Source: a virus
Length of the DNA stretch: 64,000 nt
Virus genome (UHGV): UHGV-0242533
Strand: one strand, 5' to 3'
Shown: one piece after another, positions 1 through 64,000 of the stretch
Numbering within the stretch: position 1 is the stretch's first letter
How the letters are laid out: every line of letters starts with the position of its first letter
The notes under the pieces: model-generated
Seen by the model: the letters and a program-made list of their open reading frames with translations, nothing else
Database searches by the model: none
Told to the model about the DNA's origin: nothing
Translations under genes and position numbers: made by a program

Positions 1-1024
1 CCCCAGTACCACCTTTGGTAATAGGTACGATAGATTCAGTGGAAACCAAACCTAAACCGAGGTTAGTACGTGCTGCACTAGGTGTAATTGCTCCAGTTCC
101 TCCCTTAACTAGAGGGACAACATTCTCTACAGACACAGACCCCAGTCCAAGATTAGTTCGAGAGTTTTCAGGCGTTGTAGCTCCAGTACCCCCTTGTGAA
201 ACAGAGAGTGCTGTAGTGAGACCAGAAAGAGATGTAATGTCCGAGTTAGCACCACTCTTAGCTGCTCCTGTAATTTGGCCCACTTCGTAATCACCGGTCT
301 GTGCTACAATATCACCTGTACGATTGTTGAAACTGGATACAGAATTAAAAAATACATCCCCGGTCTGCTCTTCCCCTCCATTGATACTTATAGATCGGAT
401 AGAAGGGACTAAATTAGCAATGTCAGACATAGAAGCTCGGTACAAACCACCATTATCCTTATCCACATAGAAACCATAATCATCAGAAACTGGAACACCA
501 ACTGCCACACTTCCAATATCTGAAATCGTACCATCTGTTCCATCCCGGCCCGGCTGGCCTTCTGGGATACCAAAAGCAAAAACACCAGTAGAATTGTCAT
601 AAGACCCTGTTGCCATACTTCCCGGAGGGAGTAATGTAGTTTGTACTGTCATATTAGAAATTATATCTAACTGAGCAAGTACGTCTTGTGTAGCTTCTTT
701 GGACAGCTCTGTAGCAGCATTGGTGTTGTCAATTGCAGTGTTTGTGGATTGAATTAATCCTAACAGAACTTGTTCCTGTGCTTCAAAGTCTTCTTTAAGC
801 TGTTTAATATCCTCTTCAAGGAGATAACCTTGAGCATATAGACGCTCTACCTCAGCAAGGATATCCTCTACGGAGTTGTATTTAGTTTGGGATAGAAGTG
901 CCCAATACTTAGCGTCAGCTGCGTATTCAGCTGCTTGTTTGTAAGCTCCAATAGAACCTTCTGTTGCACCAAATTGACCTACATTGTTAACATTATTAGG
1001 TGCTTGGTTATTATAAACGATCAT
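1..1024 (-). CDS. Tail fibre-like protein, N-terminal part (start codon at 1022-1024; gene runs off the window start)
   Basis: Minus-strand frame is open from ATG at 1024 to position 1 with an AAGGAG SD upstream. Translation begins MIVYNNQAPNNVNNVGQFGATEGS and contains GQPGRDGTDG and repeated GGTG/NLGLG motifs typical of phage fibre proteins. Confidence 0.7.
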   Translation of the reverse strand, partial: MIVYNNQAPNNVNNVGQFGATEGSIGAYKQAAEYAADAKYWALLSQTKYNSVEDILAEVERLYAQGYLLEEDIKQLKEDFEAQEQVLLGLIQSTNTAIDNTNAATELSKEATQDVLAQLDIISNMTVQTTLLPPGSMATGSYDNSTGVFAFGIPEGQPGRDGTDGTISDIGSVAVGVPVSDDYGFYVDKDNGGLYRASMSDIANLVPSIRSISINGGEEQTGDVFFNSVSSFNNRTGDIVAQTGDYEVGQITGAAKSGANSDITSLSGLTTALSVSQGGTGATTPENSRTNLGLGSVSVENVVPLVKGGTGAITPSAARTNLGLGLVSTESIVPITKGGTG

Positions 1025-1033
1025 ATTATCTCC

Positions 1034-1786
1034 TTATACACGAGAAGTACGAATACCATAAATATCAGGCAAGCTGCTCTGAAGTCTAGTCATATTATTC
1101 GGAATTGCGATAGGTGAACCTGAGTACTCTTGTTTCTTATTCTGCTCTACCATTTCATCAAGGATAGCTTTTCCTAATGCTGACCATTTCTGAACTCCAT
1201 TATCATCTTGAACAAACAAGCAAGCGTGACGCAGAGTAAAATACAGAAGAAGTTCTGGTGCGATAGTAAGGATAGCACTGGTATCTGTATCTTCGTGGAA
1301 TTCCGGTGGGTCTGCATAATAACTAAGAATCACTGAGTTTTCTGCTGGGATCAGAGGGCTTCCATCATCAGGGTAGTGCGGAGTATCTGCTTCGATACTA
1401 GGATAGAAGATAAAACGACTCCCGAAACGAGCAAAGTTAACAGGTTGATTATTCCAGTGAGATGGGTTAATTGTTCCATGCTGCCTACGATAGCTAATCT
1501 CTTCAGGAGATGTTACTTGGAAGATTGTACCATCTTTGGCTCTCATCATCCATTGAGCTTCTAAGTAATCAGGGGGAATATAAGCCACTCCATCTTTGAT
1601 ATCTAAATAGACTTCTTTTTCCAGAGGAGGAATACGTAAGTTACGATAAATTTCTTTCTCTGCAAAGTTAATAAAGTTTGGAATTTGATTAACAAATTCA
1701 TCATCGTCCCTATCTGCCCAGAGGGCCACGGCCTTCTTTAGCCACCCATAGGTATTGATGGGGTATTGAACATCTGGCATTGCCAT
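1034..1786 (-). CDS. Hypothetical virion-associated protein (250 aa)
   Basis: ORF track; lies between capsid module and fibre gene; no recognisable motif. Confidence 0.55.
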   Translation of the reverse strand: MAMPDVQYPINTYGWLKKAVALWADRDDDEFVNQIPNFINFAEKEIYRNLRIPPLEKEVYLDIKDGVAYIPPDYLEAQWMMRAKDGTIFQVTSPEEISYRRQHGTINPSHWNNQPVNFARFGSRFIFYPSIEADTPHYPDDGSPLIPAENSVILSYYADPPEFHEDTDTSAILTIAPELLLYFTLRHACLFVQDDNGVQKWSALGKAILDEMVEQNKKQEYSGSPIAIPNNMTRLQSSLPDIYGIRTSRV

Positions 1787-1819
1787 AGGTTGTCCTCCTT
1801 GTTATATGTAGACAAAGAA

Positions 1820-1828
1820 TATACATTA
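1820..1828 (-). promoter_or_regulatory. TAATGTATA promoter-like element (minus strand), about 35 nt upstream of the 1786 start
   Basis: Exact 9-mer on minus strand; the same 9-mer recurs upstream of other genes (see findings). Confidence 0.4.
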
Positions 1829-1850
1829 CACACTGGCTTGTATAGGTCTT

Positions 1851-1880
1851 AAAACGAAAAAACCCCGCCCGAAGGCAGGG
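1851..1880 (-). terminator. Intrinsic terminator after capsid genes (minus strand)
   Basis: Minus-strand RNA hairpin CCCUGCC-UUC-GGGCGGGG followed by a U-run; pairing is good only on the minus strand (U-G wobble). Confidence 0.6.
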
Positions 1881-1887
1881 TCTAATT

Positions 1888-2430
1888 TTAAGCAGGTGTT
1901 ACACCAGTAAAAGTGCATGTTGCATTGATGGACGGGTCAGCTGTCAAACTAGCTTGAACAGTAACTTCGCCACTTGCAGCAGCATCTAATTTTAACGAAT
2001 TATTAGCGCTTATTGTACCAGCTTCTACGGGAGTTACAACAAGTGTGTAATCATCAGCAACAGAATTGGTTACAGTAAACATGGTGTTGAAGTTAGTGGT
2101 AGTACCACCTACTTTACCTGTAATTGGCCCACGACTCACAATAGTAGGAGCAGGAGCAACAATTTCAGAAATGGTTGCTGTACCAGAAACACCTTCTAAA
2201 GTTGCAGTAATGGATACATCAGTGGATTGAGACGCACTCGGAGCAGTATACAAACCAGACTGAGTGATAGAACCACCTCCTGTCACTGACCAAGTAAAGC
2301 CAGTTGTTTCGGTAGAACCATCACTTTTCTCCGCGCTTGCAGTGAACTGCCGAGTAGCCCCTGTCTCTAGACTTGCTAAAGACGCAGGGCTAACAGTCAC
2401 ACTGTCTACTGTTACGCCGCCACCTTTCCC
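1888..2430 (-). CDS. Capsid C-terminal extension with Ig-like domains, predicted to be expressed by -1 frameshift from the major capsid gene
   Basis: The ORF-track start at 2400 is GTG without SD; the frame stays open upstream into the capsid gene in the -1 frame. Product is Thr/Ser/Gly-rich with beta-sandwich-like repeats. Confidence 0.55.
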   Translation of the reverse strand, partial: GKGGGVTVDSVTVSPASLASLETGATRQFTASAEKSDGSTETTGFTWSVTGGGSITQSGLYTAPSASQSTDVSITATLEGVSGTATISEIVAPAPTIVSRGPITGKVGGTTTNFNTMFTVTNSVADDYTLVVTPVEAGTISANNSLKLDAAASGEVTVQASLTADPSINATCTFTGVTPA

Positions 2431-3470
2431 GCAGCAGTGAACAGAACGCCGGAAGCATACGGGTTGCGGTGACGCAGACCAACTTCCATTTCAATCATCC
2501 ACTTCTCGTAAGAACCGTCTTTAGCCAGTTCAGTACGTTTCGGAGCACGCAGAACCATCTGAGTCCAGTCAGCGCTACGGAAGAAGTAAACTGCATCGGT
2601 AGGCATCCAACGGTTAACGATGATTTTGTAGCTCTGGCCCAGCGGGTCAGTGATGCTGTTAACTTCGTAGATGAACTGCTTGGTGTTCTCAAAGATACGC
2701 TTACGTGAACCCTGAGTATTTTCTTGCAGGCCAGCGAAGATCTTAGCATGAGCCGGGTTAATCATGATGATATCAGCTTCAGAACCAGCGGTATACAGTT
2801 GCAGAGTCATATCAAAGATATCAGCTTCGTCGAAACCAATGTTAGTGGTCGGGTTAGAAGCATTCTGTGCAACTTTAACAGTTACTGCACCAGTATCCGG
2901 GTCAGCAGGACCATTCTTAGTCTTGTCAACAACGCCACCAGCCAGACCACCGTGAGCACACAGGAACTGGAATGCACCAGTCTTACGAGCTGCATGGGTG
3001 TCGTTCAGACCAACAACAGTAGGATCAGTTGCAGAGTTAGTCAGGTACTGGTCAGCCAGAACGTCGGTACGAGCCTGACCGGACAGAAGGATTTTCTCGA
3101 GGTCACGCTTGATCTCTTTACCTTTCTTCTCCAGCTGATACATCAGTTCACGACCACGACCGTAGTTAGCGGTGGTGTTAGCAGTATCAGAAACACGAAC
3201 AACCTTACGCAGAATCTGAGTAACGTTAGATTTGATAACAGTCGGTTTCATTTCGCCGTCTTCAGCACGAGAGCCTTCGACGTGTGCGTTATTAGCGTCA
3301 ACGCTTGCCAATGCATCGGTCTGCCAGCTAAAGATAGTCTGGTTGATAGACTCTTTGCCGGTCATGGATACGAACGGGGTATCCTGAGGGGACAGAACAG
3401 AAATCCAGTTAGCAAAAGAAAGTTTTTTACCATTCTGGTCATACGATACAAATAAAGTTGGATTAGCCAT
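2412..3470 (-). CDS. Major capsid protein (352 aa)
   Basis: Position after scaffold and portal, size, and downstream frameshift extension, as in T7 gene 10A/10B. Confidence 0.75.
   Translation of the reverse strand: MANPTLFVSYDQNGKKLSFANWISVLSPQDTPFVSMTGKESINQTIFSWQTDALASVDANNAHVEGSRAEDGEMKPTVIKSNVTQILRKVVRVSDTANTTANYGRGRELMYQLEKKGKEIKRDLEKILLSGQARTDVLADQYLTNSATDPTVVGLNDTHAARKTGAFQFLCAHGGLAGGVVDKTKNGPADPDTGAVTVKVAQNASNPTTNIGFDEADIFDMTLQLYTAGSEADIIMINPAHAKIFAGLQENTQGSRKRIFENTKQFIYEVNSITDPLGQSYKIIVNRWMPTDAVYFFRSADWTQMVLRAPKRTELAKDGSYEKWMIEMEVGLRHRNPYASGVLFTAAGKVAA
2424..2430 (-). other. Candidate -1 ribosomal frameshift heptamer G GGA AAG
   Basis: Plus-strand ctttccc, i.e. GGGAAAG on the coding strand, 4 codons before the capsid stop codon; canonical X XXY YYZ slippery site. 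Confidence 0.55.
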
Positions 3471-3510
3471 GTTATGTTAGCTCCTATACTATTAATAATT
3501 AATTTGTCGA

Positions 3511-4596
3511 TTAATCTACGAGGAATTTGAATGCGTCTTCGTGACTAACGCGACCCTCTGCGAATGCCTTGGCAACCTTAGCGTTGTCGGGCTTATTGGA
3601 AGTACGAGACTTTGCAGCATCAGACTTCACAACCTTGCGTGGAGCACCGGGACGTTTAATCTTAGCCATCACCTGTTGTTTACCTTTATCAAATTGGTAT
3701 GCTTTATGGAGAGCTAGGAAAATAGACGGACGGTTTTCCTTCAATACTTCTTCTTCAGTAGCACCTAAGTCAATTGCGTATTGCATTAAGTTTTGATATA
3801 AGTTTTCATCCCAATTTGGAATCTCACGTTTCAGAATATTAACACATTCAATGCTCTTGGCTTGGAAAGCTTCCTGCTCTTTAGCTGCTGCTTCCTGCTT
3901 AATACGGATTTGAGCCTGTTCAAGCTGTTGACGGCGAGCTGTGTACTTCTCTAGGAAACGTTTGTTTTCAACATACGCTTGAGGATCTTCTACTGCAAGC
4001 TTGTCCCAATCAAAACCGTTGTAATCTTCAATTACTCGATCTGCTTCTAAAGACGCTAATTCTAATACATCCTTCAAACCTACTACACGTTCCTCAAATG
4101 CTTCCATATGACGCTGAAGAGTTGATTCTCGTTCTGTCATATCAGCACCAGTAAGATAGCCATTAGAAAGTTCTTCAATAGTCATCTCACGTCCATCAGG
4201 AAGGGTGATAACGGTTTCGTAGTCTACATCAAAGACTTCACCTTCACCGTCAGCAGAATCATCTTCATATCCTGCATCGCTTGAGTCTTCCTCATCTGCT
4301 TCAGAGCTTTCGTCTGATTCATCAAATTCTTCCTCATCTTGTTCGACTTCGCCTTCCTCAGTATGATCTTCCCAACCATCTTCATCTTCGAACTTAAGCT
4401 CATTGCTTTCACCGAGAAGGTCGGTATCAAAGTCGAAATCGTCACCGTCTTTTTCCGGGAACTCATCGTCAATGTCCACTTCTGGTTCTTGTTCAGATTC
4501 TAATCGACCGAGTTCTTCTTTGAAAGAACCTTTCAGGTCATCTAGTTGGAGGAAAGATTTAAAATCGTTCGGGTCAATATAATTATCTTGTGGCAT
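3511..4596 (-). CDS. Scaffolding protein (361 aa)
   Basis: Highly acidic central region (D/E runs) with coiled-coil-like C-terminal half; located between portal and capsid genes. Confidence 0.6.
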   Translation of the reverse strand: MPQDNYIDPNDFKSFLQLDDLKGSFKEELGRLESEQEPEVDIDDEFPEKDGDDFDFDTDLLGESNELKFEDEDGWEDHTEEGEVEQDEEEFDESDESSEADEEDSSDAGYEDDSADGEGEVFDVDYETVITLPDGREMTIEELSNGYLTGADMTERESTLQRHMEAFEERVVGLKDVLELASLEADRVIEDYNGFDWDKLAVEDPQAYVENKRFLEKYTARRQQLEQAQIRIKQEAAAKEQEAFQAKSIECVNILKREIPNWDENLYQNLMQYAIDLGATEEEVLKENRPSIFLALHKAYQFDKGKQQVMAKIKRPGAPRKVVKSDAAKSRTSNKPDNAKVAKAFAEGRVSHEDAFKFLVD

Positions 4597-4832
4597 TATG
4601 AAACATCTCCTGCACTATTGATAGCAGCTTTTATGACCTCTTTTAAGCTACCAACCATTTTATACTTTTGATAACAATCTTCGCGTTTCTTATTCTCATG
4701 AGGTTCGGTTTGAACTATCTCGGTCATGAGTCTTTCTTTCAATGCCTCTAATGCTGCGTCAAGACTGCCGTTAAGATTGAGAGCCGCCAAAGCGGCGGCG
4801 TGCTCTTTATTGAATTGTTGTCTAATGTTCAT
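4596..4832 (-). CDS. Hypothetical protein (78 aa)
   Basis: ORF track; start overlaps upstream gene in operon context. Confidence 0.45.
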   Translation of the reverse strand: MNIRQQFNKEHAAALAALNLNGSLDAALEALKERLMTEIVQTEPHENKKREDCYQKYKMVGSLKEVIKAAINSAGDVS

Positions 4833-4841
4833 TCGACGTCC

Positions 4842-7085
4842 TTACTTTTTACTTCCAAGACGTTTGCCTGGAATCCGTGAATCTTTGAGAGAAGCTTGTT
4901 GCTCTTTCTTAGTTACATTAGCCTCTTTCTTTTGGAGTTCCAAAGTTTTATCCTGAACACGAGTTTGCTGAACAATCTTCTCTTGATCTACCTGATGAGA
5001 CATAACCATCTGCAATTCTTTCAGTACAGATTCATACTGACGGACCTGCTGTTGCATAAGAGCTAACTTGTGCTTAGCTTGTTCCAGAGTAGCATTGTTA
5101 TCTTCTTTACGGTTTTCCAGAGTCATTGCATCTGCTGCATTTTCTTGCTTGAACTGCAACTCTTCCTGACGCAGACTTAGTTCATCCGCAGCTTTTTGCT
5201 GTTCAAATGTAGTACGCTCACGTTGGTCGAATGCATCAGCAATCATCTTCTGAGAAGAAGCCTGTACGTTCTCAACCTGTGCTTTAGTCATCTCAAGCTG
5301 GAGGATTTCCATCGGAGAAGGTTCTGGCGGCTGATACTGTTCCAGAGGCAGAAGGTACTTGTGAGTGTCCTTAATACCCATCAACTCAAAGATCTGTGCA
5401 GTCATGTAACGGTCTTGCTCCAAACCAAAGAGAGGTGCTAACTGTGCATCTGCTGCAATAAGCTGTTTCAAGCTAATCAGTTTCTGTGCACGTTCTGCTT
5501 TCTCATTAGGAGAGATAGCTACAACAACTTGAAGATTGTGACGAGCTGGTAATTGTTTCGGATTTACCTGAATCATACCACGAGGGGTCTGTACCTCAAT
5601 AGGAACTTCACCATTCTCTCTGATAAGACTGTAAATACCACGCATCAATTCAACCATACCATTGTGAGCAATGTTACGACAGACCATACGGAGACGGTTC
5701 TGTGCAGCATTCATCATCAAGCCTACGGTTGCATAAGCGTTATCATTCTTAAACACATCAGGGTTGATACCCATGCCAAGTTTAGTTACACCTGTACGTG
5801 TCTCTTTAAGCTCCTCAGACATGCCTAGGAGGCCATCAATACCTTGAGGTAGGTTATGGTATGGGAACAGGTCAATAGCGTCTTGACGTTCCATTTCAAC
5901 CACTCCACCGGGACGGTTATCAAGCAGAGAGCGACGGTCGTATGCACCAACAAGAGCTTTGTATCGACCATAGTTAGCATTGTTGACGTTATCAATATAA
6001 CCACGAACTAACGCGGTACGTAAATCTTGAATATCTTTCGTAATGTCATAGACCGATTGACCATAGAAGGAACCCGGAATCGGATACGGGCAGAAGGTTA
6101 CAAACGGAATGTGAGTTACTTCTTCAGTGTGAAGGATATGCTCACCAGCTTGGATAACCTGATAGAGTTTAGACTCTTTATTCTTATCTAGAACACCAGT
6201 ACGAATGTAGTGCTCATAAACCCAAACCATAGAAGCAATATCTTCGGTATCTGTACCAATATCAGCATCAATATCCTGACGCCAGTCAGTACGAGACCAA
6301 GCAACTGTAGATTGAGTGGTATCCATCGTGTCTGTCCAGTCGTTGAATGCTTCAATCTCATCTTTAGGGAAACCCATAGCAACCAGATCTTCTTTAGAAC
6401 GACGTACACGATGACAAAAATATTGTGCATCTGCAAAAGAGGTAGCATGTTCATCAACAAAGATTTGCTCTGAAGGAACATATTCAACTTTCACACGTTT
6501 AACAGTTTGTTCGTAAGTAACTTTAACATCTACTGTACCGTCTTCATTTTCTTCAGTGAAGATTTCCAGATTCTTAAGTCCACCAGCTTCCAATCCCTGA
6601 ACGTATGCAGCCAATGCTTCCGGTGGTACACCTTCAGCTTCTTCAGTTTGAGTAGAAGTGTGCTCATCCCAATAATATTTGATAAAAGAGTTACGAGTAA
6701 CCAGACACTCTTGTGCAGCAGAAGAGATAATATTGTATCCCGGATTATCACGCAGAAGAATTTGGTTAACTAATTTAGTTGCTACATCAGCAGCATCAGA
6801 ATCCTGTTGGTTGTCAGCTACGAAAGTAACTGCTTCGTCACCAGAACAGAATACGTTAATAATATCTTGCAATGTACCGTTAACAGATTCCCAAACAGTA
6901 CGATCTACCCAACTAGAGCTGCCAGCAGTTACTGGTGCAGGTAAGTTACCATAGAAATATTCCCAAGCTTCACGAGCATAGCCCTTAACAGCTGTGTCTA
7001 CGTAACCTTGAGCGTAATTAAAACGACGTTGAAGGTCAACACGTAACTCGTCCAACACCTCTTCACTATATTTTTGCTTAGCCAT
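4842..7085 (-). CDS. Portal protein (747 aa)
   Basis: Large protein immediately downstream of terminase large subunit and upstream of scaffold and capsid; C-terminal coiled-coil tail. Call is positional. Confidence 0.65.
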   Translation of the reverse strand: MAKQKYSEEVLDELRVDLQRRFNYAQGYVDTAVKGYAREAWEYFYGNLPAPVTAGSSSWVDRTVWESVNGTLQDIINVFCSGDEAVTFVADNQQDSDAADVATKLVNQILLRDNPGYNIISSAAQECLVTRNSFIKYYWDEHTSTQTEEAEGVPPEALAAYVQGLEAGGLKNLEIFTEENEDGTVDVKVTYEQTVKRVKVEYVPSEQIFVDEHATSFADAQYFCHRVRRSKEDLVAMGFPKDEIEAFNDWTDTMDTTQSTVAWSRTDWRQDIDADIGTDTEDIASMVWVYEHYIRTGVLDKNKESKLYQVIQAGEHILHTEEVTHIPFVTFCPYPIPGSFYGQSVYDITKDIQDLRTALVRGYIDNVNNANYGRYKALVGAYDRRSLLDNRPGGVVEMERQDAIDLFPYHNLPQGIDGLLGMSEELKETRTGVTKLGMGINPDVFKNDNAYATVGLMMNAAQNRLRMVCRNIAHNGMVELMRGIYSLIRENGEVPIEVQTPRGMIQVNPKQLPARHNLQVVVAISPNEKAERAQKLISLKQLIAADAQLAPLFGLEQDRYMTAQIFELMGIKDTHKYLLPLEQYQPPEPSPMEILQLEMTKAQVENVQASSQKMIADAFDQRERTTFEQQKAADELSLRQEELQFKQENAADAMTLENRKEDNNATLEQAKHKLALMQQQVRQYESVLKELQMVMSHQVDQEKIVQQTRVQDKTLELQKKEANVTKKEQQASLKDSRIPGKRLGSKK

Positions 7086-7145
7086 CTATTCTCTCCCTCG
7101 GTTGATAGCTTAAATAAAAGAAGGGAGGACAAACCTCCCCTTACT

Positions 7146-8687
7146 TTAGTAACTCTGATTCCATCTGCTTACGTTTGCCTCATACAAAGAAGCACTTCCG
7201 TAGCTAACGTCATGTTTAGAGCGACCACGATGTGTAACAGAGCACGCTGAATAGCGCATTGCGTCCATTAAGTCATCATGTTCTTTAATAATCTTACCAA
7301 CCTTACGGTGATACCTAGCTTTCTCTTCGAATAGCTTAGCGTTAGCGGCTGTGTTAAAGACCTTAAAGCGTCCACTCATCATTCTTTCTCGGATATCTGT
7401 GATTCCCGGTTCTACAAAGAAGTTCTTTTTACCATCCATTCCAATTTTGTTGTAGAAGGTCTCACTCTGTACATTAACTCCTGCATTCTTATAGAATTGA
7501 GCAACAGATGAGCCACTACCTTTCTCAATATTGTCCGCATCGTGCGGCAGGATGACAGGAATCCACTGACCACGACCATTAATAGCTGGAGCATGATACA
7601 CTGGAGTAAAGCCACCTTCTTTATATGAGTCGTAAACATAGATAGTATCCGTGTTTGCATCGTAAGCTGTCCAAACAGCAGCAGTTGGGTGATCAATACC
7701 AATATCAATTGCACAGACACGTTTCCACGTATCAGGAATTTCGAATGGTTCACATTTAATTGTGTCATCCGATACATCATAAATCAAACCACTTCCTAAC
7801 AATGGCATACCTTTTGAACGCATTTCTAATTGCCACGCTGGAATACCTTCAGTCATATCTTTTATATCTTGGTCAGTGATATGTCCACCTAGGTCTGCAT
7901 GAGCATCCCACCAAGAAGCATTCTGGAAATATAGAGAACCTGTGTTCTCATCCCCTTCACCTTTCATAAATTTATCTACCAGTTCAGTTAAACCGTTCTC
8001 TGGTGTAGCCGTAATTGTAACTAGACCTTTAGTTGTGAGTGTACGTGTGACACACTGTGCGAATATAGCCATAGACTCGTATGGATCTTCTTCGTCTAAC
8101 CAAATGTAGTCAACTGTTGCACCCATCAATGTGTGTTCACCCTGTTGGGTTGAACGGAATTCTAATGTACTTAAACCGTCAAACTCTCCTCTTTCATTTT
8201 GATGTTTGATTTGTACGATTTGAAGTTTGTTACCATCTCGTTCTATCGTGTCAATGACGATAGCATCACGAGGAATGACACCTGTCCCTAATAAATTTGT
8301 ATCCTTTCCGATAGGTGTACCAAACAATTCCTTTTGCAATACTTTCCTTGTGGAATCCCCTGTAATACCAACTGCCCATGCTAAGATAGGTCTTTTAAAT
8401 TTATATCCTGTCCACCAAGTTGGGTAGCGACCTGTGACATGACAAGCAAACTCGTATGCCTCGCTATAAGATTTACCAACACGGTTCGCTGCACACAAGA
8501 ATCTAAAGCGATGCTTCAATCCTGCTGCATAAAATTTCTTTTGGAAGTCATACGCCTTGAAAGACAAAATCCTATTATACTTCCTCCATTGGTCACGCTC
8601 TTTCAACATATTCAATAGTGCTTTCTTTTCATCTACACTAAGGTTGTTACCAGTTAGAGCTTCATAAATTTGTTTATCTAATGACAT
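7146..8687 (-). CDS. Terminase large subunit (513 aa)
   Basis: N-terminal P-loop-like segment (AANRVGKS) and C-terminal acidic nuclease-like segment; size and position. Confidence 0.75.
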   Translation of the reverse strand: MSLDKQIYEALTGNNLSVDEKKALLNMLKERDQWRKYNRILSFKAYDFQKKFYAAGLKHRFRFLCAANRVGKSYSEAYEFACHVTGRYPTWWTGYKFKRPILAWAVGITGDSTRKVLQKELFGTPIGKDTNLLGTGVIPRDAIVIDTIERDGNKLQIVQIKHQNERGEFDGLSTLEFRSTQQGEHTLMGATVDYIWLDEEDPYESMAIFAQCVTRTLTTKGLVTITATPENGLTELVDKFMKGEGDENTGSLYFQNASWWDAHADLGGHITDQDIKDMTEGIPAWQLEMRSKGMPLLGSGLIYDVSDDTIKCEPFEIPDTWKRVCAIDIGIDHPTAAVWTAYDANTDTIYVYDSYKEGGFTPVYHAPAINGRGQWIPVILPHDADNIEKGSGSSVAQFYKNAGVNVQSETFYNKIGMDGKKNFFVEPGITDIRERMMSGRFKVFNTAANAKLFEEKARYHRKVGKIIKEHDDLMDAMRYSACSVTHRGRSKHDVSYGSASLYEANVSRWNQSY

Positions 8688-8756
8688 ACTTCCTCCAGTT
8701 TAAAAATAGAAAAGGGAAAGTCCCTTCGTCAAAGAACCTCCCCTTCTTTCCTTTAC

Positions 8757-9230
8757 TTAACTCTCGTCCGCTTCCTCCCCCTTTTCAGCGTCCTCAGAGT
8801 TGTCTTCTTCTGGAGGCATAACGTCAACACCAAGTGCTCCAGTCAAGAAGTCCTTGATTTGTGCATTCAATGATTCTTCGTTGATTACATTCTCTTCCTC
8901 AATCTTAACTTCAACAGAGGCCGCCTTAGGATATACCAGATCTGCAACTTTTGATGCAGCCTTGAATCTAAGATCAGGTGGAATATTAGGATCTTCGTAA
9001 ATTTGAATTAACACTTCATCAGGAGACAAATGACTTGCAGCAACACGGTCCAACATTAATTGTGTCAGTTTACCTCTACTACCTTTGGGTCGTCCGAATT
9101 TATTTCCCTTTTGAAACTTCCCATTGCTTGGGTTCATACCACGGCTTTCAAGTTCTTCCGTTACTCCGGGTAATCTTCCTGTAACCTCAGCTACCTGTGC
9201 AGGCGTGAGTTCTCCGTTTTCTCCAAACAT
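8757..9230 (-). CDS. Putative terminase small subunit (157 aa)
   Basis: Small basic/acidic protein directly upstream of the large terminase gene. Confidence 0.45.
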   Translation of the reverse strand: MFGENGELTPAQVAEVTGRLPGVTEELESRGMNPSNGKFQKGNKFGRPKGSRGKLTQLMLDRVAASHLSPDEVLIQIYEDPNIPPDLRFKAASKVADLVYPKAASVEVKIEEENVINEESLNAQIKDFLTGALGVDVMPPEEDNSEDAEKGEEADES

Positions 9231-9286
9231 TTTATACTCCTTCTACATTATCAACAACACAAAAAGCCTCCCAACGGAGGCAAATA

Positions 9287-9982
9287 TTACTTACAATCAC
9301 CAACGGACAGGTTAAACATCTTACCTAGAGCAATCGTCTCACCTTCCCACGGAAGTTCTGCACCCTTCTCTTCCTCTAAAAGAATAGAGCCGTCGACCAA
9401 AAATTTTTCGTAGTCTCGCAGTGCGTCGTCTACTAACTCACTCTTGTGAATCCACGTAATTGTTTCTGTACCATCCTCTTCGATTCGAACATCACGATGC
9501 CATTCATCTTTGGAGGTAATGTAATCATGGAGCATTTCATATTCAGCTTCTTCAATCATCTCAATCATTGCACGAGCATAGTCAGGGAGGTGATCATGTT
9601 TAGTAGATTCGTATTCAACTACTTCCAGAGTAGAAGGCTTAGCCCGTGCAACTTCTTCAAGTACTTTTGATCGATCTTTGTAGTAGTTCTCATATTTATC
9701 ACCAATAGTACCGACTTGAAGTCCACGGTATTGTTCTACTAAACTCATCATATCTTTCTTCTCCGTAATAGTTGGTTTAAGAATACTTCCACTATATAAA
9801 TCTTGTACAGCCAGTCCTGAAACATTTCCCATAGTTTCTAAATGTTGCAAGCTACAACCAGAACGACACAGCTGTGAATTGTAGTCAACCATGTCCATTG
9901 CTTTGATGTGGAAAGGAGAACCAGAAGGGAAACTACCTCCATAAACACCTTCCATGTTAACTGCGATTATTTTATTATTCAT
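9287..9982 (-). CDS. Hypothetical protein (231 aa)
   Basis: ORF track; operon context. Confidence 0.5.
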   Translation of the reverse strand: MNNKIIAVNMEGVYGGSFPSGSPFHIKAMDMVDYNSQLCRSGCSLQHLETMGNVSGLAVQDLYSGSILKPTITEKKDMMSLVEQYRGLQVGTIGDKYENYYKDRSKVLEEVARAKPSTLEVVEYESTKHDHLPDYARAMIEMIEEAEYEMLHDYITSKDEWHRDVRIEEDGTETITWIHKSELVDDALRDYEKFLVDGSILLEEEKGAELPWEGETIALGKMFNLSVGDCK

Positions 9983-10229
9983 TTGTATCTCCCTTGCTGT
10001 AATCTTTGTATGTTTCTACTTTGTAAGTGCGGAATGCTCTGAAGAAGAGCCAACCTAAGCTACTCACATCAATTGTGATATCGAAATCTGTATCATCATC
10101 TAAATCAACAAGACGACCTAAGCATGTAGCTTCCATCCCTTCTTCAGAGTCACTGTTGACTACGAAAGCGTATGTCTCAGTTCTGAACCGAGGCACCAAC
10201 TCTGATAAAAAGTCTAATACTAAATTCAT
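9975..10229 (-). CDS. Hypothetical protein (84 aa)
   Basis: ORF track; first gene of the minus-strand operon. Confidence 0.4.
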   Translation of the reverse strand: MNLVLDFLSELVPRFRTETYAFVVNSDSEEGMEATCLGRLVDLDDDTDFDITIDVSSLGWLFFRAFRTYKVETYKDYSKGDTNE

Positions 10230-10248
10230 AATTCTTCTCCTCTGAATA

Positions 10249-10392
10249 AAAGTATAAAGGGCACATCATAAGATCAACCCGTAAAGGCCACGTCATACCA
10301 ACAACCCGTGTACGCTGAAGTAAAGGGCATGTCATAAAGGGGACTTCATGTTAAGGCACCCTCACATTAAGGCCATGTCATTAGTCATACTT
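10249..10392. repeat. Array of about six degenerate direct repeats (AAAGGSCAYRTCAT-like)
   Basis: Read directly from the sequence: aaagggcacatcat, aaaggccacgtcat, aaagggcatgtcat, gggacttcatgt, aaggcaccctcacatt, aaggccatgtcat. Confidence 0.5.
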
Positions 10393-10769
10393 GATACACC
10401 TTGCTATAGAGAAGCAGATGAATAAACAGAAGACTATTACTAACCAGAATATCCATTCCATTAAGGTCTGTCCATCCATGTGCTGTGTTTAAGCTTACCA
10501 CATTTACTACATCTCCAAGTGGACTTATAAAGGGTGTGAACTCTTTCATCCCCGTAAGCTTTGTGTATCCGATAGTACTCATGATCACATTTGAATTGCT
10601 TAATGATTAACTTAATTTTCCACATAAATTCTCTTTCAACCTTATATATAAGAGTTTAAAATTCTGATTTGACCGAATGGGGCTAGCCGCTCGCCGCGCG
10701 TTTCCTAAAAAGGGGGAGTCCTCATTTAAAAAAGGGTTATTGGCAATGCCTTTACCTTCCCTTTACATG

Positions 10770-11340
10770 TTCCACCTTTCCCCGTGCCTACTCCCCGTAG
10801 TTATTCCCCCGTGTATCCACACCACATAAATGGTGGGGCATACTTTTATGCCTCTGTATACTACCCAATACATTACCTACCCGTTTATTTAGTTCCCCTT
10901 TAAAGAGTGGATGAGAGGCCAGCACTGTATAAAGGTCTGTATAATGATTAGATTAAGGCACTATGAATAAGCTAATAACACCCCCTAGTTACTACCCCAT
11001 TCCCCCCATAGTTTGATTGTAAATAGTTTCAATAGTTGTTATTATGAGTGCAATATATGATGGGTGCATGGAATGCACAGCTACGAAGTAGCGTTGTATG
11101 TATGTATTAATTAAGTGGAAAGATTGATACTTTCTTTTATGTTCTTTCTTTTTCAGCGTACCTGAGCGTAAGCGAAGGGTGAGTACGTAGTACGAACGGT
11201 CTTTGATGTTTGAGTAGATGATTTTGGTTAAGTGGTATATTACTACCGCACTATCTGGCTATCCTTCCCCGTGGTCTGTTCTGCGGTTGTGTGTTCCCCG
11301 TCCTATATAGATAGTAGAATTAATTCACCCGTGGTCTTGC
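10770..11340. repeat. ORF-poor region with recurring C-rich motif TTCCCCGTG(G)
   Basis: About six copies (tttccccgtgcc, actccccgtag, ttcccccgtg, ccttccccgtggtc, gttccccgtcc, tcacccgtggtc) between the divergent late and early blocks. Confidence 0.4.
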
Positions 11341-11559
11341 TTTCCTTATTAGGTAGTGGTAAATTGAATCTATCGATTGAGTGGTTGGAGTAGTAGAAAT
11401 GATTATCTTAGTAATGTTGGTGCTGGCTGTAGCGTTTCCTTTGCTTGCTCTGATTGTTTGTGAAGTGGTTGAGTTATTCACTGATAAAGGGTTAGAAGTT
11501 GTTGATAAACCAAGCAAATTTGATGGCGTGAAATTTAGTAAAAAAGTTGAAATTAGTTG

Positions 11560-11588
11560 TTGACATGTTAGGTAATAAGAAGTATAGT
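11560..11588 (+). promoter_or_regulatory. Sigma70-like early promoter
   Basis: TTGACA, 17 nt spacer, TATAGT. Confidence 0.5.
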
Positions 11589-11629
11589 TATCTCATTGAA
11601 ACGAAGTATACTAACTAAAGGGGTCAATC

Positions 11630-12106
11630 ATGAATAAGGCAAACTTTGTAATCGGTGCTCTGGTATTAACCTTCGGTAGTATGGCTATCGCTGACAAGAT
11701 TGCTAGCGCTCCAGTTGCTCAAGCTGCTGTAGTTATGACTGATGCTGCTGATACATTCGTTAGCAACGCTCCTAAAGGTTGGATGGTTTGTAAAGGATTG
11801 GATTCAGATAACGTCACTACGTTGATGAAAGTTAAATTATCTAACGTAACCAATCGTGGTATGATTTTGTCTACTCGTACACTTGACAATCAGAACAATG
11901 AGGATATTCTTCTTTCCCGTAAAGACAATGACCCTGAGTTGATTACCTTTGGCGATGTGCAGACTATCAAAGGTTCTAAAGTTGTGACTAATCTTGTAAC
12001 GTATGGTACAATGCAAGAAACCATGTTAGCCACTTCCGTTTATGCTGCTGATAACAGTATTTGGACGTTCCGCTTTCAGATGGGTGATTGTGTTAAAGCA
12101 AAATAG
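11630..12106 (+). CDS. Secreted protein with signal peptide (158 aa)
   Basis: N-terminal MNKANFVIGALVLTFGSMAIA signal-like segment; RBS aaagggg. Confidence 0.55.
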   Translation: MNKANFVIGALVLTFGSMAIADKIASAPVAQAAVVMTDAADTFVSNAPKGWMVCKGLDSDNVTTLMKVKLSNVTNRGMILSTRTLDNQNNEDILLSRKDNDPELITFGDVQTIKGSKVVTNLVTYGTMQETMLATSVYAADNSIWTFRFQMGDCVKAK

Positions 12107-12109
12107 TTG

Positions 12110-12138
12110 TTGACACGGTTATAGATTGGCAGTATTAT
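12110..12138 (+). promoter_or_regulatory. Sigma70-like early promoter
   Basis: TTGACA, 17 nt spacer, TATTAT. Confidence 0.5.
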
Positions 12139-12173
12139 TACTTCATCAAGACAACATTAAAGGAATCAAGACA

Positions 12174-12503
12174 ATGAAAACCCTAATCGCATCTGCTCTT
12201 TTATCTGTAGCTGTTCTTTCAACTGTTGGATGTTCTTCTTCTCCGCGTCCTAACGGTTGGTGTGCTCTGGAAGTTGAAGGCACTTGTGTGATGCGTTGGA
12301 AAGATGGCGTTAAGGTTCCTGCTGGTGAGATTGACATGAAGTACGAAGGTGCTAGCTGTTCTAATGGTGGGTCTGTTGATGAAAAAGCCTATCGTGAGCG
12401 TGATATGAAAACACAAGCCGATTGGAAGAAGTCAGATTTTATCTCCCGAGCAACTCATTGCGGTGGCAATACTTCCGTTAAGGGTAAAGAATGGGACATT
12501 TAA
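12174..12503 (+). CDS. Lipoprotein (start at internal ATG 12174 preferred over ORF-track 12126)
   Basis: MKTLIASALLSVAVLSTVGC lipobox-type signal; RBS aagga; paralog of the 21091 gene. Confidence 0.55.
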   Translation: MKTLIASALLSVAVLSTVGCSSSPRPNGWCALEVEGTCVMRWKDGVKVPAGEIDMKYEGASCSNGGSVDEKAYRERDMKTQADWKKSDFISRATHCGGNTSVKGKEWDI

Positions 12504-12607
12504 AAAGATTAGTTTGCAATACTAGTTCTAACGTACTATCTTTGATTTTCACCGTGATTGCTACTGCAATTGCTTACTATGTTCTTGTTGTTTTGGGAGT
12601 GTGACTT

Positions 12608-12871
12608 ATGACTAAAGAGTACAGCTACACTATTCCCACCCGTAACTATGGCGATATTGACTTTTCTTACACTGACACATCTGACAAGTGTTTAATCTTG
12701 TTCGTTAGTGGTGATAATATTAATGCGGTGGAGTTTCCTGCTGTTGCTCTAATCATGGATGACGTTAAAGCTGGTCATTATCTAGCGCAACGTGGGGTTC
12801 TTCTGTCACTGGAAGAAATTAAATTGCTTAGAGTATCACTCTTTGAAGGTAAAGGCAACGATGAAGAATGA
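12608..12871 (+). CDS. Hypothetical protein (87 aa)
   Basis: ORF track; RBS gggag. Confidence 0.45.
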   Translation: MTKEYSYTIPTRNYGDIDFSYTDTSDKCLILFVSGDNINAVEFPAVALIMDDVKAGHYLAQRGVLLSLEEIKLLRVSLFEGKGNDEE

Positions 12872-13442
12872 TTATTTTTGGCGGTGCTTGTTCATTGCTA
12901 CAGTGGTGCTATTCGTCGCTGATATGCTTTACTCTTACGTTCTTTAAGGCCTGAGTGTGCTGTTTTTGTTTGTGTTTGTCGTGGGCTTCATTTCTTTAAA
13001 TTATTTACTGATTGTTGCCGCTCTGGATATTCTTAATCTCAATACTAAAGGTTGATTGCTATGTGGTTTATTAAATTCTTAGGCTTAATCTTTCTTCTTT
13101 ATTGTGCCGTAGTCATGCCTATGGTCATAATTTATCTGATTCTATAATCCTTCCTGTAAGCCTCCTAGTGAGGCTTTTCTCGTTTCTAAGGTGATTGTAT
13201 GCCTTCCTCCCTTTTAGCTCGTTGTGATGCTTCTGAGAGCGTCAAATAGTGCTTTACAAGCCTGTTTTAGTGTGTTATTCGCGTGCGCGTTCCTTTATAC
13301 CTCCCTTCCCTGAAAAAATAATCGAAATAGGTGTTGCTTTCCTCTATCACTTCCACTATCATCTATTCATCGGTTAAGCAGTACCAAGTAGACAACCTGA
13401 TAAGTCGTACGAAAAACAGGTAATCGATAAGAAATAAAAAGA

Positions 13443-13470
13443 TTGACAAGGTATCCAAACGTAGTAAGAT
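13443..13470 (+). promoter_or_regulatory. Strong sigma70-like promoter P1
   Basis: A-rich UP-like tract, TTGACA, 16 nt spacer, TAAGAT. Confidence 0.6.
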
Positions 13471-13590
13471 GGGTATCAGAAACAAAGCAAGGAAACTTGC
13501 AAATGCTCTTTAAAAACTTATCATCTTGCCCTTTCGCAAAGATTCACGCGAGATAAGGGAAAGGAATTCAAAGAAGATGATAAAAAAGAG

Positions 13591-13618
13591 TTGACAAGGT
13601 AATCCAGTGAGTTATAAT
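13591..13618 (+). promoter_or_regulatory. Strong sigma70-like promoter P2
   Basis: A-rich tract, TTGACA, 16 nt spacer, TATAAT. Confidence 0.65.
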
Positions 13619-13766
13619 GGTTGCCAGTTAGCAGATACACAGCTAACATGTTCTTTAAAAATATGACCTGATTCACTAGCCTAGCCGCTTAGTAATCCTC
13701 AATCAAATATAGCTGATTGATATATCCTCCCAATAAAGGGAACGACGAAAAAGATTAAAAAGATGG

Positions 13767-13795
13767 TTGACAGGCACTGAGAGTTAGGGCATAAT
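13767..13795 (+). promoter_or_regulatory. Strong sigma70-like promoter P3
   Basis: A-rich tract, TTGACA, 17 nt spacer, CATAAT. Confidence 0.6.
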
Positions 13796-14716
13796 GAGCA
13801 CATTAGCTAAGGGAAACATTCCGAAGCGAAGCGAGACAACGGCTAACAGTTGCATAGCGTGAGCAAACACGCTGATAGATTTACCGCTCTTTAACAATAT
13901 AAACGTTCTTCTATATCGGTTGAATATGCTTGATGATAATAACCATCGGAAAGCATACCAGATAAAACGGTGTAAGACTCTCTAGACTATCAGAGGAAAC
14001 AGTCTTGCAATCCCTTACTGGAAACGTCACCACTGATAAATGGATTCACTGAGTGCACGCAAAGACTTAAGCTAATCGCCCACGGTTAAGGGTAGCGGCG
14101 GTCATCGCTAACAAGGCGCTACAGTGAAAGAAGTTAATCAGGGTAGACAAGTCCGACAAATTAACGCCCAATTGAGGGCGGCGGGGAGCGGTTAAAAAGT
14201 GGCAAATTGCTATTTAACAATAAGGTTTAGTGTGAACGTTTACGATGTGAACGGCTTGAGATTCGTCTTACGATGAAAGTACATAGTCGGTTTATGTAGT
14301 AAACTCGCTGAAAGATATCAAACGTCGGAATACTAGACGGTTAATGACTCTTTCGCAATAGTCTCCCGTAGTGGGCGATGGCTAGCGATTGAGAGTTAAT
14401 ACAAAAGGATAGGCGAGAGCGAAAGCAAAGTAGACGATATTGCCGACGGTTACAATAACGTAACTAATTAGAGTCGGACACACTGCCTTATTGTGATGAT
14501 TGATCATCGCTATCAGGTCGGCTTTGTTTATAGCGACTAATTAAAGATACCAGATGAAACATCACGGATAAGGAGGCGGCAAGGTTAACTCCTGATAAGA
14601 CCGCCTCACTTACCTGTAACTGCTCAATAATGAGTGGTTAGAGTTAAGTTAATAGTGACTTAAACAAGCTCATAGAGAGCGGGGCATAGTGCCCTAAACA
14701 TTAAAAGGTAAATATC

Positions 14717-15616
14717 ATGGCTAAGATCTTCACTCTGGTTAACGAATCTGGTTTTAACGCTCTGGCTAACAACATCCGCAGCAACAACGCAGCGATTAAG
14801 CAAGACGTTTCTAACTTCCTGTTAGGGCACTTGCAGCACTTCCGTAGCAACGGTAAAAAGCTGGACGTATTACAAGCGGCGGTTGACTTCCTGTTAACTG
14901 AACGCTTCCGCGATATGGATGTTATTGCTACCGCAATCACTTTCTTAACCCCTATCAAGTTTAACACTGATGCGGCGAATGGTCGTAAAAAGTGGATTAA
15001 TCTGGAAGGCGAAGCGAAAGCGAAAGAAGATGCGAAAGAAGCGCAAATTAAAACCAAAATGGAACAAAACCGTGCCCGCTGGTCAAACGCTTTCGAAAAC
15101 TTCGCGTTAGGTCGTGAAATTGAAGTTGATAACCCTAACTTCTACAAAGGTTGCAATGACAACGTAGCGGCACACCTGCAAATCCCGGCGAAAAACAAGG
15201 AAGACTTTAACCAAGATATTTACGCTTTGGTTGAACGCTTGAATGCAATCCGTATTGAAGCCAAATTACTGGCTGATGAGCGCAACGGCGCAACTAGCGA
15301 TAACACTATCGCCCTGAGTGAAGAAGTTGGGAAGGTTAAAAAGTCCTTTGATTCACTCATCAAGAAAGTCACGGCCTCAACGGTAGCGATCTCGGATGAT
15401 TATCTGATGAACGCATCAAGCAAGGAATTAGAATCACTCGATTCATACGCTGATGAAATGGAAAAGACTGTTGCAGCTATGCAGGAGAAGTTAGAAAGTC
15501 TGCGCGGTCGTATCTCTTCAACGGTTGCTACCCGTACCGAACAAGCGGCGAAAGCAGAAGAGGAAGAAGTATTGCGTAAAGCGGCTGAAATTATGGCGGC
15601 ACGTCAGGCGGCATAA
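14717..15616 (+). CDS. Early protein of unknown function (299 aa)
   Basis: First sizeable gene downstream of three tandem strong promoters and a roughly 0.9 kb leader; followed by a strong terminator. Confidence 0.6.
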   Translation: MAKIFTLVNESGFNALANNIRSNNAAIKQDVSNFLLGHLQHFRSNGKKLDVLQAAVDFLLTERFRDMDVIATAITFLTPIKFNTDAANGRKKWINLEGEAKAKEDAKEAQIKTKMEQNRARWSNAFENFALGREIEVDNPNFYKGCNDNVAAHLQIPAKNKEDFNQDIYALVERLNAIRIEAKLLADERNGATSDNTIALSEEVGKVKKSFDSLIKKVTASTVAISDDYLMNASSKELESLDSYADEMEKTVAAMQEKLESLRGRISSTVATRTEQAAKAEEEEVLRKAAEIMAARQAA

Positions 15617-15638
15617 GTAAGACAATTTGAATAAACAT

Positions 15639-15675
15639 AAGGCGCTATCTTAACGGGTAGCGCCTTTTCTTTTAT
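15639..15675 (+). terminator. Intrinsic terminator
   Basis: Hairpin aaggcgcta...tagcgcctt followed by a T-run. Confidence 0.7.
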
Positions 15676-15718
15676 CAGTGCATTGATTCAGTGCATTAAT
15701 CAAAGAATCTAATCAAAG

Positions 15719-15946
15719 GTGACGATCATGTTAATTACACATACCACGATTTATAGGAATCTTGTCAATGGTCAACATTACCGCCTATCTAAAAAGTATG
15801 GCGTTGAATGTAAATGTGTTATTACCGGTGAATGGTATCCGTCGCCAATGAAGATTGAAACGCTGGAACGTGAAGCGATCAGTTATATTATCACGCAAGA
15901 AACAACGTTAGGCCGTATCTTAAGAAAGCTGGGATTGAGAAAATGA
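15719..15946 (+). CDS. Hypothetical small protein (start GTG 15719 or ATG 15728)
   Basis: ORF track; RBS aaaggtga. Confidence 0.45.
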   Translation: MTIMLITHTTIYRNLVNGQHYRLSKKYGVECKCVITGEWYPSPMKIETLEREAISYIITQETTLGRILRKLGLRK

Positions 15947-16167
15947 TATTCAGTAGTAATTTTGGCAAGTGTCCTATTTGTGAGAAACATCGCAGCACGG
16001 GAAACCATCGCAAATGTAGTAAGATATTACAGCGCCAACGTGATAACAAACATTGGGATACTGTACACACTAACCAGCGTAAAGAAGAAGTTAGGAAAAT
16101 GGCTGTTAAAGCGTCATTTGCTCAATCAACCCGTATTGAACACATTCAAAGGTATCAAGCATCATGA
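15943..16167 (+). CDS. Small basic Cys/His-containing protein (74 aa)
   Basis: ATGA start/stop overlaps at both ends (translational coupling); CPICEKH...H motif. Confidence 0.5.
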   Translation: MIFSSNFGKCPICEKHRSTGNHRKCSKILQRQRDNKHWDTVHTNQRKEEVRKMAVKASFAQSTRIEHIQRYQAS

Positions 16168-16373
16168 TCACTAACATTTCAGAGTTTAAGAAAGCTCCCT
16201 CTCGTCTGTTAGGCCGTCGTGTAGTGTATCTTTATAGCAATAAAGGTAAATGTACAACCGGACGAATTACAACGGTGAGTAGTGCCAATAAGAAACTACT
16301 AAAATTATGTGTAACTATGGATGACGGTACAATCCTTCTACGTAGTTGGAAATCGTTTAGTTTACTTGATTAA
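16164..16373 (+). CDS. Hypothetical small protein (69 aa)
   Basis: ORF track; ATGA overlap with upstream gene. Confidence 0.45.
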   Translation: MITNISEFKKAPSRLLGRRVVYLYSNKGKCTTGRITTVSSANKKLLKLCVTMDDGTILLRSWKSFSLLD

Positions 16374-16442
16374 GTTATTTGTTCAAGCCTATCGCCTTGA
16401 TGGGCTTGCCCGATATAACTTATCACTGAAAGGAATAAGATT

Positions 16443-16886
16443 GTGGCTAAATCTAAAATCAGCATGAAGGGCGGGCGTTGTTTTGCTATCTCTGAACTAG
16501 AGAAAGAGAAACCGAAGGCAACTAATCACGTTAGTAAGCGTAGTTTAAAACGTCGTGCTGCAAAGGCTGAGGCTGAATCCCATGTTCCTTCCAGTGTGGC
16601 AAAGCGTGTAGGCCATCGTGTCCATCGGGCTGATGCGTTGTTGTTGGCTGATCATAAACGTTCTTTGTTAAAGAGCGGGGGAGCTAAAACAGAAGAGGAG
16701 AAGAAGTTAGAAATCTTCTGTAATGGTCGCACCCGTGGTAAACAGAAGTTTAAAGGTAGCACGAAAGACCCGCAGGCTTTCCCTAAGACAAGCCAGTGTG
16801 CACCTGATGTTTTCTACGCAGATAGTAAACACAAGTGGGGCGTTGAAAAATACATTGACCCCATCAAAGAGGCAAGGGTTAAGTAG
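16443..16886 (+). CDS. Highly basic protein (147 aa)
   Basis: Lys/Arg-rich; RBS aaaggaataag before GTG/ATG. Confidence 0.45.
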   Translation: MAKSKISMKGGRCFAISELEKEKPKATNHVSKRSLKRRAAKAEAESHVPSSVAKRVGHRVHRADALLLADHKRSLLKSGGAKTEEEKKLEIFCNGRTRGKQKFKGSTKDPQAFPKTSQCAPDVFYADSKHKWGVEKYIDPIKEARVK

Positions 16887-16900
16887 TAGGAATATAGCCC

Positions 16901-16921
16901 CCTCTTTTAGTACTATGACGC
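16901..16921 (+). promoter_or_regulatory. Conserved motif CCTCTTTTAGTACTATGACGC (copy 1)
   Basis: 17-mer core identical to a second copy at 23736-23756; partial third copy near 13206. Confidence 0.4.
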
Positions 16922-16966
16922 TCTTTCTGTAGCGTCGTGCCCTCTCCCCATTTGAAGCTTCCGCAT

Positions 16967-17020
16967 AGCCGCCTTTGAGCGGCTTTTTGCGTTACCGCCT
17001 CCTTAATTGGAGGCTTTTTT
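16967..17020 (+). terminator. Two tandem intrinsic terminators
   Basis: agccgc-loop-gcggct+TTTTT and gcctcc-loop-ggaggc+TTTTTT. Confidence 0.65.
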
Positions 17021-17046
17021 GTATCTATTATATAGGAAACCATGAA

Positions 17047-17769
17047 ATGAAAGCATTTGCATTGTCAGCTATTCTAGTTTTATCTGCCATTAGTGCCCCA
17101 TCCTTTGCTCATTCTGACAAATGCTCACACTCTAAACAGTGTGAAGTCCAGCAGGGGCCGAAAGGTGATAAAGGAGAACAGGGTATTCAAGGCGAACAAG
17201 GTCCGAAAGGTGACAAGGGTGATCGCGGAGAGCAGGGCTTAAAAGGTGATACTGGATCGGCTGGCATCAATGGTACTAATGGCATTGATGGTAAAGATGG
17301 CATTGATGGTAAAGATGGCGCTCAAGGTGAAAAAGGTGATTCTGGTGCAGATGGTAAGAAAGGCGAAACTGGCCTAACTGGTGCAGCAGGTTTGAATGGC
17401 GTTGACGGATTAAATGGCAAAAATGGTAAAGATGCAGATATGTCTGCCGTTAATGCTAACGCCAAATCTATCAAAGCTCTGGAACAATCCACCAACAAAC
17501 GTTTTGCTTCTTTGCAAAAACAAGTAGACCGTAACCGTGATCATGCCTCTGCTGGTATTTCTGGCGTGGCTGCAATGGCTAACATCCCGCAAGTAAGTCA
17601 AGGATCTGCTTTCTCTGTTGGTGCTGGGGTAGGTGCTTACGATGGTGAATCTGCTCTTGCTATTGGTGTTAGTGCTCGTTTCAATGAAAACGTAGTAACT
17701 AAAGCATCAGTGGCAATGACTTCAGAGAGTGACGCTGTTCTGGGCGCTGGTGTAAGTTACGAGTGGTAA
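17047..17769 (+). CDS. Collagen-like protein with signal peptide and YadA-like C-terminal anchor
   Basis: Start taken at internal ATG with RBS. Signal MKAFALSAILVLSAISAPSFA; long GXX collagen-like repeat run; C-terminus SAGISGVAAMANIPQV...SALAIGVS...VTKASVAMT...GAGVSYEW resembles the trimeric-autotransporter anchor. Confidence 0.6.
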   Translation: MKAFALSAILVLSAISAPSFAHSDKCSHSKQCEVQQGPKGDKGEQGIQGEQGPKGDKGDRGEQGLKGDTGSAGINGTNGIDGKDGIDGKDGAQGEKGDSGADGKKGETGLTGAAGLNGVDGLNGKNGKDADMSAVNANAKSIKALEQSTNKRFASLQKQVDRNRDHASAGISGVAAMANIPQVSQGSAFSVGAGVGAYDGESALAIGVSARFNENVVTKASVAMTSESDAVLGAGVSYEW

Positions 17770-17879
17770 GATAGTGCCTCTCCCGAAAGGGAGGGGTGTT
17801 TCTATAAGCATCTTTTCGAGGGTGTTTATTGAAACAACAAAACAGGAGGTAGCAAGTTCTGATAACAACGGCACAGCTA

Positions 17880-18269
17880 ATGTTGACATTGACTATTTAT
17901 TATGAGGCAGGGAATCAGCCAACCGCATGTAAGGCTTTAGTTGCGGATACCGTGATAAATAGAATGGCCCAACGAAAACTGACCGCTGAACAGGTGATAA
18001 GACAAAAGAACCAGTTTGAGTGGATTCCGGTACTATTAAAACAGGAGAAACCTTATAAACGTTATGTAAAGCTGATTCGTGATAAAAATCCGATGACTAA
18101 GCAAGCCATTGGAGAAAGCGAGCGGCTAGCTAAACGTGCCCTTAAGAAGAATTATGTTCCTCTGTACAGTGGGACTTACTTTCAGAGTAAGAGCGAAGGG
18201 GTGCCAAAATGGTATGCCAATCCTATGTATTGTGGTGATTTAGTGTTCGATAATAGCTCTAGGGAATAA
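17880..18269 (+). CDS. Putative SleB-like cell-wall hydrolase domain protein (129 aa)
   Basis: YYEAG...ALVADTVINR...QFEW resembles the SleB/Hydrolase_2 family; no good SD. Confidence 0.35.
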   Translation: MLTLTIYYEAGNQPTACKALVADTVINRMAQRKLTAEQVIRQKNQFEWIPVLLKQEKPYKRYVKLIRDKNPMTKQAIGESERLAKRALKKNYVPLYSGTYFQSKSEGVPKWYANPMYCGDLVFDNSSRE

Positions 18270-18468
18270 TCACTAGTGCCAGATTTGACAAACTAAATTC
18301 CTTTATAAACCAACCACTTAGTAAATTTATTGAAAAAGATGGTAGTATTCTGGGACTATGGGTAATGCTCTGTATATAGACCTTTGAAAATTTCTTAGAA
18401 AATAAGTTTACTAAATATAACTTACTTAAATAATATTACTTTTAATCTCTGATAAAGGGTAAAATGAT

Positions 18469-18765
18469 ATGACTTTAGAAGTATATAAATTCCTTTTTGT
18501 AAGCTGTTTAACTATCAGCGTTATAGGATTTATTGTTCTCAGAAACAAAGCAGCAAGCTGGGAGAGAATGTATAAATCTCTAGTACGAGTAGATGAGATG
18601 TATAATGAGAAGGTTAAAGCAACTCTTAACGATCTTATCATGCAAGTTGAAGACAGAAACAAGCGTCTTCAGAATCTCAACCATGAAGTATTACGCCTTG
18701 CTCGTGCTAATGAAGACTTGCGAGTGGCTATTGCTAAGCAGCAGGAGGTTAATAGTGAAGCATGA
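18469..18765 (+). CDS. Membrane/coiled-coil small protein (98 aa)
   Basis: N-terminal hydrophobic helix; RBS aaagggt. Confidence 0.5.
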   Translation: MTLEVYKFLFVSCLTISVIGFIVLRNKAASWERMYKSLVRVDEMYNEKVKATLNDLIMQVEDRNKRLQNLNHEVLRLARANEDLRVAIAKQQEVNSEA

Positions 18766-19012
18766 TATCAATACAGCACCTGTGGTTAAGCAGCTTAAAG
18801 ACCTAAGAGTGGGGGATGTTTTTGAAACTGTACCACATAAGAATAAGTTGTATCTTGTAGTAAAACTTGATTCTTCAACTGTTTATCAAGCCCAATGGAA
18901 ACCTGATAAAAAGGTAGTAGTAGATCTTACTTCAGATAAAGTAACAATGTTGGGAAAAGATACTGTTGTTCAGATAGTTGATAATGTTCGTCTTACTAAT
19001 AAGGTGGATTAA
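18755..19012 (+). CDS. Small protein of GDVF-motif family (GTG start with AGGAGG SD)
   Basis: Strong SD gcaggagg 6 nt before GTG; motif LRVGDVFETV...LYLVVKLD. Confidence 0.5.
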   Translation: MKHDINTAPVVKQLKDLRVGDVFETVPHKNKLYLVVKLDSSTVYQAQWKPDKKVVVDLTSDKVTMLGKDTVVQIVDNVRLTNKVD

Positions 19013-19014
19013 CA

Positions 19015-19248
19015 GTGAAAGTCAATATTAAGCATGATCATACAACGATTCGCTTAACTAACATGAAGCCTGGAGTTTTGTTTTCTTTCCGAGGCATTCT
19101 TTATATCAGAACAGATTCCACATCTGACTATCATGTTAAATGTGTTAATGTGGTATCCGGAACACTGACCGGTATCAACCGAGATGAAATCTGCCAAGTA
19201 CGCAGCGATCTCCACATAACTAACATAGAGACTAAAGATGAAGATTGA
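19015..19248 (+). CDS. Small protein, GDVF-family-like (77 aa)
   Basis: ORF track; motif PGVLFSF...YIRTD. Confidence 0.45.
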   Translation: MKVNIKHDHTTIRLTNMKPGVLFSFRGILYIRTDSTSDYHVKCVNVVSGTLTGINRDEICQVRSDLHITNIETKDED

Positions 19249-19489
19249 TCTTGAGTTTAAGAATCCAGAGCTGAAAGTGGGTGATTTGAAACTTGGAGAT
19301 GTATTCCAAGTGAAGGCAACATGTATTGACCATTACATGATTGTCCAGCTATACACACCACATGTGTCAGAGACTGATCTTCGGGAGGGTTGTGTGGTTC
19401 TTAGTTTACGTACTAATCAAGTGATGAAACTAGACTCAAACTTACCTGTTTCGGTTATCCATAATGTAGTAATTACCAATAAAGGTTAA
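19238..19489 (+). CDS. Small protein, GDVF family (83 aa)
   Basis: Motif LKLGDVFQVK. Confidence 0.45.
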   Translation: MKIDLEFKNPELKVGDLKLGDVFQVKATCIDHYMIVQLYTPHVSETDLREGCVVLSLRTNQVMKLDSNLPVSVIHNVVITNKG

Positions 19490-19491
19490 TT

Positions 19492-19812
19492 ATGTCAGTG
19501 TCCACTCGAATAACCTGTAAGCCTAAAGTGAGTATTCGTGCACAGCTTCAAAACTGTACAGGGGTAGTTCACTTGGAGTTTGAACACAGTGGAAGTCGGT
19601 ATAACGAAGGATTCACCGTAACCATCACCTCTGCATGGTTTAATTTGGTTCTCCTTCCTGATGAGGTATGCGCTGCAATTGGTGGTGTTAAGAAGGGTAG
19701 TTTAAACCTTATGTCAACCCCTGTAGGAAATGAATTGCTTTCTCTGGTTCAGAAAGGCGTATATAAAATGAACCTTATGTTAGATGCAATTACTGAAGAG
19801 AGTAAGGAGTGA
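19492..19812 (+). CDS. Hypothetical protein (106 aa)
   Basis: ORF track. Confidence 0.45.
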   Translation: MSVSTRITCKPKVSIRAQLQNCTGVVHLEFEHSGSRYNEGFTVTITSAWFNLVLLPDEVCAAIGGVKKGSLNLMSTPVGNELLSLVQKGVYKMNLMLDAITEESKE

Positions 19813-19816
19813 TTAA

Positions 19817-20035
19817 GTGGAAATTAAAGTAGTTGATTATCCTAAATATGCAAATGCAGAAGACGTTAAAGGTGGTGATGTTTTCTCTTACGATAGACGT
19901 TTCTGGCTGATGTTAGAAGATAAAACTCCTGATGGTTTGTGTAAGGCCGCCGATCTGAACAGTGGTTCTGTTGAAGTCTTTGGTCTATCAACAACTGTTA
20001 TGCCACGTCCTGATCTGTGTTTATCCCAAAAGTAA
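19817..20035 (+). CDS. Small protein, GDVF family (72 aa)
   Basis: Motif VKGGDVFSYDRRFWLMLED. Confidence 0.45.
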   Translation: MEIKVVDYPKYANAEDVKGGDVFSYDRRFWLMLEDKTPDGLCKAADLNSGSVEVFGLSTTVMPRPDLCLSQK

Positions 20036-20042
20036 CACCGAC

Positions 20043-20148
20043 TTATAGCCCTTGTGTTTATCAGAGGGCTATGTGAGGGTGTTCCTCATTAACTTATTAA
20101 TTCAGGCATATGCCACACCGCTAGGGAGAGCTTGCTCGAACATCCGGT
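20043..20148 (+). ncRNA. Conserved structured non-coding element, copy A (hairpin plus GCTAGGGAGAG...CTCGAACATCCG)
   Basis: Hairpin tagccct...agggcta then tgtgag; downstream ccgctagggagagcttgctcgaacatccggtg. A homologous element lies at 24293-24407. Confidence 0.35.
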
Positions 20149-20388
20149 GTTAGACTAAAACCTGTTAATTTTCGAAAGACTTTCTGATATGTAGGGGTAC
20201 GTATCGGTTTGGGATTCAGGAGACTTCCTAGGGGTAGGGAGTCTTCACCAGTTGGAATAAAAGGTAGCTCTAGAACCTGAACTCTTAGGCAGAGAAGGTC
20301 GGCAATGAATAGGCTACCAAGAAATTGGTGGCCTTTGTTGTTTTAATTAAGGGACAGCTCTTACTTAAACTAACAAGAGGAAGCTCAA

Positions 20389-20565
20389 ATGTCTAAGCAA
20401 ACAATCAAGAATACACAAGCTGGTTACTCTTATGTTAACTCTCCTTGCTGTGGTGCTCGTGTTAATCTGGTTAAGGAAGAGGTTCGTATCGTTCAGCGTG
20501 GCGCTACTGTTGTTCGTTCATGCTGTGTCTGTGGTAATGATATTTTTATCAAAGGTAAAGTATGA
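20389..20565 (+). CDS. Small zinc-ribbon protein (58 aa; below ORF-track cutoff)
   Basis: RBS aagagg; translation contains CC...CC...C clusters. Confidence 0.4.
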   Translation: MSKQTIKNTQAGYSYVNSPCCGARVNLVKEEVRIVQRGATVVRSCCVCGNDIFIKGKV

Positions 20566-20813
20566 AAAACTTTCAAGCTGCACCAATAACTAAAGTGATC
20601 GAAGTTGATGGTGTGATGATGACTGTTCCTCTGAACACTCGTTACATCGCAATTGACAAGATGGGTTATGTATGGGCTTGGAAGATTAAGCCTAGCTATA
20701 ACGCATTGTTTGATGAGTTTGTTTGTACTGGTACTTACAGTCCTACATTCTTAGGTTTGTTTGGAGAGTTTGATGGTAAGTATAAAATCATCACACTCCC
20801 TGCTTGTGCTTGA
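20562..20813 (+). CDS. Hypothetical protein (83 aa)
   Basis: ORF track; ATGA overlap with upstream ORF. Confidence 0.45.
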   Translation: MKNFQAAPITKVIEVDGVMMTVPLNTRYIAIDKMGYVWAWKIKPSYNALFDEFVCTGTYSPTFLGLFGEFDGKYKIITLPACA

Positions 20814-20820
20814 GGTTAGC

Positions 20821-20985
20821 ATGTTAAAGTGGTTTAAACGTCTATTCCATCTGCATGATTGGGAGACAATAAAAGAAATTCGTTTACACATATACAATGA
20901 GATCGGTCAAATAGAAGACACAGGTACTCGTTATATACTTCGATGTAAAACATGTGGTCATATCACCAAGAGAGATATGATCTAA
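20821..20985 (+). CDS. Small Cys/His protein (internal ATG of ORF 20761..20985)
   Basis: MLKWFKR...CKTCGH motif. Confidence 0.35.
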   Translation: MLKWFKRLFHLHDWETIKEIRLHIYNEIGQIEDTGTRYILRCKTCGHITKRDMI

Positions 20986-21090
20986 ATAGCTCTGCGCCGT
21001 TAGCTCAATTGTATAGAGCAGTTTCCTTCTAAGAAATTGGTTGGAGGTTAGAATCCTCCACGGTGCGCCAAATTGAATGAGAGGTGTGTT

Positions 21091-21390
21091 ATGTCATGGG
21101 GTGGTGTAATATCCTTAATCTGTATCTTCCTTGTCTGCATAGCCCTTACAGGCTGCGTACATAGCCGTCCTGATGGATGGTGTGCAGTAGCAGTGGAAGG
21201 TGTTTGTGTTTCTCGCTGGCATAAAGGTGAGAAGGTTCCTTCTGGTGAAATAGATATGCGCTGGAATGAAGCAACCTGTTCTAATGCTAACCCCTCTGTC
21301 AACGAAGAGAAATCTACACCGGATAATGTTGTGATTGATACAGCGTTGTGGTGTGGTGGCTCTGTAACAACAACCGGTAAGGAGTGGTGA
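21091..21390 (+). CDS. Lipoprotein, paralog of 12174..12503
   Basis: Signal plus lipobox ...CIALTGC; shared RPxGWCA-EG-CV-RW--G-KVP-GEIDM----A-CSN motif with the 12174 protein. Confidence 0.55.
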   Translation: MSWGGVISLICIFLVCIALTGCVHSRPDGWCAVAVEGVCVSRWHKGEKVPSGEIDMRWNEATCSNANPSVNEEKSTPDNVVIDTALWCGGSVTTTGKEW

Positions 21391-21391
21391 T

Positions 21392-21589
21392 ATGAATTAC
21401 ACATCTACAAAGGTGCTAATTGATTCGATTAATAGCTCCTCAGAAGCTGTACAGGAGCGTTTAATACAAGATGTTAGCAATGACATTAAGTTCTTTGTTA
21501 AGAGCCGACTGTTAGGTTCTAAGGCTTATTACAGAGCTAAAGCAGAGCTTACAAAGAGGGTGTTTCTTTTACATGGTTTGGTATATTAA
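21392..21589 (+). CDS. Hypothetical protein (65 aa)
   Basis: ORF track. Confidence 0.4.
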   Translation: MNYTSTKVLIDSINSSSEAVQERLIQDVSNDIKFFVKSRLLGSKAYYRAKAELTKRVFLLHGLVY

Positions 21590-21598
21590 GGAACTTAT

Positions 21599-21820
21599 AT
21601 GAAACTAGACTCTAAGCAGTCACTTAAAACCGTTGAGCTGTCCACGCTGCCAAACGGAAGTATTTTTGGTCATGATAAACACTTCTGGATTAAAACAGAC
21701 ATCATAGACGATGGATATATCACCTGTGTCAATCTTTGGAACGGCTCAGTGGATGGCTATCGCCCTAGCACAAAGGTGGTACCTCAGCCCGATGCAAAGG
21801 CTATAGGTTTAGTTTACTAA
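21599..21820 (+). CDS. Small protein, GDVF-like family (73 aa)
   Basis: Motif LPNGSIFGHDKHFWIKTD. Confidence 0.45.
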   Translation: MKLDSKQSLKTVELSTLPNGSIFGHDKHFWIKTDIIDDGYITCVNLWNGSVDGYRPSTKVVPQPDAKAIGLVY

Positions 21821-21829
21821 GGAGCCTGT

Positions 21830-22003
21830 ATGAGTTGTTTTGGTGGCGGTGAAATAGACGACGATTATGACATGGAATCTAACGGCACATGTCCTGACTG
21901 TGGGTGCGAAACATTTGATGGAGTGTCAGTATATCCTACCTGTAGTTATTCACCAGTGATCTGTAAAACATGTGGAGATCAACCTTGTGATGAGTCTTGT
22001 TAG
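21830..22003 (+). CDS. Small Cys-rich protein (57 aa; below ORF-track cutoff)
   Basis: RBS aaggag; CPDCGC...C...CKTCGDQPCDESC. Confidence 0.4.
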   Translation: MSCFGGGEIDDDYDMESNGTCPDCGCETFDGVSVYPTCSYSPVICKTCGDQPCDESC

Positions 22004-22232
22004 TGTGTTAATAGCCTATCTGATAGGATCAGTAGTATCAGGTGTTCTGATTAAGATTATAGATGTTAAAGGAAATCAGTGTTTCCGAGGTTGGGATGGT
22101 GAGCCAGACCTTGGAAAGATAGCAGCTATGGTTTTCTTGTGGCCTATTATTGCTGTACTATTTATAGCACTCGTAGCATGGGCTGCTCTTTGGGATTTCA
22201 TCCTTCCTAACAAAAAGTATGAGGACTCATGA
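21972..22232 (+). CDS. Small membrane protein (likely start at internal ATG 21990)
   Basis: Two hydrophobic helices. Confidence 0.45.
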   Translation: MEINLVMSLVSVLIAYLIGSVVSGVLIKIIDVKGNQCFRGWDGEPDLGKIAAMVFLWPIIAVLFIALVAWAALWDFILPNKKYEDS

Positions 22233-22650
22233 CTAAAGAATTTTTAGAGTGGTTTGGTGATACCTTCAAAGAGTATCTATTCTCTCCAGAAGACTTTGAA
22301 GAACTGAAAACCTACACTTGGTTGGCTTGGAGAGATAGCCGACGAGAGATGAATAAGTAATATCGTGAAGGATTCTTACGAGAGTCCTTTGAGATAGGAC
22401 TTCAGATCTCCTATCAAACTAACATTCATGTAACTAGCCCATAAGGGCGTTACCCTTTAATAACCCAGCCCACTAAGGGGGCGGGAGTTTAGTGCTGGAT
22501 TAGCATAACGCTTATTCCTACAAAGGCAACCGATTGTTAGATCTTACATGCAATATTAATTAATAGGATAAGGGAGGATTCGTCCCCTCCCCCTATTTTA
22601 TTGAATCTTTATCTAAGCAAGTCTTATATAAATGTTTAATTGGAGGATGT

Positions 22651-22962
22651 ATGAAAGCACGAAGAACTATATGGACTCCGATGCAGATTGAAAATCTTCG
22701 GAGACTAATCAAAGAGTACTCGGTTCAAGAGGTTGCTCAGATTATGAATGTAACGGAGAATGCAGTTAACACAGCTTGCACTAAATTCGGGATATCAAGA
22801 GCTTCAATCCGAGTTAAATGGTCTGAAGAAGAAGACCAGTTCCTTATCCGTAATGCTGGGTTCATGTCTATTCAGAGAATGGCTGACATGCTCGGTAGAA
22901 GTTATGCTGCTGTACAGAACAGGGCATGTATGCACCTTAATATTAGCCTGAAACTTAAATAG
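22651..22962 (+). CDS. Putative DNA-binding protein with two tandem HTH-like repeats
   Basis: Internal duplication: W-T-P-MQIENL...VQEVAQIM and W-S-EEEDQFL...IQRMADML. Confidence 0.4.
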   Translation: MKARRTIWTPMQIENLRRLIKEYSVQEVAQIMNVTENAVNTACTKFGISRASIRVKWSEEEDQFLIRNAGFMSIQRMADMLGRSYAAVQNRACMHLNISLKLK

Positions 22963-22970
22963 GAATCAAG

Positions 22971-23201
22971 ATGAATTTTGAGCTAGTACCAAAAAGCAAA
23001 ACACCCTCCAAGACTTTTTCTGACTTGGAGAATGGAGATGTTTTTCGTTTTACTGGTGACAATGTGGTCCCTAAATTCTGGATAAAAACAGGGGAACATT
23101 CTGCAATGTGTGTTCGGAACTCTAAAGATATTTTCTTTCCGGTCCCTCTGTCCAATACTGTTGATCTGTTCGAATCTAAACTTATTATTCAGGGTAAATA
23201 G
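22971..23201 (+). CDS. Small protein, GDVF family (76 aa)
   Basis: Motif LENGDVFRF...FWIKTGEH. Confidence 0.45.
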   Translation: MNFELVPKSKTPSKTFSDLENGDVFRFTGDNVVPKFWIKTGEHSAMCVRNSKDIFFPVPLSNTVDLFESKLIIQGK

Positions 23202-23202
23202 T

Positions 23203-23598
23203 ATGAAGATTACTCACAAGAAAGAAGAAGTGACTACGGTTGATCTCAACTCACTTCCCAGCGGAACTGTGTTTAAGTTTCCTGACAATGCAACCCTGTA
23301 TGTCAAAGGGTCTGTGTCTGCAAGCCCAAACGTTACCATCAACTCTGACAGAAGCACCATTAATATTAAAGTTAAGCATAAGAAAGAGAACATCCTCAGG
23401 GTTATGGATTTATTCAGAGCCGACGTCTTTACTTTAAAACAGTGTCCAACTTCCCATACCTACATGCTAACGAACCCGAGCAATGGTCTTAAGCCCGCTG
23501 GGGCGGTTAATCTGGGAACTGGAGAACTTCGGACAATTGCTGGTGATATGGTTGTTGATGAGAAGTTTAGTAAAGTCGAAATGATCTTAACTCCTTAG
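23203..23598 (+). CDS. Protein with N-terminal GDVF-like module (start at internal ATG 23203)
   Basis: Motif LPSGTVFKFPDNATLYVKGS; start 2 nt after upstream stop. Confidence 0.45.
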   Translation: MKITHKKEEVTTVDLNSLPSGTVFKFPDNATLYVKGSVSASPNVTINSDRSTINIKVKHKKENILRVMDLFRADVFTLKQCPTSHTYMLTNPSNGLKPAGAVNLGTGELRTIAGDMVVDEKFSKVEMILTP

Positions 23599-23735
23599 GA
23601 AAACAAATGAGACTTAAAGCATATTCTTATGACGATATGATTAACCAAAAAGGCTTCGGTCAACGACAGCCTGACGGTTCAATTATCTGGTTCGTAAACG
23701 GACAGAAAAAGGTAGCTAAATAAGCCCTCTTCTCT

Positions 23736-23756
23736 CCTCCTTTTAGTACTATGACG
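23736..23756 (+). promoter_or_regulatory. Conserved motif CTCCTTTTAGTACTATGACGC (copy 2)
   Basis: Shares the identical 17-mer with 16901-16921. Confidence 0.4.
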
Positions 23757-23830
23757 CCTCTCTGTGGGCAGCCCAATTTGCGTAGGGAATTCCCTCTACG
23801 CAGCCATGACTTTTTTAAGGAATTTCCCCT

Positions 23831-24064
23831 ATGTCTAAAGTAAGTGCAATTGATGCAATCCGTCAACCGTTCCAGTTCCAATCCAAATCAACCCAAACCT
23901 TCAGCGAACCTAAGCAAATTCGCTTGGGTGGAACAGAGAAAACTGTGTTCGATCTGGCTAAAAACAAGAGCGTTACCGTAGTTGATGGTGGCACTCTGGT
24001 TAACGTTTCTCATCGCATCCGCACTGGCAAAACTTCCAAAGATCGTGCTAAGAAAGGCGAGTAA
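23831..24064 (+). CDS. Hypothetical protein (77 aa)
   Basis: ORF track; downstream of conserved motif. Confidence 0.5.
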   Translation: MSKVSAIDAIRQPFQFQSKSTQTFSEPKQIRLGGTEKTVFDLAKNKSVTVVDGGTLVNVSHRIRTGKTSKDRAKKGE

Positions 24065-24279
24065 TGATAACGCTTGTGTCGATCGTTCACAGAATACACT
24101 ATCGTCTAGACAAAGGTAAAACCTATAAGTGCAAGAGTAAGACAGGCAATAGATGCTCTGTAGAAAACAACTCTGGTCAATGGGTGGATGTACCTTGTTG
24201 TTGGTTCAGGAAAGATTTGACTAACAAAGAAATTGACGAAATCCTTAGTGATGGTTTTGTAAAATCAAGTGATTTTTAG
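24064..24279 (+). CDS. Hypothetical protein (71 aa)
   Basis: ORF track; overlapping start/stop. Confidence 0.45.
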   Translation: MITLVSIVHRIHYRLDKGKTYKCKSKTGNRCSVENNSGQWVDVPCCWFRKDLTNKEIDEILSDGFVKSSDF

Positions 24280-24292
24280 TTGTAGTAACGCC

Positions 24293-24407
24293 TATAGCCT
24301 TCTTCGGAGGGCTATGTGAGTTATTCTGACTCAACTAACCTAATCTTAATATATTTCCCGTATGGGGCCGATGCTAGGGAGAGGAACATTCCTCGAACAT
24401 CCGTCGG
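24293..24407 (+). ncRNA. Conserved structured non-coding element, copy B
   Basis: Hairpin tagccttc-ttcg-gagggcta then tgtgag; downstream gatgctagggagaggaacattcctcgaacatccgtcgg. Confidence 0.35.
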
Positions 24408-24669
24408 ATAGATATTTTAAGAGCAGGTTATCCACAGATATTGGGTAATATCTTTTTGTATTTAAAGCTTGACTCTTTTCGGAGAGTCCTTTTTTAAATT
24501 CAACGAGAGGAAATATGTCTAAATTAGATTTAAAACTGCTAGCAGCAGCGATAGTGATTTGTGCACTAGCACTGGTAACGCAGAGAACATCTGGATTTAT
24601 TCAGTGTTTCTTTTCTGGGCAATCCACTTATCAGTGGGTTATTGACGAGTGTAAACAACAGGAGTAAGT

Positions 24670-25032
24670 ATGAATACACGTCCCATCAAGGGCAACGTTA
24701 ATATTGAAACTCTGAACAAGGTTGCATCAAACCTCGGTGGAATGTCCAACGATGAGCTTGAGCAAGAACTTGCTTGGATTGCAAATGGTATCAAAGTTGC
24801 TAAAGGTAAGATTGCTCGTGAGCAAAGCAACATGAAAGCTCACAAGTATGTCATCCGTCATGCAAACATGTTACCAGAACGGGTTGTACATCTTGCCCGT
24901 AAAAGCTACGCAGATGCAAAGAAAGCTCTGGAAGAAGCTACTTTCCAGAAGCATCAATTTATGAACAACTATCGAAACTTCCGAGATATTCTCTATATCC
25001 GTAAATCGATTGAGTTAATTAAAAACCAATAG
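24670..25032 (+). CDS. Hypothetical protein (120 aa), first gene of enzyme cluster
   Basis: ORF track. Confidence 0.5.
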   Translation: MNTRPIKGNVNIETLNKVASNLGGMSNDELEQELAWIANGIKVAKGKIAREQSNMKAHKYVIRHANMLPERVVHLARKSYADAKKALEEATFQKHQFMNNYRNFRDILYIRKSIELIKNQ

Positions 25033-25043
25033 AGGCTGGTATA

Positions 25044-26240
25044 ATGTTTCCAGTAACATTAGAAGATACTGAAGGTAATGTTTTAACGGTCAACCCTCCT
25101 TGTTATGGGTTCCTTCAACTTCGCAACTATAATGGTGGCGTTGATGAAGACGACGAAGATGATGACTACTTCGACCCTAACATGTATGAGGCAACTCATG
25201 GATGGAATATGCACGTTCGAGTGTGGCATGAAGAAGCTAACGTTCGTAGTGCTGATGGGGAAGAGTTCCTGTTAAGCCGAGAGATGGATATGTGTAAAAT
25301 CAAGCATATCTGGAACTCTGGAACTCATATGAAGATGTTAGGTTTTAGACGTTGGCGTGATGAAAAGCATGTAGCTGAAGCTTTAAGTTGGTGTTCGTAT
25401 GAAGATGAAGACACGCCCCCTAAGAATAACATTGAACGTTGGAACGACAAAAATCCTGAACATCAAACCACACCTCGTGCTGTACTGGAAGCTATGGAAG
25501 CATTTGTGGACAAAGATCGTCCCTCCTGTTTACGCTGGCACGATAAAGGTTTTATGGGGGTAGCAACTGAAAATGTTCCTGCTGATCGTTGTCTATTCTA
25601 TTTGATGTTAGATCGAACCTTCTATTGTGAAGATGAAGAGAGTCAAGTTGAAACCTTCCTCCACAAATGGTTGGTTGAAGGCTGGACAATCCTTCAGGCT
25701 TATGTTTACTCACGAATGGTTAGCACTTACACTAACCTCTTAGGGGAAACGAAAGCAACTCTGGTTGGTAATGATTGGGATGCTTGTATCTTCCCAGCGT
25801 CGCTGTTTACAGTCGGCATGGCTGATAAATACGCTGAAGCATTTCAAGTGCCTTGGCGTCAACAGTCATACAGAGATGGATGCGGTCACTTTCGTGATGA
25901 AGACTTTAAGTGGATTCATTATGAGAACGACGAAACAGCAGAATTGCGAGTTAACAACTCAATGTTCTTGCCAGTGATGCACCCCGATCTAGTAAAAGAT
26001 GGGTCAGAGATACTTAAAGGTGATAATCTTTTGGTTAACTTTACCCGTCGCGTGTCTAAAAATGAGAGAACAGCTAACAGGTTAATCTACGGCATTCGTG
26101 CCGAGGCTAAAGACCTGTTCAACATCTACAACATTGTTCAGCGATTTAGTAGTGGAACTCTGGACCAAAGTTCGGAGTATTCAGTGATTCCGTCCTCTGA
26201 GTGGGATGGTATTATGAGCGGATTATATTTAGGAAAATAA
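25044..26240 (+). CDS. Hypothetical protein (398 aa) in amidoligase cluster
   Basis: ORF track; acidic N-terminal stretch; no recognised motif. Confidence 0.55.
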   Translation: MFPVTLEDTEGNVLTVNPPCYGFLQLRNYNGGVDEDDEDDDYFDPNMYEATHGWNMHVRVWHEEANVRSADGEEFLLSREMDMCKIKHIWNSGTHMKMLGFRRWRDEKHVAEALSWCSYEDEDTPPKNNIERWNDKNPEHQTTPRAVLEAMEAFVDKDRPSCLRWHDKGFMGVATENVPADRCLFYLMLDRTFYCEDEESQVETFLHKWLVEGWTILQAYVYSRMVSTYTNLLGETKATLVGNDWDACIFPASLFTVGMADKYAEAFQVPWRQQSYRDGCGHFRDEDFKWIHYENDETAELRVNNSMFLPVMHPDLVKDGSEILKGDNLLVNFTRRVSKNERTANRLIYGIRAEAKDLFNIYNIVQRFSSGTLDQSSEYSVIPSSEWDGIMSGLYLGK

Positions 26241-26250
26241 AAGGTTAGTT

Positions 26251-27222
26251 ATGTCAATCTCCACAACGATCGTACCTCTTAATCTTCAACAAGATTTAGG
26301 GGAACAGAAGTTCTTAGGTCGTGGGTGCTTCGGTATCCACAACTACATGCAAGGCCAGTGTGTAAATGACATTAATGGTGAAGTTATCACGGAAGAAGGG
26401 CGCTATCGTCGCTTCAACCGCGATATCAACTTGCAACTGGAGATGTTGAATTACTGGACTCACTCTTTTCATGGTCATGTTACATCTGATATTGAAAAGA
26501 ATTTGGTTGAAACAGCAGACATTATGAACTCCATGTCTTGCTATCGTGACGTATTTACGATCACTTCAGCGAATAGTGTTGCTGTCAACCTTCGTGAGCA
26601 TCCAGCAGATCAGATCTTCACAGGACTTATGCTTTTCCGTAGCATTCTGGAAGGGCAGTATCGTGGAATGGATTTCCTATCAGAAGGAATTGAAGACAGG
26701 GAAGAGTGGCTGAAGCGTAAACGCATCGGCATCGCTCTAGTGTTAGCTGGGTTGGGTCGTGACTTCTTCGGTGGATGGTCTCAACGAGGAAGAGCCAATG
26801 GGAGTAGCGAGAGCACCTCTATTGTTATTAACAACAATATGTCAGCAGCAGCATTCCTTCCTTTGGTTGTAGACTCTGATGAATACACGAAGCAAGTATG
26901 GGTTCAAAACCCCTTCGGTGTTGGCGACAACGAGAATGGTTATGTTCGTAACCATAACCAAGATGCCTTACGAAGATTTGCTCGTGCTAAAGATCAAGAC
27001 CCGGACGAGTATGAAACAATGTCAGAGTGGTTAAGACTCTGGTCCAACTGTTATGGTCACAAACGTGAAGCAATAGACGACAAGTTGGGAAACATTACAG
27101 TACAAAACTTTACAGCCCGACTGATTCAAAGAACTGGAGCAGATTCCGGTCTTACTCTTGAAGAAGTTGGTAACACAATCTCATCTCTCTTTTCTGAACT
27201 AGTGGAGTATTACAATGACTAA
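26251..27222 (+). CDS. Hypothetical protein (323 aa) in amidoligase cluster
   Basis: ORF track. Confidence 0.55.
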   Translation: MSISTTIVPLNLQQDLGEQKFLGRGCFGIHNYMQGQCVNDINGEVITEEGRYRRFNRDINLQLEMLNYWTHSFHGHVTSDIEKNLVETADIMNSMSCYRDVFTITSANSVAVNLREHPADQIFTGLMLFRSILEGQYRGMDFLSEGIEDREEWLKRKRIGIALVLAGLGRDFFGGWSQRGRANGSSESTSIVINNNMSAAAFLPLVVDSDEYTKQVWVQNPFGVGDNENGYVRNHNQDALRRFARAKDQDPDEYETMSEWLRLWSNCYGHKREAIDDKLGNITVQNFTARLIQRTGADSGLTLEEVGNTISSLFSELVEYYND

Positions 27223-28021
27223 GCGCAAATTCCTTATCGGCTCTGACCCTGAAATGTTTGTTCGTACTAGCAATGGTATCATCACTTCTGTAGCCGGTTT
27301 ATTAGGCTGCTCTAAGGACGATAAGATCGCTCTGGCTAAGGATGTTCGTCTCCAAGAGGACAACGTACTGGCTGAGTTTGATATTGACCCACAGAGCGGT
27401 TTTGAAGCGTTTAACGATAACATGCAACGTGGTATTGATCTCACCAATAATGTCCTGAACAAACTGGACATGGAAACAGCTCCGGGTGTTAGCTCTCACA
27501 TCTTCACTGAAGAAGAGATGAAGACCTTTAATGAATCAGCGTTCATCTTCGGGTGCACTCCTGATTTCAACGCCTTCACTGGTCAGAAAAACCCATCCCC
27601 GACTTCTCAGAATAAGGGACTTCGTACTGCCGGTGGTCACGTACATCTTGGCGTAGTTGGTGCTTTGGATATCACTCTGCAAACTCAGATGATGCTGGGT
27701 GTGTTGTGTGACTACTTCCTGTCTCTCCCAGCAGTAATTATGGACAAAGATACTCGCCGTAAAGAACTCTACGGTAAAGCATCTGCAATCCGTTATAAAG
27801 ACTATGGTATTGAATACCGTTCTCTGTCTAACTTCTGGATTAGTGATCGTGAAAACCGTAAGTTTGTTTACGATCAGGTTGACAAGGTTGTTCAGCAGTG
27901 TGATATGTCCACCCTGATGGCATTGCACTCTCGCCTTCCGATTGAGAAGCTTCATGAAATCATTAACGGGAACAACGTTAAAGAAGCTGACCAGCAGATC
28001 AAACTCCTTCAGGTAGCATAA
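27215..28021 (+). CDS. Putative carboxylate-amine ligase (GCS2/amidoligase-like), 268 aa
   Basis: N-terminal GSDPEMFV acidic motif and GGHVHLG motif, reminiscent of the glutamine-synthetase-like carboxylate-amine ligase fold; weak. Confidence 0.35.
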   Translation: MTKRKFLIGSDPEMFVRTSNGIITSVAGLLGCSKDDKIALAKDVRLQEDNVLAEFDIDPQSGFEAFNDNMQRGIDLTNNVLNKLDMETAPGVSSHIFTEEEMKTFNESAFIFGCTPDFNAFTGQKNPSPTSQNKGLRTAGGHVHLGVVGALDITLQTQMMLGVLCDYFLSLPAVIMDKDTRRKELYGKASAIRYKDYGIEYRSLSNFWISDRENRKFVYDQVDKVVQQCDMSTLMALHSRLPIEKLHEIINGNNVKEADQQIKLLQVA

Positions 28022-28030
28022 GAGGTTATC

Positions 28031-28648
28031 GTGAGCTTAGTAGCTGATTTTTCTCATTACTATAATGGTACATGGATTGCTAAACGAGCAGGCAATATCA
28101 ACCTTCCGTGTTTTGTGATTGGTGTTGAGCAGAGCGGTAACTTCCGCAGCGATGACTTCTCGCATGAAGCAGAACAGGCTCTGTATTTTGTTGTAGAGCA
28201 GTGGTACAAGAACGAGCATGGGAATCTCCGAAACACTACGATGAATATTCCAGTGTTCGACCCAACCTTGATTCTCGAATCACCTGATGTTGGTTATCTG
28301 TTCCATAACGGTAACACTGTAAGCTGGACTCATATCAATCCTGTTCGTCAGAGAGCGAAGGGTTTGATGGGTAACAAGATTCGAAACGCTCCGGGGATTG
28401 GTCGTTCGATCTCTGGTGAAATGGTTTACAGTCTGTTCAATCCTGAATTTGATGGATTGGTTACTCGTTATATTTACATCAATCCTACAGATGGTAAAGT
28501 GCATTATAAAGGTGCACTGGTAGGTCAGGTAGATCTGGAAGCGCCTCGTGACTCTTACGGTCAACAACCGATGCGACTTCTGGAACATTTTCATCACATC
28601 TCTGAAAACCTTAGCAATTATAATATTACGTTGGTGGATTCGTTATGA
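28031..28648 (+). CDS. Hypothetical protein (205 aa)
   Basis: GTG start with RBS agaggt. Confidence 0.45.
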   Translation: MSLVADFSHYYNGTWIAKRAGNINLPCFVIGVEQSGNFRSDDFSHEAEQALYFVVEQWYKNEHGNLRNTTMNIPVFDPTLILESPDVGYLFHNGNTVSWTHINPVRQRAKGLMGNKIRNAPGIGRSISGEMVYSLFNPEFDGLVTRYIYINPTDGKVHYKGALVGQVDLEAPRDSYGQQPMRLLEHFHHISENLSNYNITLVDSL

Positions 28649-29748
28649 CAACTGTAGCGCAAACTTTTGGATATCGAGAAGGTCGTTTAACTGAGGCGCA
28701 TAGTTCAATTGCACTTCAGTGCGGTGTCGGTATTGAACTTGAACTCGAAGGTTCTGAACATATCGAAGCAGATATGTGGGATTGCACAGAGGATGGTTCC
28801 CTGCGTAACGGTTGTGAAATGGTATGTTCACGACCTTACAACGGACAGGAGTTGTTAGACGCTATCAACAACCTGAGTGAAGCAGTAGCTGAATCGCACG
28901 CCGAGGGGACTTGGCGTTGCTCTACTCACGTTCATATGGATATGAGGGATGCTGATAGTAATATCCTCAAGAAGACCATCCTTGCTTGGACCTTCTATGA
29001 AAAGATGCTGTTCAAGTGTTCAGGCTACCATCGTTACCGTAGCAATTTCTGCCCTGCGTTTGCAGTGGTACAAGCACAGGTAATGAATGCCTCTGACGCA
29101 TTTAACTACGATGGTGAAGAATTCTTCAACCGTCTGGTTCGTTCATGGGATAAATATACATCTCTGAACCTTCTGCCACTTGCCCAATACGGTTCAATTG
29201 AGTTCCGTATCAGTGAGCCTAAGTGGAAACGTGGTCAACTTCTCAATCTGGTTAACCGCTTCTTGATGTTGAAGAAGCTGGCTTTAGATAACGCAGATAT
29301 GAGCAATGATCAGTTTATTGAGCACTTAAATACTGTACGATTTGCCCCAATGCTTCCCTACCTTCCTCTGGATTACAATCTGGATGAATCTGATTTGCAT
29401 TCAGGATATTGTATGGCCCGTGATGTTTTGTATTGCCGTTCTCATGAAGTAGAACAGTCTGGTCGTATTCGTTTACGTAGAACTAACTCCAACGGAGATG
29501 TTCTTGTTGACTTACGTCATATGTCAGACTTCTACGGATTCCTTGGATATGTCCGAGGGAACGCTAACAATTTGTACCAAGAGATTCTGGTTATGCTTCG
29601 TACAGCAGACCTATCTCAAGTAAGACACGCTCCAGAACAGCGTATCCGTGCTATTTTTGACTTACTGCGTGAGTCAGGTCACAGTGATAGCAATATCACA
29701 GGGTACATTCCAGACCATCTGGAAAATCAGTTAGAGCAAGCGCTGTAA
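28645..29748 (+). CDS. Putative amidoligase / carboxylate-amine ligase, 367 aa
   Basis: GIELELEG and STHVHMDM motifs, parallel to the upstream ligase-like protein; weak. Confidence 0.35.
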   Translation: MTTVAQTFGYREGRLTEAHSSIALQCGVGIELELEGSEHIEADMWDCTEDGSLRNGCEMVCSRPYNGQELLDAINNLSEAVAESHAEGTWRCSTHVHMDMRDADSNILKKTILAWTFYEKMLFKCSGYHRYRSNFCPAFAVVQAQVMNASDAFNYDGEEFFNRLVRSWDKYTSLNLLPLAQYGSIEFRISEPKWKRGQLLNLVNRFLMLKKLALDNADMSNDQFIEHLNTVRFAPMLPYLPLDYNLDESDLHSGYCMARDVLYCRSHEVEQSGRIRLRRTNSNGDVLVDLRHMSDFYGFLGYVRGNANNLYQEILVMLRTADLSQVRHAPEQRIRAIFDLLRESGHSDSNITGYIPDHLENQLEQAL

Positions 29749-29827
29749 TCAATGGGTGCCTCTGACAAAGGGGCACAATTTAAAGGTTAATTAGATGAAA
29801 GGGTTTACCCTTCAGGTGGATTAGAAA

Positions 29828-31858
29828 ATTTGTGGCATCGTATTAGCTGGCGGTAATCTGTCAAGCACTGATTTAGACGTATTCAACCAACTCTTTTATG
29901 CTGGAGTATTCCGAGGACAACATTCCTCCGGCATCTTTGGTCAGCGTAAAAGCACTAAGGAAGTCTTCACTTATAAAGAAGCTCTTCCTTCTTTCGCATT
30001 CATCCTACAAGATGAGTACAAGAAGCATACCACTGGTGAAACAGCTTACACTGTAGCACCTTCATGGATTGTTGGTCACAGTCGTCATGCAACGAAAGGT
30101 GCAGTTAACGCCAAGAACGCCCATCCTTTCCAACATGGTAACATCACTCTGGTTCATAATGGAACCTTGATGGACCAAGACCTGTTACCTGACAGTAAAA
30201 ACTTCGAGGTAGACAGTGAGAACATCTGCCACTCTATTAACACTATTGGTGCAGCAGAGACTATTCAAAAGCTGGATGGTGCTTTCACCTTAATCTGGCA
30301 TGATGCTTCTGATAACCGTCTTCATATCATCCGTAACGAAGAGCGTCCATTCCATCTCGCACGTTGTAACAGAGATTGGTTTGGTGCTTCTGAAGAAGAC
30401 ATGTTGATGTGGATTCTGAAGCGTTCTAGATCTCACAAGAACCGTATTGATGAGCATTTTGAATGTAAAGTTGGTACAGAATATATCTTTGATATGTCAA
30501 ACAACAGCATGACTCTGGTTGAAGAGGTCGCCCACGAGCTTCCGGTTTTTACGGTAATCAATCGTTGGGGCAATTACTACTCGAACAACTACAGCCAAAG
30601 CAACTATCAAAGTTCCTCAAAAAGCAATACAAGCAATCCTTACGACACGAAGCCGGGAGTGACAGCGGCAGACGTTCGTCGAAGAAACGCAGTGGTAAGT
30701 CAAAACAAAATCGCAAGCGATCGAAACATTGATATTCGCCGTGATATGACTGTGGAAATCACACCACATGAGTTTGTTCCTTATGCAGCTGCTGGTGCTG
30801 TTCCTTCTCGTGGTAAGATGATCGGTTATATCTACGATGAGAAGTCTCAAGAGTATATCGAAGGTGATGTTCATAATGTAGACATTAAGGCTTATCAGGA
30901 TGCACTGAAAGACCCTAAAATTGTTTACCGTGGAACAGTATCCTGCATCTCCGAAGTTAATGCTATGGTTCGTTTAGTGATCACAGCAGGTCGTTTTGTT
31001 GACCCATCTCTGGAGAAAAAGGAGCCTGAGTCTACTACTGCTGACTTTGATGATGATATCCCTTTTGACATGAATGATAGTTTCGTCAACAAGAATGGCG
31101 TTACTATCACTCGTAAATTCTGGGAAGCACACTCTCATGGTGACTGTGGTGGTTGTGACAAACACATTGATTGGAAGGACGCACCTAAAGCAGTCTTCGC
31201 ATATCAGTGCTACTGGCATCCTGAATGTCTGGAAGGTTTGACTAAACCTAAAGAGGAAGAAGAGGAGGAAACTCCTATTGGTGTTTGTGAAATCTGCGGT
31301 GAAGTTAAAACAGAGAATGAGTTCGATGATGAACTTAGTCGTCTTCGTGGTGAAGATATCTGTAAAGTCTGCGCTGTAGAAGTAAAGAAGAAAGTATCTA
31401 ATGCTACGATCAAAGATGGTTATGTATGGATTAAAGCAACAGATACAACAAACGCCCGTCGTCCTGAATTTGCTTTACGTGTAACTGAAGATATGATTGG
31501 TCGTATGACTGTATTACCTTCCTCAGCGAAACAGACAGGCATCACTCTGGAGGATGTTGTTGATGCTTATGTTGAGAAACGTAGCAACAGTATTTTTGCA
31601 ATCTCAACTAAGCCAAAAAAGGAGGAACCTGCTGAGAAAGCAGGTGTGTTTCCTGAATCACGAACAGCTCTCCGAAAAACTGTTGTCAGCTTCGACGGAA
31701 ACCGAAGCACTGACTTCACCAAAGCCATGTGGTCAACCCTCGGATACTGCTCAGAGTGTTTTAAGCAGATTCCGTGGCGCGATGCTGAAAGTTGTACGCT
31801 TGGTTCTATGAATCAAGTTTATTGTAATTCTCCTAAATGTTCATTGAATAGAGGTTAA
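29828..31858 (+). CDS. Class-II (Ntn) glutamine amidotransferase domain fused to C-terminal multi-zinc-ribbon domain; probable AUU start
   Basis: Translation from 29828: (I/M)CGIVLAGG...FRGQHSSGIFG...VGHSRHATKGAVNAKNAHPF...ITLVHNGTL, matching PurF/GlmS-type motifs. An in-frame TAG at 29822 leaves ATT as the only start that exposes the Cys; SD AGGTGGA is 7 nt upstream. C-terminal half has several CxxC pairs. Confidence 0.7.
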   Translation: MCGIVLAGGNLSSTDLDVFNQLFYAGVFRGQHSSGIFGQRKSTKEVFTYKEALPSFAFILQDEYKKHTTGETAYTVAPSWIVGHSRHATKGAVNAKNAHPFQHGNITLVHNGTLMDQDLLPDSKNFEVDSENICHSINTIGAAETIQKLDGAFTLIWHDASDNRLHIIRNEERPFHLARCNRDWFGASEEDMLMWILKRSRSHKNRIDEHFECKVGTEYIFDMSNNSMTLVEEVAHELPVFTVINRWGNYYSNNYSQSNYQSSSKSNTSNPYDTKPGVTAADVRRRNAVVSQNKIASDRNIDIRRDMTVEITPHEFVPYAAAGAVPSRGKMIGYIYDEKSQEYIEGDVHNVDIKAYQDALKDPKIVYRGTVSCISEVNAMVRLVITAGRFVDPSLEKKEPESTTADFDDDIPFDMNDSFVNKNGVTITRKFWEAHSHGDCGGCDKHIDWKDAPKAVFAYQCYWHPECLEGLTKPKEEEEEETPIGVCEICGEVKTENEFDDELSRLRGEDICKVCAVEVKKKVSNATIKDGYVWIKATDTTNARRPEFALRVTEDMIGRMTVLPSSAKQTGITLEDVVDAYVEKRSNSIFAISTKPKKEEPAEKAGVFPESRTALRKTVVSFDGNRSTDFTKAMWSTLGYCSECFKQIPWRDAESCTLGSMNQVYCNSPKCSLNRG

Positions 31859-31860
31859 GT

Positions 31861-32094
31861 ATGGAAATTCGTAAGATGATGCTGGATAATGTTGTAACTA
31901 CTCGACGTATCCCGATGACGAGCACAGGATGTGACAACCTTCGTGCAATCCAGAAGTGGATGCAAGCTGGTATTGGTCAAGTACTTGAAACACAGGTTGA
32001 GGTTCCTTTCCCAACGGTGATCAACAACGTGCTTGCTGATTATGTAAAAATCAAAGGCATTAAGGTAGAACCTCATGTCAAATCTGGTTCCTAA
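31861..32094 (+). CDS. Hypothetical protein (77 aa)
   Basis: ORF track. Confidence 0.45.
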   Translation: MEIRKMMLDNVVTTRRIPMTSTGCDNLRAIQKWMQAGIGQVLETQVEVPFPTVINNVLADYVKIKGIKVEPHVKSGS

Positions 32095-32299
32095 GAAACC
32101 AAAGATCACTCTCCTACAGTATTACATGGGAGTTCATATCGAATTAGTAACGGAGCAGCGAAAGCTGTATCCGTTCGCTTTCGGTCTGATTGATGCACCA
32201 TCCGATGAAGTAGAGAACGATGCGTTCAACGACTACTTCGAAATTGAAGCTCAGATTCAAAAAACTCGTAACGAAATTCTTAAACTTAAAGGTATCTAA
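32075..32299 (+). CDS. Hypothetical protein (74 aa)
   Basis: ORF track. Confidence 0.4.
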   Translation: MSNLVPKKPKITLLQYYMGVHIELVTEQRKLYPFAFGLIDAPSDEVENDAFNDYFEIEAQIQKTRNEILKLKGI

Positions 32300-32301
32300 C
32301 A

Positions 32302-33495
32302 ATGACTACTCGTATCCGTGTTCTTCCTTATGGTCCTTCTGATTCAGTTCGTGAACTTACTTCTGCAATTAACACTAAGATTCAGGAACTTCGCTTAAAC
32401 GCTAACGTAATGTCTCTGGTATCAGAAGGCTCTCGTTATCGTTCTCGAGTTGGTGATATTGTTGTCAACTATGGAAACCGTCGATACAATGATTCTTTCT
32501 TTGGTGGGGCAACTGTATTGAACTCTGTGGTTGCCTTGAACCGAGCAGCTAATAAGATTGCAGCATTTAACGCATTGCGTTTAGCTGAAGTTAAAACTGT
32601 TGAATACACCACTGATCGTGAATTAGCTCTGAACTGGAACCAGAACGAAATTGTTTACGAACGTGCAACATTAACTGGTCACTCTGGTGAAGGTATCACT
32701 GTTCGTCTTCCGACAGAAGGTGTTGCAGATGCCCCTCTATACACCAAAGGTATTCAAGGCCCACGTCGTGAATGGCGTGTTCATGTATTTGAAGGTGTTA
32801 TCACTTACGTTCAGAAGAAGATTCGTCGTAATGGATACCGTGATCTGTCAACCTATCGTGAAGACATTCGCAATCACCATACTGGTTGGGTTTATTCCTC
32901 AAACTTCCAAGATGCACCACCTCCTCAAGTATTGATTCAAGCTCACAAAGCTGTAGAAGCTCTTGGATTGAACTTTGGTGCTGTTGATCTAATAAGCAAA
33001 GTTTCTAACGCTTGGGTTCTGGAAGTAAATACTGCTCCTGGGCTGACTGGTACAACTCTGGAAACTTACACTCATAATATTGTTGAGTTTGTTAAGAGCT
33101 TCTCTGGAGTTGATCCTGATTATCGTGTTGCTTACGAACTGCCTGTTGAAGAAGTGGAAGAGTTTGCTGAATCAGCAGATGACGAGAACTTTGCATTGAC
33201 AGCTGAACCAGTTGTTGAAGAGTCTTCGGAGCCTGTTCCTGAAACAATGCAAGTGGAAGAACAAGGGTTAGAGATCAACCCTGTCACCCGTCGTACTTTA
33301 CGTCGTGGTTATTACATCGCTAATATCAAGCACCCTGAGAATGGTTCAACTGTAGCAAGTAATGTGATCTTGTTCTTCTGTGGTCGTAACTTCTACCGCT
33401 CTGGGTGGAACGCACCGATTAGTGATCGCCAGCTTGGTCGTGTGTTGCAGATTAACAGTCTTACTCTGAATGATGGCACTGTTGTAAACTACTAA
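32302..33495 (+). CDS. ATP-grasp family ligase (397 aa)
   Basis: C-terminal motif AWVLEVNTAPGLTG (ATP-grasp E-x-N signature) plus RimK-like core. Confidence 0.6.
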   Translation: MTTRIRVLPYGPSDSVRELTSAINTKIQELRLNANVMSLVSEGSRYRSRVGDIVVNYGNRRYNDSFFGGATVLNSVVALNRAANKIAAFNALRLAEVKTVEYTTDRELALNWNQNEIVYERATLTGHSGEGITVRLPTEGVADAPLYTKGIQGPRREWRVHVFEGVITYVQKKIRRNGYRDLSTYREDIRNHHTGWVYSSNFQDAPPPQVLIQAHKAVEALGLNFGAVDLISKVSNAWVLEVNTAPGLTGTTLETYTHNIVEFVKSFSGVDPDYRVAYELPVEEVEEFAESADDENFALTAEPVVEESSEPVPETMQVEEQGLEINPVTRRTLRRGYYIANIKHPENGSTVASNVILFFCGRNFYRSGWNAPISDRQLGRVLQINSLTLNDGTVVNY

Positions 33496-33501
33496 GGATA
33501 T

Positions 33502-33750
33502 ATGGATATGTTTTCATTGGAAGATCTAGTACAAAATGGAATGATGGAACAAAAAGAGCCTCTTATTGTAGGCTCTCGTAAAGAGTTGCGTAAATTGTGC
33601 GAGGAGTGGGGTATTACTAATCAGCGAATGGTTGGTAATCAATTCTCTGCAATTGTAACTTTCCTAAAACGTGGTGATAAATACTCTATGGAATGTGTAG
33701 AACGTATCATCACTGAAGCACAACAAGACAAAGGAGTAACATATCTATGA
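33502..33750 (+). CDS. Hypothetical protein (82 aa)
   Basis: ORF track. Confidence 0.45.
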   Translation: MDMFSLEDLVQNGMMEQKEPLIVGSRKELRKLCEEWGITNQRMVGNQFSAIVTFLKRGDKYSMECVERIITEAQQDKGVTYL

Positions 33751-33932
33751 ATAAGTATAAAGTTCTGTTTAAAGATACCAATGCCGCTGGTGAAATGCGA
33801 GCTATGGACCTAGATGCTGACATGTTTAACTTCTCTGATGGCAAAGTGGCCTTCTTTCAAGGAAGTGAAGCCGTTGCAGTGTTTGAGAGTGCAGCAATCT
33901 GTGGTGTAATCAAAATCTTTATTACAGAGTAA
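33747..33932 (+). CDS. Hypothetical protein (61 aa)
   Basis: ORF track; overlapping start/stop. Confidence 0.4.
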   Translation: MNKYKVLFKDTNAAGEMRAMDLDADMFNFSDGKVAFFQGSEAVAVFESAAICGVIKIFITE

Positions 33933-33986
33933 TCTGCTTTAGCCTCTTCGAAAGAGGGGGCTAGTTTGGATAAACTGGAGAATATA

Positions 33987-34166
33987 TGAAACTTTTTGAT
34001 GAAAAACACAAAAAGCAAATGGAAGACAACTCTAAGAAGTTGGAATCCAATCTTCGTAAACGTGTAGCCCAAGGCTCGGATGGTTCTCTGTTCGGAAATA
34101 TCGGATACTCTTTTGCCAAGAATCTTTTACATAGTATGGAAACCAGAAAAGTGATAAAGAAATAAA
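33987..34166 (+). CDS. Small hypothetical protein (59 aa; below cutoff)
   Basis: ATG with upstream purine-rich region; own translation. Confidence 0.3.
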
Positions 34167-34224
34167 ACAGTTTTCTTTATCTACAACTCATGAACAAATT
34201 ATTTAACATAGAAAGGTATTTAAA

Positions 34225-34644
34225 ATGTCAGAAGTAATTTACGTAGCAACTTATGGTTCTCTTCGTCGTGGTCAAGCTAACTATTTAGTTAATGATCGAG
34301 CTGGTGCTAAGTCTATTGGCGAGGGTTGGACTGAAGATAACTTCGATCTGTTCCGTTACGGTGGTTCCTACTTCCCGAGCATCTCTCTCGCACACAGCAA
34401 TAGCAATAAGCCTGTTCGTGTAGAAGTGTTTGCTACTGACAAAGCAGGTCTGGAAGGTCCATATGACCGACTGGAAGGTTACAACAAACGTAGCCCTGAA
34501 GACAGCTTCTATCAGCGTACTCAGATTGCTGTTAAGATGGACTCAGGTGAAACTGTTATCGCTTGGATTTATCACATTGACGAAGAACAAGATGTTCTGG
34601 TCGAATCTGGCGACTGGTCAGAGTATCTGAAAAGTGAATCTTGA
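34225..34644 (+). CDS. Gamma-glutamyl cyclotransferase-like (AIG2/GGCT fold) protein
   Basis: N-terminal YVATYGSLRRG motif and size of about 140 aa. Confidence 0.55.
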   Translation: MSEVIYVATYGSLRRGQANYLVNDRAGAKSIGEGWTEDNFDLFRYGGSYFPSISLAHSNSNKPVRVEVFATDKAGLEGPYDRLEGYNKRSPEDSFYQRTQIAVKMDSGETVIAWIYHIDEEQDVLVESGDWSEYLKSES

Positions 34645-34837
34645 GAAAAGACAGGCTCTTCGGAGACTTGAAGCCAAGTATTTAATGCTACGGTGCAAAA
34701 TCAACCGACATGAACGTTTCGTTGAAGCTGCACAATCTAAAAACTTTGAATCATCAGTGGAGATGTTCAAGACCCAACTTTCTTTTTATAGGAAAGAACA
34801 GGAACAAGTGTGGGATGAAATTCGTTCGTTCTACTAA
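34634..34837 (+). CDS. Hypothetical protein (67 aa)
   Basis: ORF track. Confidence 0.4.
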   Translation: MNLEKRQALRRLEAKYLMLRCKINRHERFVEAAQSKNFESSVEMFKTQLSFYRKEQEQVWDEIRSFY

Positions 34838-34863
34838 GCTCAAGGATTCCAAGGAGGAAGAGC

Positions 34864-36354
34864 ATGTCAAAGATCATTTTGGGAGACACAGGTTGTAAGG
34901 AATGTATCTCTCATGGTCGTGATAAAACCCACAACCACATGATTCTCTTCCGTAACGAAGAGACAGGTGAGGAGTGGGGGAGTTGTAACCGTTGTGGGAA
35001 TTACGAAGTGTTCGAAAAGGGCACTACACCTACTCCAAACGAGAAGAAAGAGCTATCCCCTGAAGAGTTAAGAGAAGTCTTAGACGATTGCTTAGAGCTT
35101 CCTCAGGGTGAACTTACTCGACGTTTAATCCCTAAAGCCGTATCAGAGCGTTTTGAGTGTCGAATTGGTCTAAGTCAGACTGATGGTCAGACTCCAGACA
35201 GCTACTTCTTTCCTCGTGAACGTGATGGAAACATTGTCGGTTATGAGGTTAAGCTGCTTGACAGTAAGAAGTTCTATTACGTTGGCAGTGTGAAAGAAGC
35301 AGATTTATTTGGTATGGCACAGGCTCAGCGTGGAGATGTGTACAACAAGAAGCTGTTCATTTTTGAAGACCCGCTATCCTGTATGTCAGGTTTCCATGTC
35401 CTTACAGCTTTTACAAATGCAACAAACATTAAACCAGCATGTGTTTCTTTACCGTTCGGTGCAGGTTCAATCTCTTCTGTGTTGTCTCGTAATCGAGACT
35501 TCGTAAATGGTTTTGAGGAGGTTGTGCTCTGCATGGACAATGACGATGCAGGTGAGATAGCTTTAACAAAAGGTCGTTCTTTATTCCCTCATGTCAAGTT
35601 TGCTCGTATTCCTAAAGGAACCTTCCCATACAACGGTGTGGAGAAAGAGATTAAGGATGCGAATGACATGCTTCTGTCTGGTCGTGGTCAGGAGTTATTC
35701 AACATTCTCAAGTATTCAGCAAAGCGAGAATCTCCTGCTGGCGCTGTAACAATCTTTGATTGCCTTGATGATGCTCTGAAGAAAGCGGAGTGGGGTATTC
35801 CATATCCGTGGAAGACTCTGAATGAGATGACCTTTGGTATTCGATGGGGAGAGGTGGTAGCAATCGGTGGTGGTGTAGGTAGTGGTAAGACACTAATTGC
35901 TCACGAGCTGGTTGCTCATCTGTGCTTAGAGCATGGTTTTAATGGGGGTGGCTTCTTCTTGGAAGAGAAGGTAGGCATGTCTGTTAAGAACATCGCTGGT
36001 AAGTCAGCATCAATTCCTTTCCACCGACCTGATGTTGAATATGATGAGGAGGATTTGCGTAATGAAGCACTTCGTTATGCAGACAAATTCTTCTTGTATG
36101 ACAACTTCGGACAGAATGAATGGGAAGACATTAAACAGTGTATCCGTTTCTGGGTAGTTGAAAACCAGTGTAAGTTCATCATCCTTGATAACATTACCGC
36201 TCTGGTATCTCATTTAACACCTTCAGAGATTAACACTGAAATCAGTAAGATTGCTTCAGAGCTTGCTGGTATGTGTAAAGAGTTAGACTTTACCGCTTTC
36301 GTTCTATCTCACCTTAATGCTCCGGCAGGTGGTGCTCCTCATGAAGAGGGTAAG
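34864..36354 (+). CDS. T7 gp4-like primase-helicase, exon 1
   Basis: Zn-ribbon CKEC...CNRC, Toprim-like VVLCMDNDDAGE, Walker A GGGVGSGKT; ends at SHLNAPAGGAPHEEGK then stop, matching the T7 gp4 H3 region. Confidence 0.75.
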
Positions 36355-37147
36355 TAACAAGCCCTCTATAAATTCTGTGAACTCAGGGGAACTCTAGAAC
36401 AGACAATCCTGAGCTAAGCCTAGTAATAACCCTCCTATAAGGAGGTAATATGAAACAGTATCTTGGAAAATATACGGTTCATAAAGATGGACGAATAATC
36501 AGTCACTATAACGGGAAGCCTTTAACCATCTCTCTTTACAAACCAAATAAACAGGGTAAGAAGATTGTTTATCCTAGAGTTAGGCTCTGTATTGACGGGA
36601 AAGGTAAATGGTTTGCACTACACAGGATTATAGCTGAATGCTATATCCCAAATCCAGAAAATCTTCCACATATAAACCATAAAGATGGAAACAGATTGAA
36701 TAACTCTGTTGAAAATCTTGAATGGTGCAGTCATCTACAGAATATACGGCATGCCCAAGAACACAACCTCAACCCTAAAGGAGAGAGGCAAGGTATTGCA
36801 GTTGCAACTGAAGAGATTGTAAGGAGAATTAGAAGTTTAAGAAGGGGTGGTATGTCTTATAAAGATATCGCTGAGCTTGTTAAACTTAAGAGAAGAACAG
36901 TCGAAGCTATTGGTTCTTATCAAAACTGGAAACACATAGAGTGAGTGGTTATTACTAGGAAAGTGCAACGACTAGGGTGGGCGTAAGCCCGAAGTACAGC
37001 CAAGCGGTGTCATTAACATTGACTTAAATGGAAGCGCAGAACCTTCAAATTGAAGTGAAGATATAGTCTGGTCTACATGGGGACATGTAGCAGTTCAGAG
37101 ATAGAACCTGAACGGGGTGTGATTAGCGATCACATCTGAACACAACG
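36352..37147 (+). mobile_element. Putative group I intron carrying an HNH endonuclease ORF (boundaries approximate, +/- 3 nt)
   Basis: Helicase frame interrupted by a stop; the downstream in-frame segment continues the gp4 homology; U at the 5' junction and G at the 3' end fit group I splice-site rules. Confidence 0.55.
36450..36944 (+). CDS. HNH homing endonuclease (164 aa), intron-encoded
   Basis: HINHKDGNRLNNSVENLEWCSHLQN motif; strong SD taaggaggt. Confidence 0.75.
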   Translation: MKQYLGKYTVHKDGRIISHYNGKPLTISLYKPNKQGKKIVYPRVRLCIDGKGKWFALHRIIAECYIPNPENLPHINHKDGNRLNNSVENLEWCSHLQNIRHAQEHNLNPKGERQGIAVATEEIVRRIRSLRRGGMSYKDIAELVKLKRRTVEAIGSYQNWKHIE

Positions 37148-37450
37148 GGACAGGTACGTGAAGTACAGTTCACTGGCTCTCGTTCTCTTATGCGTTGGTG
37201 TCAGTGTATCATTGGCTTTGAGCGTGACAAGCAAGCTGACGGCTTAGCTAAGAACCTCTCAGTCATTCGATTACTGAAAGAACGTAACTACGGTCAGACA
37301 GGTGTTTGTTATACTAAGTATATCAGTGAAACCGGTAGACTTGTAGAAAGGGAAGACTTTGAAGTTGATGAAGATAATCCATTCGTTTTAACTAACGGAG
37401 AGGATGCAGCTTCTCTCGTCAACCAAGCAGATGGAGCTTCACCGTGGTAA
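37148..37450 (+). CDS. Primase-helicase exon 2 (C-terminal helicase segment and acidic tail)
   Basis: In-frame translation from about 37148: [29 protein letters not shown]...[15 protein letters not shown]...YISETGRL..., colinear with the T7 gp4 C-terminus. Confidence 0.6.
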
Positions 37451-38001
37451 AGAAAAAGAAGAAAGTGTTTGCATTCGATATCGAGAGTAATGCACTGTAC
37501 GATGACATAACTAAAGTATGGTGTATTTATATCTTTGATGTTGAAACTGGTGAAAGGTGGGGCTATCGGCCTCACCAAATTGAAGATGGGATTCATAAAC
37601 TTACAGAAGCAGATGTGCTCGTGGGTCACAATATTATTGACTTCGACCTTTGTGCTCTGAAGAAAATGTATCCCAATCTAATTGAATATCGTTTTAACGT
37701 CTTTGACACTTTATGTCTTAGTCGATATCTTAAACCTGACCGTATTGGTGACAGTCCTGAGTATCCGAAAGGCGACCCTAGACATGGCCCAAGAGGTCAT
37801 GGCTTGAAGCAATGGGGTGAGTTCTTAGGGGAACTTAAAGGTGATTACGGTGAGCAAGAGGAAGCATGGGATGCTTTCACTGAAGATATGTTTACTTATT
37901 GTGAACAGGACGTTAACTTAACTGTTAAGGTTTATCTTTTCTTGTGTGAACTCACGGGATTTGACCCTTACGACCCACCTTCATTATATTGGAAAATGTA
38001 A
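37444..38001 (+). CDS. DnaQ-like 3'-5' exonuclease domain protein, separate from the polymerase gene
   Basis: Exo motifs FAFDIES, HNIIDFD, YCEQDV. Confidence 0.6.
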
Positions 38002-38002
38002 A

Positions 38003-39373
38003 ATGATTGTTATCCCGATTAACCGAATTGAAGATAAGGTTGCTCAACAACCTGATATTGCTGTTGGTCGTCACTTCATTGAACAGTTGATTAACAACAA
38101 CTTGGTTCCAGACGGTATCTGTCCCATCATTACTGGTGGGGCTGTTCGAGATGCTGTGCTTAATAACACAGCTCCACATGACATTGATATCTTTATTGTC
38201 AGAGGACAAACACCAAGAACTCAAAACACATTCATCCCAACTGATCGTTGGCAAGCTCTTGGAAGAGAGATTGAAAGTAATGTGAAGGAATGGCTAGAGT
38301 CACAAGATATCGAATATGCATCCCTTCTTGCTGAAGCTACAAACGAATCCTATGCTGGGGGTTCTCAATTAACATTCACTGATATTATTGAGTTTCAGTG
38401 GAATGGAACCCGCATTCAATTCATGTTTAATTATCCTACTTCTATTGAAGAGGTATTGGATAATTTTCCTATGATGTGCCGTGGTGCGATAACTCTTGAC
38501 AGCTTATTCATGACCCCTCATGGATATTTAGCTATGACCGCTCCTTGCCCTGTGGTTGTTTCTAGTCGTGAAATCAGATACGTTCACAAGAAGTGGCCTA
38601 ATTCACAGGTATTAAGATTCTCCGCTCCATCTGTTGCATATCAATATATGGCACAAACTCGATACCTTCCTACACCTCAACCAGTTAGTCATCTGGTCAA
38701 CGAACGAGGTCAGGTTGCTCCTGTTGAGGATACAACAAGTGCTCAATATTGTGTTAACCGAGACATGAGTCGATTCTTTGGAATCCCTTACGAAGAAATT
38801 CAGTTAATGTCAAGTGTTCATGGCTCTGGTCAGATTCGTGCGTATTGGTCTGAAGGGTTGACGAATTTAACAACTAATACAGGAGGGGATCTCCTTGGTC
38901 GAGAAGAGGAACCTAACCGACACAATGCAATTGAAGGGGTGTTTGTAGCCCCTGCAATGCGTCGAGCACAAGAGTCACGAAGAGTAAGCCCTACTCGTAG
39001 AACATCTTTTGAAGAGGCTCTTGGTGTTACTAGCGATTCATTTGAGCAGTGGTTGTCTAGACGTTCTAATGGTCTGTCAAATGGTTTGACTGCTAGCCGT
39101 CACCAGTTCTCTGGTCAGGGTTTTGCTGTTGGTGATATTGACCAAGCTGCTCGTGTTATATGGACTGATGAAGCATCTGCTCAAGATGTGGTTAATAATC
39201 TCGCCGATCTTGATATTCCTTCTCATGGCGAGCTAGCTGAGACTGTCAGTCGTAGTCTCGCTGATCGCTTTGTTGCTGATAACCCTGAAGTATTAGAGCC
39301 TCAAACCAATACAATTAGTGTTGCTGACGTAGTTGGTGATGGATTCTCTTTTTACGCACGAACAAATAACTAA
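38003..39373 (+). CDS. Nucleotidyltransferase of the CCA-adding / poly(A) polymerase family (456 aa); internal ATG chosen
   Basis: N-terminal GGAVRDAVL...HDIDIFIV matches the GGxVRD...DxD head-domain signature. Confidence 0.5.
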   Translation: MIVIPINRIEDKVAQQPDIAVGRHFIEQLINNNLVPDGICPIITGGAVRDAVLNNTAPHDIDIFIVRGQTPRTQNTFIPTDRWQALGREIESNVKEWLESQDIEYASLLAEATNESYAGGSQLTFTDIIEFQWNGTRIQFMFNYPTSIEEVLDNFPMMCRGAITLDSLFMTPHGYLAMTAPCPVVVSSREIRYVHKKWPNSQVLRFSAPSVAYQYMAQTRYLPTPQPVSHLVNERGQVAPVEDTTSAQYCVNRDMSRFFGIPYEEIQLMSSVHGSGQIRAYWSEGLTNLTTNTGGDLLGREEEPNRHNAIEGVFVAPAMRRAQESRRVSPTRRTSFEEALGVTSDSFEQWLSRRSNGLSNGLTASRHQFSGQGFAVGDIDQAARVIWTDEASAQDVVNNLADLDIPSHGELAETVSRSLADRFVADNPEVLEPQTNTISVADVVGDGFSFYARTNN

Positions 39374-39382
39374 GGAATAAGA

Positions 39383-39916
39383 ATGAGTTTACTAGGAAGT
39401 GTTGAACTGCATGATGTAATTGACAATGGCTATCTGGATGCGGAGCATAAGTATGTTAACGCTGCTAGTGTGGATATCCGTATTGGTGATACTATCCTTG
39501 TTGAAGAACAGGCTGATGGCATCGTTGATATTGATGCGAAAGAGAATCTTCAGTGGAAGGAAGTAAAGATTCCTGAAGAGGGTTTGGTTATCACTCCGGG
39601 TCAGTTCTTCTTGGCTCACTCTATGGAAGAGTTTAATCTTCCAGATAACATCTCAAGTCTGTTTGTCCTGCGTTCGTCTATGGCTCGTTGTGGTTTGAAC
39701 CACCTTCACGCCGGTTGGGCAGATGCAGGATTTAATAGCAGTAAGCTGACATTTGAATTCCATAACGTAACCAAGCACCACAGTTTACGAGTTCGTGCTG
39801 GTATGCGTGTAGGTCAGATGGTAATGTTTGAGCACTCTCATGCAGGGGAACACTCCTATGCAGTGAAGGGTCGTTATAATAACTCTGAAGGTGTAGTTGC
39901 ATCTAAAGGTGTGTAA
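39383..39916 (+). CDS. dCTP deaminase / dUTPase superfamily protein
   Basis: ASVDIRIG and GWADAGFN motifs; 177 aa. Confidence 0.65.
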   Translation: MSLLGSVELHDVIDNGYLDAEHKYVNAASVDIRIGDTILVEEQADGIVDIDAKENLQWKEVKIPEEGLVITPGQFFLAHSMEEFNLPDNISSLFVLRSSMARCGLNHLHAGWADAGFNSSKLTFEFHNVTKHHSLRVRAGMRVGQMVMFEHSHAGEHSYAVKGRYNNSEGVVASKGV

Positions 39917-40114
39917 ATGAAAAAATGGATTGTTCGTGTACATGATAACACGACTGGAGAGTTAGTAGCTGTAGATTTTGTTAAGACTCGAGAGCACGCA
40001 CGTAGAGTCAAAAATCAATACAAGTCTACTTTTAGACTTAACAAGGTTACATTAGGAAGGGCTATTGTGAATAGCGAAGGTGCTTTTATTGCCAACAGTA
40101 AGGTTTATTATTAA
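39917..40114 (+). CDS. Small basic protein, paralog 1 of 3
   Basis: 65 aa; shares TREHAR/TRQQAR/TRKEAR and C-terminal KV-YY with the next two ORFs. Confidence 0.5.
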   Translation: MKKWIVRVHDNTTGELVAVDFVKTREHARRVKNQYKSTFRLNKVTLGRAIVNSEGAFIANSKVYY

Positions 40115-40323
40115 TGAGACCGATCACTATGAGACAATTTTGGTTAGCAAAGATCAAGTGGGCATCAGGTGGCATGACTATGACTGCACTACCCACTCGC
40201 CAACAAGCTCGAGATTTTAAAAAGACTATGCTTACTGGTGACGTGGTCAATAGTATCAGTATCCATAAGGCCAAGGAGTATTCTTCTGGTCGTATTTATA
40301 TCAGCGGAAAGGTGCATTACTAA
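40114..40323 (+). CDS. Small basic protein, paralog 2 of 3
   Basis: 69 aa; tandem paralog. Confidence 0.5.
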   Translation: MRPITMRQFWLAKIKWASGGMTMTALPTRQQARDFKKTMLTGDVVNSISIHKAKEYSSGRIYISGKVHY

Positions 40324-40532
40324 TGAAAAAGATGTGGGCTATTCGTGTTGTCTGGGAACAGAAACAACACTTAGGTAAAGATAATATCAAACTGTTTAAC
40401 ACTCGCAAAGAGGCTCGTGTCGCTAAAAAGAATATGAAAGCTCTAATAGGAACTGTTAAAAGTGCTGACATTCATCGCTGGTATGAAGACCCTAGCTCGG
40501 GTTCTTTTATGTCTAAAGTAATTTATTACTGA
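40323..40532 (+). CDS. Small basic protein, paralog 3 of 3
   Basis: 69 aa; tandem paralog. Confidence 0.5.
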   Translation: MKKMWAIRVVWEQKQHLGKDNIKLFNTRKEARVAKKNMKALIGTVKSADIHRWYEDPSSGSFMSKVIYY

Positions 40533-40558
40533 TTGGTAGTAGATATGGTAACTCTCAA

Positions 40559-40567
40559 ATGTATATA
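40559..40567 (+). promoter_or_regulatory. Near-match to TAATGTATA element (AAATGTATA)
   Basis: About 40 nt upstream of the 40605 start. Confidence 0.3.
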
Positions 40568-40604
40568 GAGTACAATAAGAATTTGTATTTTACAGGAGAG
40601 AGTT

Positions 40605-40934
40605 ATGTTAGATTTGAGTAAAGTGGCCCCGCCCACTGAAGAGATTACAAAATCCAAGGTGATGCAACAGTTTTATCATCGTGATATGCTTGGTCGCTTT
40701 ATCAAGAATCGTGATGTTGTTGCTTGGTCTATTGGTAATCAGGGATATCTGTTGAAGGTTCTTCAGGTTACAGGTTCAACTGCTAAGCGAGTTAAGGTGT
40801 ATGACCCTGAAATGGGGCGTTCTAAGTCAGTAGACCCACAGAACTGCATCGTAATTACCCAGCAGGTAATGGATAATATTGCACGTAACGTTGCTAACTC
40901 AGTTGAACTTGATGGAGAAAACCCAAATGCATAA
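40605..40934 (+). CDS. Hypothetical protein (109 aa)
   Basis: ORF track; RBS ggagagag. Confidence 0.5.
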   Translation: MLDLSKVAPPTEEITKSKVMQQFYHRDMLGRFIKNRDVVAWSIGNQGYLLKVLQVTGSTAKRVKVYDPEMGRSKSVDPQNCIVITQQVMDNIARNVANSVELDGENPNA

Positions 40935-41490
40935 GAATGTTTTTGATTTACCTGATATTGGTCGTTCAGAATATAACATGTTAGACCGGTCTGAGCTTTC
41001 AATCTCTCGCCTTGAAACAATGCAGGGTATGATTAGTGGAAACAGCCTAGAACACATCCTGAGCTGCTTGCAAGCTAACATGGAACTCTTGCATATCAAA
41101 GCTAAAAACTACCACTGGAACGTCTCTGGTGCAGGATTTCAGGGTGTTCATGGTATGTTTGACGAGCTGGAAGATTACGCACGACAGGTAGGAGATCGTA
41201 TTGCTGAACGTATGCGTTACCACTGTGTTAAAGTGGACGCTACAGCAGCTAACTACCTCTCTCATGCTTGGTTCTCAGAGGGTAACGCTGATCTAGACAT
41301 GGACGGTATGCTCTCTGATATGTGCATGACCTTGATGTGTATTATTGAGAAGATGGATGAGTTTGATGGCGATTTAGCCACTTACCCTGTCGATCAGAGT
41401 ATGCTTCAAGAAATTAATGAAGGTCTTGGCAAGTATTGCTACTTCGTCAAGAGCAACATGTCCCATTCAAGTGGTGACGTGTCTTACTAA
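40927..41490 (+). CDS. Dps / ferritin-like protein (187 aa; internal ATG chosen)
   Basis: LQANMELLHIKAKNYHWNVSGAGFQGVHGMFDELEDYARQVGDRIAERM parallels the Dps helix A/B signature (YHWNV.G..F..LH..F.E.Y...D.IAER). Confidence 0.55.
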   Translation: MHKNVFDLPDIGRSEYNMLDRSELSISRLETMQGMISGNSLEHILSCLQANMELLHIKAKNYHWNVSGAGFQGVHGMFDELEDYARQVGDRIAERMRYHCVKVDATAANYLSHAWFSEGNADLDMDGMLSDMCMTLMCIIEKMDEFDGDLATYPVDQSMLQEINEGLGKYCYFVKSNMSHSSGDVSY

Positions 41491-41550
41491 AACCTCCGCC
41501 CTGTCTCCTAACCCGAGGTGGGGCGAACTTATTTATAAGGATATAGATAT

Positions 41551-41730
41551 ATGTTATCAGCAATCGTATGGGGTATTTGGGCTATCTTTATCGGTGGTGG
41601 TATTTATTGGGCTTCTGGTAAGCTTATTGAAGAAACTCCTGATAAGAAAGGTGAGATTCAAACAGCATCAACCATCATGGTTATCGTAGCTGTTGTTATC
41701 CCGTTCCTGCTTCACCTCCTGACTGCATAA
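41551..41730 (+). CDS. Small membrane protein (59 aa; below cutoff)
   Basis: Two hydrophobic helices; ATG with RBS region. Confidence 0.35.
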   Translation: MLSAIVWGIWAIFIGGGIYWASGKLIEETPDKKGEIQTASTIMVIVAVVIPFLLHLLTA

Positions 41731-41738
41731 GGATTTAC

Positions 41739-42014
41739 ATGTCTAAAGTAATTAAGTTTTATAGTGATCAGTGTGCTCCATGTAAAGCAATGGCTCCTAC
41801 CTTTGAGAAGGTTGTTAAGGAGTTTGATGTAGAAGTGGAAGAGATTAACATCCTTGAAGGTGATGGTCGTGAACAAGCTGTTAAGTATGGTGTACGAAGC
41901 ATCCCTGCTTTCGTTGTGCCTGACCGTAACAGTGGTGCACACTACAGCCTCTCTGGTATGCAGACTGAAGCAAACCTGAAAGCATTTTTGGACACAGCCC
42001 TGAGCAATAAGTAA
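41739..42014 (+). CDS. Thioredoxin/glutaredoxin-fold protein (CxxC)
   Basis: CAPC active-site-like motif near N-terminus, SIPAFV cis-Pro-loop-like motif; 91 aa. Confidence 0.55.
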   Translation: MSKVIKFYSDQCAPCKAMAPTFEKVVKEFDVEVEEINILEGDGREQAVKYGVRSIPAFVVPDRNSGAHYSLSGMQTEANLKAFLDTALSNK

Positions 42015-42029
42015 TAAGGATATTCACGG

Positions 42030-42686
42030 ATGAATGAACAACTACAAGCAACATTAATCGAAGCTATGGGAAGCGATCGTAGCGTAGTAAACGCAGCTCG
42101 AGTTTCCTTTGGCGTAACCCGTGAAGGTGATTTAAATGAACGTGATGAACGTCTCATCAACTTCCTCGCAAGAGAGAAGCATGTTACCCCATTCCGACAT
42201 CCGCAAGTCAGTTTCCGATGCAAAGCACCTATCGCAATTGCGAGACAGTTGGGCAAGCATCAGGTTGGATTCTCGTGGAACGAAATGTCCCGGCGGTATA
42301 AAGATGGAGAAGTTGAAGTCTTCATCCCTAAAGAGATTTTTGCGAGACCTTCGGACCTCCATGCAGGTTCAGGGACACAGCTCATCGACGGAGAACGAGC
42401 TGAAGCATTAATGTTGATTAACGATGCATATGAAGCTTCTCTAGCAGCATATGACAAGTTGATTGAGTTTATTGCACCAGAGCAAGCTCGATTTGTTCTT
42501 CCTCAGGGAATGATTACTGAGTGGGTGTGGACTGGTTCTTTGTATGGATGGTTTGAGTTGTGCCGTCAACGACTCTCCTCTCATGCTCAGTATGAAGTTC
42601 GAGTGTTTGCTAAATCCTTAGATGAAGAAATGGCTAAACTCTACCCAATCTCATGGGCAGCTCTGAAGAAAACCTTGGAGAATTAA
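42030..42686 (+). CDS. thyX: ThyX-family flavin-dependent thymidylate synthase-like protein with variant motif
   Basis: F-RHPQVSF...KHQVGFSWNEMSRRY aligns with the ThyX RHR...S.SQ.S.RY region; the canonical RHR is KHQ here. Confidence 0.6.
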   Translation: MNEQLQATLIEAMGSDRSVVNAARVSFGVTREGDLNERDERLINFLAREKHVTPFRHPQVSFRCKAPIAIARQLGKHQVGFSWNEMSRRYKDGEVEVFIPKEIFARPSDLHAGSGTQLIDGERAEALMLINDAYEASLAAYDKLIEFIAPEQARFVLPQGMITEWVWTGSLYGWFELCRQRLSSHAQYEVRVFAKSLDEEMAKLYPISWAALKKTLEN

Positions 42687-42831
42687 TATTGGAAGAAGAT
42701 GATGATGTGTTCTGCACTAAATGTGGGATGACAGTTGAGGATGCATATGACCCAAGTGTAGAAATTTGTCCATGTTGCGGAGTATGTGAATATTGCTGTT
42801 CCAACAACTCAGAGGATTAGCAGGAGAAAGA

Positions 42832-43017
42832 ATGGATAAGAAAGTGTGCAGCTTCTGTAAGAAAGAGAAGCCTATCGCCAACTTTAAGTTTAATCCTGTA
42901 ACCGGTTTGACTCATGTCATGTGTCACTCTTGCAGGATATACCTTGAAACAAAGCACACCATTAACAGGTTGCACTATTATCACCCAACAACATTCAAAT
43001 TTAAGGTTGTGAAATGA
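42832..43017 (+). CDS. Small zinc-ribbon protein (internal ATG with AGGAG SD)
   Basis: CSFC...CHSC. Confidence 0.4.
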   Translation: MDKKVCSFCKKEKPIANFKFNPVTGLTHVMCHSCRIYLETKHTINRLHYYHPTTFKFKVVK

Positions 43018-43343
43018 TTGACAGTAATACATTTAGGACTTCAAATGGAAGTGAGATAAGTCCCGCTGAAGTAATTAATCGGCACAGAAGGCAATTGATC
43101 ATCCATTCCTATTTGTATTACTGGTTGGATGACCCTATCTGGTCTGACGATAAATGGCAACAAGTTGCTAATGACCTAGTGGAGCTGCAAGCCCTGTATC
43201 CAGAGCCTACTGGAGTCTTTGACAATGAATTCAAAGATTGGGATGGTTCTACAGGGATGCACTTCCCACACAATGAGGCTGTTGCTTGTATGGCGACAGC
43301 TGTTTACAGGATTCATAAAGATATGAACCATGAAGTGCTCTAG
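43014..43343 (+). CDS. Hypothetical protein (109 aa)
   Basis: ORF track. Confidence 0.45.
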   Translation: MIDSNTFRTSNGSEISPAEVINRHRRQLIIHSYLYYWLDDPIWSDDKWQQVANDLVELQALYPEPTGVFDNEFKDWDGSTGMHFPHNEAVACMATAVYRIHKDMNHEVL

Positions 43344-43515
43344 ATGTGAAGGAACAAACCTTCATTTAAGTAACAAGGTTATCAGAGAGCTTGCCAAAGG
43401 CTCTCCAACCAAAGGGAAGAACAAACGATTTACTAACGTCAGGGTTTATACAGCAATCTGTAAAGACTGCTTAACCACTGAGTGTCATTACGAAGAAATT
43501 GGAGAGCGTAAATGA
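43330..43515 (+). CDS. Small zinc-ribbon protein (61 aa)
   Basis: CSRC...CKDC. Confidence 0.4.
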   Translation: MKCSRCEGTNLHLSNKVIRELAKGSPTKGKNKRFTNVRVYTAICKDCLTTECHYEEIGERK

Positions 43516-44249
43516 GTCGTCGTCAATCACGGAAAGAATCACGGAAAGACCTTCGTCGGGAAGCACTTGTTACTCGTAAGGGTAAGCGAGAGTATGAAGA
43601 GGTGGTTTTAGCAAAGCCTGTAGTCCCTCAGAACCAGTTTCAGTCTGAGCTACTCAATGCTATTAAGACTAAACAAGTTGTGTTCACAGACGCTCCTGCG
43701 GGCTGTGGTAAGACCTTTGTAATCACTTCCACGGTTATCGATGCACTGAAGAGTGGTAAGATTCAGAAGATCATCCTGAGTCGACCTTCAGTTGGCATGG
43801 GTAACTCTCTTGGGTTACTTCCGGGAGGAATGCGTGAGAAGTTTGAACCATACCTGATGCCTATCATTGATGTTATTACTCAGCGATACGGTAAGGGATT
43901 CTATGAATGCCAAATCGGAAATGGTAACATTGAATTTGTACCTCTGGAATATCTCCGTGGTCGCTCTTTCAATGATGCCATTGTTATCGTAGATGAGTTC
44001 CAGAACACAACTAAGGATGAAGCCTTCTCCATCATGACTCGATTGGGAGAAACCTCTCAATTGTTCTGTATGGGTGATACAAACCAGCATGATATGCGTG
44101 GTCGCGAGAGTGGTCTAACTTGGGCTACTAACTTTATTGATGAACACGATCTGTATGAGTTTGCTGAGATTGTAGATGGTGAATCAGATGATATTGTTCG
44201 TTCTGGTTTCTGTAAGGCGATTGTTAAAGCAATGGAAAAGAAAGCTTAA
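43512..44249 (+). CDS. phoH: PhoH-like ATPase
   Basis: Walker A APAGCGKT, then ILSRP..., Walker B IVIVDEFQN. Confidence 0.75.
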   Translation: MSRRQSRKESRKDLRREALVTRKGKREYEEVVLAKPVVPQNQFQSELLNAIKTKQVVFTDAPAGCGKTFVITSTVIDALKSGKIQKIILSRPSVGMGNSLGLLPGGMREKFEPYLMPIIDVITQRYGKGFYECQIGNGNIEFVPLEYLRGRSFNDAIVIVDEFQNTTKDEAFSIMTRLGETSQLFCMGDTNQHDMRGRESGLTWATNFIDEHDLYEFAEIVDGESDDIVRSGFCKAIVKAMEKKA

Positions 44250-44260
44250 ACAGTAACTTA

Positions 44261-44269
44261 TAATGTATA
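44261..44269 (+). promoter_or_regulatory. TAATGTATA promoter-like element
   Basis: Exact 9-mer about 37 nt upstream of the 44306 start. Confidence 0.4.
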
Positions 44270-44305
44270 CTCCTTAGTGTACACTGATATATTAAGGAGT
44301 TCTAA

Positions 44306-44623
44306 ATGGCAGACCATGTAGGAAAGAGAGATTATGCACAAGAAAGACGTACCGCAATTGCCCGTGGTGAAACAGGCGTTGGGAGCAAGAGCGGAGATGC
44401 TCAGCGCCACCGTGCACGTCGCATCGTTGAAAAGCGCGATGGAAAAGCTGCTGTCAGAGGTAAAGACGTTGGACACAAACGAGCTGTCAAGTCTGGAGGC
44501 TCTAATGCGTCAAGCAACTTACGTGTTGAATCAGTCAGCTCAAACCGTTCAAACGGCGGCAAAAGTGGTGATCGAGCTGGAAAAGCAGCTGGAGCACGCA
44601 AAGGGGCTTTAAGCTCATCGTAA
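44306..44623 (+). CDS. Basic Arg/Gly/Lys-rich protein (105 aa)
   Basis: Strong SD aaggag 7 nt upstream; chosen over the overlapping ORF 44334..44612. Confidence 0.45.
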   Translation: MADHVGKRDYAQERRTAIARGETGVGSKSGDAQRHRARRIVEKRDGKAAVRGKDVGHKRAVKSGGSNASSNLRVESVSSNRSNGGKSGDRAGKAAGARKGALSSS

Positions 44624-44627
44624 TATG

Positions 44628-44660
44628 AGGCTACCCAAATGGGTGGCCTTTTCTTTTATA
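44628..44660 (+). terminator. Intrinsic terminator
   Basis: aggctaccc-aaat-gggtggcct followed by TTTTCTTTT. Confidence 0.65.
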
Positions 44661-44691
44661 TAAACCAAAATAAACTTCTTAGGTAATAAAT

Positions 44692-44946
44692 ATGTCTATT
44701 GTAAAAATCGTAAATATTTTTGATGTAACCAGAGATGGCAAGATTGTTAAGTGGACTTTCACTAACCACCACAACAAATCAAACAAGATCATCGAACGGA
44801 TGATTGAGATTAACCCAAAAACAGCTCGCACTAACGTACTCCTTCGCGGAGCTGATGGAAAATTTATCTCTTATAAGAATAAGAACGTAGAAAAATCTTT
44901 CCGTGTTGCAGTAGAAAATCTCATCCCATTCCCTAAAGGAGTTTAA
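44692..44946 (+). CDS. Small protein, tandem paralog A (84 aa)
   Basis: Shares KTARTNV(L/M)LR...GKFISY...PFP(K/R)G with the next ORF. Confidence 0.5.
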   Translation: MSIVKIVNIFDVTRDGKIVKWTFTNHHNKSNKIIERMIEINPKTARTNVLLRGADGKFISYKNKNVEKSFRVAVENLIPFPKGV

Positions 44947-44947
44947 T

Positions 44948-45232
44948 ATGAATAAGTTAGCTATGGTTCAAATTCGGGACACATACACTAACCGCCCGGA
45001 GCAGAAACCGCGTACTTGGTCTTATCTGTTGGCTGAAAGTAAGACTATTGACAAATACGCTGTAGGGATTGATACTATTCCAACTAGTGTCACATTACTC
45101 CCTCACAAAACAGCCAGAACTAATGTGATGTTACGTGATAGCAAAGGTAAGTTTATCTCTTATCGTGATTCAAGAATCAATAATGAAATTAAATCTGCTG
45201 TGGAATTTTTGATGCCATTCCCAAGAGGTTGA
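44948..45232 (+). CDS. Small protein, tandem paralog B (94 aa)
   Basis: As above. Confidence 0.5.
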   Translation: MNKLAMVQIRDTYTNRPEQKPRTWSYLLAESKTIDKYAVGIDTIPTSVTLLPHKTARTNVMLRDSKGKFISYRDSRINNEIKSAVEFLMPFPRG

Positions 45233-45235
45233 GTT

Positions 45236-45649
45236 ATGCCATTACCAGCTAGACACCAAAACCGTTTCCTAGTTCTAAAGTGGGATGATATTGAAATGAA
45301 TCTCACTGAGCACGAACTAGATTTGTTCCATGAATTATTATCAGAGATTCGCTCTGGTATTCCTGAACGTCAGTATGTTGTTATCAGTGATAAACACCCT
45401 CAAGAGTTTGAAGAAGCTTGGGGCATGAAGCTGGCCTACATTCAGAGAGCTATTAGAGAAAGAGAAGAAGTTGCTAATCAGAGGGTTGTGGCCCATCTGG
45501 TACGAGAGCAGCCTCGTGGGGTTAGGTCTTCTTATTCTCCATCTACTTGGGCACAAACAAATGCAGCAATGAGATCATATGCTGTTGATTCCACATCATT
45601 GGATGTAGTAGAAGATAACCAAGCATTTACAGATTTACTTTACCAATAA
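45236..45649 (+). CDS. Hypothetical protein (137 aa)
   Basis: ORF track. Confidence 0.5.
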   Translation: MPLPARHQNRFLVLKWDDIEMNLTEHELDLFHELLSEIRSGIPERQYVVISDKHPQEFEEAWGMKLAYIQRAIREREEVANQRVVAHLVREQPRGVRSSYSPSTWAQTNAAMRSYAVDSTSLDVVEDNQAFTDLLYQ

Positions 45650-45665
45650 TTTAAAGGAGTATAAA

Positions 45666-47510
45666 GTGAGCAACCCGGACGCTCTTCCATTTTTGACAGA
45701 GATGACTGTCGCTGATATAATCTCTAAGCAAGCAAAGCACGGAGTGAGTTTCAACCGAAGAAATGCTCGGTGGTATGTTCACCTCCTTAAAGAGATTATT
45801 GTTAATATTGACAGAGAGTTGATTCCTCTCTTACCTAAGATGAGATTAGATGGCTCTACTTACATGAAGCCGTTTAAGAAGTCTGGAGCTTTACAGAAGT
45901 GGCCTCAAGCCTATTGTGATAGGGTTGGGCTGAAGAGAGAAGATATTGGTGGAGCTTTCACCTGTGTCGAATACGTAGACTTTGACCCATCGAAAGATGC
46001 ACGAGTTAAAGAAGCTCTTATGGATGAGGGCTTTCTTCCTCCAGAGTTTAACGTATCTAAGAAGCCTTGGAATACTTTCGAAATTAAGAAAGATATGAGA
46101 AAGTATGGAACATACCAAGCATGGTATACTGCTTGGATGCGAGGTAATGCTAAGCAAAAACAGACAGCCGAGATGGTTGACGCTGATATTAAGAAGTTCT
46201 TAGAAAAGCATTTCAGGTTTAAGACTAAGAATTACATGAAGGCTTACGTATTTGGTTTGGGGTTGAACCCTAATCGCCGTAATCCTGTAACGTTTGATGA
46301 GATTAAGAAAGCACTAGCCACATCAAACAAGTGGCCTACAGCTCCTACAAACCTCGAGGAGACTCTTGAAGAAGGGTTAGGGGGTGAGCTAGGGAGTGTC
46401 GGAAGTTTGCTTAAGAAACGCGTTGTAGCGGCTCACAGGCTAGGTCTTATCAGTGGACTCATAGCAAAGGAGCGCGAAGATGGTAAACTTTCGGCAGAAG
46501 CTAACAGCTGCGCTACGCCGACTTTTCGATTCAAACATCGTATCGTGGTTAATATTCCCTCCCGTGGTCTGTTTGGTCACGAGTGTCGCAGTTTGTTTGA
46601 GTCTGACTATAACTCAGACAGTGATCACTCTCGTCCTTTCGTTATTACTAACGTTGTTCCTGATGGTTGTTATATACGAAAGGGTACTAACGTAATTTAC
46701 GAGAAAGGTAAGCCGGGGAAGAAAGACAAACCTGTAGGTGCTTACAAATATTACATACCCGCTGGTAAAGAAGTATTCTTAGGGTATGATGGTTCTGGAC
46801 TTGAACTTCGTATGCTCGCTCACTACCTCATCAAAGAGTGTAGAGATATGCTTGCTGAAGCAATCGAAGAGAACAATCCAGCTAAGAAAGCTCTGGCAGA
46901 ACGCGGTCTAGCTTCTGCTATTATGTATCGTGATATTCTCCTTGAAGGTGATATCCACTCCCACAACCAGAAACTTGCTGGTCTTCCTACTCGTGACAAT
47001 GCTAAGACATTTATCTATGCATTCAACTACGGTGCTGGTGATGCTAAGCTTGGTTCAATTGTAGGTGGTGGGGCTGACGAAGGTTCAGTGATGCGAGCAC
47101 GTTTCTTAGCAGAGAACCCATGTATTGCAATCCTCATTGATCGCATGACAGAGAAAGCTGCTCAAGGATACTTGATTGGTGTTGATGGTCGTAAGATTAC
47201 AATGAGACGAGATGCCACTGGTAAAGTTATGGTTCATAAAGCCCTTAATACACTCCTGCAATGTGCTGGTGCTGTTGTTATGAAATATGCTATGATGTTC
47301 CTTAACAAGTGGATTGAGAAGGATGGGGTTCGTTGTGCTAAGGTAATTGATATGCACGATGAAGGCCAGTTCTCAGTGAATCGTAATGATGTACAGAAAC
47401 TCAAAGAGCACACTGAGCTTTGTGTTAAGAAGGCTGGTGAGTACTTGAACATGGAATGTCCTCTGGCTTCTGATTGTCAGATTGGATTAAATTGGATGCA
47501 TACGCACTAA
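45666..47510 (+). CDS. Family A (T7-like) DNA polymerase, polymerase domain only (614 aa)
   Basis: Motif A GYDGSGLELRMLAHY, motif B-like RDNAKTFIYAFNYGAG, motif C VIDMHDEGQF; no exonuclease motifs in this ORF. Confidence 0.8.
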   Translation: MSNPDALPFLTEMTVADIISKQAKHGVSFNRRNARWYVHLLKEIIVNIDRELIPLLPKMRLDGSTYMKPFKKSGALQKWPQAYCDRVGLKREDIGGAFTCVEYVDFDPSKDARVKEALMDEGFLPPEFNVSKKPWNTFEIKKDMRKYGTYQAWYTAWMRGNAKQKQTAEMVDADIKKFLEKHFRFKTKNYMKAYVFGLGLNPNRRNPVTFDEIKKALATSNKWPTAPTNLEETLEEGLGGELGSVGSLLKKRVVAAHRLGLISGLIAKEREDGKLSAEANSCATPTFRFKHRIVVNIPSRGLFGHECRSLFESDYNSDSDHSRPFVITNVVPDGCYIRKGTNVIYEKGKPGKKDKPVGAYKYYIPAGKEVFLGYDGSGLELRMLAHYLIKECRDMLAEAIEENNPAKKALAERGLASAIMYRDILLEGDIHSHNQKLAGLPTRDNAKTFIYAFNYGAGDAKLGSIVGGGADEGSVMRARFLAENPCIAILIDRMTEKAAQGYLIGVDGRKITMRRDATGKVMVHKALNTLLQCAGAVVMKYAMMFLNKWIEKDGVRCAKVIDMHDEGQFSVNRNDVQKLKEHTELCVKKAGEYLNMECPLASDCQIGLNWMHTH

Positions 47511-47887
47511 ATTCAGAACTGAAAGACCGGAACACAAATGAACTAGTCTTATTGAGTAGTTCATCATAAGGAGATTGAAGTGGAAGAGATGCCATCGGAT
47601 TGGTGTTATCGTCAAAGCGCCATCTGTAGTGAACAAGGACGTGCTGATGAAGCACAATACTATTTAGAATTAGCTGAATTATGGAAAGAGAGAGAGGAAA
47701 AGAATGACTGCAACTGAACTAAAAGAAACCCTATCAACTGAAGAAGGTAAAGCTTTCTTCTTATCTCAAGTACACTCTATGGGTAAAGATGCCCTTCGCC
47801 AAGCAGTCGTTGAGTTAACTGGTGTAGTGATTGATTTGAGTATTGAAAATGAGACACTTGAAGCTAAAGTGAATAATTAAATAAGAA

Positions 47888-47912
47888 GCTGCCTTAGGGC
47901 GGCTTTTCTTGT
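47888..47912 (+). terminator. Intrinsic terminator (moderate)
   Basis: gctgcc-ttag-ggcggc followed by TTTTCTT. Confidence 0.45.
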
Positions 47913-47926
47913 CTAAAGGATTTGAC

Positions 47927-48319
47927 ATGAATATTGGTTTAGATTATGATGACACTTACACAGCAGATAGACGTCTGTGGAGAGATGTGATAGGCTTGAT
48001 GAAAGAGTACGGACATGATGTAAGATTCGTGACTTTCCGTTTCTCAGAGCCTAATGGTTATGATAATGTAGATATCCTCTACGATGCAGAAACCCTGCAA
48101 ATTCCTGTCATCTTTTGTAATGGTGTGCAGAAGGATGAGGTATGTCGACAGTTAGGTTTCTTTGTAGATATCTGGATTGACGACTTCCCTGTTGGAATCC
48201 CCAAAAAGGACCACCTAGATGGGATGCTGAAGGGAGTAAGACTTAACGACCTTAGGGCAGCACCTCCTGTAGAAATACCCGCCCCTGTGTACTCTGAAGA
48301 GCCGTTGGTGATACGTTAA
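47927..48319 (+). CDS. HAD-superfamily phosphatase-like protein (candidate nucleotidase)
   Basis: N-terminal IGLDYDDT (DxDxT motif I) and DIWIDD; RBS aaagga 6 nt before ATG. Confidence 0.45.
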   Translation: MNIGLDYDDTYTADRRLWRDVIGLMKEYGHDVRFVTFRFSEPNGYDNVDILYDAETLQIPVIFCNGVQKDEVCRQLGFFVDIWIDDFPVGIPKKDHLDGMLKGVRLNDLRAAPPVEIPAPVYSEEPLVIR

Positions 48320-48468
48320 TAAGGAAGAAGAATGATTTGGGTTCACACATATAAGATTGGAAAGAAAGAGATGACCGTTGTACATCACTCCGAAGAAAGC
48401 GCTAATGCTTCCAAGGTAATCCTTAAGGGAGAAGTTAAAGTATACGCTGAAGTAAAAGGAACAGAAAA

Positions 48469-48657
48469 ATGATCAATAAAATTAAAGATAATGAATACAT
48501 ACTTAATTCTTCTATTTTAGATAATGGAAATATTATTGATTTCATTACTCTTTCAGAGCTAAAAGAGTTAGTAGATTCTTTATACTCAGAGGAACAAAAT
48601 CGCTTGTTACAAGAGTCTCTCAGTGGGGACTATGTTTGTGATGGTTGTTTAATTTAA
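48469..48657 (+). CDS. Hypothetical protein (62 aa)
   Basis: ORF track. Confidence 0.4.
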   Translation: MINKIKDNEYILNSSILDNGNIIDFITLSELKELVDSLYSEEQNRLLQESLSGDYVCDGCLI

Positions 48658-48945
48658 CTTTCTTTATATTAGGTAATAAGTAATGAGTATTTATAAGAAG
48701 TTTCTTATCTTTGTTTCAGTCTGTTTAGTGTTAGATATAATAATTATTTATTCTTTTAAATAGAGAATCAAAGTCCCTAGGAGTCCCTACAACCTAAATC
48801 AAGGATTCCTTAATTCTCTATTTTTATCTCGCAGGTGGCTCCTGCCCTTCCGGTAGTCTCTCAATTTCTTACAAACTTATGAGAGGTTGTCGTCTGCGCC
48901 TTATCGTCGTCAGTCCCGTGCAATAACTTTATCAGCTATACAATA

Positions 48946-48954
48946 TATACATTA
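48946..48954 (-). promoter_or_regulatory. TAATGTATA element on minus strand within AT-rich intergenic region
   Basis: Plus strand reads tatacatta. Confidence 0.3.
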
Positions 48955-49017
48955 CTAGTGTGTTATATCTACTACCAAAGATACTTATATTATATAGTAC
49001 TCTTATCGGTATAAGCA

Positions 49018-49026
49018 TAATGTATA
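49018..49026 (+). promoter_or_regulatory. TAATGTATA promoter-like element
   Basis: Exact 9-mer about 60 nt upstream of the 49085 start, in an AT-rich region with inverted repeat at about 48760-48830. Confidence 0.4.
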
Positions 49027-49084
49027 CTATACATAACCGCTCAAAGAGAGCAACAATCTTTCAAATTAAATAAGGAAATTAGTA

Positions 49085-49831
49085 ATGAGCATGATTCCAA
49101 CTATCGCAACTTCTTCCCGTAAGTCCAACTACGATGTAATCCCTGATGGTGAGTACGAAGCACGTATTGTTCGTGTAGTAGGTTTGGGTGTTCACAATCG
49201 TGACCCTTGGATTGACCCGAAGACCAAAGCAGTAACTCCTAAGAATCCAGCTTTCCGTATGGATTTAGCTTTCGAGCTGATTGGTGTTGATGCTACTGGT
49301 AAAGATTCCGATGGTAAGGCATTAGAACCACGTCCGGCTTGCCAGTTCAAGAGCTATGATGTAAACCCACGAGCTAAGAACTCTGGTATTCTTGATCTTT
49401 GCAAGATGATTGACCCAAGTATTCAAGCACTGAAAGGTGATCTGTCTTGGTTCAAGGATGTTCTGTTAGGACAGCCTGTTAACATTCTGGTTAACTCTTA
49501 CACTAACAAAGCTGGTGAAGTTAAAAACTCCATCAAAACCATTTCTCCAATCCCAACCAAATATCGTGCAGCAGTTGGTGAAGCTCGTAGTCCTCTGGTA
49601 TTCTTCGAACCGTATGCTGAAACCGATGAGAACGTAGCATCCTATCAACTGATGTTCCCGTTCCAGCGCAACCTGCTTACCCAAGCTAATGACGCTAAGA
49701 ACATGCCTCTGGCTGGTCGTGAAATTACTCGTGCTTCTGAGACAGAACAGAAAGAAGCTACTCCTTCAATCCCTACGATTGATAAAGAGCCTGCTTCTAC
49801 TTATGAAGACGACAACGATTCGCCTTTTTGA
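49085..49831 (+). CDS. Putative single-stranded DNA-binding protein (acidic C-terminal tail)
   Basis: C-terminus ...STYEDDNDSPF resembles the SSB acidic tail (DDDIPF type); call rests on the tail motif only. Confidence 0.4.
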   Translation: MSMIPTIATSSRKSNYDVIPDGEYEARIVRVVGLGVHNRDPWIDPKTKAVTPKNPAFRMDLAFELIGVDATGKDSDGKALEPRPACQFKSYDVNPRAKNSGILDLCKMIDPSIQALKGDLSWFKDVLLGQPVNILVNSYTNKAGEVKNSIKTISPIPTKYRAAVGEARSPLVFFEPYAETDENVASYQLMFPFQRNLLTQANDAKNMPLAGREITRASETEQKEATPSIPTIDKEPASTYEDDNDSPF

Positions 49832-49840
49832 GGATAAATA

Positions 49841-50254
49841 ATGGAAGAAATCTGGAAAGATCACCCCCATCACGATTTCCTTTCCGTATCATCTTTTGGT
49901 AGAGTTAAGATTAAGCCTTTCACAGCCATAACAAATAATGGTGGAGTCAGGCTTTTCGTAGGAAAACCATACAGCGGATACAGAGAGAAAGATGGAAGGA
50001 TGGTATTTATAAACAGGAAAAGGAAGTTTAGGAAAAGGGTTCATATCTTAGTGTGTGAAACTTTTCATGGTGAGAAACCTTTCCCTAGAGCTGTTGTGAT
50101 GCATCTGGATGATAATCCGAGCAACAATAGAGCAGATAATCTTCAGTGGGGTTCCCAAAAAGATAACCTCAATACTGAATCTTTTATCGCCTACTGCAAA
50201 TCGAGAGTTGGTGATGATAACCCTCGTATCAAAGGTATGCAGAAATTCATATAA
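49841..50254 (+). CDS. HNH endonuclease (137 aa)
   Basis: HLDDNPSNNRADNLQW motif. Confidence 0.7.
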   Translation: MEEIWKDHPHHDFLSVSSFGRVKIKPFTAITNNGGVRLFVGKPYSGYREKDGRMVFINRKRKFRKRVHILVCETFHGEKPFPRAVVMHLDDNPSNNRADNLQWGSQKDNLNTESFIAYCKSRVGDDNPRIKGMQKFI

Positions 50255-50276
50255 ATAACTCTCCTTGTTATAACTT

Positions 50277-50299
50277 AGCCACCTCCGGGTGGCTTTTTT
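50277..50299 (+). terminator. Intrinsic terminator
   Basis: agccacc-tccg-ggtggct followed by TTTTTT. Confidence 0.7.
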
Positions 50300-50547
50300 C
50301 GTTGGAGACAACATGCAAAACACATTAAGTGATAACTTAGGGTTTATCATTTTCTCAGCTCTTGTATTCTTTGGTGGTATGAAGTTTAACGAATATCAAA
50401 CAGACAGCAGTAATCTGGACAAAGAGAAGCACCAGCAAGAGTTAGAGATTGAAAGAAATAGAGCAGCTGATGAAGTTGCTCAGAGGGTTCTTACTGGTTT
50501 ATCTAACTGGAAGAAGAACACGGAAACTGTTTATAAAGAGATGCACT

Positions 50548-51452
<905 letters not shown>

Positions 51453-51522
51453 GAAGTCAGAATAAACCAGCAATACTCCTTACTAAGAAAGTAGATAAAG
51501 CAGATATGGAAATCACTGGAGA

Positions 51523-52137
51523 GTGAAAATGATTAGTGAGTCTAAACCTTTAGTAGTAATTCTCAATGGACCTCCGGGTTGTGGTAAAGATACGATAGCC
51601 GAAGAATGGTTACTAAAATCCCACATTGCATCTTATTCTCGTTATGTTAAATCCTTTAAAGAACCTATGTACAAAGTAGCCTCCGCAGCATTAGGTTTGC
51701 AGTTGGAGGATTTTCTGGAATTATATAAAGACCGAGACTGGAAAGAAAAGGCTAGACCTGAATGGGGAGGTAGATCTGTTAGGGATTTAATGATTTCCAC
51801 AAGTGAGGATTACTTAAAACCTATGTTTGGTGAGAACTACATGGGAACCCAAGCAGTAAATAGTATCAAGTCAGAAGGAAGGAATCACAATGATGTTATC
51901 CTGTTTACAGATGGTGGGTTTGAAGCAGAGATAAGAGAATTAGAGAAGTCTTTCAATGTAGTAGTAGTTCAAGTCAGTAGAGATGGATGTGATTTTTCTG
52001 GAGATTCTAGGAATTATATAGAAGGAAATCAGTTAGAAACTTGCAGATTGTCAAATAACCGGACTATTTCGGAAGCTCGATATTACTTGGATTGGATTAT
52101 TGCTCAAGTTAGGGATGATATTTATGGAAGAAGTTAA
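51523..52137 (+). CDS. P-loop kinase (dNMP-kinase-like)
   Basis: Walker A GPPGCGKDT at N-terminus; 204 aa. Confidence 0.5.
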   Translation: MKMISESKPLVVILNGPPGCGKDTIAEEWLLKSHIASYSRYVKSFKEPMYKVASAALGLQLEDFLELYKDRDWKEKARPEWGGRSVRDLMISTSEDYLKPMFGENYMGTQAVNSIKSEGRNHNDVILFTDGGFEAEIRELEKSFNVVVVQVSRDGCDFSGDSRNYIEGNQLETCRLSNNRTISEARYYLDWIIAQVRDDIYGRS

Positions 52138-52942
52138 GCTCCCTGAAGTTGCTCTAGTGGATGCTGACGTTCTTCGATACGAGGTAGGTGCTCTTACTCA
52201 GGAGCATCCCTTCCTTGACACAGGACGTGTTCCAGTTGATTATAATTTCATGATTGAACGACTTCAGTATAAGATTGATACAATCATAGCTCGCTCAGGT
52301 TGTAGTAATGTTGTGTTCTACTTCAGCGAAGGTGGTAACTTCCGTTTCGATATTGCTAAGCAACAAGATTATAAAGGTAATCGGGCGATATATGAGAAAC
52401 CCTTCCACTGGAAAGCGGTCGGAGATTACATCAAAGAGCACTATGAGTATGTTGACGTCTTTGGTAGAGAAGCGGATGACGCTCTAGCTGAGAGGCAGCG
52501 TAGAGACAAGAACACTATCATTTGTACTAGAGACAAAGATTTATTAATAACCCCCGGATGGCACTATCGCTGGGCTTGTGGAGAAAGGCAGAAAGAGGTT
52601 CCCCCTCACTATGTATCTGATTTAGTCTCATGGCAAAACTTCTTCTATCAAATGTTGATTGGAGATGGTACGGATAATATCCCCGGATGTGGGGAACGTA
52701 AAGAAGTTATGTGGGGCGGTAAGCTTCAGCTTCGACGTCAAGGCATAGGGAAGAAGGCAGCAGCTAAGTTACTGGCTGATGTTACAGATAAGTGGACCAT
52801 GTATCATATAGTACGAATGGAATATTATAAGAAGTTCGATACTGAAGATGAAGAGAAAATGCTTGAGAATGCTCGGCTGCTCTTTGTTGGTCAGACTCCT
52901 GAAGACCTGTTCGACTGGACATGGTTAGATAAATCTTGGTAA
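52124..52942 (+). CDS. 5'-3' exonuclease / flap endonuclease
   Basis: YKGNR and GDGTDNIPG motifs typical of T5 D15 / T7 gp6-type FEN. Confidence 0.75.
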   Translation: MEEVKLPEVALVDADVLRYEVGALTQEHPFLDTGRVPVDYNFMIERLQYKIDTIIARSGCSNVVFYFSEGGNFRFDIAKQQDYKGNRAIYEKPFHWKAVGDYIKEHYEYVDVFGREADDALAERQRRDKNTIICTRDKDLLITPGWHYRWACGERQKEVPPHYVSDLVSWQNFFYQMLIGDGTDNIPGCGERKEVMWGGKLQLRRQGIGKKAAAKLLADVTDKWTMYHIVRMEYYKKFDTEDEEKMLENARLLFVGQTPEDLFDWTWLDKSW

Positions 52943-53121
52943 TAAGGATATTATAATGGGTAAATTTGATTATCGTTCATATGATGAAAACTCCTCCAAT
53001 CGTGAATCTCGTAAAGACCAAAAGATCAAACATCAACTGTTTGATCAGCGGACTGGTCGTATTCCTCGTGAGGGAAAAGTGAGCCATCGTGTAAACAAAC
53101 GAGTTTGGGAAGAAGCTGATT

Positions 53122-53523
53122 ATGGCGAAGTCTGAGAAGACACGCTGTAGTGGAACGTGGACTGAAGCTCGTTATAACTCTTTCATCAAGTCAGGGATTC
53201 GTTCTCTGACTAGAAAGTGGAAGCCCATGTTCGATGCACTAGCAGACGCCAAGACAGAGCAGAAGATTAATCCAAAGACAGGTAGACTGGCAATGCACTT
53301 TAAGTGTGCCATGTGTGGTTCTGACCACCCTGTAAAGGACATGGCTATCGACCATATAAATCCTATCGTACCTCTTGACCATGAAGCAACTTGGGATGAA
53401 ATAATCTCTCGTGCTCTGTGTGAGAAAGAGGGTTTTCAGGTTCTGTGTAAAGACCCTTGTCATAAACTAAAAACTAAGACGGAAAATGATGCAAGAAAAC
53501 AATTCAAAAAAGGAAAAGAGTGA
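53122..53523 (+). CDS. HNH-motif nuclease (133 aa)
   Basis: CAMCGSDHPVKDMAIDHINPI ... CHKLKT (C-x2-C ... H ... C-H). Confidence 0.5.
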   Translation: MAKSEKTRCSGTWTEARYNSFIKSGIRSLTRKWKPMFDALADAKTEQKINPKTGRLAMHFKCAMCGSDHPVKDMAIDHINPIVPLDHEATWDEIISRALCEKEGFQVLCKDPCHKLKTKTENDARKQFKKGKE

Positions 53524-53743
53524 TGATCAAAAATATACGCAACAAGTGCTTCGCTTTCGCTATCGTAATTGGAGAGGCGAGGTTGCTGACCGGTCCGTTA
53601 TTCCACTCCGAACCTCCGTTGCTAGCTCCCGTTTTCATAACGGTGGCAAACCTTGTTGGATTATGACAGCGATTGATGTAGATAAAGATGAGATTCGAGA
53701 GTTCAAGCTCTCAGATATTATTCAATACTACGATTTGATTTAG
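53486..53743 (+). CDS. Hypothetical protein (85 aa); start uncertain
   Basis: ORF track. Confidence 0.35.
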   Translation: MMQENNSKKEKSDDQKYTQQVLRFRYRNWRGEVADRSVIPLRTSVASSRFHNGGKPCWIMTAIDVDKDEIREFKLSDIIQYYDLI

Positions 53744-54005
53744 GAGGAAATATGATCTATAATCAAGATATTCTAGACGAATTGCTTAAAATGGCAAATC
53801 GCCTTACAGCTATTATTGAAGAAATAAAAGCCAGAGAAGAGTCTTACTTGGCAGCCGAGGAAAATTGGGATGTATGAGGATGAATTTGATGGATTTTGAA
53901 AAGATAAAACAGAGCAAAATTGATATGATGAAAAAGTTCAAAGCGGCTTATGATAAAGCTGTTAAAGAAGGAACTATCACTTACAAGAAAATCTAGAAAT
54001 AAATA

Positions 54006-54040
54006 AAGCCCTCTTGGATTGCTCCTTGAGGGCTTTTTCT
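54006..54040. terminator. Bidirectional intrinsic terminator between convergent blocks
   Basis: aagccctc-loop-gagggctt flanked by T-runs on both strands. Confidence 0.65.
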
Positions 54041-54044
54041 TTTA

Positions 54045-57000
54045 TCACTCCTTAGGTCGAACTCTTACACGGAGTCTTGATTGACGCTTACTGCGTTCAA
54101 GCTTCTCTGACAATGAGCCACGTTTAATCTTCGGCTTCCCTTCGTCATTAAACTTCTCCAAGAACTGCAAGTACTCAGTACGATTCGTTGTCTTGTAAGA
54201 AGGAATCTTAATATCAGGGTTCTCTTCAATCACACGTCTCATCTTCGCTACATCATCCCTACCAAGCAACTTACTCTTAGCCTGTTCAGCTGTAGAACCA
54301 AAGATCTTCTCCAGTGCTCTGGATTTGTTACCACCTGCGGAAGAAGCACCAAGTTTAGCAATGGCAGAATAATCATCAGCACTAAACCAAGCTACTGGAT
54401 TATCACCATACTTCTTCTTGTTTTCAGCAGCAGTCTGCAATGCACGTACAAAGCGACGGTTGTTACCAGCCTTATCTGCACCATGAACTCTGTCTAAAAC
54501 TTCAGCCACACTGACTAACTCATCCAAGCTTTTCCCACTCAAGAAAGCTTTCTCTACTTTATCAGCAAAGACCTCTTCCTGTTGTTTAATGCTTTCCAAG
54601 ATATCAGAACTTGCTTGAGATCTTTCATCATCAGGCAGAGCAGAACGAATCTTCTCCATCTCCAATTCTTCCTCTTGCAGTTTCTTAATATCAGAGTCAA
54701 CCTTCTGAGCTTCCTCAATAGCCTTCCTAGTATCCGCATCCAAGTTATCAAGCCTGCCTTCAGTATCTCCAGTAACTTTAACAATCTCTTTCTCGATAGG
54801 AGTCATTGATTCATACTTCTTAGCGAATTTCTCAACATCAGCTTCGATACGAGAGCGAGCATTCTGATGTTCAGTCGGAGTCATAGGCTTCTCAAGAAGT
54901 GCATAACGGTTATCCATATAGGAACCAGCAAATGCTTCAGCATCCTCTCTAGATATGCCCTTATCTTCCATAGTACGCATCAGGCGGCGATGAATGTCAT
55001 CACGTTGACGTTGTACTGCCATAAGGTCATTCTCACGCTCTTGGGCTGCTTTAAGCTCTTCACTGCGCTTAACTCTCTTGTCCACATCAAACTTACGATT
55101 CATCTCTTCCGCTTGCTCATACATCTTGTTCCACTTAGCCTGACGAGCATCTTCCTCTGCATCAGTTAAACGACGCTGACGATCAAGGTAATCTGACTCG
55201 GCGTTATGGATACGTTCAATGTAACTACGGAACTTCTCTGGAGGAACTGGAGAGTTCTTATCATGGTGAGCAGCCAACTGTTTCAATGTACGAGATTCCT
55301 GAGCCTCACGAACAGGTTTAGGTAAACCTTCCATCATCTTCTCAATCTCACTCTTCTGAGCTGCAATAGCCTCGAGAGTTTTACGTTCATTCTCAACAGC
55401 AGCCTTAGCATCTGAACGAGCCTGAGCTTTATTTTTCAGAGTAGCAAGACGTTCTTCACGAGCCTGTATGTGTTTAGCAAAAGCTTCGTACTGAGAATTC
55501 TTGTTAGCTCTGTTGAAGGCATTCACTTCTCTGTTATAGGTATTAATAAACCCATCCCAAATATCCTTCATCTGACCAACTTCCAAAGCCTCTTCCCTAC
55601 CAGCCTTCTCTGAAGATTTAAACTTCCCATCTACAAAGTCATTCATCAGCTTACGCATAGCATCTTTCTGAGCAGGACGTAAAGGTTCTGAATCAATCAA
55701 AGCATCAATCTCAGACTGAAGTTCTTTCTTCTGGTCAACCAGTTTAGGAGCATCTTTCTTATCAAAAGCTTTGTTCTCTTCTAGAGCTTGTTGATACAGC
55801 CTATCAAACTCATCCTCACGCTGCTTCTGATACAACCTTTCTGCACGACGTTTCAGACTATCCAAGTTAGTTACGTTCCCACCTAAACCTTTCTCTTCAG
55901 CACGTAATGCCTTAGTAGCAATGTCTTCTGGTAGGCCACGTGCCTTAACCCATTCAGCAAAATTAGTTCGTACAGTATTATTCTTAGCAGTAGCAATGCC
56001 TTGCTGAGAAGCTAGCTGATTACGAGCCATTTCTTCATGACGTTCAGTGTTGATAGCATTGTCTTCCTGACGAATACGACGCATCAATTCCTTAGGGTCA
56101 CCTTTATAAGCCAAGAAGTTTTCAGCAGTAGCTTTAGCCTTAGCAGCCTTAGAGTACAGAGAACGAGCAAAGCGTTCTGCACGATCTTTAGTAGCCTGAC
56201 GAGCAGCACTAGACATAGCAGCTAAACGTTCTACACCACTTGCCGGTTTAACGTCCTGTACAGCTTCCTTAGGAGCTTTAGGAGCACGGGCAGGTAATGG
56301 CTCAGCTTTGATTGTTGGTTCCTCTACGGTCGATTCTGGAGCTTGTGCGGCCTCTTCTTGAGCACGACGCTGTTCCACCTGTTTAACTGCACGTCTTTGA
56401 GCAACTAAATCACGAGCCGTAAGAGGGGCTTCTTGAGGAGCAGAAGAAGGAAGATTTTCTTCCGTCACAGTACTAGAAGAAGGCTCCCGAACCGGTTCGG
56501 TTTCTACGTCATTTTGCGTCTTAAATTTAATGTCATCAACAACTGGTTCTTCTTCCATCTTAGCACGAGCTTCATCAGCAGCAGATTTAGCACGAGCAAC
56601 TTCCAAATCACCACGAGCAAGAGAGCGGATAGCTTCACTGTTAGATTCTTGTTGCTTAACACGTTGGGAACGAGCACGCTGGGAAGAGAAGCGATTCAGA
56701 GCATATTTAGCAGCACCCAGTGTGTTCATGACCAGACTAGGTGAAGAAGCCTCACGGAAGCCATCATCAGTCAGGGAAGTCCAGCCACGATCTTGGTTGC
56801 TCATGAACTTAGCTGTATTGTTCAGAGTGTAAGCATCTTGGATAGGATTAAAACCTTCAGGCATACCTTTCAGTTTCTTCAACCCACCGATAGCTTTCTT
56901 CATCTCTGGAGAAACATTATCAGCCATCTTCTGTAGTTCAGCAGCTTTCTCTACAAAGTTATTAAAGTCTTCACCATCACGAGCTTTGAATCGATTTGCT

Positions 57001-58352
57001 TCATTGTAGAAAGTCTTGTAGGCATCAATGAAGTCACGGTCAGCTTGTGTACGATTCTTAATATCGATCGGACTACCAGTAAAATCACCAGAAGCTCGGA
57101 GAGAAGTTAATTCACGATCTAGGTTATCCAGAACATCTGTAAGAGCTTTCGTGTTGTCTTTGGTGTAGTCAGCCATTGCATCCTTCATAGCAACAGCCTG
57201 CTTCTGGTTGTGCTCATTATCAGCGAAGGCTTTACCACGAGTCTTAGCCGGAGAAGCTAAAGGGTTAAGGCCCGGAATGTTGGAATGTTCTTTCTGAACA
57301 GAAGCAGCTTTCTCAGCACGAGCTTGGTCAGTATTAAGAATACGCTGAGCAGCAGGAGAATCTACAGCAACAGCATCTGTGATACGGAATCCGTTCTCGT
57401 CGAGAAGGTTCAGAGCAGAAGCAGCATTAGCAGTTTCAGCTTTAGAGTAAGCCTCTTTCAATTCATCAATATTTTTAGCACTACGAATCAGTTCGTCATC
57501 AGCAGCAATATCAGTCTTCGCATACTCTGGAGTGTTCTTGAAGACAGCAGAATTCGGACGGCTAATCAAACCATGAACACCACCAACTGCACCACCAAAT
57601 GCAGCACCCATAGCCCCTTCTTCGATAACACCTTCCAATGTCTTAGCTAGATCATTGTCATCACCATACTTGTTCTGAACTTCAGCAGCACCAACAAGAG
57701 CACCGCCTTTAGCACCAGCAACTGCGTTACTAGCAACGTTCTGACCAATACGACCAAGAGCTGATTCAGCTGTCCCAACAGCACCCGGAAGGATTCTTTG
57801 AGCTGCATAGTTAGCACCACCAACTAAGGCTGCATCTAGAACAGACTTACCTTCTCCCTCTTCAGGGGTTTGGTCTGCATACGCACGACCGGTCTCACGA
57901 CCTGCGATGATAGCAGCGGCAGCTAATGGGTTAGCAACTGTCAGACCAATGTCGGCAACCACCCCAGCATACTGACCAGCAGATTTACCAATCCCATCCT
58001 CAATCTTATCCATACGTTCTTTCAAGAGATTTTGAGCGTTCTCTTGCATACGCTTCCCGTAACCGGTTTGTGCTCCAGTTAGATCTTCACCAATCTCAAC
58101 TAAGCCTCCAATACCCCTAGCAAGATTAGCAGAGATGTTAGCACTGCCGGACTGAAGAGCATTTGACACACCTTGAGCAAACTCACCTATAGCACCACGT
58201 TCTTCTTGTTGTGGTTGTGCTACTGGCTGTTCCTCAGGAATAGAGCCACCTGCTGCCTTATATTGTTCTCTCATTCGAGCTTGTTGCTCCGGAGAGGCAT
58301 TCAGATACGCAGGAGCTTTGGAAGCTTCTTCCCACGGTTTAATGTTAGCCAT
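54045..58352 (-). CDS. Very large virion internal / tape-measure-like protein (about 1435 aa; start at internal ATG with AAGGAG SD)
   Basis: Gly/Ala-rich N-terminal region then about 1000 aa of charged coiled-coil-like sequence; minus-strand TAATGTATA element at 58391-58399. Confidence 0.6.
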   Translation of the reverse strand: MANIKPWEEASKAPAYLNASPEQQARMREQYKAAGGSIPEEQPVAQPQQEERGAIGEFAQGVSNALQSGSANISANLARGIGGLVEIGEDLTGAQTGYGKRMQENAQNLLKERMDKIEDGIGKSAGQYAGVVADIGLTVANPLAAAAIIAGRETGRAYADQTPEEGEGKSVLDAALVGGANYAAQRILPGAVGTAESALGRIGQNVASNAVAGAKGGALVGAAEVQNKYGDDNDLAKTLEGVIEEGAMGAAFGGAVGGVHGLISRPNSAVFKNTPEYAKTDIAADDELIRSAKNIDELKEAYSKAETANAASALNLLDENGFRITDAVAVDSPAAQRILNTDQARAEKAASVQKEHSNIPGLNPLASPAKTRGKAFADNEHNQKQAVAMKDAMADYTKDNTKALTDVLDNLDRELTSLRASGDFTGSPIDIKNRTQADRDFIDAYKTFYNEANRFKARDGEDFNNFVEKAAELQKMADNVSPEMKKAIGGLKKLKGMPEGFNPIQDAYTLNNTAKFMSNQDRGWTSLTDDGFREASSPSLVMNTLGAAKYALNRFSSQRARSQRVKQQESNSEAIRSLARGDLEVARAKSAADEARAKMEEEPVVDDIKFKTQNDVETEPVREPSSSTVTEENLPSSAPQEAPLTARDLVAQRRAVKQVEQRRAQEEAAQAPESTVEEPTIKAEPLPARAPKAPKEAVQDVKPASGVERLAAMSSAARQATKDRAERFARSLYSKAAKAKATAENFLAYKGDPKELMRRIRQEDNAINTERHEEMARNQLASQQGIATAKNNTVRTNFAEWVKARGLPEDIATKALRAEEKGLGGNVTNLDSLKRRAERLYQKQREDEFDRLYQQALEENKAFDKKDAPKLVDQKKELQSEIDALIDSEPLRPAQKDAMRKLMNDFVDGKFKSSEKAGREEALEVGQMKDIWDGFINTYNREVNAFNRANKNSQYEAFAKHIQAREERLATLKNKAQARSDAKAAVENERKTLEAIAAQKSEIEKMMEGLPKPVREAQESRTLKQLAAHHDKNSPVPPEKFRSYIERIHNAESDYLDRQRRLTDAEEDARQAKWNKMYEQAEEMNRKFDVDKRVKRSEELKAAQERENDLMAVQRQRDDIHRRLMRTMEDKGISREDAEAFAGSYMDNRYALLEKPMTPTEHQNARSRIEADVEKFAKKYESMTPIEKEIVKVTGDTEGRLDNLDADTRKAIEEAQKVDSDIKKLQEEELEMEKIRSALPDDERSQASSDILESIKQQEEVFADKVEKAFLSGKSLDELVSVAEVLDRVHGADKAGNNRRFVRALQTAAENKKKYGDNPVAWFSADDYSAIAKLGASSAGGNKSRALEKIFGSTAEQAKSKLLGRDDVAKMRRVIEENPDIKIPSYKTTNRTEYLQFLEKFNDEGKPKIKRGSLSEKLERSKRQSRLRVRVRPKE

Positions 58353-58390
58353 AACGTCTCCTTTTATAAATAAAAATGTCCTACCCCCTA

Positions 58391-58399
58391 TATACATTA
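58391..58399 (-). promoter_or_regulatory. TAATGTATA promoter-like element (minus strand)
   Basis: Plus strand tatacatta, about 40 nt upstream of the 58352 start. Confidence 0.4.
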
Positions 58400-58419
58400 T
58401 AGAAGGCAGGACTTAGGTC

Positions 58420-60075
58420 TTATTGAGTGAACCAGCTAGTGTCTTCGACAGCCGATAAAGCACCATTAAGCTTAGGATTGGTTGCTGCACCACCAACAGA
58501 TTCTTCTGCTTGTTCAGAGAAAACACCGAGTGGGTCATAGAAACCGCCAGAAGGGATTGCACGGTTGACCAATGCAGTAGCCCTCTTCTTATCCATACCA
58601 GAACCGATGTACGCTTCGATAGTAGCTTTCTTAGCATCAGCAACACCTTTCATTGCAGAGGTGTGACCAACGTTAGCCTGCTTACGAGCATAAGAAAGAG
58701 CAGCATCAGTAGGACGCCATCCTGACTTCAGCGCAAACTTGTTACCAACACGAACAAAGATTGATGGGTCTTCTGCAAAATGTCCCAAGTCTTCTTCAGT
58801 AAGAGAACGAGTAGCACCGATTTCAGCCCTTGCGGAGTTCATGATAGCCTGCATGTAAGCAGAGCGAGCTGTCTGATAGTCTTTCTCTTTAACTGCTTTG
58901 TCAGCCAAATCCAAGTCTTTGTTGGACTGGTTAAACAGACCACCTTTCTCTGCCCACTGCTTAGCAACTGTGCCTTCAGCTGTGTTCTGAGCAAGACGAA
59001 CTTCTTTCGGGTTAAAGTTAAAACTCTGAGCAGCTTGTTCAGCACGTTCAGCCTTAACCTTATCACGATAACTAATCAACTCTTTCTGACGTTCAAAGTT
59101 CATGTCAGCCCTCTTTTCAGCGGCACGACGAGTTTCATCAGCACGCTCACGCATAGTTTGCTCTTGAATCTGTTGACGTCTATCCCATTCAGCATTTTGT
59201 CGTTCTTCACGAGCAGCATACAGCGCTTCTTTCTGAGCAGGGTCTACAGCTCTCATCTTCAGTAGAGATGGGTCTCCGTTAGCAATAGCAGCTGCAATTG
59301 AGTCTTGAGAGAAGCCTTGTTCAATCAAAGCATCACGGTTAGCTTCCAGTTGCTTCTTAGTCTCATCTTGATTAGCCATTCCCTGACCGATCTGGAAAGC
59401 TTCGATAGGAGACTTACCTGACATGATTGAAAGACCTACACCCATCAAACCTGTATAGAAGCTAGAGTTCTGATAGAAAGGCTCTTTCTGTAGTTTATTC
59501 CAAGCTTCTGAAGGGTCTTTAGCTTTCGCAACTTGCAAGATATCGTTGTTAACACGTTCCTGATCTTTAGCACGAGTAGCAGCAGCCATCCCATCACCAG
59601 TGTCTTGTCCTTGAGCAAGAGTGTTAATCACACCCTGTGCCTGTTCCACCTGAGAAGGAGTAAACTCCATAGGACCAGCTTCTAACGGTTTAGTAGGAGG
59701 TGTTACCGGAAGAGGGTCACTAGGCATAAGCCCAGCATCCTGTAAACCTTGATCAGTGGATAGGTTAGGGTTAGACGCTACAGGGGCCGGTGCTCCAATA
59801 TCAATACCCTGAAGACTGGTAGAAGTTCCTTGATTCTGCTGTTCCATAAGACGTTGCTGAAATCCCGGATTAACCATAGCATTCTGATCTTCTTCTGCCT
59901 GAGAGACAAGACCCGCAAGAGATGAAGGTACAGCAGGACGTTGATACATAGAAATATCTGCTGTCTGAGTTGGTCTAGCCATATAAGGAGAGGCCGAAGC
60001 CGCTCCCGGATTAACACCATAGAAAGTATTTCTCGGGTCACGACTTCTGACCTGAGCGTAAGTTGTCTGTTGCAT
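58420..60075 (-). CDS. Virion protein (551 aa), probable internal/ejection protein
   Basis: ORF track; operon position. Confidence 0.5.
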   Translation of the reverse strand: MQQTTYAQVRSRDPRNTFYGVNPGAASASPYMARPTQTADISMYQRPAVPSSLAGLVSQAEEDQNAMVNPGFQQRLMEQQNQGTSTSLQGIDIGAPAPVASNPNLSTDQGLQDAGLMPSDPLPVTPPTKPLEAGPMEFTPSQVEQAQGVINTLAQGQDTGDGMAAATRAKDQERVNNDILQVAKAKDPSEAWNKLQKEPFYQNSSFYTGLMGVGLSIMSGKSPIEAFQIGQGMANQDETKKQLEANRDALIEQGFSQDSIAAAIANGDPSLLKMRAVDPAQKEALYAAREERQNAEWDRRQQIQEQTMRERADETRRAAEKRADMNFERQKELISYRDKVKAERAEQAAQSFNFNPKEVRLAQNTAEGTVAKQWAEKGGLFNQSNKDLDLADKAVKEKDYQTARSAYMQAIMNSARAEIGATRSLTEEDLGHFAEDPSIFVRVGNKFALKSGWRPTDAALSYARKQANVGHTSAMKGVADAKKATIEAYIGSGMDKKRATALVNRAIPSGGFYDPLGVFSEQAEESVGGAATNPKLNGALSAVEDTSWFTQ

Positions 60076-60088
60076 ATTTATCTCCTAA

Positions 60089-61057
60089 TTAAGTACTAGC
60101 CAACCCACCGATTACACCCCCAGCTAATGCACCCCAAGGCCCAAAGGAAGAGCCAGCTGCTGCACCACTCATAGCTCCACCAAGGAAACCACCTTTGCCA
60201 CCAGATGTTTTAGTAGTTGTAGTTTGTCCGAGAGCACCATTAAGTACACCTGCTGCACCGAGTTGGTTATTGATATCTTGCCATCCCCAGTTAGCTGCGT
60301 TCTGAGCATTCTGGTAGGCATTATCATATTCATTCTGTTGTTGCTGTTGTTGCTGCAACCCTGCATTCCATTGATTCATCATTTGTTGTTGAGACAAATT
60401 AGCACCCTGCTGACCTAGGTTAGAAAGGTTAGAACCAATATTGGAAAGACCAGAGAGAGCAGCTGCCTGATTCTGTCTATTACCAGAGAGAATGCTTTCA
60501 GCTTGGCTGATAGCCGAGTTGTAGGCACTGTTGGTAATGTCTGTTGCTTGACCTTGCATCTGATTCAGAGCATCACCTTGGGCAAAAGACTTAGCCATAC
60601 GAGCACCTGAGCCTTGTTGACCAGCAAACTGTTGAGCTAATTGAGGAAGAGCATTACGTGCCAAGTTCTGTTGAACCTGCTCGTTATTAGCTGTAATAGC
60701 TGCTTGCACAGCGTCATCATCATACAGCTGACCAGCGAGAGCACCAATTTGTTCTCCAGTAATCCCACCTTGTCCAGAGAGGCTCTGATAGCCTTTATAG
60801 GCATTATCTAGATAACCCAAGCCTTGACCTGCTGCATCCATATATTGCTGTGAGAGAGTACCTAGGGCGCCAGATTGTGCTAAGTTGCTAAGTGCCTCTG
60901 TCTGGTTGTTATTAAACCCTACATTATCTCGATAAACATAATCCCCTGAACTGGTATTACCAATCTGCTTATTGAGTTGGTCAATATACTGTTGAATGTA
61001 TTCAGGGCGAATCATTTGGGAAGTAGTTTTACTTCCGCCTCCACCAAAAAGTGACAT
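60089..61057 (-). CDS. Gln/Asn/Gly-rich low-complexity virion protein (322 aa), paralog of next gene
   Basis: N-terminus MSLFGGGGSKTT...; poly-Q tracts. Confidence 0.5.
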   Translation of the reverse strand: MSLFGGGGSKTTSQMIRPEYIQQYIDQLNKQIGNTSSGDYVYRDNVGFNNNQTEALSNLAQSGALGTLSQQYMDAAGQGLGYLDNAYKGYQSLSGQGGITGEQIGALAGQLYDDDAVQAAITANNEQVQQNLARNALPQLAQQFAGQQGSGARMAKSFAQGDALNQMQGQATDITNSAYNSAISQAESILSGNRQNQAAALSGLSNIGSNLSNLGQQGANLSQQQMMNQWNAGLQQQQQQQNEYDNAYQNAQNAANWGWQDINNQLGAAGVLNGALGQTTTTKTSGGKGGFLGGAMSGAAAGSSFGPWGALAGGVIGGLAST

Positions 61058-61069
61058 AGATATTCTCCT

Positions 61070-62122
61070 TTAGTTTGCTCCAAATGCCCCTAAGACACCA
61101 CCTAAGATATTACTACCTGCTGTGGATAACCAGTTAGACTGACCTCTCTGTTGAGAAAGATTAGAACCTCCAATCATAGGACCAGCCATGCCAGATTGCC
61201 CACCTGAGTTGTTATAGGAACTCCAAGCATTCTGAGTCTGTTGGTTAGGAGAGAAAGCGCCCATACGACCTGCAATACCTAAACCAGTGATACCAGCACC
61301 TAGGAGCTGTTGTCCTACGTTAACGCCCGGAGCGGCATTCTTAATTGTATATCCAGCCATTGGACTTACACTATTTAATACATTAAGTTGGTTGTTAAGC
61401 TGATTCCATCCATACTGCTGAGAGCCAATAGCGTTCTGCCAATTGATATCAGCTTGTGCTTGAGCCTGTTGCTGTTGTAGATTGCCAGCCATAAGTTGAT
61501 TCTGAATAGCTTGTTGAGTTGCCTGAACACCTTGAGCACCAAGATTGAGATTCTGTCCAGCTAGACCAGACTGAGCACCAAGCAAACCTCTCTGGAAGTT
61601 CTGGTCTTGTTGCAGGGCACTGATTCCCATATTCTTGCCACTGATAGTACGAGCTAAGTTTGTATTAGCACCGTTCAGAGCAGCACCTTGAGCAGCAGCC
61701 CTACGGAGAGAACCTGAGTCAGAACCATTTCCGAGAGATACATTAGAAGCTGCTTTACTAGTTGCTTGAGCAAGAGCAGAATTATTTAACCCTTTACTGA
61801 AGTTATTAACACCCTCGGCTGTCACTCCACCACCATTGACAATATTCTGATACTGCTGGGCAAGGGAATTCAGTTGGTCCAAACCTTGCTGCGTGCGAGG
61901 TGTGTACATGTCAGCCAATTGCTTTTGAGTTGTAGAAGAAGCTAGGTTATTCAGAGCACCCTGTTGGTTACTGTTAAACCCAGCCAGTTGTTGGGAAATA
62001 AATCCCTGATCATTGTTCTGCATCTTCTGAGCATTAGCAACAATCTGCTTCAGCAATGCATCAACCTGAGAGGAAGGAGCCACTGTGGTTTTGCTAGAAG
62101 CTGATTTTCCAAATAAAGACAT
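61070..62122 (-). CDS. Gln/Asn/Gly-rich low-complexity virion protein (350 aa)
   Basis: N-terminus MSLFGKSASSKTT...; same composition. Confidence 0.5.
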   Translation of the reverse strand: MSLFGKSASSKTTVAPSSQVDALLKQIVANAQKMQNNDQGFISQQLAGFNSNQQGALNNLASSTTQKQLADMYTPRTQQGLDQLNSLAQQYQNIVNGGGVTAEGVNNFSKGLNNSALAQATSKAASNVSLGNGSDSGSLRRAAAQGAALNGANTNLARTISGKNMGISALQQDQNFQRGLLGAQSGLAGQNLNLGAQGVQATQQAIQNQLMAGNLQQQQAQAQADINWQNAIGSQQYGWNQLNNQLNVLNSVSPMAGYTIKNAAPGVNVGQQLLGAGITGLGIAGRMGAFSPNQQTQNAWSSYNNSGGQSGMAGPMIGGSNLSQQRGQSNWLSTAGSNILGGVLGAFGAN

Positions 62123-62141
62123 AAGTCCTCCTTAAAGATTA

Positions 62142-62924
62142 TTACTTTACACCAATGCTAGCCAAACGTCTGAGCACTGCTTGTGTTTGTGGACTGTACT
62201 GAGAACCTGCTGCATGTGGTGCACTTGCCCTCTGAACTGTTTGAGAAGTAGGGGGCTTACCAGCAAGCATAGCAGCTACTCCTAATACTGCATTACCAAA
62301 GTTCTGTTGAGGCTTCTGGTCTTCTCCTTCCTGCACTTCATCAGAGTAGAACTCTACCGGATTACCTCCTAAAGCTCCCGTCTTAGAAGCAGTAATCTCC
62401 GCCTGAGTTGAAGCTTGTGCAGCTTTCTCTCTGTCTAGTAAGTCAGGACTAAACTGATTGACTGGTTGGACAGCTTGTAAAGCTCCAATAGGGTTAGCAA
62501 TCTGAGAAGCTGCATCACCATAGAAAGGAAGGAAGTGTTTGTTGTTCATAGAGTCAAGGGCCTGAGGAGTAAACCCCCTTTTACCAGCGAACATCTGCTT
62601 AGCTCCACCAATACCTTCTGAATAACCAACCATTGCTTTCTTAACATCACCATTAAAAGCTTTAAGGTTGTCTCTGATATAGCGAGCACCCATGTCGATA
62701 TTCTTGGCTGGGTCAAGCCTGTCTTCTAGTTTATAACCATAATCTTTAGCTAACCCTTTACTGATCTGCATCAAACCAACAGGACCAGTTCCGGAAGCCA
62801 CCTTAGGACGACCACTAGACTCTCTTTGAATTACAGCATGAATCAAAGCAGCTGGGATTCCATACTTCTTTGAAGCCTGTTGAACCATCGGGTCTAGTTC
62901 TTCTATACCCATTCTAATTGTCAT
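62142..62924 (-). CDS. Lytic transglycosylase (SLT domain) virion protein
   Basis: Motifs AVIQRESSGRP and GLMQI near the N-terminus. Confidence 0.75.
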   Translation of the reverse strand: MTIRMGIEELDPMVQQASKKYGIPAALIHAVIQRESSGRPKVASGTGPVGLMQISKGLAKDYGYKLEDRLDPAKNIDMGARYIRDNLKAFNGDVKKAMVGYSEGIGGAKQMFAGKRGFTPQALDSMNNKHFLPFYGDAASQIANPIGALQAVQPVNQFSPDLLDREKAAQASTQAEITASKTGALGGNPVEFYSDEVQEGEDQKPQQNFGNAVLGVAAMLAGKPPTSQTVQRASAPHAAGSQYSPQTQAVLRRLASIGVK

Positions 62925-62933
62925 AAGTTCTCC

Positions 62934-63968
62934 TTATTGTATGCTTCTAAAAATCTTCCTAGCATCTAGGACTGGAATTTGAAGGGAGATAGCCCCACCA
63001 CCACCCATATCGTAGTTCCTATCCCACTGGAACATATATCGACCATACCCTGTACTAAAAGAAGACCCATTCATTATATGAGACCTTGCGTGTTGGAAAT
63101 ACCAACTACCAGCTTGACCTCTAATTGAACCAGCCCCACTAGTCAGAGGAATCATGGGGTACGTAAGCGTGGTGTTTCCACCGCTCATAGGCATAAATCG
63201 GTCAACCATAAAAGGTGTTCTGTAAGTAGAGAATACACACTGAGACCCGTTAGGTGAGTAAATATTCAATCCACCATTGTGAGTAGGAACTCCAGCTCCA
63301 TTACAAAACACGGCAATCCTTACGTTATTGATTGTTCCTGTCTGGTTATTGTTTCCGTTATCATATGTTCTATTTTGGTAAACACTAATAGTACGACTTC
63401 CTGAGTCATATAGAAGTCCCTGACCTCCAGACCAGTTAGCAAACACAGAAGCTCTTGACATATCAAAACCACTGATTGCTGGAATTTGCATAGAACCATT
63501 AATGTTTCCTTCCCAAGCCCAAATACATTGACCAACAACTCCAGCATCTGATATAGAGAAGTAATCAGCTGTGTTTGAAAAGGTTATCCCGTAGTTCCTA
63601 TTAGCTCTAGGCCATATTTGATATACGTTGAAAGCTACATCAAACAGTGGATTACTTCCGGGATCCATGTTTATACTAACCCTGAAAGTGGTATTGTTCA
63701 CAACACTGATGTTACTTACAACATACACATCAGGGACAAGGTTAGGAGGGACTTCCCATTGCCAACACAAAGACCCGGTTGGGACTATAATGATTTGGCC
63801 TGAGCCATCCCATCCAGAAATAGGGAAATCTCTACTACCTCCATTAAAGTTATAATTGCCACTAACCCTGTTTTTAAATTGAGGGAAAGTAGAATCACTG
63901 TCAATAAAAAGCTCAGCCGGAGAAGCTGGTCCCGGTCCGACTGGCGTTGTCCATATTCCATATGCCAT
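62934..63968 (-). CDS. Hypothetical structural protein (344 aa)
   Basis: ORF track; Gly/Asn/Ser-rich, beta-rich composition. Confidence 0.5.
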   Translation of the reverse strand: MAYGIWTTPVGPGPASPAELFIDSDSTFPQFKNRVSGNYNFNGGSRDFPISGWDGSGQIIIVPTGSLCWQWEVPPNLVPDVYVVSNISVVNNTTFRVSINMDPGSNPLFDVAFNVYQIWPRANRNYGITFSNTADYFSISDAGVVGQCIWAWEGNINGSMQIPAISGFDMSRASVFANWSGGQGLLYDSGSRTISVYQNRTYDNGNNNQTGTINNVRIAVFCNGAGVPTHNGGLNIYSPNGSQCVFSTYRTPFMVDRFMPMSGGNTTLTYPMIPLTSGAGSIRGQAGSWYFQHARSHIMNGSSFSTGYGRYMFQWDRNYDMGGGGAISLQIPVLDARKIFRSIQ

Positions 63969-64000
63969 ATTACCAACTCCCTATTCTAATACGGAGTGTA

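Follow-up and report, generated by a model that had tools for sequence, protein, structure and literature searches.

A phage glutamine amidotransferase gene probably translated from AUU within an initiation leader shared among divergent phages

We propose that AUU at position 29828 serves as the start codon of a phage gene for a class II (Ntn) glutamine amidotransferase, as part of a shared initiation cassette; as a whole this is the best explanation of the data, and we give it a probability of about 85%. The gene, a gp83 homologue, lies in a 64,000-nucleotide stretch (the window) of the virus genome UHGV-0242533, a phiEco32-like Kuravirus. Existing annotation already records the AUU start, and it is the conserved cassette that appears to be new. 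The elements of the gene and its leader are as follows.

29828..31858, + strand: complete coding sequence of the class II (Ntn) amidotransferase; the phi32_83 coding sequence maps to exactly this start
29828..29830, + strand: initiation codon ATT (AUU); homologues have ATG, TTG, GTG, ATT or ATC at this exact position
29831..29833, + strand: TGT codon of the catalytic N-terminal nucleophile Cys, residue 1 of the mature enzyme; C1-G2 is invariant in alignment A2
29814..29820, + strand: Shine–Dalgarno (SD) sequence AGGTGGA; AGGAGG in most other cassette lineages
29822..29824, + strand: in-frame TAG, one codon 5' of ATT, which terminates the mini-ORF in the window
29795..29824, + strand: mini-ORF of nine codons (MKGFTLQVD, then stop), specific to the Kuravirus/BUCT695 lineage
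29799..29812, + strand: stem-loop AAGGG-TTTA-CCCTT, one nucleotide 5' of the SD
29818..29835, + strand: 18-mer GGATTAGAAAATTTGTGG, common to about ten divergent phage amidotransferase lineages
29755..29777, + strand: intergenic hairpin, terminator-like but without a T-run, 3' of the amidoligase stop codon

Direct reading of the sequence bore out every coordinate in the first-pass annotation. The catalytic Cys codon is the TGT at 29831–29833, preceded in frame by ATT (29828–29830), AAA (29825–29827) and TAG (29822–29824), and the SD ends 7 nt before ATT. The mini-ORF is real and in frame with the gene, running from ATG at 29795 through AAA GGG TTT ACC CTT CAG GTG GAT to the TAG at 29822. From the AUU-encoded initiator Met to the stop codon at 31856–31858, the amidotransferase ORF comprises 676 codons, with a computed mass of 76.2 kDa. 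The first in-frame ATG, GTG or TTG after the TAG is the TTG at 30167, codon 114 counted from ATT and 113 from Cys. The gene thus has the layout of an AUU-initiated gene, with an SD 7 nt upstream of AUU and the next canonical start 113 codons downstream.

This layout also allows a reading in which a 563-aa product from TTG 30167 is the real protein and the upstream part is non-coding or a decayed remnant. That TTG is the first canonical start, automatic gene callers yield the shorter form (P0001), it is annotated in phage SU10, and the SU10 paper lists a 63.8-kDa protein. However, 63.8 kDa is the mass of the database entry and not a measurement, and a start at TTG 30167 would drop Cys1, R28 and the GH-R-AT motif, as codons 1–113 encode all the invariant catalytic residues. 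No SD is present in the sequence upstream of TTG 30167, and this TTG encodes the Leu in the conserved motif HNGTL. Moreover, substitutions in codons 1–113 are strongly biased towards the third position, falling 16/13/59 across the three codon positions, and of the 67 codons that differ, 45 do so synonymously. Judging from these substitutions, codons 1–113 evolve as coding sequence, and we give the short product next to no credence. The amidotransferase is made as protein, with nine peptides recovered in SU10 proteomics (PMC4281155), for which the mass spectra were searched against the truncated 563-aa entry (63.87 kDa), the residues upstream lying outside the searched sequence. The predicted N-terminal peptide of the product that begins at Cys1 is CGIVLAGGNLSSTDLDVFNQLFYAGVFR.

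The first-pass annotation had noted that the gene appears to start on AUU and thereby to expose the Cys, and comparison across the family supports this, because a cognate or near-cognate start codon precedes the Cys family-wide. Among 59 IMG/VR loci, the codon before the catalytic Cys is ATG in 42, ATT in 8, ATC in 2, TTG in 3 and GTG in 3. The start codon therefore directly adjoins the Cys codon in 58 of the 59, and the remaining locus (L049) reads ATG-TGC-TGT, with the start one codon further upstream. AUU or AUC accounts for about 14% of the sampled lineages of this phage gene family, roughly one in seven. All ATT and ATC loci have an in-frame stop 2–7 codons upstream, and none has a canonical start between that stop and the ATT or ATC. 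In PHROG profiles, Met occupies position 1 and the window's Cys position 2. Predicted SD duplexes have a median of −10.2 kcal/mol in the ATT/ATC group and a weaker one of −5.95 kcal/mol in the ATG group (p = 6e-5). At −5.9 kcal/mol, the SD of the window (AGGUGG) does not surpass the median of the ATG group. Across the family, AUU and AUC are accompanied by strong SDs and a close upstream stop codon.

An ATG revealed by resequencing would have counted against this start, and ATG occurs at the position in 0 of 99 phage records. Sixty-nine phage records are at least 99% identical to the 76-nt leader region, and no record reaches 99% when ATT in the same query is changed to ATG. Sequencing error does not account for the ATT. 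When the window is compared with two other genera, all 47 of the 47 nt 5' of the Cys codon are identical, whereas 67–74 of the next 113 codons differ; this leader identity is more than chance.

Public records treat the start unevenly. The deposited phiEco32 phi32_83 coding sequence (2,031 nt; ABY52884.1 / YP_001671828.1) begins on the same ATT, which is annotated as the start in the phiEco32, RefSeq and Bas90 records. Many sister Kuravirus-like records start the gene downstream, giving 563-, 627- and 667-aa forms, and the T4S1 entry lacks Cys-Gly-Ile; the amidotransferase is thereby described without its catalytic cysteine. The annotation matters, because many Kuravirus-like records and at least one distant phage lose the residue in this way. 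The family shows that ATT and ATC need to be allowed as starts where an Ntn nucleophile fixes the N terminus.

The leader of this gene recurs in other phages. Cassette lineages comprise Kuravirus, BUCT695, the Zobellviridae phage T4S1, L024 and six metagenomic lineages, and their proteins share a median identity of 32%; outside the cassette these lineages can hardly be aligned. From 5' to 3', the cassette consists of a 5–6-bp stem-loop, a strong SD, an A/U-rich spacer with an in-frame UAG, the AUU and UGU-GG. The UAG lies one codon before AUU and is invariant, never a sense codon in about 100 records. Identity over the 18-mer is partly by construction, because the nine cassette lineages other than the window's were retrieved by BLAST of the region or by the exact 18-mer. 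DNA identity drops to background directly after TGTGG in all cassette pairs. A search for the 18-mer in 596 Gb of bacterial genomes returned only chance matches and one mis-binned Kuravirus contig. In the protein tree, the cassette lineages are scattered among ATG lineages.

The stem-loop 5' of the SD covaries. In eight distinct leaders, with stems picked by eye, pairing is 100% with 17 double-sided changes, and 0 of 500 shuffles reach the observed score. Computed over 29 nt, the hairpin minimum free energy has a median of −6.8 kcal/mol, against −0.55 kcal/mol in ATG loci (p = 8e-6). The whole 112-nt intergenic fold is not significantly more stable than its shuffles (z = −1.28). Further upstream, the intergenic hairpin at 29755..29777 carries compensatory stem changes in SU7, ECBP2 and Bas86. 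A minimum-energy alternative fold that would sequester the SD is broken by two BUCT695 substitutions, and an Rfam scan of 29650–29950 with E up to 10, glutamine riboswitches included, gave chance-level hits (best 16.7 bits, gathering score 44). Frameshifting was rejected in that the AAAUUUG heptamer would shift ribosomes between two wrong frames, and an overlapping UUG start opens only an 8-codon ORF that is not conserved. Neither the palindrome AAGGGTTTACCCTT nor the spacer GGATTAGAAAATT is a repeated operator, because they occur nowhere else in the window. A scan for intrinsic terminators and sigma-70 promoters found nothing relevant. The upstream motif TTTAAA(G/T)GT(A/T)AA shows enrichment, with 11 occurrences where 4.7 would be expected.

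Class II (Ntn) glutamine amidotransferases all depend on a free N-terminal Cys nucleophile. In the mechanism that we propose, the SD AGGUGGA would recruit ribosomes to AUU 29828, and initiator tRNA would place fMet there. By established biochemistry, deformylase and methionine aminopeptidase would then remove the fMet, leaving the Cys at 29831 as the free N-terminal nucleophile. A weak AUU may keep the output of a potentially wasteful glutaminase low and make it sensitive to IF3 and host physiology, while the strong SD and A-rich spacer would compensate enough for initiation. The UAG would halt ribosomes arriving from upstream, from the mini-ORF in the window and from homing-endonuclease ORFs elsewhere, and would thereby prevent an N-terminally extended, dead enzyme; a ribosome halted there may also reinitiate, as at thrS-infC. 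The stem-loop could insulate the initiation region from a variable upstream context, often HNH homing-endonuclease genes. These roles of the AUU, the UAG and the hairpin are ones we infer; weak, conditional initiation at AUU is itself documented (PMC3592434, PMC5499595, PMC2268962).

Reinitiation could instead be the main route, with the mini-ORF translated from ATG 29795, termination at UAG 29822 and restart at the AUU 3 nt downstream, de novo initiation being minor. The in-frame mini-ORF shows 100% conservation in three genera, real homing-endonuclease ORFs stop at the same UAG in L099, L120 and L136, and the stop-3 nt-AUU spacing is that of infC, in which reinitiation and de novo starts have roughly equal shares (PMC3592434). 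By contrast, no ORF with a canonical start terminates at the cassette TAG in L092, L104, L123 or L124, and reinitiation therefore cannot be the general mechanism of the cassette. The mini-ORF's own SD (AAGG) is missing from BUCT695, where both of the two mini-ORF substitutions are non-synonymous, and the SD 5' of AUU suffices for de novo initiation. The mini-ORF is not a conserved feature of the cassette, and we consider it improbable that reinitiation dominates.

The in-frame mini-ORF also admits a start at ATG 29795 with readthrough of the UAG and autocatalytic removal of an 11-residue propeptide (MKGFTLQVD-X-KI), in the manner of Bacillus subtilis PurF. Propeptide-bearing Ntn amidotransferases do exist, B. 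subtilis PurF and glutamate synthase among them. Most cassette lineages, however, have no mini-ORF, and the UAG is invariant. No uninterrupted in-frame extension to Cys of the propeptide type was found, TAG standing two codons before Cys in all cassette loci, and neither a conserved upstream ORF nor coding constraint across the stop, as expected of programmed readthrough, was seen. The sole tRNA in the window is Arg(TCT), not a suppressor tRNA, and more distant homologues have ATG directly before Cys. We regard readthrough as very improbable.

Cassette loci are associated with homing endonucleases. Of the 10 cassette lineages, 6 have an intact or decayed homing-endonuclease gene directly upstream, compared with 2 of the roughly 45 non-cassette lineages (Fisher p about 2e-4). 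Such genes precede the amidotransferase in L026, L092, L120, L123, L136 and UFV-P2, all of the HNH_3 type, and in L099 and L115, with a decayed copy in BUCT695. Three different HNH-type families are represented at this one upstream position. L099 and L115, 98% identical downstream, carry different endonuclease genes, with the junction right at the SD. No endonuclease gene was found in Kuravirus, L024, L104 or L124, nor an HNH endonuclease gene between 29748 and 29828 of the window. A strict rule that an upstream homing endonuclease implies a non-ATG start fails on UFV-P2, because that phage has both an HNH gene and an ATG start.

The association raises the question of whether the leader is conserved without any regulatory role, through HNH genes that insert upstream and co-convert the adjacent tens of nucleotides, including ATT. 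On such a reading, ATT might even be a cleavage-immunity polymorphism beside the invariant Cys-Gly codons, with AUU still the start. The excess of endonuclease genes in cassette lineages, the several families at one site, the L099/L115 junction and the dispersal of cassette lineages in the protein tree are all consistent with it, and free-standing homing endonucleases are known to mobilise flanking DNA (PMC2790892, PMC2330249). However, identity is already at background right after TGTGG in every pair, leaving no sign of longer conversion tracts, and about 32% protein identity leaves no homology for homing. The stems of the hairpin covary while the 3' part of the leader is fixed, which looks like selection on RNA structure, and endonuclease presence and start codon part company in the endonuclease-free lineages and in UFV-P2. 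We judge hitch-hiking unlikely, but a serious contender.

A further reading is that hairpin-SD-UAG-AAA-AUU is a portable translational control module, recognised by a trans-acting factor or ribosome state, or moved between phages by homing endonucleases, for which the adjacent upstream site would be a landing pad. We offer this tentatively, at well below even odds. If true, it would be the first conserved non-AUG initiation cassette shared horizontally among unrelated phages, and it would tie start-codon choice to mobile-element biology. An 18–22-nt leader fixed beside diverged coding sequence offers a compact case for separating selection on an initiation region from the spread of mobile elements.

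The first-pass annotation had also described a C-terminal region of roughly 400 aa with multiple CxxC pairs, unlike a standard amidotransferase synthase. This description held: the region spans about 430 aa with conserved CxxC pairs, and the domain search found no Pfam domain beyond residue 192. The domains are as follows.

29831..30550, + strand: Ntn (class II) glutaminase domain, by Pfam GATase_6/7/4, Foldseek and alignment A2
30745..31005, + strand: predicted OB/S1-like beta-barrel, about residues 306–391, preceded by a long helix
31145..31228, + strand: predicted zinc site 1 (C439, C442, H463, C466), invariant columns in alignments A3, A6 and A5
31286..31372, + strand: predicted zinc site 2 (C486, C489, C511, C514), invariant columns
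31748..31840, + strand: predicted zinc site 3 (C640, C643, C665, C670), invariant columns

Pfam GATase_6 matches the amidotransferase at E = 1e-14, and alignment A2 (13 homologues) has C1-G2, R28, N110-G111 and D128-S129 invariant. Foldseek matched AsnB, EgtC and PurF at E of 4e-5 to 1e-3, with the N-domain of the model at low pLDDT. Because the N-domain came out too poorly in the full-length AF2 model, the C-terminal half was modelled on its own. This half is predicted to comprise an OB/S1-like barrel together with three conserved zinc sites, and such an architecture marks the phage family. Three sets of four zinc-ribbon ligands are invariant across homologues. Sites 1 and 3 repeat the motif 'T-x-x-x-W ... 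C-x-x-C ... I-x-W-(K/R)-D-A', and from this motif, read by eye, site 3 looks like a paralogue of site 1. Neither Pfam nor the C-terminal analysis revealed a fused synthase (acceptor) domain, and we read the gene product as a stand-alone glutaminase to which a predicted OB/S1-like barrel and three predicted zinc ribbons are fused.

The genes around the amidotransferase suggest its setting.

27215..28021, + strand: COOH-NH2 ligase type 2 (PF14395), by Pfam
28645..29748, + strand: Amidoligase_2 (PF12224), the upstream neighbour, by Pfam
32302..33495, + strand: ATP-grasp-like ligase, phi32_80 homologue, by a weak Dala_Dala_lig_C match
34225..34644, + strand: gamma-glutamyl cyclotransferase-like protein (GGACT/AIG2, PF06094), by Pfam

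The gene order in the window equals that of phiEco32 (COOH-NH2_lig, Amidoligase_2, amidotransferase, DUF7195, ATP-grasp-like, GGACT). The ORFs at 27215–34644 thus form an amidoligase/GAT-II/ATP-grasp/AIG2 neighbourhood, which is found in the same order in L025–L027, where the codon before Cys is ATG in L025 and TTG in L026 and L027. The amidotransferase presumably serves a gamma-glutamyl or peptide-ligation pathway together with its neighbours, the amidoligases, the ATP-grasp ligase and the gamma-glutamyl cyclotransferase. Iyer, Abhiman, Burroughs and Aravind are said to have described this phage neighbourhood in 2009, reportedly predicting its biochemistry as peptide or metabolite ligation, possibly cell-wall modification. 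That work, cited in PMC10580990, is not known to treat the start codon or the leader. LUZ24-like phages carry the same neighbourhood (PMC3890496).

Among known systems, the closest is gp83 of phiEco32. The two genes are one and the same, with DNA 97.9% identical across the 2.5-kb query region, and their leaders differ only by a single loop substitution in the upstream intergenic hairpin. Like PurF, GlmS, AsnB and EgtC, the phage enzyme has the N-terminal Cys nucleophile and the Arg, Asn-Gly and Asp positions, although in sequence it resembles solved structures only marginally (E of 0.09 or worse). Unlike PurF, GlmS and AsnB, it lacks a PRTase, SIS or AANH synthase domain, and in this it resembles stand-alone Ntn enzymes such as EgtC. 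The T4-like free-standing homing endonucleases mobE and segB are likewise small intergenic HNH genes beside highly conserved coding sequence (PMC2790892, PMC2330249). Flanking DNA is mobilised along with them, as it might be with the HNH_3 genes next to the amidotransferase in other lineages; the window itself has no endonuclease gene.

Initiation at AUU or AUC is very rare in bacteria. The classical AUU-initiated genes, Escherichia coli infC (IF3) and pcnB, share with the phage gene an AUU served by an SD, and the infC junction (UAA GGU AUU) and that of the window (UAG AAA AUU) both read stop-3 nt-AUU (PMC3592434). Output from AUU is several-fold lower, and an excess of IF3 inhibits initiation there (PMC2268962, PMC5499595). 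The infC and pcnB proteins are, however, unrelated to the amidotransferase, and the phage AUU comes with a covarying hairpin and with nucleotide-level sharing across distant phages. AUU and AUC are frequent in the phage amidotransferase family rather than unique, and the resulting natural series of starts on one gene (ATG, TTG, GTG, ATT and ATC) lends itself to studying why weak starts are selected.

The best 30 of the 98 phage records matching 2.5 kb around the amidotransferase start are phiEco32-type phages of E. coli/Shigella (Kuravirus, Gordonclarkvirinae), with 97–98% identity; in 82 of the 98 the match spans 80% or more of the query. The gene is a homologue of phiEco32 phi32_83, annotated 'glutamine amidotransferase', and the window reads as follows around its start:

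29795-29824, plus strand: nine-codon mini-ORF in frame with the gene, ATG (29795) AAA GGG TTT ACC CTT CAG GTG GAT, closed by TAG (29822)
29814-29820, plus strand: SD, AGGTGGA
29818-29835, plus strand: 18-mer of the leader cassette
29828-31858, plus strand: amidotransferase ORF; after TAG AAA it opens ATT (29828), TGT (29831; catalytic Cys, residue 1), GGC, ATC

On direct reading, every coordinate that the first-pass annotation had assigned around an AUU start was correct. The earliest in-frame ATG, GTG or TTG past the TAG is the TTG at 30167; codons 1–113 (29831-30166) include no Met codon, and their Val and Leu residues never use GTG or TTG, which is why gene callers skip to codon 114. Phage SU7 differs from the window in this stretch by an ATG at codon 10.

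That the gene starts on AUU is already known from the phiEco32 annotation: a CDS of 2,031 nt with this ATT as its first codon is deposited in EU330206, in the RefSeq copy of that record and in phage Bas90. In many other records the leader carries no annotation. The KBNP1711 gene model begins at a downstream start (627 aa), that of SU7 uses an internal ATG (667 aa), and automatically called versions in the protein database are 563, 627 and 667 aa long. The 563-aa TTG product computes to 63.87 kDa, compared with 76.2 kDa for the full-length protein, and the 63.8 kDa listed for the phage SU10 amidotransferase agrees with the 563-aa product, not with the full-length one. Because that value is a database-entry mass rather than a measurement, the nine amidotransferase peptides found by SU10 proteomics show that the protein is made and are uninformative on its N-terminus (PMC4281155). 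Mass spectrometry of a concentrated SU10 phage preparation detected four early proteins from this neighbourhood: the amidotransferase, an ATP-grasp protein, a YtfP/GGACT protein and gp86 (PMC4281155, Table 2); they may be packaged or may be lysate carry-over.

Comparison across homologues supports AUU initiation. In more distant homologues an ATG immediately precedes the Cys codon, and in a protein-based IMG/VR survey of 59 scorable loci the preceding codon was ATG in 42, ATT in 8, ATC in 2, TTG in 3 and GTG in 3, with one locus reading ATG-TGC-TGT; close relatives of the window include two with TTG and one with ATG. All ATT/ATC loci have an in-frame stop 2–7 codons upstream with no canonical start between, and their predicted SD duplexes are much stronger than those of the ATG group (median −10.2 versus −5.95 kcal/mol, p = 6e-5). 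Position 2 of the PHROG profiles aligns with the Cys of the window protein, and C1, G2, R28, N110-G111 and D128-S129 are invariant among homologues. In the 113 codons before TTG 30167, 67 differ between the window and KBNP1711, 45 of them synonymously, with 16, 13 and 59 differences at the three codon positions, a pattern that shows the stretch to be translated in this frame. Judged on sequence, the start codons preceding Cys across loci, the upstream stop and this coding constraint indicate that the first-pass interpretation of an AUU start was right. Sequencing error is excluded as the source of the ATT: 69 records agree with the leader at 99% identity or better, no record does so with a leader query carrying ATG instead, and none of 99 phage records has ATG at this position. 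Tandem near-cognate codons precede Cys in L066 (ATT ATT TGT) and in L070 and L089 (ATC ATC TGT), and L027 reads ATT TTG TGT, possibly an intermediate between ATT and TTG starts.

Three genera share all 47 nt that precede the Cys codon, against about 77–80% identity in their coding DNA; in Aeromonas phage BUCT695, from a different family, these 47 nt are nearly identical. Searching with GGATTAGAAAATTTGTGG recovered the same leader before very different amidotransferase ORFs in L024 (IMG/VR), Zobellviridae phage T4S1 and six metagenomic lineages. The ten cassette lineages, nine of which were found through the 18-mer or leader search itself, have a median protein identity of 32% over the first 200 residues and are at background DNA identity in the 60 nt past TGTGG. 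A search of 596 Gb of bacterial genome sequence with the 18-mer produced only six hits attributable to chance and a Kuravirus contig binned in error; a 21-mer produced none. In T4S1 (k141_470236; 2548-2562), the deposited CDS begins at an internal ATG three codons past the catalytic Cys, so the annotated protein lacks Cys-Gly-Ile; its true start is the cassette ATT.

All cassette loci carry a small stem-loop directly 5′ of the SD, and its stem varies (AAGGG/CCCUU, GGGGU/ACCCC, CAAGC/GCUUG, GCAGG/CCUGC, CAUGU/ACAUG, CCUGA/UCAGG). With stems chosen by eye, an alignment of eight distinct leaders had 40 of 40 stem cells paired, 17 with changes on both sides, and a covariation score of 1.14 compared with 0.22 in shuffles (0/500 reached the observed value); shifting the partner strand reduced pairing to 48% or less. 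Independently of stem choice and locus retrieval, the 29 nt just 5′ of the SD fold more stably in cassette than in ATG loci (median −6.8 versus −0.55 kcal/mol, p = 8e-6). The same hairpin type occurs in L027 (TTG start) and L066 (ATT, different spacer).

Other elements lie in or near the leader. A motif, T(T/A)TAAA(T/G)GT(A/T)AA, stands about 20–45 nt before the start in the window (29779-29790) and in L007, L025, L026, L027, L033 and L035–L038; the AATGTA core is similar to tAATGTATAtA, the promoter motif of the phiEco32 gp36 sigma factor (PMC4281155), and the window holds 11 matches at one mismatch or fewer, against 4.7 expected. If the motif is a promoter, the transcript would have the SD-proximal hairpin at its 5′ end. 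Directly after the amidoligase stop codon is a separate GC-rich hairpin (29755-29777) with no T-run, which a terminator scan did not call; its stem carries a compensatory change in SU7, ECBP2 and Bas86 (GTGCC/GGCAC to GCGC/GCGC). Away from the leader, the sole tRNA in the window is a tRNA-Arg (anticodon TCT; 20994-21070).

Homing endonuclease genes of the HNH_3 type directly precede the amidotransferase gene in L026, L092 (T4S1), L120, L123, L136 and phage UFV-P2. In BUCT695 (L007), an unannotated, stop-broken remnant of an HNH_3 plus HTH gene (2304-2510) separates the amidoligase from the amidotransferase leader. L099 (metagenome contig Ga0105340_1016661) has a different HNH family (PHROG 374); L115 (metagenome contig Ga0137452_1058041) shares 98% amidotransferase identity with L099 and has an HNH-AP2 gene at the same upstream site. 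The junction falls right at the SD, both flanks are homologous, and the site looks like a hotspot for endonuclease swapping. In L099, L120 and L136, the endonuclease ORF stops at the cassette UAG. Upstream endonuclease genes accompany 6 of 10 cassette lineages and 2 of about 45 non-cassette lineages (Fisher p ~2e-4), an association that, like the scatter of cassette lineages among ATG lineages in a rough protein tree, favours endonucleases having moved the cassette between phages. The tie to start-codon choice has an exception in UFV-P2, which combines an HNH gene with an ATG start. The alternative is an old, selected initiation region, beside which endonucleases settle because it is conserved; it is favoured by the covarying hairpin and by how sharply identity drops past TGTGG. 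Either explanation may hold.

The Ntn glutaminase domain spans residues 1–240 and is followed by a low-complexity linker and three predicted zinc sites, whose ligands are invariant in homologue alignments:

Predicted zinc site 1: C439/C442/H463/C466
Predicted zinc site 2: C486/C489/C511/C514
Predicted zinc site 3: C640/C643/C665/C670

Repeated motifs enclose sites 1 and 3, and no synthase domain was found in the amidotransferase; the unusual zinc-ribbon C terminus proposed at first pass is thus borne out at the level of conserved residues. Around the gene lie members of two amidoligase families, DUF7195, an ATP-grasp-like protein and a γ-glutamyl cyclotransferase-like protein; this type of neighbourhood was reportedly described by Iyer et al. 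2009, and its chemistry is a prediction. In L024 (266-886) and L070, a Peptidase_C26/class I amidotransferase-like protein takes the amidoligase's place upstream, so the Ntn enzyme occurs in more than one gene context.

Our analysis establishes the start position, SD, stop and hairpin, and their conservation. That AUU/AUC starts recur in this family of phage enzymes appears to be new, as do the nucleotide-level cassette, the covarying hairpin it carries and the homing endonuclease genes beside it. Ntn amidotransferases require Cys1 at the N-terminus; initiator tRNA would place fMet at the AUU, and deformylase and methionine aminopeptidase would then free Cys1. The in-frame UAG would block an N-terminally extended, inactive enzyme, the hairpin may keep the SD–AUU region accessible regardless of upstream sequence, and the AUU would lower amidotransferase output and make it conditional. 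AUU reporters yield several-fold less product and compete poorly with AUG mRNAs; ppGpp and nutrient limitation impair them, and an excess of IF3 inhibits them (PMC3592434, PMC5499595, PMC2268962).

The mini-ORF is found in the Kuravirus group and also in BUCT695, whose two substitutions within it are both non-synonymous, and L024 and L116 have four-codon versions. No canonical-start ORF terminates at the cassette UAG in L092, L104, L123 or L124, and we therefore reject both readthrough from ATG 29795 and obligatory termination–reinitiation as general mechanisms. The UAG-AAA-AUU of the cassette nevertheless resembles in layout the UAA-GGU-AUU junction of infC, where reinitiation and initiation de novo make roughly equal contributions (PMC3592434); by analogy, reinitiation may add to expression at those loci that have an upstream ORF.

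Follow-up and report, generated by a model that had tools for sequence, protein, structure and literature searches.

The T7-like family A DNA polymerase of the phage described here is encoded by two separate genes, i.e., one for the proofreading part and one for the copying part. The window (the whole stretch of 64,000 nucleotides that was analysed, UHGV virus genome UHGV-0242533) has about 95% identity to phages of the genus Kuravirus (SU10, Bas91), and an 11-kb region shares 94–95% nucleotide identity with Bas91, SU10, and SGF2; the source phage is a Kuravirus, a phiEco32/SU10-like E. coli podophage. The end of the exonuclease ORF and the start of the polymerase ORF are 7,664 nt apart, in agreement with the distance of about 7.6 kb given in a preliminary description of this DNA. 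Both halves are intact and conserved, with all catalytic residues retained, and the split is a real, ordinary, and already known trait of this phage group. Our preferred reading, to which we assign a probability of about 0.8, is that a gp5-type gene was split long ago at a linker and that the halves reassemble as a two-subunit proofreading polymerase. Features are collected in Table 1.

Table 1. Features of the split polymerase region, in window positions.
Feature	Position	Strand	Remarks
Primase/helicase exon 1, T7 gp4-like	34864..36351	+	96.4% identity to SU10 nt 1-1488; ends ...GAGGGT
Putative group I intron, 796 nt	36352..37147	+	precise in-frame insertion relative to SU10
HNH homing-endonuclease ORF, inside intron	36450-36944		phrog_59, HNH endonuclease, 7e-43
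Primase/helicase exon 2	37148..37450	+	98.7% identity to SU10 nt 1489-1791
3'-5' proofreading exonuclease subunit	37444..38001	+	185 aa, GTG start; PF01612, T7 gp5 match, PHROGs, AlphaFold2
Interval genes	38003..45649	+	about 19 genes; ORF list, Pfam, PHROGs
Thioredoxin, N-terminally truncated	41739..42014	+	91 aa, CAPC active site, cis-Pro kept; PF00085 2.1e-13
Polymerase subunit (thumb, palm, fingers)	45666..47510	+	614 aa, GTG start; PF00476, T7 gp5 match, AlphaFold2

The small ORF matches Pfam DNA_pol_A_exo1 (PF01612) at 3.3e-8 with 34 bits, above the 23.6-bit cut-off of that family, and all three exonuclease motifs read from it in the preliminary description are present: Exo I is D12/E14 (FDIES), Exo II is H62-N63...D68 (HNIIDFD), and Exo III is Y152...D156 (YCEQD). 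The catalytic residues (D12, E14, N63, D68, Y152, D156) are invariant in 48 stand-alone homologues, and the patterns DxE, Nx2-3[F/Y]D, and Yx3D on an RNase H-like fold place the protein in the Pol A-type DEDDy class. Its only PDB sequence matches are T7 gp5 residues 3–178 (3e-11), and its AlphaFold2 model (pLDDT 93.5) retrieves 27 chains of T7 gp5 (E from 4e-11 to 8e-9), with anything else from about 1e-5. Among the best 150 representative homologues, 80 exceed 540 aa in length and are matched in their N-terminal region, and each of these 80 has a second match, to the window polymerase, nearer its C-terminus; the corresponding PHROGs, phrog_403 and phrog_38876, are both named 'DNA polymerase exonuclease subunit'. 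An unrelated DnaQ-type nuclease, which the preliminary description had named as the identity that would overturn its proposal, is excluded by the T7 gp5 sequence and fold matches and by the polymerase-fused homologues; the ORF encodes a T7-type proofreading domain. The ORF begins with a GTG, shares its first 7 nt with the end of the primase/helicase gene, stop included, and has a GGAG 7 nt upstream, a layout from which translational coupling to the primase/helicase is probable. Such coupling is dispensable, because in phage O18-011 an intron-like element cuts the exonuclease body off from the helicase stop codon, where the gene usually starts.

The large ORF shows the complementary picture. 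Its Pfam DNA_pol_A (PF00476) match is limited to aa 361–611 (3.5e-23), and motif A (D375 and L379-E380-L381-R382), motif B (R443, K447, Y451), and motif C (H564-D565-E566) are invariant in 55 homologues, so that the family A signatures DxxxLExR, RxxxKxxxY, and HDE are found together with a thumb-palm-fingers fold. That this ORF holds motifs A, B, and C and lacks exonuclease motifs, as had been claimed, was borne out by HMM analysis: no exonuclease motif was detected within it, and aa 1–360 gave no exonuclease-type Pfam match even at E <= 10. In the PDB, T7 gp5 ranks first both by sequence (3e-33, as compared with 3.7e-6 for Klenow) and by fold (E 1e-26), and the AlphaFold2 model (pLDDT 90.9) matches family A polymerases in the PDB. 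Structure prediction, one of the checks suggested beforehand, thus returned T7 gp5 as the best PDB match for each product. A strong ribosome-binding site belonging to this gene, AAAGGAG, precedes its GTG by 6 nt.

The two products are collinear with T7 gp5. Exonuclease aa 10–160 aligned to gp5 3–178, and polymerase aa 63–134, 269–337, and 421–614 aligned to gp5 295–362, 410–481, and 496–704, respectively; when concatenated, the two proteins align over the whole length of gp5 and likewise with homologues that are fused in nature. In gp5 numbering the break is at about 190–205, within the linker that connects exonuclease domain and thumb. In profile comparison the two ORFs appear as adjacent pieces of one profile, PHROG 17, the exonuclease on positions 667–826 and the polymerase on 836–1233 with no overlap. 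Both halves are closer to gp5 than to Pol I-type enzymes, which together with the collinearity assigns them to the T7 gp5-type subfamily. Domain order and catalytic residues are the same in gp5 and in the window pair, motif B has the T7-type tyrosine in both (FIYAF in the window, FIYGF in T7), an insertion is found at the thioredoxin-binding position, and a primase/helicase lies upstream. In contrast, T7 gp5 is a single chain of 704 aa whereas the window phage has 185 aa and 614 aa from genes 7.66 kb apart, and the window polymerase carries three extra insertions (aa 134–232, 312–366, and 390–420).

The same split is kept in several phage genera, as the suggested comparison with related genomes revealed. 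The gene order primase/helicase, exonuclease, cargo genes, polymerase is found in SU10, Bas91, DL54, and LAh_8: Pseudomonas Bruynoghevirus DL54 has a 1.9-kb gap and an exonuclease gene overlapping the helicase end, and Aeromonas Lahexavirus LAh_8 has a 9.6-kb gap. The split is therefore old, since the same order occurs in Kuravirus, LUZ24-like Pseudomonas phages, and the Aeromonas Lahexavirus. Other Kuravirus phages (phiEco32, SU10, YF01; Gordonclarkvirinae) show the same split and gene order at 94–95% nucleotide identity; the window phage differs from these by a probable group I intron in the primase/helicase gene and by about 19 instead of 20–23 interval genes. In LUZ24-like phages (Bruynoghevirus), where the pair is called 'DNA polymerase part I / part II', the polymerase is homologous over its full length at 39–42% identity, the breakpoint is the same, and the exonuclease gene also overlaps the primase/helicase end, but only small genes, about 1.9 kb in all, lie between the two, and no thioredoxin homologue was found. 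Separate genes have been reported for all LUZ24-group phages and phiEco32 (PMC3517423, 2012, with reference to the phiEco32 paper of 2008) and likewise for all Kuravirus-like phages (PMC9965538, 2023), and public records already name the pair 'DNA polymerase exonuclease subunit' (e.g., Bas91) and 'DNA polymerase'. As a discovery the split carries little weight, being known since the phiEco32 and LUZ24 genome papers and annotated in GenBank and PHROGs; the split, its annotation, and the thioredoxin idea discussed below are all previously in the literature. It is still a reasonable biochemical question.

Between the two genes, where fourteen genes had been counted before, the ORF list gives about 19 on the plus strand, and the same interval in the close relatives SU10 and Bas91 holds 20 to 23 annotated CDS. 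The contents include a nucleotidyltransferase, dCTP deaminase, thioredoxin, ThyX, PhoH, a Dps/ferritin-like DNA-binding protein, and a stand-alone ligase Ia domain, as well as paralogues (three tandem phrog_4939 and two phrog_6814). The thioredoxin-fold gene noticed earlier in this interval is real by its Pfam match. Terminator-like hairpins are located on the plus strand at 41497–41525 and 44627–44650, and because they lie between the two polymerase genes, the expression of these need not be coordinated.

In the scenario we favor, a T7 gp5-type gene would have been broken at an early date within the linker that joins the exonuclease domain to the thumb; its exonuclease part would have remained directly behind the primase/helicase, overlapping its stop codon, and the polymerase half would have come to its present place 7.66 kb downstream, with its own ribosome-binding site, after nucleotide-metabolism and accessory genes. 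The two proteins may then rejoin without a covalent bond as a proofreading polymerase of two subunits, the exonuclease taking the place that the covalently attached domain has in T7 gp5, and this holoenzyme may partner the T7-like primase/helicase, which has an acidic, aromatic-ended C-terminal tail (...ADGASPW, stop TAA 37448–37450). E. coli Pol III also combines a separate polymerase, alpha (DnaE), and a separate DEDD proofreading exonuclease, epsilon (DnaQ), in one enzyme; it differs in that the polymerase belongs to the unrelated family C and the exonuclease is DnaQ-type, with no origin in a family A domain. A precedent for reassembly is PhiKZ, whose split family B polymerase assembles as a stable 1:1 complex (PMC13648687); this chimallivirus enzyme (DNAP-N/DNAP-C) likewise comes from two genes, but with another family, another breakpoint, and a clamp-derived accessory subunit.

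It is improbable, in our judgment, that the exonuclease is a free-standing nuclease without a stable polymerase complex and the polymerase functionally exonuclease-free, in which case the former might serve in recombination, in the breakdown of host DNA, or in proofreading that is only transient and in trans. The 7.66-kb distance with its terminator-like hairpins would fit such independence, as would the 38 of the 150 best exonuclease homologues that are stand-alone proteins, i.e., the domain tolerates being on its own, and the literature searched yielded no evidence of direct binding between exonuclease and polymerase. Nevertheless, the proteins nearest to it in sequence and fold are proofreading domains attached to polymerases rather than free nucleases, the pair keeps its gene order in all three lineages examined, and the exonuclease ends exactly at the gp5 inter-domain linker with no extra domain. 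Far less credible, practically to the point of being negligible, is a rejoining of the ORFs into one polypeptide or mRNA, whether through a split intein, through trans-splicing, or through a giant intron. The genome paper of UFV-P2 (LUZ24-like) does call the two 'two exons', and group I introns are probably active in the same genome region; against this, both ORF ends lie exactly at the gp5 linker with no intein-sized extra sequence, start codon and Shine-Dalgarno are separate for each ORF, about 19 expressed-looking genes intervene, Rfam detects no RNA family in 34000–49000 besides the primase/helicase intron, and the helicase/exonuclease overlap contains no slippery site. Polymerase aa 1–360 gave no Pfam match beyond noise, and a split intein or trans-spliced gene was rejected. 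We found no paper showing how a T7-type polymerase works with a detached proofreading domain or what phage-encoded thioredoxins do; Kuravirus grows on E. coli and would be convenient for testing both.

With respect to non-covalent reassembly, two of the extra insertions deserve attention. The helical thumb insertion (window aa 134–232) is present in all 50 aligned split-type polymerases with 68–99 residues, and the beta-rich palm insertion (aa 312–366; about 20–55 residues) in 49 of these 50; both are absent from the seven closest fused relatives in the alignment (7/7). LUZ24-like polymerases have the thumb and palm insertions as in the window but not the third one, in the fingers. That the insertions track with the split is new here and provides a concrete hypothesis for biochemical work. 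The clade with a detached exonuclease could have evolved docking modules, with the insertions and a thioredoxin-binding-like loop holding the exonuclease and perhaps the phage thioredoxin, an idea we consider doubtful; if true, it would imply a T7-like holoenzyme of three subunits whose processivity factor is encoded by the phage. Since the split-type polymerases form a single clade, the correlation may reflect shared ancestry alone.

The phage thioredoxin is 31% identical to E. coli TrxA, starting at TrxA residue 25, and is a thioredoxin by its CxxC (CAPC), its cis-proline P56, and PF00085; C12, P14, C15, and P56 are invariant among the phage homologues. T7 combines gp5 with E. coli thioredoxin, whereas the thioredoxin here is phage-encoded and truncated. 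At the position of the T7 thioredoxin-binding loop the polymerase has an insertion of about 50 residues, 26 residues shorter than that of T7 (about 70). Binding of the phage thioredoxin to this thumb loop, which would make it a phage-encoded processivity factor in a three-subunit holoenzyme, seems rather unlikely to us, though several observations speak for it. The C-terminal segment of the loop, GGAFTCVEYVDFDPS, aligns with T7 GAPYTPVEHVVFNPS; the latter carries T327 and lies near E319, two residues implicated in thioredoxin contact. Moreover, the loop is conserved across the clade, the phage thioredoxin is conserved across C3-morphotype phages, and the close relative Bas91 has no annotated ribonucleotide reductase, i.e., the usual phage partner is missing. 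A T7-style processivity role for the phage thioredoxin was proposed in 2021 (PMC7881722), and the remark on T7 thioredoxin in the preliminary description is a fair lead. On the other side, the same loop exists in LUZ24-like polymerases and fused relatives, and a search for thioredoxin homologues in Pseudomonas, Aeromonas, or Vibrio phages returned none; because the loop occurs where no homologue was found, it does not track the phage thioredoxin. The shortened loop is also predicted to be ordered by itself (pLDDT 87–91), the redox site (CxPC) and the cis-Pro do not vary among homologues, the protein is shorter than E. coli TrxA by about 21 residues at its N-terminus, the gene adjoins thyX and other nucleotide-metabolism genes, and modelling in cyanophage Syn5 favored the host thioredoxin over the phage one as partner of the polymerase (bioRxiv 10.1101/2025.10.05.680603). 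A redox or nucleotide-supply role is more likely than a processivity role.

The primase/helicase gene, uninterrupted in the SU10 reference (1791 nt), carries an insertion that is separate from the split polymerase, although the end of its host gene overlaps the exonuclease start. Rfam Intron_gpI matches it at E 9.8e-6 with 34.6 bits, which falls short of the gathering score (50). The last base of exon 1 is T (U before the 5' splice site), the last base of the intron is G, and an internal guide, GCCCTC (36361–36366), can pair with the exon-1 end GAGGGT into a 6-bp P1; the core is similar to introns in replication genes of other phages. By these features the insertion is most probably a group I intron carrying a homing endonuclease. 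Such an intron in the primase/helicase is rare in Kuravirus and is new here.

The DNA polymerase gene of this phage is split in two, a real arrangement that was correctly interpreted in the preliminary description and that is already known. From sequence comparison and structural modeling, we consider the exonuclease ORF and the polymerase ORF to be the two halves of one polymerase of the T7 gp5 type, gp5 being the single-chain T7 enzyme with both domains. The 11 kb around the split is 94 to 95% identical to Kuravirus (Gordonclarkvirinae) E. coli podophages, namely Bas91, SU10, SGF2, and about 60 more with coverage of at least 80% of this query; the gene order in the Bas91 and SU10 records is that of the window. 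The wide spacing claimed for the two polymerase genes was borne out by a measured gap of 7664 nt, but the number of genes between them, first put at fourteen, is about 19 on the plus strand in the ORF list (23 annotated CDS in the same interval of SU10, 20 in Bas91).

Features of the split polymerase locus and its surroundings (window positions).
Feature	Position	Remark
Insertion in the primase/helicase gene	36352-37147	796 nt
HNH (homing) endonuclease ORF	36450-36944	inside the insertion
Primase/helicase C-terminal part	37148-37450	acidic end with terminal Trp, ...ADGASPW
Exonuclease ORF	37444-38001	185 aa
phrog_4939 paralogues	39917-40532	three in tandem, small, 65-69 aa
Thioredoxin gene	41739-42014	PF00085, 2.1e-13
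DNA ligase Ia domain	43014-43343	stand-alone, 109 aa, NAD+-binding domain of NAD-dependent ligase, PF22745, 9e-35
phrog_6814 paralogues	44692-45232	two in tandem, 84 and 94 aa
Polymerase ORF	45666-47510	614 aa
Sigma-70 consensus, 12/12	45693-45721	coding strand, within first 60 nt of polymerase ORF; TTGACA, 17 nt, TATAAT, upstream TG
phrog_6599 protein	49085-49831	conserved, 248 aa; acidic tail with terminal Phe, ...YEDDNDSPF

The exonuclease ORF, which had been credited with three exonuclease motifs, matches Pfam DNA_pol_A_exo1 above the curated cut-off, and its motif residues (D12/E14, N63/D68, Y152/D156) are invariant in the 48 stand-alone homologues aligned. T7 gp5 (residues 3-178, 3e-11) is its sole match among all PDB sequences. 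With the AlphaFold2 model (pLDDT 93.5), the structure search put 27 gp5 chains at the top, with E from 4e-11 to 8e-9; the matches after these were at about 1e-5. The polymerase ORF has its DNA_pol_A match confined to residues 361-611 (Pfam), and, as had been stated, it carries no exonuclease motifs: no exonuclease-type profile matched its first 360 residues even at E ≤ 10. Motifs A (D375/E380/R382), B (R443/K447/Y451), and C (H564-D565-E566) are invariant in 55 polymerase homologues. Against PDB sequences the best match is again T7 gp5 (3e-33, with aligned pieces from gp5 295 to 704), followed by Klenow at 3.7e-6, and gp5 is likewise the best structural match of the AlphaFold2 model (pLDDT 90.9). 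The larger ORF therefore does not hide an exonuclease, and the small one, whose best match in both sequence and fold is gp5, is not an unrelated DnaQ-type nuclease.

When the two products are concatenated, they align end-to-end both to gp5 and to homologues that are naturally fused, and the break falls where a linker joins the exonuclease domain to the thumb (gp5 ~190-205). On the PHROG 17 (DNA polymerase) profile, the exonuclease occupies positions 667-826 and the polymerase 836-1233, adjacent and without overlap. Searched against 1.84 billion representative proteins, the exonuclease gave 2630 relatives; among the best 150, 38 are stand-alone proteins (≤260 aa) and 80 are longer than 540 aa with the match at the N terminus, and all 80 of these also match the window polymerase farther along the chain. 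The primase/helicase stop and the GTG start of the exonuclease share a 7-nt overlap, and a GGAG lies 7 nt upstream of that GTG; the polymerase gene has a ribosome-binding sequence of its own, AAAGGAG, and terminator-like hairpins were found between the two genes in a sequence scan.

Polymerase and proofreading subunit are paired non-covalently in E. coli Pol III (alpha and epsilon). The two phage products probably reassemble in a similar way, without a covalent bond, into a proofreading polymerase, as the two parts of the family B polymerase of PhiKZ do; our literature search found no paper on the biochemistry of a split family A phage polymerase. The ancestry of the exonuclease domain and the conservation of its linkage to the polymerase weaken the main competing explanation, in which the exonuclease acts alone and not as a polymerase subunit. 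Rejoining of the halves by a split intein or by trans-splicing, as well as a frameshift fusion of the exonuclease with the helicase, was ruled out from sequence. Please note that when homologues of the three proteins (exonuclease, polymerase, and thioredoxin) were matched up by contig, only about five pairs resulted, too few for co-evolution analysis.

Two insertions in the split-type polymerases are a new observation. At residues 134-232 of the window polymerase, an insertion of 68-99 residues, helical in the model, is present in all 50 aligned split-type polymerases, and at residues 312-366 a beta-rich one of 21-55 residues is present in 49 of them; the seven closest fused relatives lack both, with 7-12 residues at the first position and 7 at the second. 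A thioredoxin-binding-like loop is found in split-type and fused polymerases alike. The two insertions could provide surfaces on which the separate exonuclease docks; their correlation with the split is drawn from a single clade and could come from shared ancestry alone.

The thioredoxin-fold gene reported between the halves is real. Its product is truncated, starting at about residue 22 of E. coli TrxA, to which it is 31% identical, and its CAPC site and cis-Pro are invariant. That such a thioredoxin serves as a T7-like processivity factor has been published as an idea for the related phage Privateer (PMC7881722); our search found no paper linking Kuravirus to trxA. Where thioredoxin binds in T7, the polymerase does retain about 50 inserted residues, a loop at residues 56-105; the C-terminal segment of this loop is conserved and aligns with the part of the T7 protein that includes T327. 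The Bas91 annotation has no ribonucleotide reductase. However, the loop is shorter than that of T7, is predicted to be ordered by itself, and shows the same degree of conservation in LUZ24-like polymerases and fused relatives, while a homologue search with this thioredoxin found none in phages of Pseudomonas, Aeromonas, or Vibrio. The thioredoxin has kept its redox site, the gene adjoins thyX and other nucleotide-metabolism genes, and modeling for cyanophage Syn5 favored the host thioredoxin over the phage one as polymerase partner. We regard a processivity role as unlikely.

The split is conserved in related phages. The best 108 polymerase homologues, including the "DNA polymerase part II" of LUZ24-like Pseudomonas phages (39% identity), are all 437-618 aa long and lack the exonuclease domain; fused relatives first appear at about 43% identity. 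Three lineages share the order primase/helicase, exonuclease, inserted genes, polymerase, with inserts of 7.7 kb in Kuravirus, 1.9 kb in Pseudomonas phage DL54 (where the exonuclease likewise overlaps the helicase gene end), and 9.6 kb in Aeromonas phage LAh_8. The simplest history would be that a T7-like gene 5, located just behind gene 4, broke a single time long ago at its domain linker, after which cargo genes of differing size may have accreted in each lineage. Separate polymerase and proofreading 3′-exonuclease genes were described in 2012 for all LUZ24-group phages, with phiEco32 organized similarly (PMC3517423, citing Savalia et al. 2008), and in 2023 for all Kuravirus-like phages and the relatives 7-11, Privateer, Vp_R1, and BUCT695 (PMC9965538). 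The Bas91 record lists a "DNA polymerase exonuclease subunit," and PHROGs holds families of the same name.

The acidic, aromatic-ended tail of the primase/helicase resembles the tail of T7 gp4, the T7 primase/helicase, that binds gp5. The insertion interrupting this gene, which SU10 lacks, is a predicted group I intron with an HNH homing endonuclease: it matches the group I intron model of Rfam below threshold (34.6 bits, E 9.8e-6), has canonical boundaries (U before the 5′ splice site, terminal G), and in P1 the guide GCCCUC pairs with the exon end GAGGGU. Introns are not mentioned in the 2023 Kuravirus genus paper (PMC9965538). Of the phages whose records were searched, Escherichia phage O18-011 (LC553735, 2496-3330) is the only one with a full-length relative of this insertion (82% identity). 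There the copy is ectopic: accompanied by 40 nt from exon 2 of the primase/helicase gene, it lies after the helicase stop codon and before the body of the exonuclease gene. The exonuclease is thereby separated from its usual overlapping GTG, and its annotated start is an ATG equivalent to V8. Upstream of this copy there is no matching P1 target, and it is therefore probably not spliceable.

The window polymerase gene is uninterrupted. In some Kuravirus-like phages, a further insertion of about 0.6-0.8 kb interrupts the polymerase gene: KBNP1711, phage 1-6af, the genes of protein matches P0014-P0017, and BUCT695 (P0099), and the predicted proteins of such interrupted Kuravirus-like genes cover about 72-74% of the polymerase. 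Beyond the polymerase gene, the tail of the phrog_6599 protein recalls that of T7 gp2.5, but when the protein was tested as a candidate gp2.5-like single-stranded DNA-binding protein, it matched nothing in PDB or Pfam and was not similar to the helix-destabilizing protein of the LUZ24 group. The ligase Ia domain protein lacks the catalytic domain, yet is annotated "DNA ligase" in relatives. SU10 carries one extra small gene in the phrog_4939 cluster.

Follow-up and report, generated by a model that had tools for sequence, protein, structure and literature searches.

Two tandem groups of short open reading frames (ORFs) in the phage genome UHGV-0242533 encode small basic proteins with shared motifs. 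Do these ORFs belong to true gene families and, if so, are the copies recent? The window, i.e. the whole stretch of 64,000 nucleotides that was analysed, comes from a phiEco32-like (Kuravirus) coliphage; the BASEL Kuravirus Bas91 has 96% identity to it. Phages of this group are in therapeutic use, and their resistance to bacterial defences is unexplained. For the Gordonclarkvirinae, broad resistance to restriction-modification and other defence systems is observed, also without explanation. A literature search found no study of the genes considered here, with the primary phiEco32 papers (PMC2587145, PMC3275717) outside its scope.

Based on the data reported here, the two groups, referred to as sets A and B, are genuine gene families that arose by old, and not recent, tandem duplication; we hold this joint claim on paralogy and age for both sets with great confidence. 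The two families are lineage-restricted and consist of small (7-11 kDa), strongly basic alpha/beta proteins. In phiEco32-like phages, they lie in the arm for replication and nucleotide metabolism; as a part of the replication region they are ordinary, although they diverge unusually fast.

Organization of the two loci

Set A and its surroundings comprise the following features:

39383..39916, forward strand: dCTP deaminase gene (dcd), context; annotated as dcd in Bas91 and phiEco32
39917..40114, forward strand: A1, 65 aa, pI 10.3; ortholog of phiEco32 gp71; family A (phrog_4939)
40114..40323, forward strand: A2, 69 aa, pI 10.4; ortholog of phiEco32 gp70; family A
40323..40532, forward strand: A3, 69 aa, pI 10.1; ortholog of phiEco32 gp69; family A
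40557..40567, forward strand: AAATGTATATA, a sequence match to the phiEco32 gp36-sigma middle/late promoter element (tAATGTAtA)

The stop codon of dcd abuts the start codon of A1 (TAA followed directly by ATG). This junction is conserved in all lineages examined, with the exceptions of Bas89, in which an HNH gene is inserted, and of KBNP1711 and ECBP2, in which dcd and the A array are separated by a small annotated ORF that the family-A HMM does not match. The starts of A2 and A3 overlap the stop codons of A1 and A2, respectively (TAATG in both cases), and all A-to-A junctions examined are TAATG or TGATG overlaps. At these junctions, a Shine-Dalgarno-like (A/G)AGGT sequence lies inside conserved K/E-V codons; the one exception is phiEco32 A1, which ends in K-I (aagatt). 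With this arrangement, the A genes are expressed as a translationally coupled string behind the dCTP deaminase. The true start of A2 may be M6 (40129), giving a protein of 64 aa, instead of 40114, because some orthologs begin with MK(K/R)FW; of the two start codons, the ATG at 40114 overlaps the stop of A1. The predicted promoter element, which includes an exact AATGTATATA at 40558-40567, is located in a 72-nt gap after A3 and would mark the end of the set A transcription unit. The gp36-sigma consensus is from PMC8948821 and PMC4281155. The SU10 paper places set A in the 'early' block, and PMC8948821 implies that nucleotide-metabolism genes are 'middle'.

Set B and its surroundings comprise the following features:

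44306..44623, forward strand: gp58-like gene, context; 105 aa, pI 11.5
44627..44650, forward strand: intrinsic-terminator-like hairpin between gp58 and B1, a 10-bp GC-rich stem followed by a U-tract
44692..44946, forward strand: B1, 84 aa, pI 10.3; ortholog of phiEco32 gp57; family B (phrog_6814)
44948..45232, forward strand: B2, 94 aa, pI 10.0; ortholog of phiEco32 gp56; family B

All lineages examined have the gp58-like gene as a conserved neighbour on the upstream side of family B. The hairpin has a predicted RNA folding energy of -18.7 kcal/mol (z -3.3), and in phage SU7 a terminator is annotated at the same place; an Rfam scan of 39000-46000 gave no match. B1 and B2 are spaced by one base (TAAtATG), with AAAGGAG inside the P-K-G codons. 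The B genes are a coupled pair, located 3' of the terminator-like hairpin and 5' of gp54 and the DNA polymerase. The five ORFs that the earlier note had delineated are all present, and each is the longest ORF at its position.

Paralogy within each set

The motifs from which a relationship had been proposed are all found. In set A, these are TREHAR, TRQQAR and TRKEAR together with a C-terminal KVYY, KVHY or KVIYY, and in set B, KTARTNV(L/M)LR..GKFISY..PFP(K/R)G is present in both proteins. The basic character noted previously for set A holds for all five proteins, which have pI values of 10.0-10.4 and net charges of +7 to +9. In Smith-Waterman alignments evaluated against 1000 shuffles, z was 7.5 for A1-A2, 9.6 for A2-A3 and 23 for B1-B2. 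The earlier note made paralogy depend on profile comparison, and here the similarity is significant and paralogy stands (hhalign E 5e-6 to 1e-20). Between separately built ortholog-group profiles, hhalign gave a probability of 86% for A1-A2 (E 5e-6), 93% for A1-A3 (E 4e-7, full length), 96% for A2-A3 (E 1e-9) and 99.3% for B1-B2 (E 1e-20, full length). In PHROGs, A1 (7.8e-27, residues 1-65 of 65), A2 (9.2e-28) and A3 (8.2e-27) all match phrog_4939 over their full length, while B1 (3.7e-36) and B2 (9.4e-37) match phrog_6814, also over their full length. Thus, phrog_4939 is the same family as A1-A3, and B1 and B2 belong to phrog_6814. Neither PHROG has a functional annotation; the description of phrog_4939 extends neither to the ortholog groups by position nor to the fourth, dispersed group or the metagenomic relatives found here, and that of phrog_6814 does not include the two-part pattern of a variable N-terminal and an invariant C-terminal half.

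The pairwise similarity of A1 and A3 is weak (z 2.0), and the proteins are short and rich in lysine and arginine, as might be expected if the similarities reflected chance or composition, or if the ORFs were not genes at all. However, profile-profile E values range from 4e-7 to 1e-20 while negative controls have probabilities below 1%, the AlphaFold models are confident, and conservation of the genes extends over about 96-99 phage records. Moreover, the orthologs are under purifying selection and, therefore, the A and B ORFs are real genes. We consider an origin of the signal in chance or in non-genes to be extremely improbable. Because A and B share the order beta-beta-alpha-beta-beta, a distant relationship between the two families was also considered. 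It was rejected: hhalign gave a probability of 0.2%, and of <1% between ortholog groups, and A and B are, therefore, unrelated.

Age, distribution and copy number

The earlier note interpreted the genes as products of recent duplication. The profile comparison supports an origin of each set by tandem duplication, but the word recent does not hold. Adjacency, similar length and common motifs would fit recent and largely redundant duplicates; however, the paralogs share just 22-39% amino-acid identity (22-30% in A, 37-39% in B), and their DNA similarity is limited to short motif-coding stretches that contain synonymous differences. In addition, A1, A2, A3, B1 and B2 form five separate, position-specific ortholog groups across Kuravirus, Nieuwekanaalvirus and Suseptimavirus, and in divergent metagenomic phiEco32-like phages, dcd is already followed by an array of three A copies, with a B pair in one of these lineages as well. 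Therefore, the duplications predate the diversification of the group, and it is highly improbable that the copies are recent. In other words, after duplication, the copies of each family diverged into distinct ortholog groups and are not redundant recent duplicates.

Both families are restricted to phiEco32-like phages, with 22 clusters (A) and 121 clusters (B) among 1.84 billion representative proteins. In length, homologues range over 48-87 aa (A) and 62-107 aa (B); domain fusions, sought among them as a hint to function, were absent, i.e. no homologue had extra domains. Copy number in related phages, which the earlier note had suggested examining, is 1-3 in tandem for A, with up to four per genome because some genomes have a fourth copy that forms the dispersed ortholog group, and 1-2 for B. 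A1 is absent from Suseptimavirus and LAMP, B2 is missing in EP335, Bas89 and LAMP, and LAMP keeps A2 as its only A copy and B1 as its only B copy. In PMC8948821 (Suppl. Table S2), phi32_56, 57, 69 and 70 are listed as core genes of the phiEco32 subgroup.

Arrays as described here are not unusual in their outline. Tandem arrays of small paralogous accessory genes occur in lytic phage genomes generally and, as here, consist of adjacent, short, coupled ORFs with copy numbers that vary between related phages. By contrast, the copies described here diverged long ago, each of them being kept as a separate ortholog group, and the A array is fixed 3' of dcd across very divergent lineages.

Divergence and allele exchange

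Compared to phiEco32, the window has 87% identity in A2, 77% in A3, 66% in B1 and 90% in B2, whereas the neighbours dcd, gp68, trx, thyX, phoH, gp58 and gp54 are 98-100% identical. B1 is hypervariable in its N-terminal half and nearly invariant in its C-terminal half. The diverging A and B genes have dS values of 0.5-0.8 versus 0-0.25 for the neighbours, and their dN/dS is 0.08-0.31 compared to 0-0.06 for the neighbours. Over close pairs of orthologs, dN/dS is 0.06-0.31; the pooled pN/pS of orthologs is 0.41-0.48, a value that comes from saturated pairs. Because synonymous divergence is also high, divergent alleles have been swapped by recombination under relaxed purifying selection. Both sets are accessory in that copy number varies among relatives and recombination exchanges divergent alleles; of all genes in this otherwise very conserved replication module, they diverge fastest and are shuffled by recombination.

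Predicted folds and conserved residues

AlphaFold models of 69 and 84 aa are confident (pLDDT 86-88) and predict small, single-domain alpha/beta folds, with the order beta-beta-alpha-beta-beta in the A3 model. The A and B models have no convincing structural relative in the PDB or among viral structures. Neither scans of the five proteins against Pfam, NCBIfam and PADLOC nor Pfam searches with 26 and 14 diverse members of the families yielded a significant match (or, for the family members, a consistent one), and profile searches against PDB sequences had no match, with E values of at best 0.11 (A) and 0.052 (B). Among the 26 diverse members of family A, only W5, R28, A31 and R32 (numbered as in A3) are invariant, while T27, K35 and the C-terminal Tyr are nearly so. 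From the helical periodicity of the sequence and the helix limits of the A3 model, we infer that R28/R32/K35/K36/K39 lie on the helix face opposite the hydrophobic A31/A34/M38 face. The invariant residues of family B (R46, T47, R52, G56, F58, S60, L77, P79, F80 and P81, numbered as in B1) cluster in a hairpin and the tail.

Several known modules were compared with the two families. The AP2 / integrase Arm-type domain has a three-stranded sheet packed by a C-terminal helix. Likeness of family A to AP2, integrase Arm and DUF2188-like modules is superficial and lies in an N-terminal beta-hairpin with a Trp and a helix starting T-R/K-x-E-A; no Pfam family was found at E<=1 for A1-A3, the 26 members gave no consistent hit, and structural similarity to solved AP2 / integrase Arm-type members was absent. 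The lead to all three modules, prompted by the pattern W-x-V-x-V ... F-x-T-R-x-E-A-R, was rejected. Similarly, no sequence or clear fold similarity was found to a T4 Dmd-like antitoxin (PDB 5hy3_B); AcrIIC3 (6je4_I) and phi29 p56 (2le2_A) were other small phage inhibitors set beside the A and B proteins. The uracil-DNA-glycosylase inhibitors phi29 p56 and PBS2 Ugi have an acidic DNA-mimic surface. Because the A and B proteins are basic, such a role was rejected, and there was no fold similarity; the idea came from the neighbouring dcd and the suggestion of dU-DNA in PMC11990801, and the phage also encodes ThyX.

Possible functions

We tentatively suggest, as a possibility rather than a probability, that the A and B proteins are not enzymes but bind a polyanionic ligand stoichiometrically. 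This ligand, for which nucleic acid is the most likely candidate, would be contacted via conserved basic surfaces. A binder rather than an enzyme is suggested because of the high pI and positive charge, the single-domain models and the lack of a match to a catalytic family. Family A would bind through its single helix, via the invariant Arg/Lys stripe that faces the solvent (T-R-x-x-A-R-x-x-K-K), and family B through the invariant basic beta-hairpin (T-A-R-T-N-V-x-L-R-x-x-x-G-K-F) together with the conserved L-x-P-F-P tail. Paralog- and allele-specific properties may then be set by the variable parts, which are the beta1-beta2 loop and C-terminal hairpin of A and the N-terminal half of B.

Alternatively, the proteins could be host-takeover or counter-defence factors that bind host proteins, with paralogs and swapped alleles tracking different or variable host targets; we consider this somewhat unlikely. 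It is also conceivable that hetero-oligomers are formed, one from the three A proteins and one from the two B proteins, for which coupling would ensure equimolar synthesis. Between copies, the overlap of stop and start codon by one base is strictly kept in all lineages, very divergent ones included, the three-copy arrangement recurs in distant phages, and each copy is a distinct ortholog group, all in line with such an assembly. However, overlapping stop and start codons are common throughout these compact genomes, and single copies are lost in Suseptimavirus (A1), EP335 and Bas89 (B2), and LAMP (all except A2 and B1), so that no fixed stoichiometric set is required. On balance, hetero-oligomers appear unlikely. 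Returning to nucleic-acid binding, a more far-reaching version, which we regard as quite improbable, is that the dcd-coupled A array, and perhaps the B pair, represent a new class of small basic DNA-associated proteins that aid the defence resistance of Gordonclarkvirinae. They might coat or mark phage DNA during replication, or block a nucleic-acid-sensing defence; in that case, an arms race with host immunity would account for the exchange of alleles and the variation in copy number.

The importance of these findings is modest. Five "hypothetical proteins" become two defined families with a signature, a confident model, a distribution and an evolutionary behaviour, and the idea of recent copies is corrected. 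The A and B genes are reasonable, although not compelling, candidates for knock-out and binding studies.

Database labels

Two functional labels are spurious. Several B1 orthologs are labelled 'autotransporter adhesin' in GenBank/RefSeq; no Pfam or NCBIfam match was found, and the 84-aa model is a soluble-looking alpha/beta fold. A type IV Cas8 was rejected for B2, which aligns with PADLOC typeIV_Cas8 at E 0.029 and 12.3 bits over 61 positions of the 213-position model. In PQ863256, a gene from this region carries the label 'Cas8 protein'.

Two sets of tandem paralogs in a phiEco32-like phage

Searched against phage records, the region 39383-45700 matched 99 of them, with top full-length matches to Escherichia phages Bas91, EK5, KM01 and SU10 (~95-96% identity) and 94.7% identity to phiEco32 itself. 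Because of these matches, the window is, as judged by nucleotide similarity, from a phiEco32-like podophage (Kuravirus, Gordonclarkvirinae). The genes of interest are:

39383..39916 (+), dCTP deaminase gene (dcd)
39917..40114 (+), A1
40114..40323 (+), A2
40323..40532 (+), A3
44306..44623 (+), gp58-like gene
44692..44946 (+), B1
44948..45232 (+), B2

Set A corresponds to phiEco32 gp71, gp70 and gp69 and set B to gp57 and gp56, all five being labelled "hypothetical protein" in annotated relatives. dcd is immediately 5' of set A, and gp68, a Dps-like protein, thioredoxin and ThyX are encoded 3'; set B has PhoH and gp58 upstream and gp54 and DNA polymerase downstream. Across records, the Dps/ferritin-like gene (window 40927-41490 region) is called "DNA-binding protein", "integrase" or "ferric iron binding protein"; of these names, "integrase" is probably wrong.

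The five ORFs have the coordinates, lengths and motifs reported in an earlier note, which interpreted them as two sets of tandem paralogs and named profile comparison as the way to judge this. All five proteins are strongly basic, with pI values of 10.0-10.4 and net charges of +7 to +9. In pairwise Smith-Waterman alignments with 1000 shuffles, similarity was clearly significant for A1-A2 (z 7.5), A2-A3 (z 9.6) and B1-B2 (z 23) and not significant for A1-A3 (z 2.0). Separate per-gene ortholog alignments, built from 186 recovered homologues, were compared using hhalign and linked A1-A2 (prob 86%, E 5e-6), A1-A3 (prob 93%, E 4e-7, all 65 residues covered), A2-A3 (prob 96%, E 1e-9) and B1-B2 (prob 99.3%, E 1e-20, 83 residues covered). 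Thus, paralogy within each set is borne out by profile comparison (E 5e-6 to 1e-20), and an origin of each set by tandem duplication is supported. At the level of profiles, sets A and B are unrelated to each other, with hhalign probabilities <1% in all three A versus B controls. The independent PHROGs grouping places A1-A3 in phrog_4939 and B1 and B2 in phrog_6814, i.e. the same two families, both of unknown function. Moreover, the BFVD model of a B2 ortholog superimposes on our B1 model with a TM of 0.79.

Age of the duplications

The earlier note also held the duplications to be recent, and this part of the claim is rejected based on low paralog identity, DNA similarity confined to motifs and position-specific ortholog groups. 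Amino-acid identity between paralogs is 22-30% in set A and 37-39% in set B, reaching 56% in the C-terminal 41 residues of the B proteins. At the DNA level, the paralogs align only over short stretches encoding conserved motifs, and these stretches contain synonymous differences, e.g. the same Arg is encoded by CGC or AGA. From 11 annotated relatives and a set of metagenomic contigs, we collected the corresponding region (L numbers denote these fetched regions) and scanned all ORFs with family HMMs. Family A members group by position and not by genome:

Ortholog groups of family A
A1 group
A2 group, takes in the first Suseptimavirus copy and the sole copy of phage LAMP
A3 group, takes in the second Suseptimavirus copy
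Fourth group, 3' of the thioredoxin gene in KBNP1711, ECBP2 and EK010 (L007 10067-10276; L011 4253-4468; L012 4042-4257); none in the window

The fourth group is missing from the window because the thioredoxin gene there runs directly into thyX. A separate weak family A member (L012 3822-4034, E 1e-4) is also located just 3' of thioredoxin. Three tandem A genes immediately 3' of dcd are present in divergent metagenomic phiEco32-like phages (L013, L014/L015, L024). Most Escherichia phages carry family B as a pair, and EP335, Bas89 and LAMP have one B1-type gene. Family B is also single-copy in an 82-90 kb lineage (L003, L016, L017) and in L026, and again a pair in L024, in which the two copies are 46% identical. 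These cross-lineage ortholog groups and the copy-number pattern show that the duplications are old, for B possibly recurrent, and that extra copies can be lost.

Divergence and allele exchange

Between the window and phiEco32, the neighbouring proteins are nearly identical (dcd 98%, gp68 100%, thioredoxin 100%, ThyX 99%, PhoH 98%, gp58 100%, gp54 98% amino-acid identity) while the paralogs are less so (A1 95%, A2 87%, A3 77%, B1 66%, B2 90%). For A2, A3, B1 and B2, dS is about 0.6-0.8 and dN/dS 0.08-0.31, compared to 0-0.25 and about 0-0.05, respectively, for the neighbours. Thus, the excess divergence reaches synonymous sites and is not restricted to non-synonymous sites. The A3 genes of Bas91 and phiEco32 are nearly identical (one amino-acid change) and the window differs from both; for B1, the window is close to Bas91 (dS 0.02) and phiEco32 differs. 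This gene-by-gene discordance is the signature of old divergent alleles exchanged by recombination. By these ratios, purifying selection continues, relaxed relative to the neighbours; in-place positive selection is not demonstrated by dN/dS among the window, Bas91 and phiEco32. Changes in B1 are mostly in the N-terminal 42 residues (dN 0.44 vs 0.07 elsewhere). The C-terminal hairpin of some A3 alleles resembles that of A2 (e.g. ..SGDRGSYISGDVYY vs ..SSGRIYISGKVHY), which may reflect exchange between paralogs.

The gp54-like gene (window 45236-45649) is a further local hot spot of divergence, with dN 0.093 and dS 0.37 against Bas91 and 98% identity to phiEco32; its divergence from Bas91 suggests that mosaic allele exchange extends past both paralog sets. 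In Bas89, one HNH-annotated gene separates dcd from A1 and another separates gp58 from B1 (L008 2284-2793, 7447-7941), Bas86 has one before gp58 (L009 7158-7538), and EK010 has a gene labelled "baseplate subunit" before B1 (L012 7351-7845), in the slot that the HNH gene takes in Bas89. The junctions adjoining both paralog blocks look like insertion hot spots.

Gene organisation and transcription

The dcd stop codon abuts the A1 start codon (TAA|ATG), and one base is shared at A1/A2 and at A2/A3 (TAATG); such a TAATG or TGATG overlap is present at every A-to-A junction in all lineages examined. At these junctions, the conserved C-terminal K/E-V is encoded by codons that form an (A/G)AGGT Shine-Dalgarno-like sequence 8-12 nt upstream, the lone exception being phiEco32 A1, which ends in K-I (aagatt). 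The last A copy retains K-V in codons that are not Shine-Dalgarno-like (aaa gta), arguing for a constraint on the motif at the protein level as well. In the 72-nt gap 3' of A3, AAATGTATATA (40557-40567) matches tAATGTAtA, an element found in promoters of the phage sigma factor gp36 (PMC8948821; PMC4281155). This predicted promoter element suggests that set A closes its transcription unit, which would also carry primase-helicase, polymerase exonuclease subunit, nucleotidyltransferase and dcd genes. The block with set A is early according to the SU10 paper, and nucleotide-metabolism genes, even gp79, are middle according to PMC8948821.

The gp58-B1 gap contains a stable hairpin with a U-tract (44627-44650, -18.7 kcal/mol, z -3.3), at which a terminator is annotated in SU7. 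B1 and B2 are one base apart (TAAtATG) with AAAGGAG within the P-K-G codons, and the B2/gp54 junction has AGAGGT within the P-R-G codons. The adjacency of gp58 and B is kept in all lineages, with only one or two small acidic ORFs intervening in L003 and L016.

Distribution

With the family A profile, HMMER run exhaustively over 1.84 billion representative proteins gave only 22 clusters at E<=1e-3, all of 65-79 aa. Word-indexed searches of 5.8 billion proteins gave 93 clusters for A and 93 for B (121 with a more diverse profile), all of 48-107 aa; these homologues had no Pfam domain, informative name or fusion. Most homologues are on ~50-100 kb contigs or short fragments. Among 50,697 phage records, tblastn detected A3 in 96, one of them not significant (MT836236, human fecal sample, E 0.3), and B1 in 99; the significant matches are all Escherichia/Shigella phages of Gordonclarkvirinae or unnamed phages, and Salmonella phage 7-11 and Cronobacter phage GAP52 gave no match to A3 or B1. 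The core of the phiEco32 subgroup (69 genes) includes phi32_56, 57, 69 and 70 and is without phi32_71 (PMC8948821 Suppl. Table S2).

Predicted structure and possible function

The AlphaFold2 model of A3 (55-sequence family A alignment) is confident (pLDDT 87.8, pTM 0.71) with the topology beta(2-11) beta(21-25) alpha(28-39) beta(45-56) beta(60-63). The B1 model (63-sequence family B alignment; pLDDT 85.5, pTM 0.76) has beta(6-12) beta(18-24) alpha(30-39) beta(49-52) beta(58-59) alpha(68-75) and a low-confidence tail. Among 26 diverse family A members, W5, R28, A31 and R32 are invariant and T27, K35 and the C-terminal Tyr nearly so; in family B, R46, T47, R52, G56, F58, S60, L77, P79, F80 and P81 are invariant.

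We tentatively suggest that the A and B proteins bind a polyanion, nucleic acid being the likeliest, and are not enzymes. Their small size and lack of features argue against catalysis, and they match no catalytic family. Strong basicity is shared by all five and by distant homologues, and Arg/Lys make up most of the residues that every paralog and lineage conserves. In family A, R28, R32, K35/36 and K39 would occupy one face of a single amphipathic helix, with A31, A34 and M38 opposite, and we infer from this periodicity and the predicted helix limits that the basic face is exposed; in family B, the conserved basic residues would be in the hairpin T-A-R-T-N-V-x-L-R-x-x-x-G-K-F. A surface common to all copies argues for a shared type of ligand. 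A further argument is that both sets lie among the genes for DNA replication and nucleotide metabolism and are co-expressed with them. The main rival, which we regard as only slightly less likely, is that these proteins are takeover or counter-defence factors binding host proteins; this would better fit the turnover of alleles, the dispensability of the genes and the reported resistance of Gordonclarkvirinae to defences (PMC11990801). It is harder to reconcile with the genomic location and with a basic surface conserved in all copies. The idea that the paralogs form a hetero-oligomer is weakened by genomes that keep one copy only.

No characterised family passed a membership test. The label "autotransporter adhesin", given to B1 orthologs in several GenBank/RefSeq records (hits H71, H73, H80, H93, H100; H28 listed alongside), is unsupported, as is "Cas8 protein" in this region of PQ863256: the proteins have no Pfam/NCBIfam match, and B2 matches PADLOC typeIV_Cas8 only at E 0.029. 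In the literature searched, we found no paper discussing these genes. Small accessory paralogs in tandem are well known from lytic phage genomes, and the A and B arrays are an uncharacterised instance of this feature; of mild interest are the locking of an array to dcd across very divergent phages, the folds without a close solved relative and the mosaic alleles.

Other features around gp58 and the polymerase start

In the 82-90 kb metagenomic lineage, small acidic proteins ending in ...GYNIEM, a separate family, are encoded between gp58 and the single B gene (L003 4030-4314 and 4317-4532; L016 5663-5944); in L003, they are a tandem pair, a further local tandem duplication at this spot. The gp58-like protein itself (105 aa, pI 11.5) is rich in Gly/Ser/Lys/Arg and, by eye, has an HNH-like D-x-(G/D)-H ... 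S-G-G-S-N ... N-L ... N-R pattern, for which a match to a PHROG HNH family at E 0.067 is the sole support. A +1-frame ORF (44334-44612 (+)) overlaps gp58 and is open for 96-102 codons in five divergent lineages. Most substitutions are at third positions of the gp58 frame, arguing that gp58 is the selected frame; the +1 frame probably remains open because few codons have T at position 2. Finally, a perfect sigma-70 consensus promoter (45693-45721 (+); TTGACA, 17 nt, TATAAT, upstream TG), the sole 12/12 match in a 7-kb scan, is located within the DNA polymerase ORF (45666-47510), inside its first 20 codons. It could be an internal promoter, or it could result from the coding of the conserved E-M-x-V-A-D-I-I stretch.

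Follow-up and report, generated by a model that had tools for sequence, protein, structure and literature searches.

The window analysed here, a stretch of 64,000 nucleotides from the virus genome UHGV-0242533, derives from a phiEco32/SU10-like coliphage (Gordonclarkvirinae) and is 93–95% identical to SU10 and its relatives. Between the stop codon of the ORF at 48469..48657 and the ATG of the ORF at 49085..49831 lies a gap of 427 bp (48658–49084). All ORFs flanking the gap are on the plus strand. As annotated in relatives, the right-hand neighbour is the homolog of phi32_40 (gene 40), the DNA polymerase gene is found upstream at 45666–47510, and the gene for the phage sigma factor (phi32_36) follows about 1.7 kb downstream. 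The 3 kb around the gap matched 99 phage records, all of them Escherichia/Shigella podophages of the phiEco32/SU10 group, with 90–95% identity. The sequence-only reading had described the region as AT-rich, and this was borne out (GC 31.9% against 42.1% for the window), though the AT-richness is unevenly spread: GC is 20% at 48658–48757, 35% at 48758–48823, 50% in a 102-bp core at 48824–48925 and 26% at 48926–49084. The following features were assigned, with the leftward promoter Pas and the stem-loops SL1 to SL4 as predictions.

48658–48757, no strand: AT-rich spacer (GC 20%), outside the conserved module and confined to the LAMP-like lineage (window, LAMP (L004) and L009)
48683–48763, plus strand: ORF of 26 aa, hydrophobic, within the AT-rich spacer
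48758–48823, minus strand: SL4, long terminal hairpin identical with the inverted repeat, which would form the 3' end of the leftward RNA or protect it
48824–48830, minus strand: A-rich unpaired linker joining SL3 to SL4, reading GAGAUAAAAAU in the RNA; as plus strand it is the T-tract that follows the hairpin
48831–48845, minus strand: SL3, hairpin GCAGG-N5-CCUGC, stem invariant, −7.9 kcal/mol
48851–48918, minus strand: SL2 cassette, 68-nt long allele, predicted three-way junction
48923–48939, minus strand: SL1, 5' stem-loop from the predicted +1, AUAGCU-GAUAA-AGUUAU
48940–48978, minus strand: Pas, predicted leftward gp36-dependent promoter, with TTGGTAGTAGATAT at 48978–48965, TAATGTATA at 48954–48946 and predicted start A at 48939
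48979–49017, no strand: AT-rich inter-promoter region, including the upstream part of P40
49018–49033, plus strand: P40, the gp36-dependent middle promoter already published for gene 40, with TAATGTATA at 49018–49026 and predicted start A at 49033
49034–49084, plus strand: 5' UTR of gene 40, comprising a hairpin (GCUC-AAAGA-GAGC, 49039–49051), an A/U-rich stretch and the ribosome-binding site AAGGA at 49072–49076
49085–49831, plus strand: gene 40 homolog, 248 aa, candidate ssDNA-binding protein, a label that comes from a few depositors

The gene to the right had been taken for a putative SSB gene. It is the homolog of phi32_40, and the SSB label is carried by a few GenBank records only. Pfam and PDB sequence searches with the protein gave no match, and a single-sequence AlphaFold model had a pLDDT of 36.6, which is too low to use. 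The C-terminus is acidic (...YEDDNDSPF), a tail that we take to resemble the C-terminal tails of SSB proteins. The 5' UTR of gene 40 is 91–98% identical between genera, compared with about 83% in the coding sequence.

Six gp36-dependent middle/late promoters have been published, P6, P13, P26, P40, P58 and P68 (Pavlova et al. 2012, as reported in PMC4281155, PMC8948821 and PMC12276001). They share the element tAATGTAtA, and transcription starts 6–8 nt downstream of it (PMC8948821, PMC12276001). Five exact copies of TAATGTATA were found in the window (0.74 expected), a number reached in none of 100 shuffles. Two of these copies are in the gap, one at 48946–48954 on the minus strand and one at 49018–49026 on the plus strand, as the earlier description of promoter-like elements on both strands had stated.

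The plus-strand copy is almost certainly the already known P40, and hence is not new on that strand. In SU10, Table S2 places the middle promoter aagcgtaatgtatactatacataaccgctcaaagagagcaa between CDS37 and CDS38, and this sequence was found in the window at 49013–49053 with one mismatch. Supplementary Table S2 of Lavysh 2022 tabulates P6, P13, P26, P40 and P58 (and P68) with their equivalents in other phages; those of P40 are P35 in ECBP2, P37 in SU10 and P55 in 172-1, and these numbers are the gene-40 homologs in the corresponding phage records. The distant relative 7-11 has an experimentally validated promoter, P48, at the same position as P40. In the window, P40 carries the −10-like element tAATGTAtA of gp36 promoters with AATGTA centred at −11.5. 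AATGTA is invariant, and GTAATGTATA at P40 is unchanged in all relatives. The promoter is upstream of gene 40 and co-oriented with it, and would start the gene 40 mRNA rightward at about 49033. Its −35 contacts in the window are partial, with A at −34 present but A instead of G at −37. In SDYTW1-type phages P40 has GGTAG-N18-AATGTA.

Of the five exact TAATGTATA copies, four point the same way as genes and match published promoters, as does the homolog of P68 (AAATGTATA at 40558). The exception is the copy at 48954–48946, which belongs to Pas. Pas has the form TTGGTAGTAGATAT-N11-AATGTATATA, and so does the P68 homolog (40533–40568), with an identical 14-nt −35 block and identical spacing. The distance from the −35 element in TTGGTAGTAGATAT to AATGTA is 18 nt in both. 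In the 64 kb, exact TGGTAG-N18-AATGTA was found at only two sites, Pas and the P68 homolog, while 0.36 sites are expected even when one mismatch is allowed.

Conservation of Pas was examined in 24 distinct gap versions, taken from metagenomes and from three named genera. All 24 had TGGTAG and the 18-nt spacing, and 23 had AATGTA, the remaining one being a metagenomic contig with AATATA. The sequence of the 18-nt spacer varies freely between lineages. In the SDYTW1-type lineage, a 146-bp insertion is found in the inter-promoter region (48979..49017 in the window); both promoters are retained, and both boxes of Pas are intact despite the adjacent insertion. In the cryo-EM open complex of P68 published in 2025, gp36 touches −14A, −13A, −12T and −11G, and its C-terminal domain touches −37G and −34A (PMC12276001). 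Changes of the −35 contacts in P68 mutants abolished transcription, and changes of the −10 contacts significantly compromised activity (PMC12276001). In Pas, all six of these contact bases are in register (T-39 T-38 G-37 G-36 T-35 A-34 G-33 in the upstream block), so that it has both the −10-like element and the −35 contacts of gp36 promoters. A scan for sigma-70 promoters and terminators gave no excess over shuffles.

Two conserved boxes kept at a fixed distance around a free spacer are the pattern of a working promoter, and Pas is likely to be one. Like the published gp36 promoters of phiEco32, it has the full tAATGTAtA box, and it shares the TTGGTAGTAGATAT block and the spacing with P68. 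In contrast to them, Pas is predicted only, opposes all of its neighbours, which are on the plus strand, and has neither a downstream ORF nor any conserved minus-strand ORF with which it could be co-oriented. It is also outside the published set of six, as this set is given in the papers citing the primary 2012 paper. The list derives from macroarray and primer-extension work. Pas may have been tested there and been silent. As far as sources other than the primary 2012 paper go, the putative promoter Pas appears to be unreported. The gap is thus a divergent pair of gp36 promoters, of which the leftward one is predicted. The sequence-only reading had offered a middle-promoter hub as one of two possibilities, and this part stood: the rightward promoter is the published P40, and the leftward copy has all sequence features of a second gp36 promoter.

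Transcription from Pas would start at about 48939 and run leftward, against all neighbouring genes. The product would be a non-coding RNA of about 182 nt in the window and of about 156 nt in phages with a short cassette. From the 5' end, the predicted order is SL1, the variable cassette SL2, the small GC hairpin SL3 and the long terminal hairpin SL4. None of the small ORFs on either strand was conserved across both cassette alleles. Rfam 15 at gathering score found only a tRNA-Arg at 20994 in the whole window. A permissive Rfam scan of 48400–49300 returned matches only at E ≥ 0.85, with scores far under the gathering thresholds, and a tRNA/tmRNA search found nothing in the gap region. Looking by eye for motifs of the CsrA and Hfq type, we noticed about four GGA triplets and no U-tail.

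Between phiEco32-like and SU7/ECBP2-like genera, the 96-nt block from SL4 to SL3 is 98–100% identical; in the same comparison gene 40 has about 83% identity and the upstream 300 bp about 75%. Each of the 99 related records contains the block once, with an identity of at least 90%, and it is annotated in none of 25 records among the matches listed (99 genomes). Conservation from 48939 leftward ends at the far base of SL4, whatever the left-hand gene, which is gp40.1 in the window and LAMP, gp41 in phiEco32 and a phosphoesterase in Paul, ECBP2 and Bas86. In relatives outside the LAMP-like lineage, only about 15–35 bp separate the upstream stop codon from the SL4 hairpin. A search of 185,579 species-representative genomes of bacteria and archaea did not find the block, and elsewhere it was found only in three IMG/VR and six metagenome contigs, all phiEco32-like. 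Distant relatives with a gene-40 homolog (7-11, GAP52 and three IMG/VR contigs, 67–70% protein identity) lack the module. Their gaps are short, about 100–150 bp in 7-11 and the IMG/VR contigs, and GAP52 has none. These phages still keep gene 40 and its promoter position.

The inverted repeat that the earlier description had pointed out was confirmed, with arms of 14 nt at 48758–48771 and 48810–48823 that are 93% complementary. Its length is modestly unusual (arms of 14 nt or longer with no more than one mismatch occurred in 4 of 200 dinucleotide shuffles of the region). Its folding energy is clearly unusual, with z = −3.5 on either strand and none of 200 shuffles folding as well. On the minus strand the stem lengthens to 16 pairs including two G.U, and the energy is −23.5 kcal/mol compared with −18.2 kcal/mol on the plus strand. 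The stem is AT-rich and encloses an internal region of 38–44 nt. Across 20 sequences its 15–16 outer pairs do not vary, and the two G.U pairs among them would be C.A on the plus strand. The only substitution in the outer stem, an A to G change in XT73, creates a third G.U. The linker GAGAUAAAAAU is unchanged except for a one-base deletion in 101114BS3, and the sole variation in SL3 is in the loop (G/T on the plus strand). SL1 folds on the minus strand only (−3.4 vs 0 kcal/mol on the plus strand). One of its pairs is C-G, A-U or U-A depending on the lineage and the adjacent pair is G-U or G-C; 97.6% of the alignment cells are paired, compared with 19–52% in slid controls.

Taken over the whole predicted RNA, the minimum free energy was lower on the minus than on the plus strand in 21 of 21 distinct versions, by a mean of 7.3 kcal/mol, and five to six invariant G.U pairs on the minus strand become A.C on the plus strand. 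Variable columns were found at 5 of 90 paired and 16 of 68 unpaired positions (Fisher p = 0.0016). Three compensatory changes were counted in total, in the SL1 pairs and in a U-A to C-G exchange in the long SL2 allele. Covariation is weak, with 38 of 45 pairs invariant and folds that were predicted from the same sequences. The structural evidence for the modelled stem-loops is suggestive. In our judgement the chances are slightly in favour of a discrete, stable leftward RNA being made from Pas.

The 3' end of this RNA would lie at or near SL4. On the minus strand, SL4 is followed by UUUAAAAG, which has no U-tract, and therefore intrinsic termination is less likely than Rho termination or read-through with trimming. 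The end would then be formed by Rho, or by read-through and exonucleolytic trimming back to SL4. On the plus strand, an 11-bp AT-rich outer stem and an inner stem (−18.2 kcal/mol) are followed by U5/T5 (48824–48828), and this hairpin with its T5 tract may also be the terminator of the upstream middle operon. The two convergent transcripts would then share complementary hairpins. Hairpins that are shared by convergent transcription units are known as bidirectional terminators. The gap likewise has one inverted repeat at which the plus-strand operon and the minus-strand transcript would both end. It differs from bidirectional terminators in that the T-tract is on the plus strand only, the stem is AT-rich, and the repeat is neither called by a consensus scan nor marked in the annotated records of WFI101126, SU10 and SU7.

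These observations raise the question of whether the conserved block acts on the plus strand, or as DNA, and not through a leftward RNA at all. SL4 with T5 would then be a terminator or insulator of the upstream middle operon, and the conserved sequence next to it would bind a protein or be a 3' UTR. The Pas-like element would merely aid P40, by divergent supercoiling or recruitment of RNA polymerase, or would be silent, and no leftward RNA would matter. The plus-strand hairpin and the conserved T5 stand precisely at the end of the upstream genes, the z-score of the SL4 energy is equally good on that strand, and the minus-strand SL4 has no U-tract. Ultra-conservation is equally compatible with a function at the DNA level or on the plus strand, and none of the six published gp36 promoters, as they are listed in the citing papers, is antisense. 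Against this reading, the plus-strand fold is the weaker one in every one of the 21 versions, SL1 does not form on the plus strand, and the G.U pairs, including the one created by the XT73 substitution, are A.C mismatches there. A terminator also leaves unexplained the 98–100% identity over 96 nt together with a further 27 conserved nt, and likewise the full −35/−10 pair with its fixed spacing and free spacer. A consensus terminator scan did not call SL4. Among the phages with annotated terminators, namely WFI101126, SU10 (four in Table S2) and SU7, none has one marked at SL4. We consider a function confined to the plus strand or to the DNA rather unlikely. If Pas is silent, the promoter-like elements would be explained by the known P40 and a terminator hairpin.

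Returning to the predicted leftward RNA, its most variable part is the SL2 cassette. Two unrelated alleles were found, a long one of 68 nt (three-way junction) and a short one of 42 nt (single hairpin), and each is predicted to fold alone. The long allele is present in the window, in SDYTW1-type phages and in ECBP2. Most relatives have the short allele, among them phiEco32, LAMP, 172-1, Paul, WFI101126 and SU7. Both alleles occur in the phiEco32-like as well as in the SU7/ECBP2-like genera, with identical flanks. Between the long alleles of the window and ECBP2, one compensatory exchange of U-A to C-G was observed (pair 33-50). We also considered that the allele tracks the HNH endonuclease gene found after gene 40, and this was rejected by WFI101126, which has the HNH gene together with the short cassette. 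No partner co-varying with the SL2 allele was found.

As to its role, our guess is that the RNA would regulate in the middle (replication) phase as a self-contained molecule, by binding a protein or by acting in trans. A cis-antisense function towards one particular gene is unlikely, because the left-hand gene differs between phages. In the rest of the window, complementary 10-mers and 11-mers were no more frequent than expected. When 5,426 E. coli genomes were searched for complementarity, the long allele gave only a 21-nt match (E = 7) to a prophage gene in 8 genomes, and the short allele gave no complementary match, so that here too chance level was not exceeded.

The position of the RNA nevertheless invites comparison with classical antisense regulators. 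The OOP RNA of phage lambda is a 77-nt antisense RNA transcribed from pO, convergent with the pR transcript, and leads to RNase III cleavage of the cII mRNA. Similar to OOP, the predicted RNA would be a short non-coding RNA with its own promoter in the replication/early region, opposing an operon, ending in a hairpin and overlapping the 3' part of an mRNA. In the same manner, the leftward RNA could pair with read-through transcripts or 3' ends of the upstream operon and trigger RNase III. The geometry, a short RNA convergent with the operon and with a predicted overlap at its 3' hairpin, fits such a mechanism, and any read-through transcript would by its nature be perfectly complementary, whether over the SL4 hairpins or over the full 180-nt complement. 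However, OOP has a canonical intrinsic terminator and one conserved target, cII. The predicted RNA has no U-tract after its hairpin, and the gene to its left varies (gp40.1, gp41 or phosphoesterase) and offers no conserved target. It would moreover be made by a phage sigma factor, unlike OOP, and is 2–2.4 times longer, with four stem-loops and a two-allele cassette. Antisense action alone needs neither conserved stem-loops nor two alternative cassettes. A classical cis-antisense regulator is for these reasons improbable.

The sequence-only reading had also named a replication origin as a candidate, and this was not upheld: iterons, an inflection of the GC skew and a conserved AT-rich element were all not found at the gap. 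Promoter-primed origins, however, need little beyond a promoter. The primary origin of T7 consists of the promoters 1.1A and 1.1B and an AT-rich region, and oriF and oriG of T4 consist of a middle promoter and a DNA unwinding element. The gap likewise has phage middle-phase promoters next to AT-rich DNA in a replication cluster. It could accordingly be a transcription-primed origin, at which RNA from a gp36 promoter primes the leading strand and the leftward RNA is a pre-primer. The gap is inside the replication gene cluster, with the DNA polymerase upstream and the candidate SSB downstream, the middle-phase promoters diverge across an AT-rich spacer, and no gene would be carried by the leftward transcript.

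In contrast to the T7 and T4 origins, neither promoter is followed by a conserved unwinding element, and the transcribed segment is GC-richer and structured. The combination of a promoter and a conserved AT-rich unwinding element was thus not found at the gap. The AT-rich stretch beyond the leftward RNA (48658–48757) is specific to one lineage, so that it does not provide such an element, and the inter-promoter spacer tolerates an insertion of 146 bp. Instead of iterons, only a two-copy 8-mer, AGTCCCTA, was detected, and it is within SL4. The cumulative GC skew shows no inflection at the gap, which is a weak test, as the skew of this genome goes with the direction of transcription. An R-loop primer does not call for a compact and stably folded RNA, and the module is missing from more distant relatives whose replication genes are the same. 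We give an origin at this site little probability. An origin element is a poorer explanation of the inverted repeat than the terminal hairpin of the predicted leftward RNA, which may also serve as the upstream terminator.

In summary, we lean slightly towards reading the gap as a compact hub of back-to-back gp36 promoters, of which the leftward one would make a non-coding RNA. For the subfamily as a whole we hold the question evenly balanced: Gordonclarkvirinae coliphages including phiEco32 may encode a new structured non-coding RNA of the middle phase, about 156–182 nt long and made from a gp36-dependent promoter of its own, with a core that outconserves the neighbouring replication genes and with two interchangeable alleles of the central module shared across genera. 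If this is true, the allele pattern is what a specificity determinant would show, such as a surface that binds a partner or serves as a decoy, either to control replication or to counter a host factor. The two-allele cassette would then be a natural experiment for finding the partner of the RNA. phiEco32 is a reference system for phage-encoded sigma factors, cryo-EM structures with gp36 and gp79 exist, and six is the number of promoters quoted for it. If a seventh one, antisense and of the P68 type, and an ultra-conserved non-coding RNA were real, they would alter the transcription map across the subfamily.

The 5' untranslated region of gene 40 (49034-49084, + strand) was 91-98% identical between genera, compared with about 83% for coding sequence. 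It contains a small GCUC-AAAGA-GAGC hairpin followed by the A/U-rich sequence UUUCAAAUUAAAUAAGGAAAU. The single-stranded DNA-binding protein (SSB) of phage T4, gp32, autoregulates. If gp40, a candidate SSB, behaved in the same way, this leader could by analogy serve as a translational operator.

A related sequence lies in the left AT-rich spacer, where a 27-nt copy of the gene-40 ribosome-binding site and start region (49066-49092) was found at 48664-48690 with 81% identity. It precedes a hydrophobic ORF of 26 aa (MSIYKKFLIFVSVCLVLDIIIIYSFK; 48683-48763, + strand), whose stop codon is contained in the 5' arm of the large hairpin. This ORF is restricted to the LAMP-like lineage. Two substitutions, one of them synonymous and the other I-to-V, distinguish the LAMP version from that of the window.

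Within the same hairpin, a direct repeat, AGTCCCTA-GG-AGTCCCTA, was observed at 48773-48790 (+ strand). Both copies are shortened together to AGTCCTAGGAGTCCT in Paul, ECBP2 and related phages. According to the RNA model of the predicted leftward transcript, this joint shortening removes one stem pair and trims the apical loop.

Three further features were located in the window:

49841-50254, + strand, HNH endonuclease gene (Pfam HNH_3; weak NUMOD4 match)
20994-21070, + strand, tRNA-Arg, anticodon TCT (Rfam/ARAGORN)
40533-40568, + strand, P68 homolog (TTGGTAGTAGATATGGTAACTCTCAAATGTATATAG); P68 is a published middle promoter

The HNH gene adjoins gene 40 on its 3' side. Because it is confined to some relatives, its product is probably a free-standing homing endonuclease. 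The tRNA-Arg, already known in this phage group, was the only match to Rfam and ARAGORN in the whole window. Upstream of the P68 homolog lies a small terminator-like hairpin, GACCCTAGCTCGGGTTCTTTTAT (about 40489-40511).

In one lineage, a 146-bp insertion separates the two divergent promoters (SDYTW1-F1-2-2_3, L007, about 960-1150; also relatives L009 and L029-L033). It contains a basic ORF of 47 aa (MKFNHKYAATEKARAYVTARQSRVYKRQSPTNNSKETFVWTKPTTLR), and in these phages P40, the gp36-dependent middle promoter of gene 40, gains a P68-type GGTAG-N18-AATGTA -35 element. Among the versions compared, only L029 (metagenome contig ERZ1034915 NODE-75) carries AATATA instead of AATGTA in the -10 box of the predicted leftward promoter. 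This natural -11 G-to-A variant would be potentially informative, given access to the phage.
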